Position numbers and translations under genes: made by a program. From contig NC_057718.1 of NCBI RefSeq assembly GCF_004010195.1, forward strand, positions 6,926,898 through 6,946,897: a stretch of DNA of 20,000 nt, given 5' to 3'. Positions within the stretch are counted from its first letter, which is position 1. Each line of letters begins with the position of its first letter. The DNA comes from Chiloscyllium plagiosum. Taxonomy: Eukaryota. Below, one piece after another: positions 1 through 20,000 of the stretch. Under the pieces are notes generated by a model. The model worked only from the letters and a program-made list of their open reading frames with translations, was not told the DNA's origin and made no database searches.

Positions 1-532
1 TATAAGACTTTAGTTAGACTACACTTAGAGCATTGAGTTCAATTCTGGTCGCCACATTACAGGAAGGATGTGGAGGCTTTGGAGAGGGTGCAGAAGGAGT
101 TTACCAGGATGCTGCCTGGATTAGAGGTTATGAGCTGTCAGGAGAGGCTGGGCGAACTTGGGTTGTTTTCTCTGGAGCAGTGGAGACTGAGGGGAGACTT
201 GATAGAAGTCTACAAAATTATGAGATGCATACATAGGGTTGGTGGGCAGAATCATTTTCCCAGAGTTCTAATGTCGAAAACGAAGGGGCATGCATTTAAG
301 TGAGAGGGGGTAGATTCAAAGGAGACTTGGGATGGACGCATTTTACAGAGAATGGTAAGTGCCTGGAATGTGCTGCCAGGGGTGGTGGTAGAGGCAGGTA
401 TGATAGAGGCTTATCGAAAAGCACATAAATATGCAAGGAATGGAGGGATATGGATCAAGGACAGGCAGAAAGGATTTGTTTGATTTGGCCCCGAAGGGCC
501 CATAGGTATGCTGTACTGCTCTCGATTCTATG
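1..532 (+). mobile_element. CR1/HER1-type LINE, 3' fragment (ORF2 C-terminus and 3' UTR), degenerate
   Basis: Translates as YKTLVRLHLEH*VQFWSPHYRKDVEALERVQKEFTRMLPGL...LFSLEQWRLRGDLIEVYKIM, the typical CR1 ORF2 C-terminus, with an in-frame stop. Ends in a 'cccgaagggcc...gctgtactgctctcgattctatg' tail. Confidence 0.93.
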
Positions 533-700
533 TGCTGTAGATACACCCACAGTGCCCTTAGGGCGGGAATTTCTGGATTGTGACCCAGCAACACTGAAGG
601 AACTGTGATGCATTTCCAAGTCAAGGTGGTGAGGTGCTTGGAGGGGAAGGTGCAGGTAATTTCTATTGAAGTCACCAGAGAGTAGCGTGGATCTTGTAGC
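533..700 (-). mobile_element. CR1-group LINE family B, 3' fragment
   Basis: Reverse complement reads ttcccctccaagcacctcaccaccttgacttggaaatgcatcacagttccttcagtgttgctgggtcacaatcc. The same block recurs at about 8920, 12755 and 19250. Confidence 0.8.
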
Positions 701-779
701 TGCTCCTGAGAGCGTAGGTTTATTCTTAGATTTACTTCTAAATTTCATACATCATTACACTTACATGAATAAGATACAT

Positions 780-896
780 TTGGAATAATATGGGCCAAGC
801 GCAGGCAAATGACACTAGTTTAGTTTGGGATTATGGTCGGCATGGACTAGTTAGACTGAAGGATCTGTTTCCGTGCGAAGTGACTCTATGACTATG
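780..896 (+). mobile_element. CR1/HER1 3' tail fragment
   Basis: atatgggccaagcgcaggcaaat...ggtcggcatggactagttagactgaaggatctgtttccgtgc...gactctatgactatg matches the reverse complement of the tails at 7556 and 19878. Confidence 0.8.
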
Positions 897-1250
897 AAAG
901 CAGAATTGGATTTTATGCTATTGTGCAAACTCTGAACGACCCTCATCAGATTTTGAAATGAACTCAGATTGGAAGTCGCCTTTCGGGGTTACTAAAAGGC
1001 ACCAGATGTCTCCTTTTCCCAAAGGAGAAAACTAAAAGGTAAAAGTAAAGAACAGTCTAAGGATAATTGAAATTGGACAATAGACAAAGTGAAGAAATTC
1101 CAATGACACAAGTGTGGACGAGATGCTAATGTAAAGCGAAAGAGTCTACAGTATAGCACATGCAATTGATCCTTCTCTCTCCCTCTGTTTTACTGACACC
1201 ACTCACACATAAGATAGACTGTCCAAATGTGAAAATGCTTTTGGATCTAG

Positions 1251-1325
1251 ACCAGAATAGTGCAGATGCTGGACTTCCATAACAGAGAACAGCAAATCCT
1301 GTCAACAGCTCAGGTTGACTCTGTG
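1251..1325 (+). CDS. Candidate internal exon of unnamed host gene (TRIVQMLDFHNREQQILSTAQVDSV)
   Basis: Acceptor tgcttttggatctAG, donor GTgagg, 75 nt open in phase 0-0, in non-repetitive sequence. Its phase link to the next candidate exon is unresolved. Confidence 0.35.
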
Positions 1326-1639
1326 GTGAGGGCACAGTAATAGGTTTCACCTTCTGTCAGTCGCTCTCGCCAAAGGGTCCACACTTGCATCTTTAACCCC
1401 TCTGCCCTCTCCACCCAAGTTGCCTGACCTACTAAGTGTTTCAGTTAATTAACAGTTTTAATTTATTATCAGAGGCTCGTTGGAGTAAATGTAAGTTTAC
1501 AGCATTTCCACTGGAAATGCAAATTTTTGACAAAAGACCAGATGGGGGCAGGGAAGGATAGTGTTGTTTGTTGTTATCTGGAATATACTACCTGAATGAG
1601 AACAGATTCAATGATAAATTTCTAAAAGACATTTGATGT

Positions 1640-2097
1640 GGGGCGTGATGGTTCAGTGGTGCTACCACTAGATGACTAACCCAGAGACTCAACTAAAAAG
1701 GGACCTGTCTTTGAATCCTGCCATAGTAGATGGTGGAATTTGAATTCAAATTTGAAAAACATCTCAAATTAAGAATCTACTAATGGCCATAAACTCATTG
1801 CTGATGTCTGTCTCACTCATGTCCTTCAGGGAAAGAAATCTACTGTGCTCACCTGGCCTGGCCTACAAGTGACTCCAGACCCAGAGCAATGTGGTTGACT
1901 CTAAATTGCCTTCCGAAATGGTTGGGCAATTTGTACCAATTGCTACAAAGTTTCATTGTGAATCAAACCTATAGCAGGTGGACTGCAGCGGTTCAAGAAG
2001 GCAGCTCATCACCACCTTCTCAAGGGCAACTAGGGAGGGGCAATAAATGCCAGGCCAGTCAGAGACATCCACTTCCCACAAAATGAATTTTAAAAAT
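1640..2097 (+). mobile_element. SacSINE1-like tRNA-derived Deu-SINE with LINE-derived tail
   Basis: tRNA-like head (gggcgtgatggttcagtggt...gaatcctgccatag), Deu-type core (atgtccttcagggaaagaaatctactgtgctcacctggcctggcctacaagtgactccagaccc) and tail (ggactgcagcggttcaagaaggcagctc...caataaatgc). Confidence 0.85.
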
Positions 2098-2111
2098 TGA
2101 TGAATTCAATG

Positions 2112-2255
2112 AAACTGCCATCATTACCCAGTCCTGCCTCCATGTGTCTCAGAGCCACAACAATGTGGTTGACTCTCAATTGTCCTCTGGACAATTCAGG
2201 ATGGACAATAAATGATGGCCTAACCAGAGGTACCCACGTCCTGCGAACAAATATA
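2112..2255 (+). mobile_element. 5'-truncated SacSINE1-like fragment
   Basis: aaactgccatcattacccagtcctgcctccatgtgtctcagagccacaacaatgtggttgactctcaattgtcctctg repeats the core and tail of the adjacent copy. Confidence 0.75.
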
Positions 2256-2319
2256 ATCTATGAATTATCAAGGAATTGAGGCTAAATCTAGACTTTGATA
2301 AAGAACAGTGCAATGGGAC

Positions 2320-2635
2320 AGTGGCTTGAAAGATGGGCCAAGTGGTCTTCTTCTGTGGGAGGGCCTAAAAGTGATCACCATCTTGGGATAAGTGATTTAG
2401 GACTGAGATGAGGAAAAATAACTTCTCTCTAAGAAGCACTGGAATTTTCTGCACCAACAAATTGTAGATTTAAGAGCAAGGTCATTTGATTTTGGTCAGT
2501 CAGGACGTAGGAAATATGGAATGGGTATAAGGTGGGAAAGTGGGGTAAAAGAATCAGACCAGCCATGATTTTCTTGAATGGTGGAACAGGATAAAAGTGT
2601 TGTGTGCTTTCTTCTACTCCTGGTTCTTATGTAAG
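2320..2635 (+). mobile_element. Old CR1 LINE 3' fragments
   Basis: gatttaggactgagatgaggaaaaataacttctctc and atcagaccagccatgattttcttgaatggtggaacagg...tctactcctggttcttatgt are CR1 ORF2-end and 3' UTR motifs. Confidence 0.7.
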
Positions 2636-2740
2636 ACTGTTTGAAAATCCCCTGGGATATGAGCAGCACTGTGATATTGCACACAATATCATCTGCCCAG
2701 CTCCATTCACACCATTCCAAATATACCCTGTTGTGATCAG

Positions 2741-2799
2741 GGAACTTAAGCAACTCATGTCTAATGAAGCAACTGCTGTGGCATGGAGGACAAAAGAAG
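2741..2799 (+). CDS. Candidate internal exon of unnamed host gene (ELKQLMSNEATAVAWRTKE)
   Basis: Acceptor ccctgttgtgatcAG, donor AAG|GTgacc, phase 2-1, unique sequence, helical protein-like peptide. Confidence 0.45.
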
Positions 2800-2892
2800 G
2801 TGACCCCAAATATTTCACTTTTATCTGCTCAGTGGTAGGTTTAGGAATTGCGACAAAGGAGCATGAATCCAGAGGCAGTCCTGCTGTCCTTG

Positions 2893-3400
2893 TTTGATTT
2901 GATATGATTTGATTTATTATTGTCACATGTACCTAAGTACAGTGAAAAGTATTGCTTTACGTGCAGTACAGGCAGATCATACCATACAAAGTGTATGAGG
3001 GTCATAGAACAGAGCGAGGAATACAATGTTGTGGCTGCAGAGAAGGTGCACAGAGAGCAAGATCAACATTAAATTTACACTTTGGGAGGTTCATTCAGAA
3101 GCTTAATAACAGCAGGGAGGAAGCTGTTCTTGAATCTGTTGGTGCATGTTTTCAAATATCTGGATCTTTCCCAATGGAAGAGGGTGGAAGAGAGTAAACC
3201 CTGGGTGGGAGGGGTCTTTGATGATGTTGGCTGCTCACCTGAGACAGTGGGAAGTGTAGATGGAGTCAATGAATGGAAGGTCAGTTTGTGTGATGGACTG
3301 GGCTATGTTCATGACTCTCTGTAGTTTCTTGCTGTCTTAAAAAGAGCACTTGCCGTACCACACTGTGATGTGTCCGGATAGGCTGCTTTATATAGTGCAC
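2893..3400 (-). mobile_element. Rex1/Babar-clade LINE, 3' fragment
   Basis: Minus-strand peptide ...RYLKTCTNRFKNSFLPAVIKLLN is a Rex1-type ORF C-terminus. The 3' tail is (ATCAA)n, seen as tttgatttgatatgatttgattt on the + strand. Confidence 0.85.
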
Positions 3401-3524
3401 CATAGAATGATCAGATTATACTGGGCAGGTGACAAAACCTGGTGGTGCTGCTGTCTGTAGTCAGCACGTGTTTCCCATCCTCTATTACCTTTCAACTGAG
3501 AGATTTTCTCTTCCACTTCACTGG

Positions 3525-3783
3525 GTAGTTAAGAATAAGCTGCCTTGCTGTTGGTCTGGAGTCACATGTAGGCCAGACCAGGTATGAACAGTAGGGTTTC
3601 CTTCCCTAATATCAGTGAGCTTGTTAGGTCAAGTGCTGGTACTGTTTCACAGTCACCATCACTGAGGCTACATCCCAATTCCAGGTTGTATTCATTGGTT
3701 TTAAATGCTGCCATGGCTTGTATCCACAGAGGCATTATCCTGGGATTCTGGATGACTAGTCCACTAAGCCTTCAACTCCTCCC
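3525..3783 (-). mobile_element. SacSINE1-like Deu-SINE, degenerate
   Basis: ggtctggagtcacatgtaggccagaccaggta...ttccttccctaa is the reverse complement of the Deu core; a head-like sequence lies at 3740-3783. Confidence 0.75.
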
Positions 3784-4219
3784 TGAACAGAAGCTGATAA
3801 CTTGGCCGAGGAGAGAGTTATGAATGAATAGCATGCAGAAGCTGGTCAGATGCCCTCCACCCTACCAGCTGTTGCCCCTTTCCCTTCTACGCATCAGTTC
3901 TGGCATTAATTCAATTGCAACTGACCTGCCTCCCAACTCCATCTATCTTTCTTAGTTTAATCAGTCACCATGAAATCTTTCCCCAGGAAAAGTCTATTGA
4001 CCTCCATCTTTCAAATTTCAACTCCAACCCCGACTCTTTTTTGGGAAACAGTATCTGACTTACTTCATGTTTAACCATGGGTCTGATTGAAAATTGCAAA
4101 AATCTTCTCTGTCTTGCTTTTTCTCTCCAATGTCTCCCTTACCTCTCTTCCCCCACTTTCTCTCTTCCTTGAATTCTTCTAACTTCTCCTCTCTTCCCAA
4201 TTTCTTTTCCTTTCCCTAG

Positions 4220-4247
4220 GCAAGAGTTAAAATAGATCCAGAACATA
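4220..4247 (+). CDS. Candidate 28-nt microexon (ARVKIDPEH)
   Basis: Follows a ~110-nt polypyrimidine tract ending tttccctAG. Donor is GTaagc. Only the phase 0-1 frame is open, which fits the phase-1 start at 5384. Confidence 0.5.
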
Positions 4248-4267
4248 GTAAGCTAAAAATATAACAT

Positions 4268-4890
4268 GGGGAGGCGATGGCACAGTGATGTTATCATTGG
4301 GCTGTTAATCCAGAGACCCAGGTTCAGCTCCTGCCATGGCAGATGTTGGAATTTGAATTCAATAAACATCTGGAATTAGGAGTCTGCTGATGACCCTGAG
4401 TCAATTGTCAGAAAAACTCATCTAGGTCACTAATGTCCTTTAGGGAAGGAAACTGCCATCCTTGCCTGGCCTGGCCTACATGTGACTCCAGACCCACAGC
4501 AATGGGGTTGCACAGTGGCTTAGTGGTTAGCACTGCTGCCTCACAGCACCAGGGACCTGGGTTCAGTTCTTACCTGGGGCAACTGTCTGTGTGGAGTTTG
4601 CACATTCTCCCTGTATCTGCGTGGGTTTCTTCTGGTTTCCTCCCACAGTCCAAAGATATGCAGGTTAGGTGAATTGGCCATGTTAGATTGCCCGTAGTGT
4701 TAGGTGCACTAGTCAGGGGTAAAATGTAGGGGAATGGGTCTGGGTGGGTTGCTCTTCAGAGGGTCGGTGTCGACTGGTTGGGTCGAAGGGCCTGTTTCCA
4801 CACTCTTGGCAATCTAATCTAATCTAAACTGCCTGCTGGGTAATAAATGCTGACCTAGCCCAAGAAGTCCACATCCCCTGAATGATTAAA
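4268..4890 (+). mobile_element. SacSINE1-like Deu-SINE interrupted by an HE1 SINE
   Basis: Head gggaggcgatggcacagtgatg and Deu core run to cccacagcaatg (4504). The tail resumes at about 4827 (aactgcctgctgggtaataaatgctgacctagcc...cacatcccctgaatgattaaaa). Confidence 0.88.
4505..4826 (+). mobile_element. HE1 SINE (V-SINE), near full length
   Basis: tRNA head cacagtggcttagtggttagcactgctgcctcacagc, V-domain gtgtggagtttgcacattctccctgtatctgcgtgggtttc, HER1-like tail gaagggcctgtttccacact, then (AATCT)n. Confidence 0.93.
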
Positions 4891-5383
4891 AGACAATAAT
4901 CCCCCACAACCTGACAAACCCTCAGATCTGGCGATGAAAGTGTCAATGTCAGGTCAGTTTCACAAAAAAACAGTGATTATTGTGTGGAGAGATTATAGCC
5001 AATGTACAGGAAGGAACTGCCAGAAAGTCAAAAATGATTGCAGTGAGACAGAAACCAAACCTGAAAGGAAAAACAGAATTACAAGGAGACACTAAATATG
5101 ATTCATTCCCTCTGAATTTCTAAGCTACTTGTTTTGATTGCAAATTAAACTTTGAAAAACCCACCTACAATTTATGGAAAGATGTTTTGCTTGGATCTGA
5201 AATTTTTTTTGGATCTAAATATGAATTGAAAATATTTTATTGAGTTATTTTGCAAGGCTTAAATCCTTTGTTTGAATCCAACCTCATTTGGGAAAGTACT
5301 TGAATGGAAAAGATTGACGAAGAATGTGGAAAGCATTGGGTTTAATGAAAGTGCTGCTATTTTGAGGTGGGATTTCTTTGCAG

Positions 5384-5454
5384 AGTGGAAGAATTTTAAT
5401 GGGATGTTGTTTAACAAATCAAAGAAGTGGAAATATTTGACTGTGGAGGAGGAG
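5384..5454 (+). CDS. Candidate internal exon (WKNFNGMLFNKSKKWKYLTVEEE)
   Basis: Acceptor gatttctttgcAG, donor GAG|GTtagt, 71 nt. Only the phase 1-0 frame is open. Confidence 0.55.
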
Positions 5455-5500
5455 GTTAGTAAATGTTACACTTGAACAAGAAATCCTCACTGGAACAATG

Positions 5501-5696
5501 TTGAAAAGTGTGGTGCTGGAAAAACACAGCAGGCCAAGCAGCATCCGAGGAGCAGGAGAATCGACGTTTCGGGCATAAGCTCCTCGGATGCTAAATACAT
5601 CGATTCTCCTGCTCCTCGGATGCTGCTTGGCCTGCTGTGTTTTTCCAGCACCACACTTTTCAACTCTGGTCTCCAGCATCTGCAGTCCTCACTTTC
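5501..5696. mobile_element. Penelope-derived fold-back mini-element with target-site duplication
   Basis: Inverted arms ttgaaaagtgtggtgctggaaaaacacagcaggccaagcagcatccgaggagcaggagaatcga and its reverse complement. Flanked by tcctcactgga(a/t)caatg at 5484-5500 and 5697-5713. Confidence 0.85.
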
Positions 5697-5713
5697 TCCT
5701 CACTGGATCAATG

Positions 5714-6056
5714 ACAGAGTGGATGTTGGGAAGATGTTTCTACTGGTGGGAGAGACTAGGACCCGAGGACACAGCCTTAGAATAAAGGGAAGACCTTTCA
5801 GAACAGAGATAAGGAGAAACTTCTTCAGCCAGAGAGCAATGGATCTATGGAATTCATTGCCACAGAAGGCTGTGGAGGCCAGGTTATTGAGAAATTTTCA
5901 GATGGAGGTAGATAGGTTCTTGATTGTAAAGGGTATCAAGTGTTACAGGGAGAAAGCAGGAGAATGGGGTTGAGAAGCTTATCTGCCATGATTGAATGGC
6001 AGAGCAGACTTGATGGACCGAGTGGCATAATTTCTGCTCTTATGTCTTATGGTCTT
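5714..6056 (+). mobile_element. CR1 LINE 3' fragment
   Basis: Peptide DRVDVGKMFLLVGETRTRGHSLRIKGRPFRTEIRRNFFSQRAMDLWNSLPQKAVEA, followed by a CR1 3' UTR. Confidence 0.92.
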
Positions 6057-6424
6057 GTCTTATAAGGAAGTGCATTGGACCAGTTGTTATGTGAATGAGT
6101 TGCACAGGAGAGAAAGTTGGGTTGATTGACATTTGAAATTTCATTGAGTCAAGGACTTTAACGCTGACCCCACGAGGTCACAGAGAGGTCAACATTCCTG
6201 AGCCCACCTTTCCAAAAGAGGGGTGAAGGAAACTCCAGAGGAACATCCCATAGACATTTGTTTTCAAGTTCTGCGCCAGCTCATCAAATCCCAGTGAGAT
6301 TCTTTTACTTAGGGCCTTAAGATAGATTTTGGAATTCTTTAAGAAACTGGAACTTGAAAGAGCAAAATGCTGAGGCAATTGGAAAAATATCTTGGAATTT
6401 CCTCCCTGAGGACATTGTGGATCT

Positions 6425-6707
6425 ACCTACAGTGTGGAAGCAGGCCATTCGGCCCATCATGACCACATCAATCCTCCAAACAGCCACCCTGCCTACCCAA
6501 TCCCTGTAACCCCATGTCTTCCACTGTCAATCCACTTAACCTGCACATCGTTGGACGGTGGGTGAAAGTTGGAGCACCAGGAGGAAACCCACGTGGATAG
6601 AGAGAGAATGCGCAAACTCCACACAGTGGGTCGCCCGAGGCTAGAATCAAACTCAGTCCCTGGCGCTGTGAGGTAGCAGTGTTAACCACTGAGCCACCAT
6701 ACCACCC
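6425..6707 (-). mobile_element. HE1 SINE nested in a LINE family B tail (about 6395-6810)
   Basis: Reverse complement of the HE1 head and V-domain (gcaaactccacacag...ctgtgaggtagcagtgttaaccactgagccacc). The flanks join into ggaatttcctccctgaggacattgtggatctacc|...cagcagttcaagaaggcagc. Confidence 0.88.
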
Positions 6708-7155
6708 TGCATGTGAAGGCCAGCAGTTCAAGAAGGCAGCTTACCACCACTAGGGATGGGCAATAAACGCTGGCCCAGCCAGTGACGCACACATCCCATA
6801 AGTGAGTAAAACATAAGCTCTAAATGATTCTTCTGACAGGAAAGACAGAATCTTAATTTAAAATCAATTCAGAAGGGCACCTTAGTGCTCTCTCTGTAAT
6901 GCAAATATGTCAGCTTAGGTTAGATGTGATTAAATATCTGTGGTGGGGCTTGAATGAAGGTTTATTGGAGATGGGTTGTGTAAAAGGCACTGGATTCAAT
7001 CAGCCACATTGTTATTGAATGGTGGGGCAGGCTCGATGGACTAAATGGCCTACTTCTGTTCCTACATTCCAGTGAACCCATAACCTTTTATTGTTGATAT
7101 ACTAATGCAACCCATTGAACCAGCCGCCATCACATGTCAACTCATTTTCATACAG

Positions 7156-7182
7156 CATCTTCACTGTGGAAACCATCACAAG
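7156..7182 (+). CDS. Candidate 27-nt microexon (IFTVETIT)
   Basis: Acceptor ctcattttcatacAG, donor AAG|GTatct. The phase 2-2 reading joins in frame with the exon at 8770. Confidence 0.45.
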
Positions 7183-7247
7183 GTATCTCACATTGGGGGA
7201 GGAAGAGGACAGATGAAGGGTCGCTTGACTCAAAAAGACCAGAAGGG

Positions 7248-8376
7248 CATAAGATGTAGGAACAGAATTAAGTCATTCAGATCATCCAACTTGCCCCACC
7301 ATTCAATCATGGCTGACATATTTCTCAATCCCATTCTCCTGCCTTTTCCTCGTAATGCTTAATCCCTTCACTAATCAAGAATCTACCTATCTCTGTCTTA
7401 AACACACTCAAAGATTTTGCCTCTTCGGTCTTCTATGGTATTTGAGTTCCATGGAATCTCTTGCTGAAGAAATCCCTCCTCATCTCAAGGGTTTTAAAGG
7501 GTTATCCTTCACTCTGAGGCTGTTCCCTTGGGTTCCAGTCTCTTCTACCATACAGTGATAGAGTCATAGAGATGTAAAGCACGGAAACAGACCCTTCAGT
7601 CTAACTTGTCCATGACGACCAGATATCTCAACCCAATCTAGTCCCACCTGCCAGCACCCAGCCCATATCCCTCTAAACCCTTCCTATTCATATACCCATT
7701 CAGATGCCTTTTAAATATTGCAATTGTACTAGCCTCCACCACTTCCTCTGGCAGCGCATTCCATACACGTACCACCCTCTGTGTGAAAAGGTTGCCCCTT
7801 GGGTCTCTTTTATATCTTTCCCTCTCACCCTAAACCTGTGCCCCAGTACTGGACTCCCCCACCCCAGGGAAAATACCTTGTCTATTTACCCTATCCATGT
7901 CCCTCATTATTTTATAAACCTCTATAAGTCCACCCCTCTGCCTCCGATGCTCCAGGAAAAACATCCCTAGCCTATTCAACCTCTTCTTACAGCTCAAATC
8001 TTCGAACCCTGGCAACATCCTTGCAAATCTTTTCTGAACCCTTTCAAGTTTCACAACATCTTTCCAATAGAAAGGAGACCAGAATTGCACGCAATATTCC
8101 AACAGTGGCCTCACCAATGTCCTGTGCAGCCGCAACATGACCTCCCAACTCCTGTACTCAATACTCTGACCAATAAAGGAAAGCATACCAAACGCCTTCT
8201 TCACTATCCTATCTACCTGTGATTCTCTGTGTCCACAATATCCAGGCCCTTTCAGTATTCTGTAAGTTTTAATCAGATCCCACTCATCCTTCTGAACTCC
8301 GAGTACAGACCCAGAATCCTTAACTGCTCCTCATGAGAAGCCCTTCATCTCTGGGATCACTCTTGTAAACTCCTCT
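7248..8376 (-). mobile_element. Older CR1 LINE 3' fragment (7248-7552 and 8222-8376) split by a younger CR1
   Basis: CR1 3' UTR reverse complement (cattcaatcatggctgacatatttctcaatccc) and ORF2 end. It continues after 8222 (ctttcagtattctgtaagttttaatcagatccc). Confidence 0.8.
7556..8221 (-). mobile_element. CR1/HER1 LINE 3' fragment (younger)
   Basis: ORF 7830-8204 (-) reads KKAFGMLSFIGQSIEYRSWEVMLRLHRTLVRPLLEYCVQFWSP...LIEVYKIM, followed by the tail ctctatgactctatc. Confidence 0.95.
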
Positions 8377-8434
8377 GGTTTTCTTGTCCCAATTCTTTCT
8401 TTGAAGCCTTCTAGGTTTTTCTGACTTTTCCCAC

Positions 8435-8492
8435 AGAGAGAGAGAGAGAGAAAGGGTGGTGGGAACAGAGAGGGAGAGAGAGAAAGAGAGAG
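8435..8492. repeat. Interrupted (GA)n microsatellite
   Basis: agagagagagagagagaaa...gagagggagagagagaaagagagaga. Confidence 0.9.
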
Positions 8493-8769
8493 ATGCTTTC
8501 TGTCTGCAGTCTCTGGATATATCTTCTCTTCAACTGCTCTTGGAAGATAAAACTTTTTAATGTTCTGCAGCTCAAATAATCAGAGCACTGCTAATAGGTG
8601 GAATTTCTTTAAATCAAGATTTTCAGCACTGCTCAATCTCAAAATCTCTTTCTTACTTTTACAAAAAAGCAATGTTTTATCAAATAGCATATTAAGCACT
8701 TGTTTCTTTTAAATTATAAAACTCTCCTGATCAAAAATTTCAAATCATGCAACCTAGCTTCCATTTCAG

Positions 8770-8826
8770 TTTATGGTACCACAACAGAAACTATGATGTC
8801 TTTTACGTCATTAATACTGCTTCCAG
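8770..8826 (+). CDS. Candidate internal exon (LWYHNRNYDVFYVINTAS)
   Basis: Acceptor cttccatttcAG, donor CAG|GTtaag, 57 nt, phase 2-2, open. Confidence 0.6.
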
Positions 8827-8849
8827 GTTAAGCAAATCCAGCTCACATG

Positions 8850-9160
8850 GTCAAGCTCACATAACTACTGCCACTTAGAAGGATAAGGTAACAAATACAT
8901 AGGAATGCCACCTCATGCAAGTTCCCCTCCAAGCCACTCACCATCCTGACTTGGAAATATATCACCGTTCCTTCAGTGTCACAGGGTCAAAATCCTGAAA
9001 TTCCCTCCTGAACATCATTCTGGGTCACCTCCAGCACATGGACTGCAGTCGTTCAAGAAGGCAGCTCACTACCACCTTCTCAAAGGGTAACTAGGGACGG
9101 GCAATAAATGCTGGCCCAGGCAGCGATGCCCACATTTGTGAATAGATATTAAATAAAATA
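8850..9160 (+). mobile_element. CR1-group LINE family B 3' end
   Basis: gcaagttcccctccaagccactcaccatcctgacttggaaatatatcaccgttccttcagtg...ggactgcagtcgttcaagaaggcagctc...caataaatgctggccc. Confidence 0.88.
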
Positions 9161-9204
9161 CTTTTTATTATTATTCACAAGTTTCTATTAATCACTGGAC
9201 AAAC

Positions 9205-9478
9205 CTGTGTGGAGTTTGTACCTTGTCCCTGTGTCTGCGTGAGTTTCCTCCGGGTGCTCCAGTTGCCTCCCACAGTCCAAAGATGTGCAGGTCAGGGTGG
9301 ATGGGCTGTGGGAAATTGCCCATAGTGTTCAAAGATGTAGAGGCTGGGTGGTTTGGCCATGGGGAATGCAAGGTTTCAGGGATGGGATCCGGGAGTGGGT
9401 CAGGGTGGGATGCTCTTCAGAAGTTGGTCTGGATTCAATGGGCCAATGGCCTGCTTTCACAGTGTAAGGATTCTATGA
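9205..9478 (+). mobile_element. 5'-truncated HE1 SINE
   Basis: V-domain ctgtgtggagtttgtaccttgtccctgtgtctgcgtgagtttcctccgggtgctcc and tail ggccaatggcctgctttcacagtgtaaggattctatg. Confidence 0.88.
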
Positions 9479-9634
9479 ATTGGTGCAACTCCTACAAAAC
9501 TTTTTGAATGTATGCTTCCATATTTTCAACACATTTTATAGTAAATAAAAAATGTTCCTTACTGCTATTGCACAATATGGTGAAAGAAATTAAGACCAAA
9601 AGATGCGAAGCACCCTGAAAGAGATCTGAGAGAC

Positions 9635-9665
<31 letters not shown>

Positions 9666-9678
9666 GGGGTGGGGGGGG
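9635..9678. repeat. (TG)n microsatellite followed by G-runs
   Basis: tgtgtg...tgtga gggggg t gggggggg. Confidence 0.95.
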
Positions 9679-9895
9679 TTAAGAGCCAGAACATAGAGAC
9701 TGTGCTGATATCTAAGCATTGGACAGGAGACAGGATTTCCGATCTGTGCTCTGATTGCCACATTTCTCAATCGCCGTGTTTGACTCAGTTATTCCCTTTC
9801 TTATTTGACCTCATCCTGACCTCTCCAAAAGGTGGGATGAGGCCCAAGCTCAGAGAAGGGGCAACAAAGCAACATTTAGTGTTTAACTATTTCAG

Positions 9896-10000
9896 GAAGA
9901 GCCTTGAGAATGCACAGAGGAGGCTGCTCAGGAACATAGTGCGGGGAAGCATTGAGTTGGCAGATTCAAGAGAAAACCTGATGGATATTTGGCAGAACAA
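9896..10000 (+). CDS. Candidate internal exon (KSLENAQRRLLRNIVRGSIELADSRENLMDIWQN)
   Basis: Acceptor tttaactatttcAG, donor AA|GTgcgt, 105 nt. Only the phase 2-2 frame is open; it lies within ORF 9636-10103. Confidence 0.65.
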
Positions 10001-10209
10001 GTGCGTAAGAGCTACGGTAGCTTATAGTAATTTTCAAACTTTGAGATTGACCAGATGCAACGGCAACTGTCTCATCTCCTTTCACAGGATTCCTTTGCTT
10101 TAAGTTCCCCCAGTCCTGCCTCTGCTGATGAAATTCTGTCCGGCCTAGCTGCCAGGGCAGGTCATGGCCAAAGGCACAAAGGGAGAGAAGTGACCAAATT
10201 GTCAAAGTT

Positions 10210-10330
10210 CACAAAAACTGAAAGAATTGTGGATGCTGTAAATCAGACAGAAAATAAAAATTGCTGGAAATGCTCAGCAGGTCTGAAAGCATCTGTGGAG
10301 AGAAATCAGAGGTAACCCTTCCTCAGAACC
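10210..10330 (-). mobile_element. Old Penelope-like terminal fragment (another family), internally deleted
   Basis: gatgctgtaaatcag...attgctggaaatgctcagcaggtctgaaagcatctgtggagagaaa...cccttcctcagaac. The reverse complement retains a partial hammerhead-like CTGAGGAAGGG. Confidence 0.6.
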
Positions 10331-10470
10331 CCAATTGTTAATGGTCACGACGGGAGACTCATTGAAAAGCTATGGGAAGGTGGGTCTCCTTGACTTTTGA
10401 CATGGTGGCAGTAATCTGTGAGAAGGGTATAGAAAGGTGAGAGGTCATATTCTGATGCCATCCAGTTAGC

Positions 10471-10806
10471 GTCGGTGACAGTGGTTCAATGGTTAGCATT
10501 GCTGCCCCACAATGCTTGGGACCCGGGTTCGAGTCCAGCCTTGGGCGACTGACTGTGTGGAGTTTGTATATTCTCCCCGTGTCTGCGTGGGTTTCCTCCG
10601 GATGTTCCGGTTACTTCCCACAGTCCAACGATGTGCAAATTAGGTGGATTGGCCATGCTAAATTGCCCATAGTGTCCAGGGATGCACAGGCTAAATGGAA
10701 TAGCCATGGGAAGTTACAGGGTAGGGGTGTGGTTCTAGATGGGATGTTCTTTGGAGGGTTGATGTGGACTCCAATGGCCTGCTTCTACGCTTTAGGGATT
10801 CTATTC
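10471..10806 (+). mobile_element. HE1 SINE
   Basis: Head with A/B boxes (gtggttcaatggttagc; gggttcgagtcc), V-domain and tail tagggattctatt. Confidence 0.92.
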
Positions 10807-11023
10807 CGTCTATTGTCTAAAAGGCACCACCAGCACACAAAAGGTTGTGACAACTCCTTTGGAGACACATAAGGGGCAGTGTGGTTGGAGGTCTGCTGGC
10901 CTGTGAAACAATGGGATGTTTACAGGAAGGAGGGGAAAATCTCACACAGAGTTTTCTCTCCCCAAGTCAAATAATATTTGACTCGAAGAGAAAAGGTGAA
11001 AGTCATTGTTTAACCATTTTCAG

Positions 11024-11089
11024 GATATTGTCAGGACGCCAGGAAAATGTTTGGCTGTTGCAGTTGGATGAGAATTCCTCACAGGAGAA
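11024..11089 (+). CDS. Candidate internal exon (ILSGRQENVWLLQLDENSSQE)
   Basis: Acceptor ttaaccattttcAG, donor AA|GTgaga, 66 nt, phase 2-2, in frame with the exon at 9896. Confidence 0.62.
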
Positions 11090-11173
11090 GTGAGAATAGA
11101 GTGCATTGATCAGTTCTGATGTGAGTAAGTGCCATAGGGGAGGAAATGGGCTCTTAAACTTGATTGACATCAG

Positions 11174-11396
11174 AGGTTGTGCTCAGCTGAGTGAAGACTT
11201 CAACACTGAGGCCACAAGGTCACCATTGGAAAGCCGGTCCAGAAAAACCAGGACATCTATATCGCCAGACAGGCACACGGTTCCACCTCAACGTCTGGGA
11301 ATTCCATTGAGCAGTCAGTCCCTGCCCCCTTCCACAATGATGATGAATGAGAGGAAATGTGAAAGAAGAATTGGACTCGGATATGTAGATTTTTAA
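11174..11396 (+). CDS. Candidate terminal coding exon (GCAQLSEDF...RRIGLGYVDF*)
   Basis: Acceptor gattgacatcAG (weak pyrimidine tract) after an 84-nt intron. Phase-2 start gives 73 open codons to TAA; S/P/R-rich, probably disordered tail. Confidence 0.5.
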
Positions 11397-11869
11397 ACAC
11401 ATTTGGGAATCTGGGATTGGAGTATCTCGGAGAATGACATCCCCATATGCTTGAAAACTATGCATTATCCTAGTGCCCTTAAAACCCAGCCAGCAGGAAC
11501 AAAGATACAAGGAGAAGGGACTCCAACCTTTGGGTAAATCTCTGGATTTTGCATGACTGATGTCTGTAATGGCTCAACAATCTATTTAACTCATATCGCT
11601 CCATGCCACTGCCTCTAGATTTGAAGGAGTGCAGTGGTCACAGTCCCATGATGTCTGGTTTTGGAGGCAAGACTGGGTGTTGTCTTTGAGGCCCCTGTTT
11701 TGCAGAGACGGCTTCCCCCTCTGGTAACGGGGATGCGCCGTCTTCATGCCCCCAACTCTACCTCTCAACCATATCTTCTGATTCGACCTGTGAGTCACAA
11801 AAACCTCCTCCCTGTAATGCATTGAAAATTCTGCATTGTGCATTCTGTCCATTTACAGTCAGGAGATGA

Positions 11870-12025
11870 GGGCACAAAGACGGTTTGTGGGGGAAGAGCA
11901 GAGGTTGGCCCATTGAGTCTGCATCGCCACTCAGTGAGATCATCAGTTGGTCACCCTCAATTCCACTTTTCTGCTTTATCCCCACGACCCTGGATCCCCT
12001 GACCGATTAAAAAACCTGTCTTGAA
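11870..12025 (-). mobile_element. Old CR1 3' UTR fragment
   Basis: ggcccattgagtctgcatcgccactcagtgagatcat...ccctcaattccactttt...atccccacgaccctggatcccctgaccgattaaaaaacctgtc. Confidence 0.65.
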
Positions 12026-12323
12026 TCGACCTCACCTCTGTTGTTAGCCAACTGAAAGAATGGCCCCCAGTGATGAAATACCATTTCAGCTGGTGTCTCC
12101 AAATGTGAGATGATGGACGCACCCCTGTATGAAAGGTCTCAGTCGCCCAAAGGGGAGAGGCGGGAATGGAGACTGAGCACAGGGAGAACAGTCGAGTAAA
12201 GGCTGCAAAATATCAGCCGCCATGCAACTAAGACGGATGTGTGGACAGGTAATGGAATGTGTAATGCTAGTGGCAATGTCTGTGGCTGGTGAGTGCTGTC
12301 AGTCTGGAACATTCTGAGGTTCA

Positions 12324-12375
12324 TCAAACTCCAACTATGTGACCCATGGCAACCAGACGTCCATCGGTGTGTCCC
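12324..12375 (-). CDS. Possible terminal exon of a convergent gene (GHTDGRLVAMGHIVGV*)
   Basis: Minus-strand acceptor gttgtgtgcttgccAG, then G GGA CAC ACC GAT GGA CGT CTG GTT GCC ATG GGT CAC ATA GTT GGA GTT TGA, in unique sequence. No upstream exon is securely linked. Confidence 0.3.
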
Positions 12376-12529
12376 CTGGCAAGCACACAACAATCTCACT
12401 GTATCAGATTCCCATGGCTTTGGACATGCAGCAACAGAGTATCGGATCTAAACTGGGAGGGACTCTTCATATGGAAAAGAAGGAAGCTTGAATAATAGAT
12501 TATCTATCTAAATAAATCCCCTTGCCTGG

Positions 12530-12950
12530 GTGAGTCAGCCTCAACAACACTCAAGCATGATCCAAGACAAAGCAACCACTTGATTGGCACCACATCCACA
12601 AACATTCACATCCTCCACCATCGACACTGAGTGGCAGCAGGTTGTGCACTGCATCTGCTCACTAAAACTCTCCCAACAGCACCTTTCAAACCCATGGCCA
12701 CTCCATCTGGAAGGACAAGGGCAGCAGCTACATTGGAACACCACCCCCTGGAAGCTCCCCTCCAAGCCACTCGCCATTCTGACTTGGAAATATATCGCTG
12801 TTCCTTCAGTGCCACGGGGTCACAATCCTGGAACTCCCTCCCTAAAAGCACTGTGGACATATCAAGCACCAAATGCTTCAAGAAGGTAATTCATCGAGGA
12901 ATGGGCATTAAATACTGGCCCAGCCAATGAAGTCTGCATCTCATGAATTA
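12530..12950 (+). mobile_element. CR1-group LINE family B 3' fragment
   Basis: Peptide ...RHSDLEIYRCSFSATGSQSWNSLPKSTVD, a LINE ORF2 C-terminal WNSLP motif, with the same tail as 8850-9160. Confidence 0.85.
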
Positions 12951-12954
12951 GTCT

Positions 12955-13238
12955 GCATTCACTACAGTATGGAAACAGGCCCTTTGGCCCAACAAGTCCA
13001 CACTGACCCTCCGAAGAGTGACCCATTCCCCTACGCTTTATTTACCCCTGACACTACAGGCAATTTAGCATGGCCAATTCACCTAACCTGCACATTTTTG
13101 GAATGTGGGAAGGAGACCCACGCAGACACGGGGAGAATCTGCAAACTCCACACAGACAGTTGCCTGAGGGTGGAATTGAACCTGGGACCCTGGTGCTGTG
13201 AGGCAGCAGTGCTAACCACTGAGCCACCGTGCCGCCCC
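12955..13238 (-). mobile_element. HE1 SINE
   Basis: Reverse complement begins ggggcggcacggtggctcagtggttagcactgctgcctcacagcaccagggtcccaggttcaattcc; V-domain and tail are present. Confidence 0.93.
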
Positions 13239-13304
13239 AAAATGTCGGAATGTAAAGCTAGTTATGGTATTGCTAACCTTGAAACTCTCATCAACTGCTG
13301 TTGA

Positions 13305-13579
13305 ATCAGGCCATCTGGCCCAACAAGTCCACACTGACCCTCTGACCAGCATCCCACCCAGACCCACCGCACTACCCTATCCCTGCATTTCCCACGGCTA
13401 ATCCACCCAGCTTGCACATCCCTGGACTGTGGGAGGAAACTGGAGCACCTGGCGGAAACCCACACAGACGCGGGGAGAATGTGCGAACTCCATACAGACA
13501 GTCACCCAAGGTTGGAATTGAACTCAGGTCCCTGGAGCTGTGAGGTAGCAGTGCTAACAACTGAGCCATCATGCCACCC
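13305..13579 (-). mobile_element. HE1 SINE
   Basis: Same head, V-domain and tail in reverse complement, adjacent to the previous copy. Confidence 0.9.
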
Positions 13580-13609
13580 AAATTGTTGGAGGTTCACTAA
13601 ACTAGGCAA

Positions 13610-13953
13610 GTCTTGCTGCAGTGGAAAGACTGCCAACATCATCAAAGAGCCCTCCCATCCCGGAATGCTCTCCTACAACTGCTTCCATGAGGCAGAAGAT
13701 ACAGAAGCTTGAACACACGCACCAACAGGTTCAGGAGCAGCTTCTTCCCCACTGTTATTAGACTGCTGAGTGGACCTCTCTAACTTCAAATGATGTGGAT
13801 CTTGCTTTGTGCACCTCTTGTATGCCTCACTCTGTCTAAGCACCCTGTGATCTGTATGCCCTTGCTTACCATGATCTGCCTGTACTGCTCACAAAACAAA
13901 ACTTTTCACTGTGCTTAAGTACATGTGACTACAATAAATCAAATCAAATCAAA
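13610..13953 (+). mobile_element. Rex1/Babar-clade LINE 3' fragment
   Basis: Peptide KTANIIKEPSHPG...RRYRSLNTRTNRFRSSFFPTVIRLL (frameshifted) and tail caataaatcaaatcaaatcaaa; same family as 2893-3400. Confidence 0.88.
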
Positions 13954-14054
13954 GTGAGAATATTCCATAACACTTTGACTTACGTCTTGTCAATGGTGGA
14001 CAGTCTTTTGGAGTCATTTGCTCTTCGATGACTCTGGCACCATTAGTACACTGT

Positions 14055-14260
14055 TGAGCGTCAAACACATTGGCGTGGGACTGGAGTCAGAGGTAGGTTT
14101 AAACTAAGTGACGTTGGCCAATTTCCTTTCCTGACTCACATTAGTGAACAAGTTGAGTTTTCAGAATAAACTAACAGCTCACATTTACTGTTGTGAATAT
14201 TTTATTTCCCCACTTTGTAAATTGAAGTTAATTTCTAAAATTGGCCATGGTGAGATTTAC
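14055..14260 (-). mobile_element. Degenerate SacSINE1-like fragment
   Basis: cacattggcgtgggactggagtcagaggtagg...tttcctttcctgactcacattagtgaac is the reverse complement of the Deu core. Confidence 0.6.
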
Positions 14261-14290
14261 TCTCATATTTGTCAGGATTATCCTCACATT

Positions 14291-14380
14291 CCTGATGAAG
14301 GGCTTTTGCCCGAAATGTTGATTTTCCTGGCTCCTCGGATGCTGCCTGACCTGCTGTGCTTTTCCAGCACCATTCTAATT
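14291..14380 (+). mobile_element. 90-bp Penelope-terminus insert beginning at the hammerhead core, 13-bp TSD
   Basis: cctgatgaagggcttttgcccgaaatgttg...gcttttccagcacc, flanked by ttatcctcacatt at 14278-14290 and 14381-14393. Confidence 0.85.
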
Positions 14381-14534
14381 TTATCCTCACATTTGCCAGA
14401 TTGCCAGTCCAGTGTTCGAACCCTAACCCTCCCACATCATATATAGGTCACATAGCTTGAGATATTTTCTAGTCAGTTGATTTCTCCAATATTGCCATCT
14501 ATAAATTTATTTTCCAAGCTTCTTCTCACCATAG

Positions 14535-14644
14535 TAGAAAGGGAGGACTGCAGATGCTGGAGATCAGAGTCGAGAGTGTGGTGCTGGAAAAGCACGGATG
14601 CTGGCTGACCTGCTGTGCTTTTCCAGCACCACACTCTCGACTCT
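14535..14644. mobile_element. Penelope-derived fold-back mini-element with imperfect TSD
   Basis: Arms agagtcgagagtgtggtgctggaaaagcac and gtgcttttccagcaccacactctcgactct. Flanks tcttctcaccatag (14521-14534) and tcctctcaccacag (14645-14658). Confidence 0.8.
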
Positions 14645-14739
14645 TCCTCTCACCACAGGCAGCTTTTCTTTATGCCAACCCTGTCAACCCATTTCCCTGT
14701 ATACCTTTCTTCAAATGGCAAAGTAAAAGGTCACAATCA

Positions 14740-15609
14740 TCAAGCCCATACGATATAGGAGCAGAGTTAAGAGTGTGGTGCTGGAAAAGCATAGCAGGTC
14801 AGGCAGCATCCGAGGAGCAGGAGAGTCGACATTTCGGACAAACAACCCTTGAATCAGGCCATTGGCCCATTTAAAATGCTCTGCCATTCAATCATGGCTG
14901 ATAGGTTTCACTACCTCATTCTCCCGCCTTCTCCCTGTACCTCTTGAACCCCTCATGCATCAAGAAACTATGTCTTAAAAATCAAAGGTCTTATTTGCAC
15001 ACAATAAATTGACCTCCACAGCCATCCGTGCCAATGTGTTCCACAGATTCACCACCATCTGGCTGAAGAAATGCCTCCTCATCTCAGTTTAAAACAGTTG
15101 TCCTTTCAATCTGAGGCTGTTCCCTCGGGTCCTGGTCTCTCCTTCGAGTGAAAATGTCTTCTTGCACATCCACTCTCTCCAGGTCTCTCAGCATTCTGTA
15201 AGTTTCAATCTGGTCTCCCCCTCATCCTTTTAAACTCTACCGAATGCAAACCCAGAGTCCTCAACTATTCCTCATATGACAAGCCCTTCTTCCTGGGATC
15301 TTTCTTGCATCTTCTGTTCTGGACTCCTCCCCACGCGCATGCATCCTTTCTTAGATATAGGGCCAAAAACGACTCACAATGTTCCAAATGCAGCTTCAGC
15401 AGTAGATCCCTGCTCTTGTATTCTAGCTCTCTTGAAATGAATGTGAACATGGATTTGCCTTCCTAACTGCCAGCTGAACCTGCATGGTAAGAGAATCCTG
15501 ATTAGGACTCTCAATTTCCTTTTTGCTTCAGATTTCTGAAGCCTTTCCTCATTTAGAATGTAGTGAATGCCTCTATTCTCCCCATCAAAGTGCATAACCT
15601 CACACTTCC
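14740..15609 (-). mobile_element. CR1 LINE 3' fragment with a Penelope-terminus insert at about 14763-14850
   Basis: Minus-strand peptides KCEVMHFDGENRG..YILNEERLQKSEAKR and FISRELEYKSRDLLL...LEHCESF, then a CR1 3' UTR. Confidence 0.88.
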
Positions 15610-16436
15610 ATAAGAATAAAACATAAGAACATAGGAACTGGGAGCAGGAGTAGGCCGTCTGGCCCCTTGAGCCGACTTCGCCATTCAATAAGATCATGGC
15701 TGACCTTTTCATGGCCTCAGCTCCAATTACCTACCATCTCACCATAACCCCTCATTCCTTTACGGTTCAAAAATCCATCTATCTTAGTTTTAAAATCACT
15801 TACTGAGGAAGCCTCAACTGCTCCCCTGGGCAGGGAATTCCACAGATTCACAACTCTGGGTGAAGAAGTTCCTTCTCAATTCTGTCCTAAATCTGCTCCC
15901 CCTAATTTTGAGGCTATAGCCTCTTGTCCTAGTTTCACCTGCCAGTGGAAATAGCCTCTCTACTTCTATCTTATCTATAGTCCCAGTCTAGTCAGTCTCT
16001 CCCCATAAGCTAAACCCCTCAACTCCAGAATCAATGTCGTGAACCCCCTTTGCACCCCCTCCAGTGCCAGCACGTTCTTTCTCAAGTAAGGAGACCAAAC
16101 CTGTACACAGTAATCCAGGTGAGGCCTCACCAGCACCTGTACAGCTGCAACGTAACCTCCCTGCTTTTAAACTCAATCTCTTCAGCAATGAACCGCAAAA
16201 TTCTATTTGCCTGCTTAATTACCTGTTTTCCCTGCAGACCAACATTCTGTGATTCATGCACAAGGACACCCAGGTCCCTCTGCACCGCAGCATGCTGCAA
16301 TTTATTACCATTTGACTAATTGTCCTTTTTACTGTCATTCTTACTAAAATAGATAACTTCACATTTATTAACATTGTCCTCCATCTGCCAGACCTATGCC
16401 CACTCACTTAAACTATCTCTGTCCCTTTGCAAAGTT
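15610..16436 (-). mobile_element. CR1 LINE 3' fragment inserted into the preceding CR1
   Basis: Frameshifted CR1 ORF2 remnants plus tail ttcctatgttcttatg. The host CR1 resumes at about 16437 (ctcacattgtattcc). Confidence 0.88.
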
Positions 16437-16590
16437 TCTCACATTGTATTCCAACAAGTCACAAATGGAGAGAATTCTGACTAACATTGGCCTTTATTTA
16501 ATGGCAGACTCTTATCATGTGCAGAGTCAAGATCAGAGTGGTGCTGGAAAAGCACAGCAGTTCAGGCAGCGTCTGAGCAGCAGTACAATC

Positions 16591-16618
16591 GACGTTTCGG
16601 GCAAAAGCCCTTCATCAG
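16591..16618 (-). ncRNA. Minimal type I hammerhead ribozyme motif (antisense copy)
   Basis: Reverse complement is CTGATGA-A-GGGC-TTTT-GCCC-GAAA-CGTC. Confidence 0.7.
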
Positions 16619-16651
16619 GAATACAGGCAGAGAGGCTCTCTGCCTTTATTC

Positions 16652-16679
16652 CTGATGAAGGGCTTTTGCCCGAAACGTC
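16652..16679 (+). ncRNA. Minimal type I hammerhead ribozyme motif
   Basis: CTGATGA-A-GGGC-TTTT-GCCC-GAAA-CGTC: both conserved core boxes, a 4-bp stem II, a palindromic ACGT stem III and a GUC cleavage triplet. Confidence 0.72.
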
Positions 16680-17459
16680 GATTTTACTGCTCCTCGGATG
16701 CTGCCTGAACTGCTGTGCTTTTCCAGCACCACTCTGATCTAGACTCTGGTTTCCAGCATCTGCAGTCATTGTTTTTACCTCTTATCATGTGCAGTAGAGC
16801 CATGTGAGAGCCCATGAATTATTTTAATAGACAACAGTACTATCTTGTCATGTTTGATGAGCATTGGCATTTATTTGTTCTGCAGTTTTATAAACAGGCT
16901 GTAATTTCATTCTCCCTTTTGAAGTAAGTCAAGTTTGCGCATTGGCAGGGAATTATACTATGCGCTGAGACTCGTCCTGCGAACAGTTTTGTGGGCAGAT
17001 TGTTCCAGTATTTATGACTAAGAGCAGCACAAGGAAACTAAATGGTTGAGATGAAGAATGAACTCAGAAAAATGCTTGGGATAGTGGAGTTCATCAGACG
17101 GTCAATCGAAAGATTTCGGATGATCTCAGTCCCTAAGGCAGGAGATAATGTTTTATTTTGTATTTTGAAGATCACTTTAATAGTGTACTTTCCTTAAAGT
17201 GTTAGAAGAAATGTCCTGTAAAGAGCCAACAAATTCACTTTTCCACACGTGTTCAACCCTATCCGCTAACAGGAAGAATGAAGGTGATTTGTCCATCTAT
17301 CAGGATTCGCATCCTGCCCACATTAAGCTAACTTCCAGAATCAGGTCTTTTGAACCAAGCTTCTATTGCCATTGTTTTAAGATAGCAGAACCTTCAGCCA
17401 ACAGTTTAACAATGTCGCCTTCATCTCAGAGGACATTTTCTGAAGGAACCCCTGTCTTA

Positions 17460-18685
17460 TAAAGGGATGTTGAGTAGGTTGGACCTGGACTCATTTGGAG
17501 TTTTGAAGAATGAAGGGAGACCTTACTGAAACTTACAAAATTCGATGAGAACTTGACAGAGTAAATGTAGAAAGGTTGTCTCCCGTGTGGAAGAGTATAG
17601 GACGAGAGGGAAGTGGGTACTGCAGATGCTGCAGATCAGAGCCAAGATTAGAGTGGTGCTGGAAAAGCACAACAGGTCAGGCAGCATCCGAGGAGCAGGA
17701 AAAATTGACGTTTCGGGCAAAGGCCCTTCATCAGGAATAAGGCTGGAAACTTCGGGTGGGGAGAGATAAATGGGAGGGGTGGAGGGTGGGGCTGGGGAGA
17801 AGCTGAGAGTGCAGTAGATGGATGGAGGTGGGGGTAAAGGTGATAGGTCGGAGAGGAGGGTGGAGTGGATAGATTGGAAGGAAGATTGACAGGTGGGACA
17901 GGTCATGTGGACAGTACTGAGCTGGAAGATTGGAACTGAGGTAAGGTGGGGGGAGGGGAAATGAGGAAACTGGTGAAATCCACATTGATGCCATGGGGTT
18001 GAAGGGTTCCGAGATGGAAAATAAGGTGTTCTTCCTCCAGGTGTCAGGTGGTAAGGGAGTGGTGGTGGAGGAGGCCCAGGACCTGCATGTCCTCGGCAGA
18101 ATGGGAGGGAAGTTGAAATGTTCGGCCACGGGGCGGTGGAGTTGAATGGTGCAGGTGTCCCGGAGATGTTCTCTGACGCGCTCTGCGAGAAAGCGTCCAG
18201 TCTCCCCAGTGTTGAGGAGACCGCATCATCTAATTGTACTCTTGGCTACCTTCCCCCCAGCCCCACCCCCGTCCCATTTATCTCTCCACCCCCGAGGCTC
18301 CCAGCCTCATTCCTGATGAAGGGCTTTTGCCCAAAACGTCGATTTTTCCTGTTCCTCAGATGCTGCCTGACCTGTTGTGCTTTTCCAGCACCAATCTAAA
18401 TACAGGACTAGAGGATCTAATCTCTGAATGAGGGTTTACACATTTAAGATAGAGATTAGAAGGAATTTCTTGTCTCAAAGAGTAGTGAATCTGTGATTTT
18501 TTTTACCACAGAAAATTGTTGAGGCTGGGTCATTGAGTATATTCAAGTCTGAAATGGATAGCGAATCAACAGTTATGGGGGAAAGGCAGGAAATTGGAAT
18601 TGAGGTTTGTTAGATTGACCATGAACTCATTGAATGATAGAACAGATGGGCTGAATGGCCTACTTTTGCTCCTACATCTCATGGT
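17460..18685 (+). mobile_element. CR1 3' fragment (17460-17609 and 18401-18685) split by a Penelope insertion
   Basis: agaatgaagggagaccttactgaaacttacaaaatt (RMKGDLTETYKI). Resumes with tttaagatagagattagaaggaatttcttgtctcaaagagtagtgaatctgtg and a CR1 3' UTR. Confidence 0.85.
17610..18400 (-). mobile_element. 5'-truncated Penelope-like element (GIY-YIG C-terminus and 3' end) with an inverted terminal duplication (18232-18400)
   Basis: Minus-strand frameshifted peptide PVAEHFNF/PSHSAEDMQVLGLLHHHSLTT*HLEEEHLIFHLGTLQPHGINVDF is typical of the Penelope endonuclease C-terminus. Hammerhead motifs at about 17707-17734 (-) and 18313-18340 (+). Flanks tataggacgagagg and tacaggactagagg. Confidence 0.88.
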
Positions 18686-19069
18686 CTGTCATCCAGATGG
18701 GTCAAGAGGTCACCATTTGAGGGTGACAGAAGAACCAGAGGACTCAATGATGGAAGCATTTTCATGCAGCCAGTGCCCAGGATTTGGAATGCAAAACCTT
18801 AGAGGTGGATCCGTTCAGAGTTTTCTAAAGGAAACCACGCAAGTGCCTGAAGAGAAACAAATTGCGGGAATTTAGAGAGAAGAAGGAAGTGTGGAATTTA
18901 ACGAATGGGTGTTGCAGAGAGCCAACATTCACATCACTGCTTCCTGCTGTGCTGTTATCAAATCTGTAAGGAGCGTGAAAGAATCCCTCATGCTTTAGCC
19001 ATTATTTACCCCTCAGTCAACATTACTCAAGACAGTTTGTTTATTCACTTAGCACATTTTTGTTTATTT

Positions 19070-19330
19070 GTTTTCATTCATTCATTGGATGCTGGTATTG
19101 TTGGTTGAGCCAGTATTTATTTCCTTCCCCCAGTTGATTGGGAGAAGGTGATGGTGAGCTGCTATCCTAAATCAGTGATGTGGTACAGGAACACTCAAAG
19201 TGCCTTTAGGGAAGAAGGTGCAGCATTTTAACCCAAGTGACAGTCAAGGAACGGTGATACATTTCCAAGTCAGGATGTTGTTTGAATTTGCAGGAACTTG
19301 CAGCTGGTGGTTTTCCCATGCATCTGACCT
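19070..19330 (-). mobile_element. CR1-group LINE family B 3' end
   Basis: ccagtatttatttcc...gagaaggtgatggtgagctgct...aaggaacggtgatacatttccaagtcaggatg is the reverse complement of the family B tail. Confidence 0.8.
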
Positions 19331-19524
19331 CTTATGTCCTTCATTATATTTGCCTTTGTCAATTCCAGAGCATCAGTCAATGATTTACCCAGTGTCATTC
19401 CTTCCTTGAGACTTTGTAGTGATTTGATGTAACTGAATTTCTTGTGAGGTTATTTTCGAGGCCATTTAATAATCAATCATTTTGCTGTGGATTTGGAGTC
19501 TCAGGTAGGTCACATCAGATAAGG

Positions 19525-19876
19525 ATGACAAGCAGGAGGTGGGGAGAACACAGCAAGGCCAGGCAGCATCAGGAGGTGGAGAAGTCGATGTTTCAGGTGT
19601 AACCCTTCTTCAGGACTGTGGGGCGGATGTGGGGGGAGCTGCAGATAGAGGGGGTGGTGGGGGCAGGGTGGTAAATTGGGGATAGGTGAAGACAGGTAGA
19701 GGGTATGACCTGGTTGGTCAGTGGGAAGAATGAATGTGGTTCGTGGCGAGAAAAAAGGGTCAATCAGAGGAATGGAAGGGAGGTGGAGGGACTTGGAAGG
19801 GAGGTTACTTGAGATTGGAGAACTCAATGTTGAGCCCTGTAGGCTGAAGTCTGCCCAAGCAGAAGAGGAGATGTTG
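19525..19876 (-). mobile_element. Penelope-like element (second family) 3' fragment with hammerhead motif
   Basis: Minus-strand peptide LLGRLQPTGLNIEFSNLK*, pyrimidine-rich UTR and motif agtc-CTGAAGA-AGGGT-TAC-ACCT-GAAA-CATC-gact. Confidence 0.82.
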
Positions 19877-19877
19877 T

Positions 19878-20000
19878 AGAGTCGTAGAGATGTACAGCAT
19901 GGAAACAGACCCTTGGGGTGCAACTCGTCCATGCCGACCAGATATCCTCACCTAATCCAGGTCCATTTGCCAGCAGCTGGCCTATATCCCTCCAAACCCT
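19878..20000 (-). mobile_element. CR1/HER1 3' tail (runs off the window)
   Basis: agagtcgtagagatgtacagcatggaaacagaccctt...catgccgaccagatatc matches the tail at 7556. Confidence 0.88.

Follow-up and report, generated by a model that had tools for sequence, protein, structure and literature searches.

A 254-bp fold-back insert with opposed hammerhead motifs in Chiloscyllium plagiosum, very probably a by-product of Penelope-like element insertion

The DNA analysed here (the window) is a stretch of 20,000 nt from the shark Chiloscyllium plagiosum (NCBI RefSeq assembly GCF_004010195.1, contig NC_057718.1, forward-strand positions 6,926,898 to 6,946,897); coordinates below count from its first base. 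Positions 1-20000 are almost all interspersed repeats, with at least 60 direct-repeat families and 208 inverted pairs, and an unsystematic inspection showed no obvious host exon. The repeats that surround the insert described below we take, on impression, to be shark-type SINE and CR1/L2 pieces.

Two exact copies of a 16-nt target-site duplication, at 16509-16524 and 16779-16794 (+), bound an insert of 254 bp, as a preliminary description of the locus had reported. Among 2000 random site pairs at a spacing of 254 bp, one gave 16 identical letters and one gave 13, and either may be the insertion itself. The insert consists of an inverted, tail-less copy of the 3′ terminal repeat (pseudo-LTR, pLTR) of a Penelope-like element (PLE) at 16525-16634 (-; 110 nt, family positions about -16 to +94 from hammerhead position C3), a direct 5′-truncated copy of the same repeat at 16636-16745 (+; 110 nt), and a one-sided 33-nt ‘tail’ at 16746-16778 (+), of the type described in PMC8557442, PMC3846280 and PMC11167929. 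The family sequence continues 2 nt into the right duplication, to 16780, and the last 3 nt of the left duplication also extend the palindrome, a primer/template microhomology. A repeat finder gives arms of 113 nt each (16522-16634 and 16636-16748), 95% complementary with a 1-nt gap; the centre is 16635, where the preliminary description had placed it with a 1-nt loop, and within the insert 104 of 110 pairs match. The interval then proposed, 16523-16747, took in the palindrome but left out most of the tail, which is part of the element. The predicted RNA fold of the insert has an energy of -207 kcal/mol (z -26), and that of the opposite strand -203 kcal/mol.

The arms turn at 16633-16637, on a 5-nt mini-palindrome of the family's own, two pairs around the 1-nt centre at 16635. 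Upstream of 16633 other copies carry on with different letters, as seen in loose ends before 16633 and in a copy at 18294-18300.

The six mismatched pairs between the arms are 16529/16741, 16571/16699, 16574/16696, 16578/16692, 16586/16684 and 16624/16646, and the locus has drifted since insertion. Five of the six differences are changes in the inverted arm, four of them within 16 nt (16571-16624). This bias (five of five resolvable differences; two-sided binomial about 0.06, calculated by hand) is not significant and has no explanation, and the clustering of four of the six mismatches in 16 nt is not significant either (P = 0.08). Error-prone synthesis of the second arm could account for the clustered changes in the inverted arm.

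The same PLE end was found in five other insertions in the window, labelled A, B, C, D and F, with the hairpin insert as E. A (5501-5696, +) is a fold-back with a short templated filler at its turn, a tail on the direct arm, a 17-bp duplication with one mismatch and no complete hammerhead core. B (14291-14380, +) is a solo copy without tail, with an exact 13-bp duplication and a hammerhead motif altered in helix III. C (14535-14642, -) is a fold-back with a tail on the direct arm, a 16-bp duplication with two mismatches and no hammerhead. D (14772-14858, -) is a decayed solo copy, for which no convincing flanking duplication was found. F (17610-18400, -) has a 623-nt direct arm with tail, a 151-nt inverted arm and a 14-bp duplication with two mismatches. 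Duplications in the window thus span 13-17 bp. A, C, E and F are all fold-backs, and in all four only the direct arm has the tail, yet they turn at different points: counted from hammerhead C3, -16/-19 in E, +8/+24 in A, +44/+64 in C and about -57/-490 in F. In each insertion both arms share letters distinct from the other window copies, as is expected if each event drew on one source.

At the turn point of A (5581-5596) a stretch from lower down the same repeat has been copied in as filler, together with a few untemplated letters, which resembles end-joining with a templated insert. In A (5501-5696) and C (14535-14642) the tail-less arm outreaches the tailed arm on the upstream side by 16-20 nt, approximately the length of the target duplication.

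Insertion F, which shares the terminal repeat of the hairpin insert at 88-90% identity, ties the repeat to a coding element. Its direct arm holds a disrupted piece of a GIY-YIG endonuclease C-terminus (17984-18225), spread over two frames and containing one in-frame stop. When the first 40 residues were used as a HMMER query, four proteins were found at E <= 0.001 among 1.84 billion, and two of the four have Pfam PF01541 (GIY-YIG) above cut-off. Three of the four align back to 17984-18225 by tblastn, in two frames and with 43-58% identity. An Atlas search put 16 of 30 hits in a single family with PF01541 on 20% of its members, which we treat as a lead only. Pfam searches of five window frames gave nothing relevant; the F fragment itself has no Pfam hit, while its relatives do. 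A word-based homologue search of the 142-aa frame against longer proteins returned none of 405 candidates. P0001, the top HMMER hit, was set aside because it is a repetitive protein without an informative family and had no tblastn match.

Since the GIY-YIG fragment lies upstream of the repeat in F, the repeat of the hairpin insert is, on sequence evidence, the 3′ pseudo-LTR of an endonuclease-bearing PLE, and the preliminary description's view of the insert as Penelope-derived is borne out through this sister copy. Three traits of endonuclease-positive PLEs are present: the repeat is downstream of a C-terminal GIY-YIG sequence (by way of F), an inverted 5′-truncated copy adjoins at the 5′ end, and a tail, here 33 nt where 30-40 bp is usual, is found at one end only. 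The available text of PMC8557442 (Craig et al.) describes PLE insertions as highly 5′-truncated, often adjoined on the 5′ side by an inverted 5′-truncated copy, and bearing a tail of 30-40 bp at one end. None of the window copies reaches the reverse transcriptase (RT) domain, and the PLE assignment is made from the repeat and the GIY-YIG sequence. We are confident that the insert is a single 5′-truncated insertion of such an element, dead on arrival, with its palindrome a by-product of the individual insertion.

Contigs from public sequencing runs were placed on 16400-17000 (601 bases) at 85% likeness, using three DNA runs, two from organism A and one from organism B, of which about 84%, all and about 85% were read. 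The runs gave 84,725, 54,495 and 89,030 placed contigs, almost all on the insert, against a depth of 10-19 on the unique right flank; the PLE family is very abundant, although summed depth cannot be read as a count of copies. Behind about 16732 and behind 16780 loose ends accumulate, with low agreement, and mark two 3′-end classes.

Each of the three DNA runs has a single unique contig over the right flank that enters the tail by 20-21 letters (the bridging standard being 31), while neither the left junction nor the whole stretch is spanned by any listed contig, the filter leaving holes in the left flank. No empty site was found in the three DNA runs, which all appear to carry the insertion, judged on the 20-21 letters into the tail and a left flank with holes. 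The insertion is probably common to organisms A and B, whose flanks differ by five letters and one gap in 243.

Palindromes are prone to mis-assembly. It is extremely unlikely, we believe, that the palindrome here is an assembly artefact, or that it arose after insertion by replication fold-back or by two head-to-head insertions, despite the lack of a listed contig over the left junction or the whole stretch. A single exact duplication brackets both arms, as expected of the one insertion event that had been proposed; the six arm differences mean that the arms cannot be a single mirrored read; subfamily letters that the other window copies lack are common to both arms; three sister insertions have the same plan; and the right junction is present in contigs of all three DNA runs.

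The preliminary description also entertained a distinct non-autonomous, retrozyme- or MITE-like family, in which the fold-back unit would be transcribed or excised and re-inserted by PLE proteins. It named a different inversion point in every copy as the observation that would speak for a by-product, and the turn point does differ in all four window fold-backs. The same pattern appears in the runs: the 15 joints listed, of 678, all straddle the centre at different position pairs, and none is the 16635 centre. The sides of these joints are short (18-30 letters), four of the 15 stop at -4, a point at which subfamilies part from the hairpin copy, two of the 15 probably belong to a single class, and a contig with exactly the 16635 centre would not register as a joint. 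A few exact twins of this centre may exist among the genomic copies.

The insert does keep the 3′ cis end and tail, the available text of PMC3846280 finds pLTRs sufficient for mobilisation in trans, and some joints recur from one DNA run to the next (16622>16687, for instance, in 8, 2 and 10 contigs of the three). However, the recurring joints end at points of subfamily divergence, and a hairpin of -207 kcal/mol would presumably be a poor template for reverse transcription. Retrozymes, moreover, are tandem direct repeats. According to the accessible portion of bioRxiv 10.64898/2026.07.22.740005, the non-LTR retrozymes of animals resemble the insert in being non-coding, PLE-derived and endowed with a type I hammerhead, but they have at least two consecutive same-strand hammerheads, whereas this is an inverted unit with one motif per strand; its head-to-head layout does not fit a non-LTR retrozyme, a class also marked by abundant linear or circular RNA. 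The insert is likewise unlike a DNA-transposon MITE, in which inverted repeats reach both ends, the duplication has a fixed length and the copies are uniform inside: here there is a 33-nt tail outside the repeat and on one side, the duplications are of 13-17 bp and the four turn points differ. We therefore regard a mobile family as very unlikely.

Each arm carries a minimal type I hammerhead, at 16646-16684 (+, C3 at 16652) in the direct arm and at 16586-16624 (-, C3 at 16618) in the inverted arm, in agreement with the preliminary description. A 25-nt hammerhead motif matches with no mismatches at 16652-16676 (+) and 16594-16618 (-), three further near-copies lie in the window, and none of 200 shuffles gave a match. 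Both arms have the core letters, a 4-bp helix II and an extra base between 9 and 10.1 (an A in the direct arm). Helix I of the direct arm, kept in register, has two pairs, a U-U, one pair and then mismatches; two of the changes in the inverted arm add G-U pairs, for a run of two pairs, U-U, one pair, two G-U and one pair. Helix III (16675-16678, +, in the direct arm, with putative cleavage after 16679) is four self-complementary letters without a loop, whose four pairs are worth -1.7 kcal/mol. Being loop-less, it can form only between two same-strand copies. The two motifs had been called intact, which holds for the core letters and helix II but not for helix III, a loop-less 4-nt palindrome, or for helix I, which has two pairs before the U-U.

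The transcript of each strand holds one motif only, since the two lie head to head on opposite strands. In a lone arm the core box is predicted to pair with the cleavage-site strand instead, and within the full hairpin the predicted cost of forcing helix II and the core open is about 41 kcal/mol, in keeping with the earlier proposal that the hairpin would sequester the hammerhead. We take the hammerheads to be passengers of the terminal repeat: each would require a tandem partner on its own strand, neither has one, and both would be buried in the hairpin if transcribed. They presumably do not cleave.

The same minimal motif is defined in PLE repeats by Cervera and De la Pena (PMC4209133), whose available text reports that single motifs do not cleave and that dimers cleave at a low level. 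The likeness extends to the type I core boxes, the extra base between 9 and 10.1, G10.1-C11.1, the palindromic 15.2-16.2 without loop 3, and the pairing of motifs on opposite strands; dual minimal hammerheads of that kind are already reported there at 100-700 bp apart, as against 34 nt edge to edge here. The Schistosoma hammerhead has 4-5 bp in the same account, compared with a helix II of 4 bp and a helix I of only 2 bp before a mismatch here, and 2 bp are reported for Drosophila virilis. In the available part of Frangieh et al. (PMC11167929), the anole motif requires protein for cleavage, and insertion in vitro does not depend on that motif.

Rfam at E <= 1 gave 17 matches, none of them a hammerhead; matches to microRNA hairpins were all far below gathering score and result from the palindrome. 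The exact 25-nt motif had no match in metagenome contigs and none in viral contigs, and ARAGORN reported no genes.

A host might have co-opted the dead PLE stub, as a double-stranded RNA source (of endo-siRNA against the family, or as an ADAR substrate) or as a regulated ribozyme. A 110-bp hairpin is predicted to form if the locus is transcribed, the right junction is apparently present in two organisms and hence fixed or old, and the core is unchanged in both arms. Yet the divergence between arms (6/110) is about twice that of the flank to organism B, as drift predicts; the sparing of the core by all six mismatches has P = 0.16 and amounts to no excess conservation between arms; there are no compensatory pairs among the six; and the genome has very many equivalent hairpins, among which this one is not special. 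The sequence of the insert gives no sign of selection for an endo-siRNA or ADAR role. No RNA run was listed as a holder of the sequence among the indexed runs, and a poly(A) single-cell run, read to about 6% of its letters, placed no reads on the locus, which counts neither for nor against transcription. Co-option is in our judgement very improbable, and the insert is best read as neutral. We also think it unlikely, though less so, that a fixed-centre subset of copies became a self-propagating palindromic family, or that the very many 50-150-bp PLE hairpins of this genome collectively feed an siRNA/ADAR brake on the parent.

For the preferred reading, a one-time insertion by an endonuclease-bearing PLE, we infer the order of nicking and priming from the anatomy and from published work. 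The GIY-YIG nuclease would nick both target strands 16 nt apart, giving rise to the duplication. Of the two 3′ start sites of the family, reverse transcription would use the outer one, which yields the tail, with a 2-nt overlap of primer and template, and after about 146 nt it would halt a short way upstream of the hammerhead. The mirror-image arm would then fill the other side and end at the inner, tail-less start site with a 3-nt overlap. Nicking and extension of both strands, and two RT start sites that bound the tail, are reported in the available text of PMC11167929.

There are two candidate routes to the second arm. In the simplest, the 3′ end of the cDNA would fold back on the 2-bp mini-palindrome of the family and copy itself; in the alternative, the other nick would prime a second cDNA, and microhomology would join the two. 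The turn on a mini-palindrome native to the family favours fold-back self-priming for the hairpin insert, and in the portion of PMC3846280 (Arkhipova et al.) available to us junction palindromes are explained in that manner. The tail-less arms of A and C, which reach 16-20 nt further upstream, better fit double priming or a later loss at the centre; simple fold-back cannot give these offsets without later loss. For the hairpin insert we give fold-back self-priming slightly better than an even chance, and double priming slightly less than one.

The insert is an ordinary, already known by-product of PLE insertion. As far as PMC3846280 and PMC8557442 were available, the endonuclease-positive insertions they describe have the same head-to-head arms, junction palindrome, one-sided tail and target duplication, with GIY-YIG coding sequence upstream in longer copies; Figure 2 of PMC8557442 shows the anatomy of the insert, and the Pen2a example of PMC3846280 has an inverted pLTR, a 31-bp tail and a 9-bp target-site duplication. 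The rotifer examples in these excerpts have duplications of 8-10 bp, against 13-17 bp here. The hairpin insert differs from known PLE insertions in being without ORF sequence and in turning with a 1-nt centre; its candidate clades are Poseidon and Neptune. In the available account of the Anolis carolinensis Poseidon element (PMC11167929), two internal RT start sites match the end classes at about +86 to +97 and +125 to +131 here, both strands are nicked and extended, and the hammerhead is not needed for insertion; that account has no homology between primer and template, as against junction overlaps of 1-4 nt here, and leaves inverted arms unexplained. Our literature search, outside which most subscription papers fall, found no paper on the present PLE family, on shark PLE fold-backs or on a self-propagating palindromic Penelope-derived MITE.

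The single locus matters little: it is a clean textbook PLE insertion that can be used as a presence/absence marker. It also adds one example to a very large natural set of PLE junctions that could help to settle how inverted ends form, features of which are still undefined according to the accessible text of PMC8557442. Compared across the genome, the turn points, which are symmetric in the hairpin insert and shifted by 16-20 nt in two sisters, could decide between fold-back self-priming and double priming. The locus would gain in importance only if a family of copies shared this centre, or if such hairpins yielded small RNAs or editing.

Other repeats in the window include a different Penelope-like end (19535-19875, -), which has a hammerhead-like motif of its own, a helix I that looks better paired and a purine-rich upstream region. 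At 10232-10316 (-) is an older, more diverged relative of the terminal repeat, of about 72% identity and without the hammerhead part. Another repeat family occurs in opposite orientations at 2900-3400 and 13640-13955, each copy with a short tandem tail of 5-nt units at its end.
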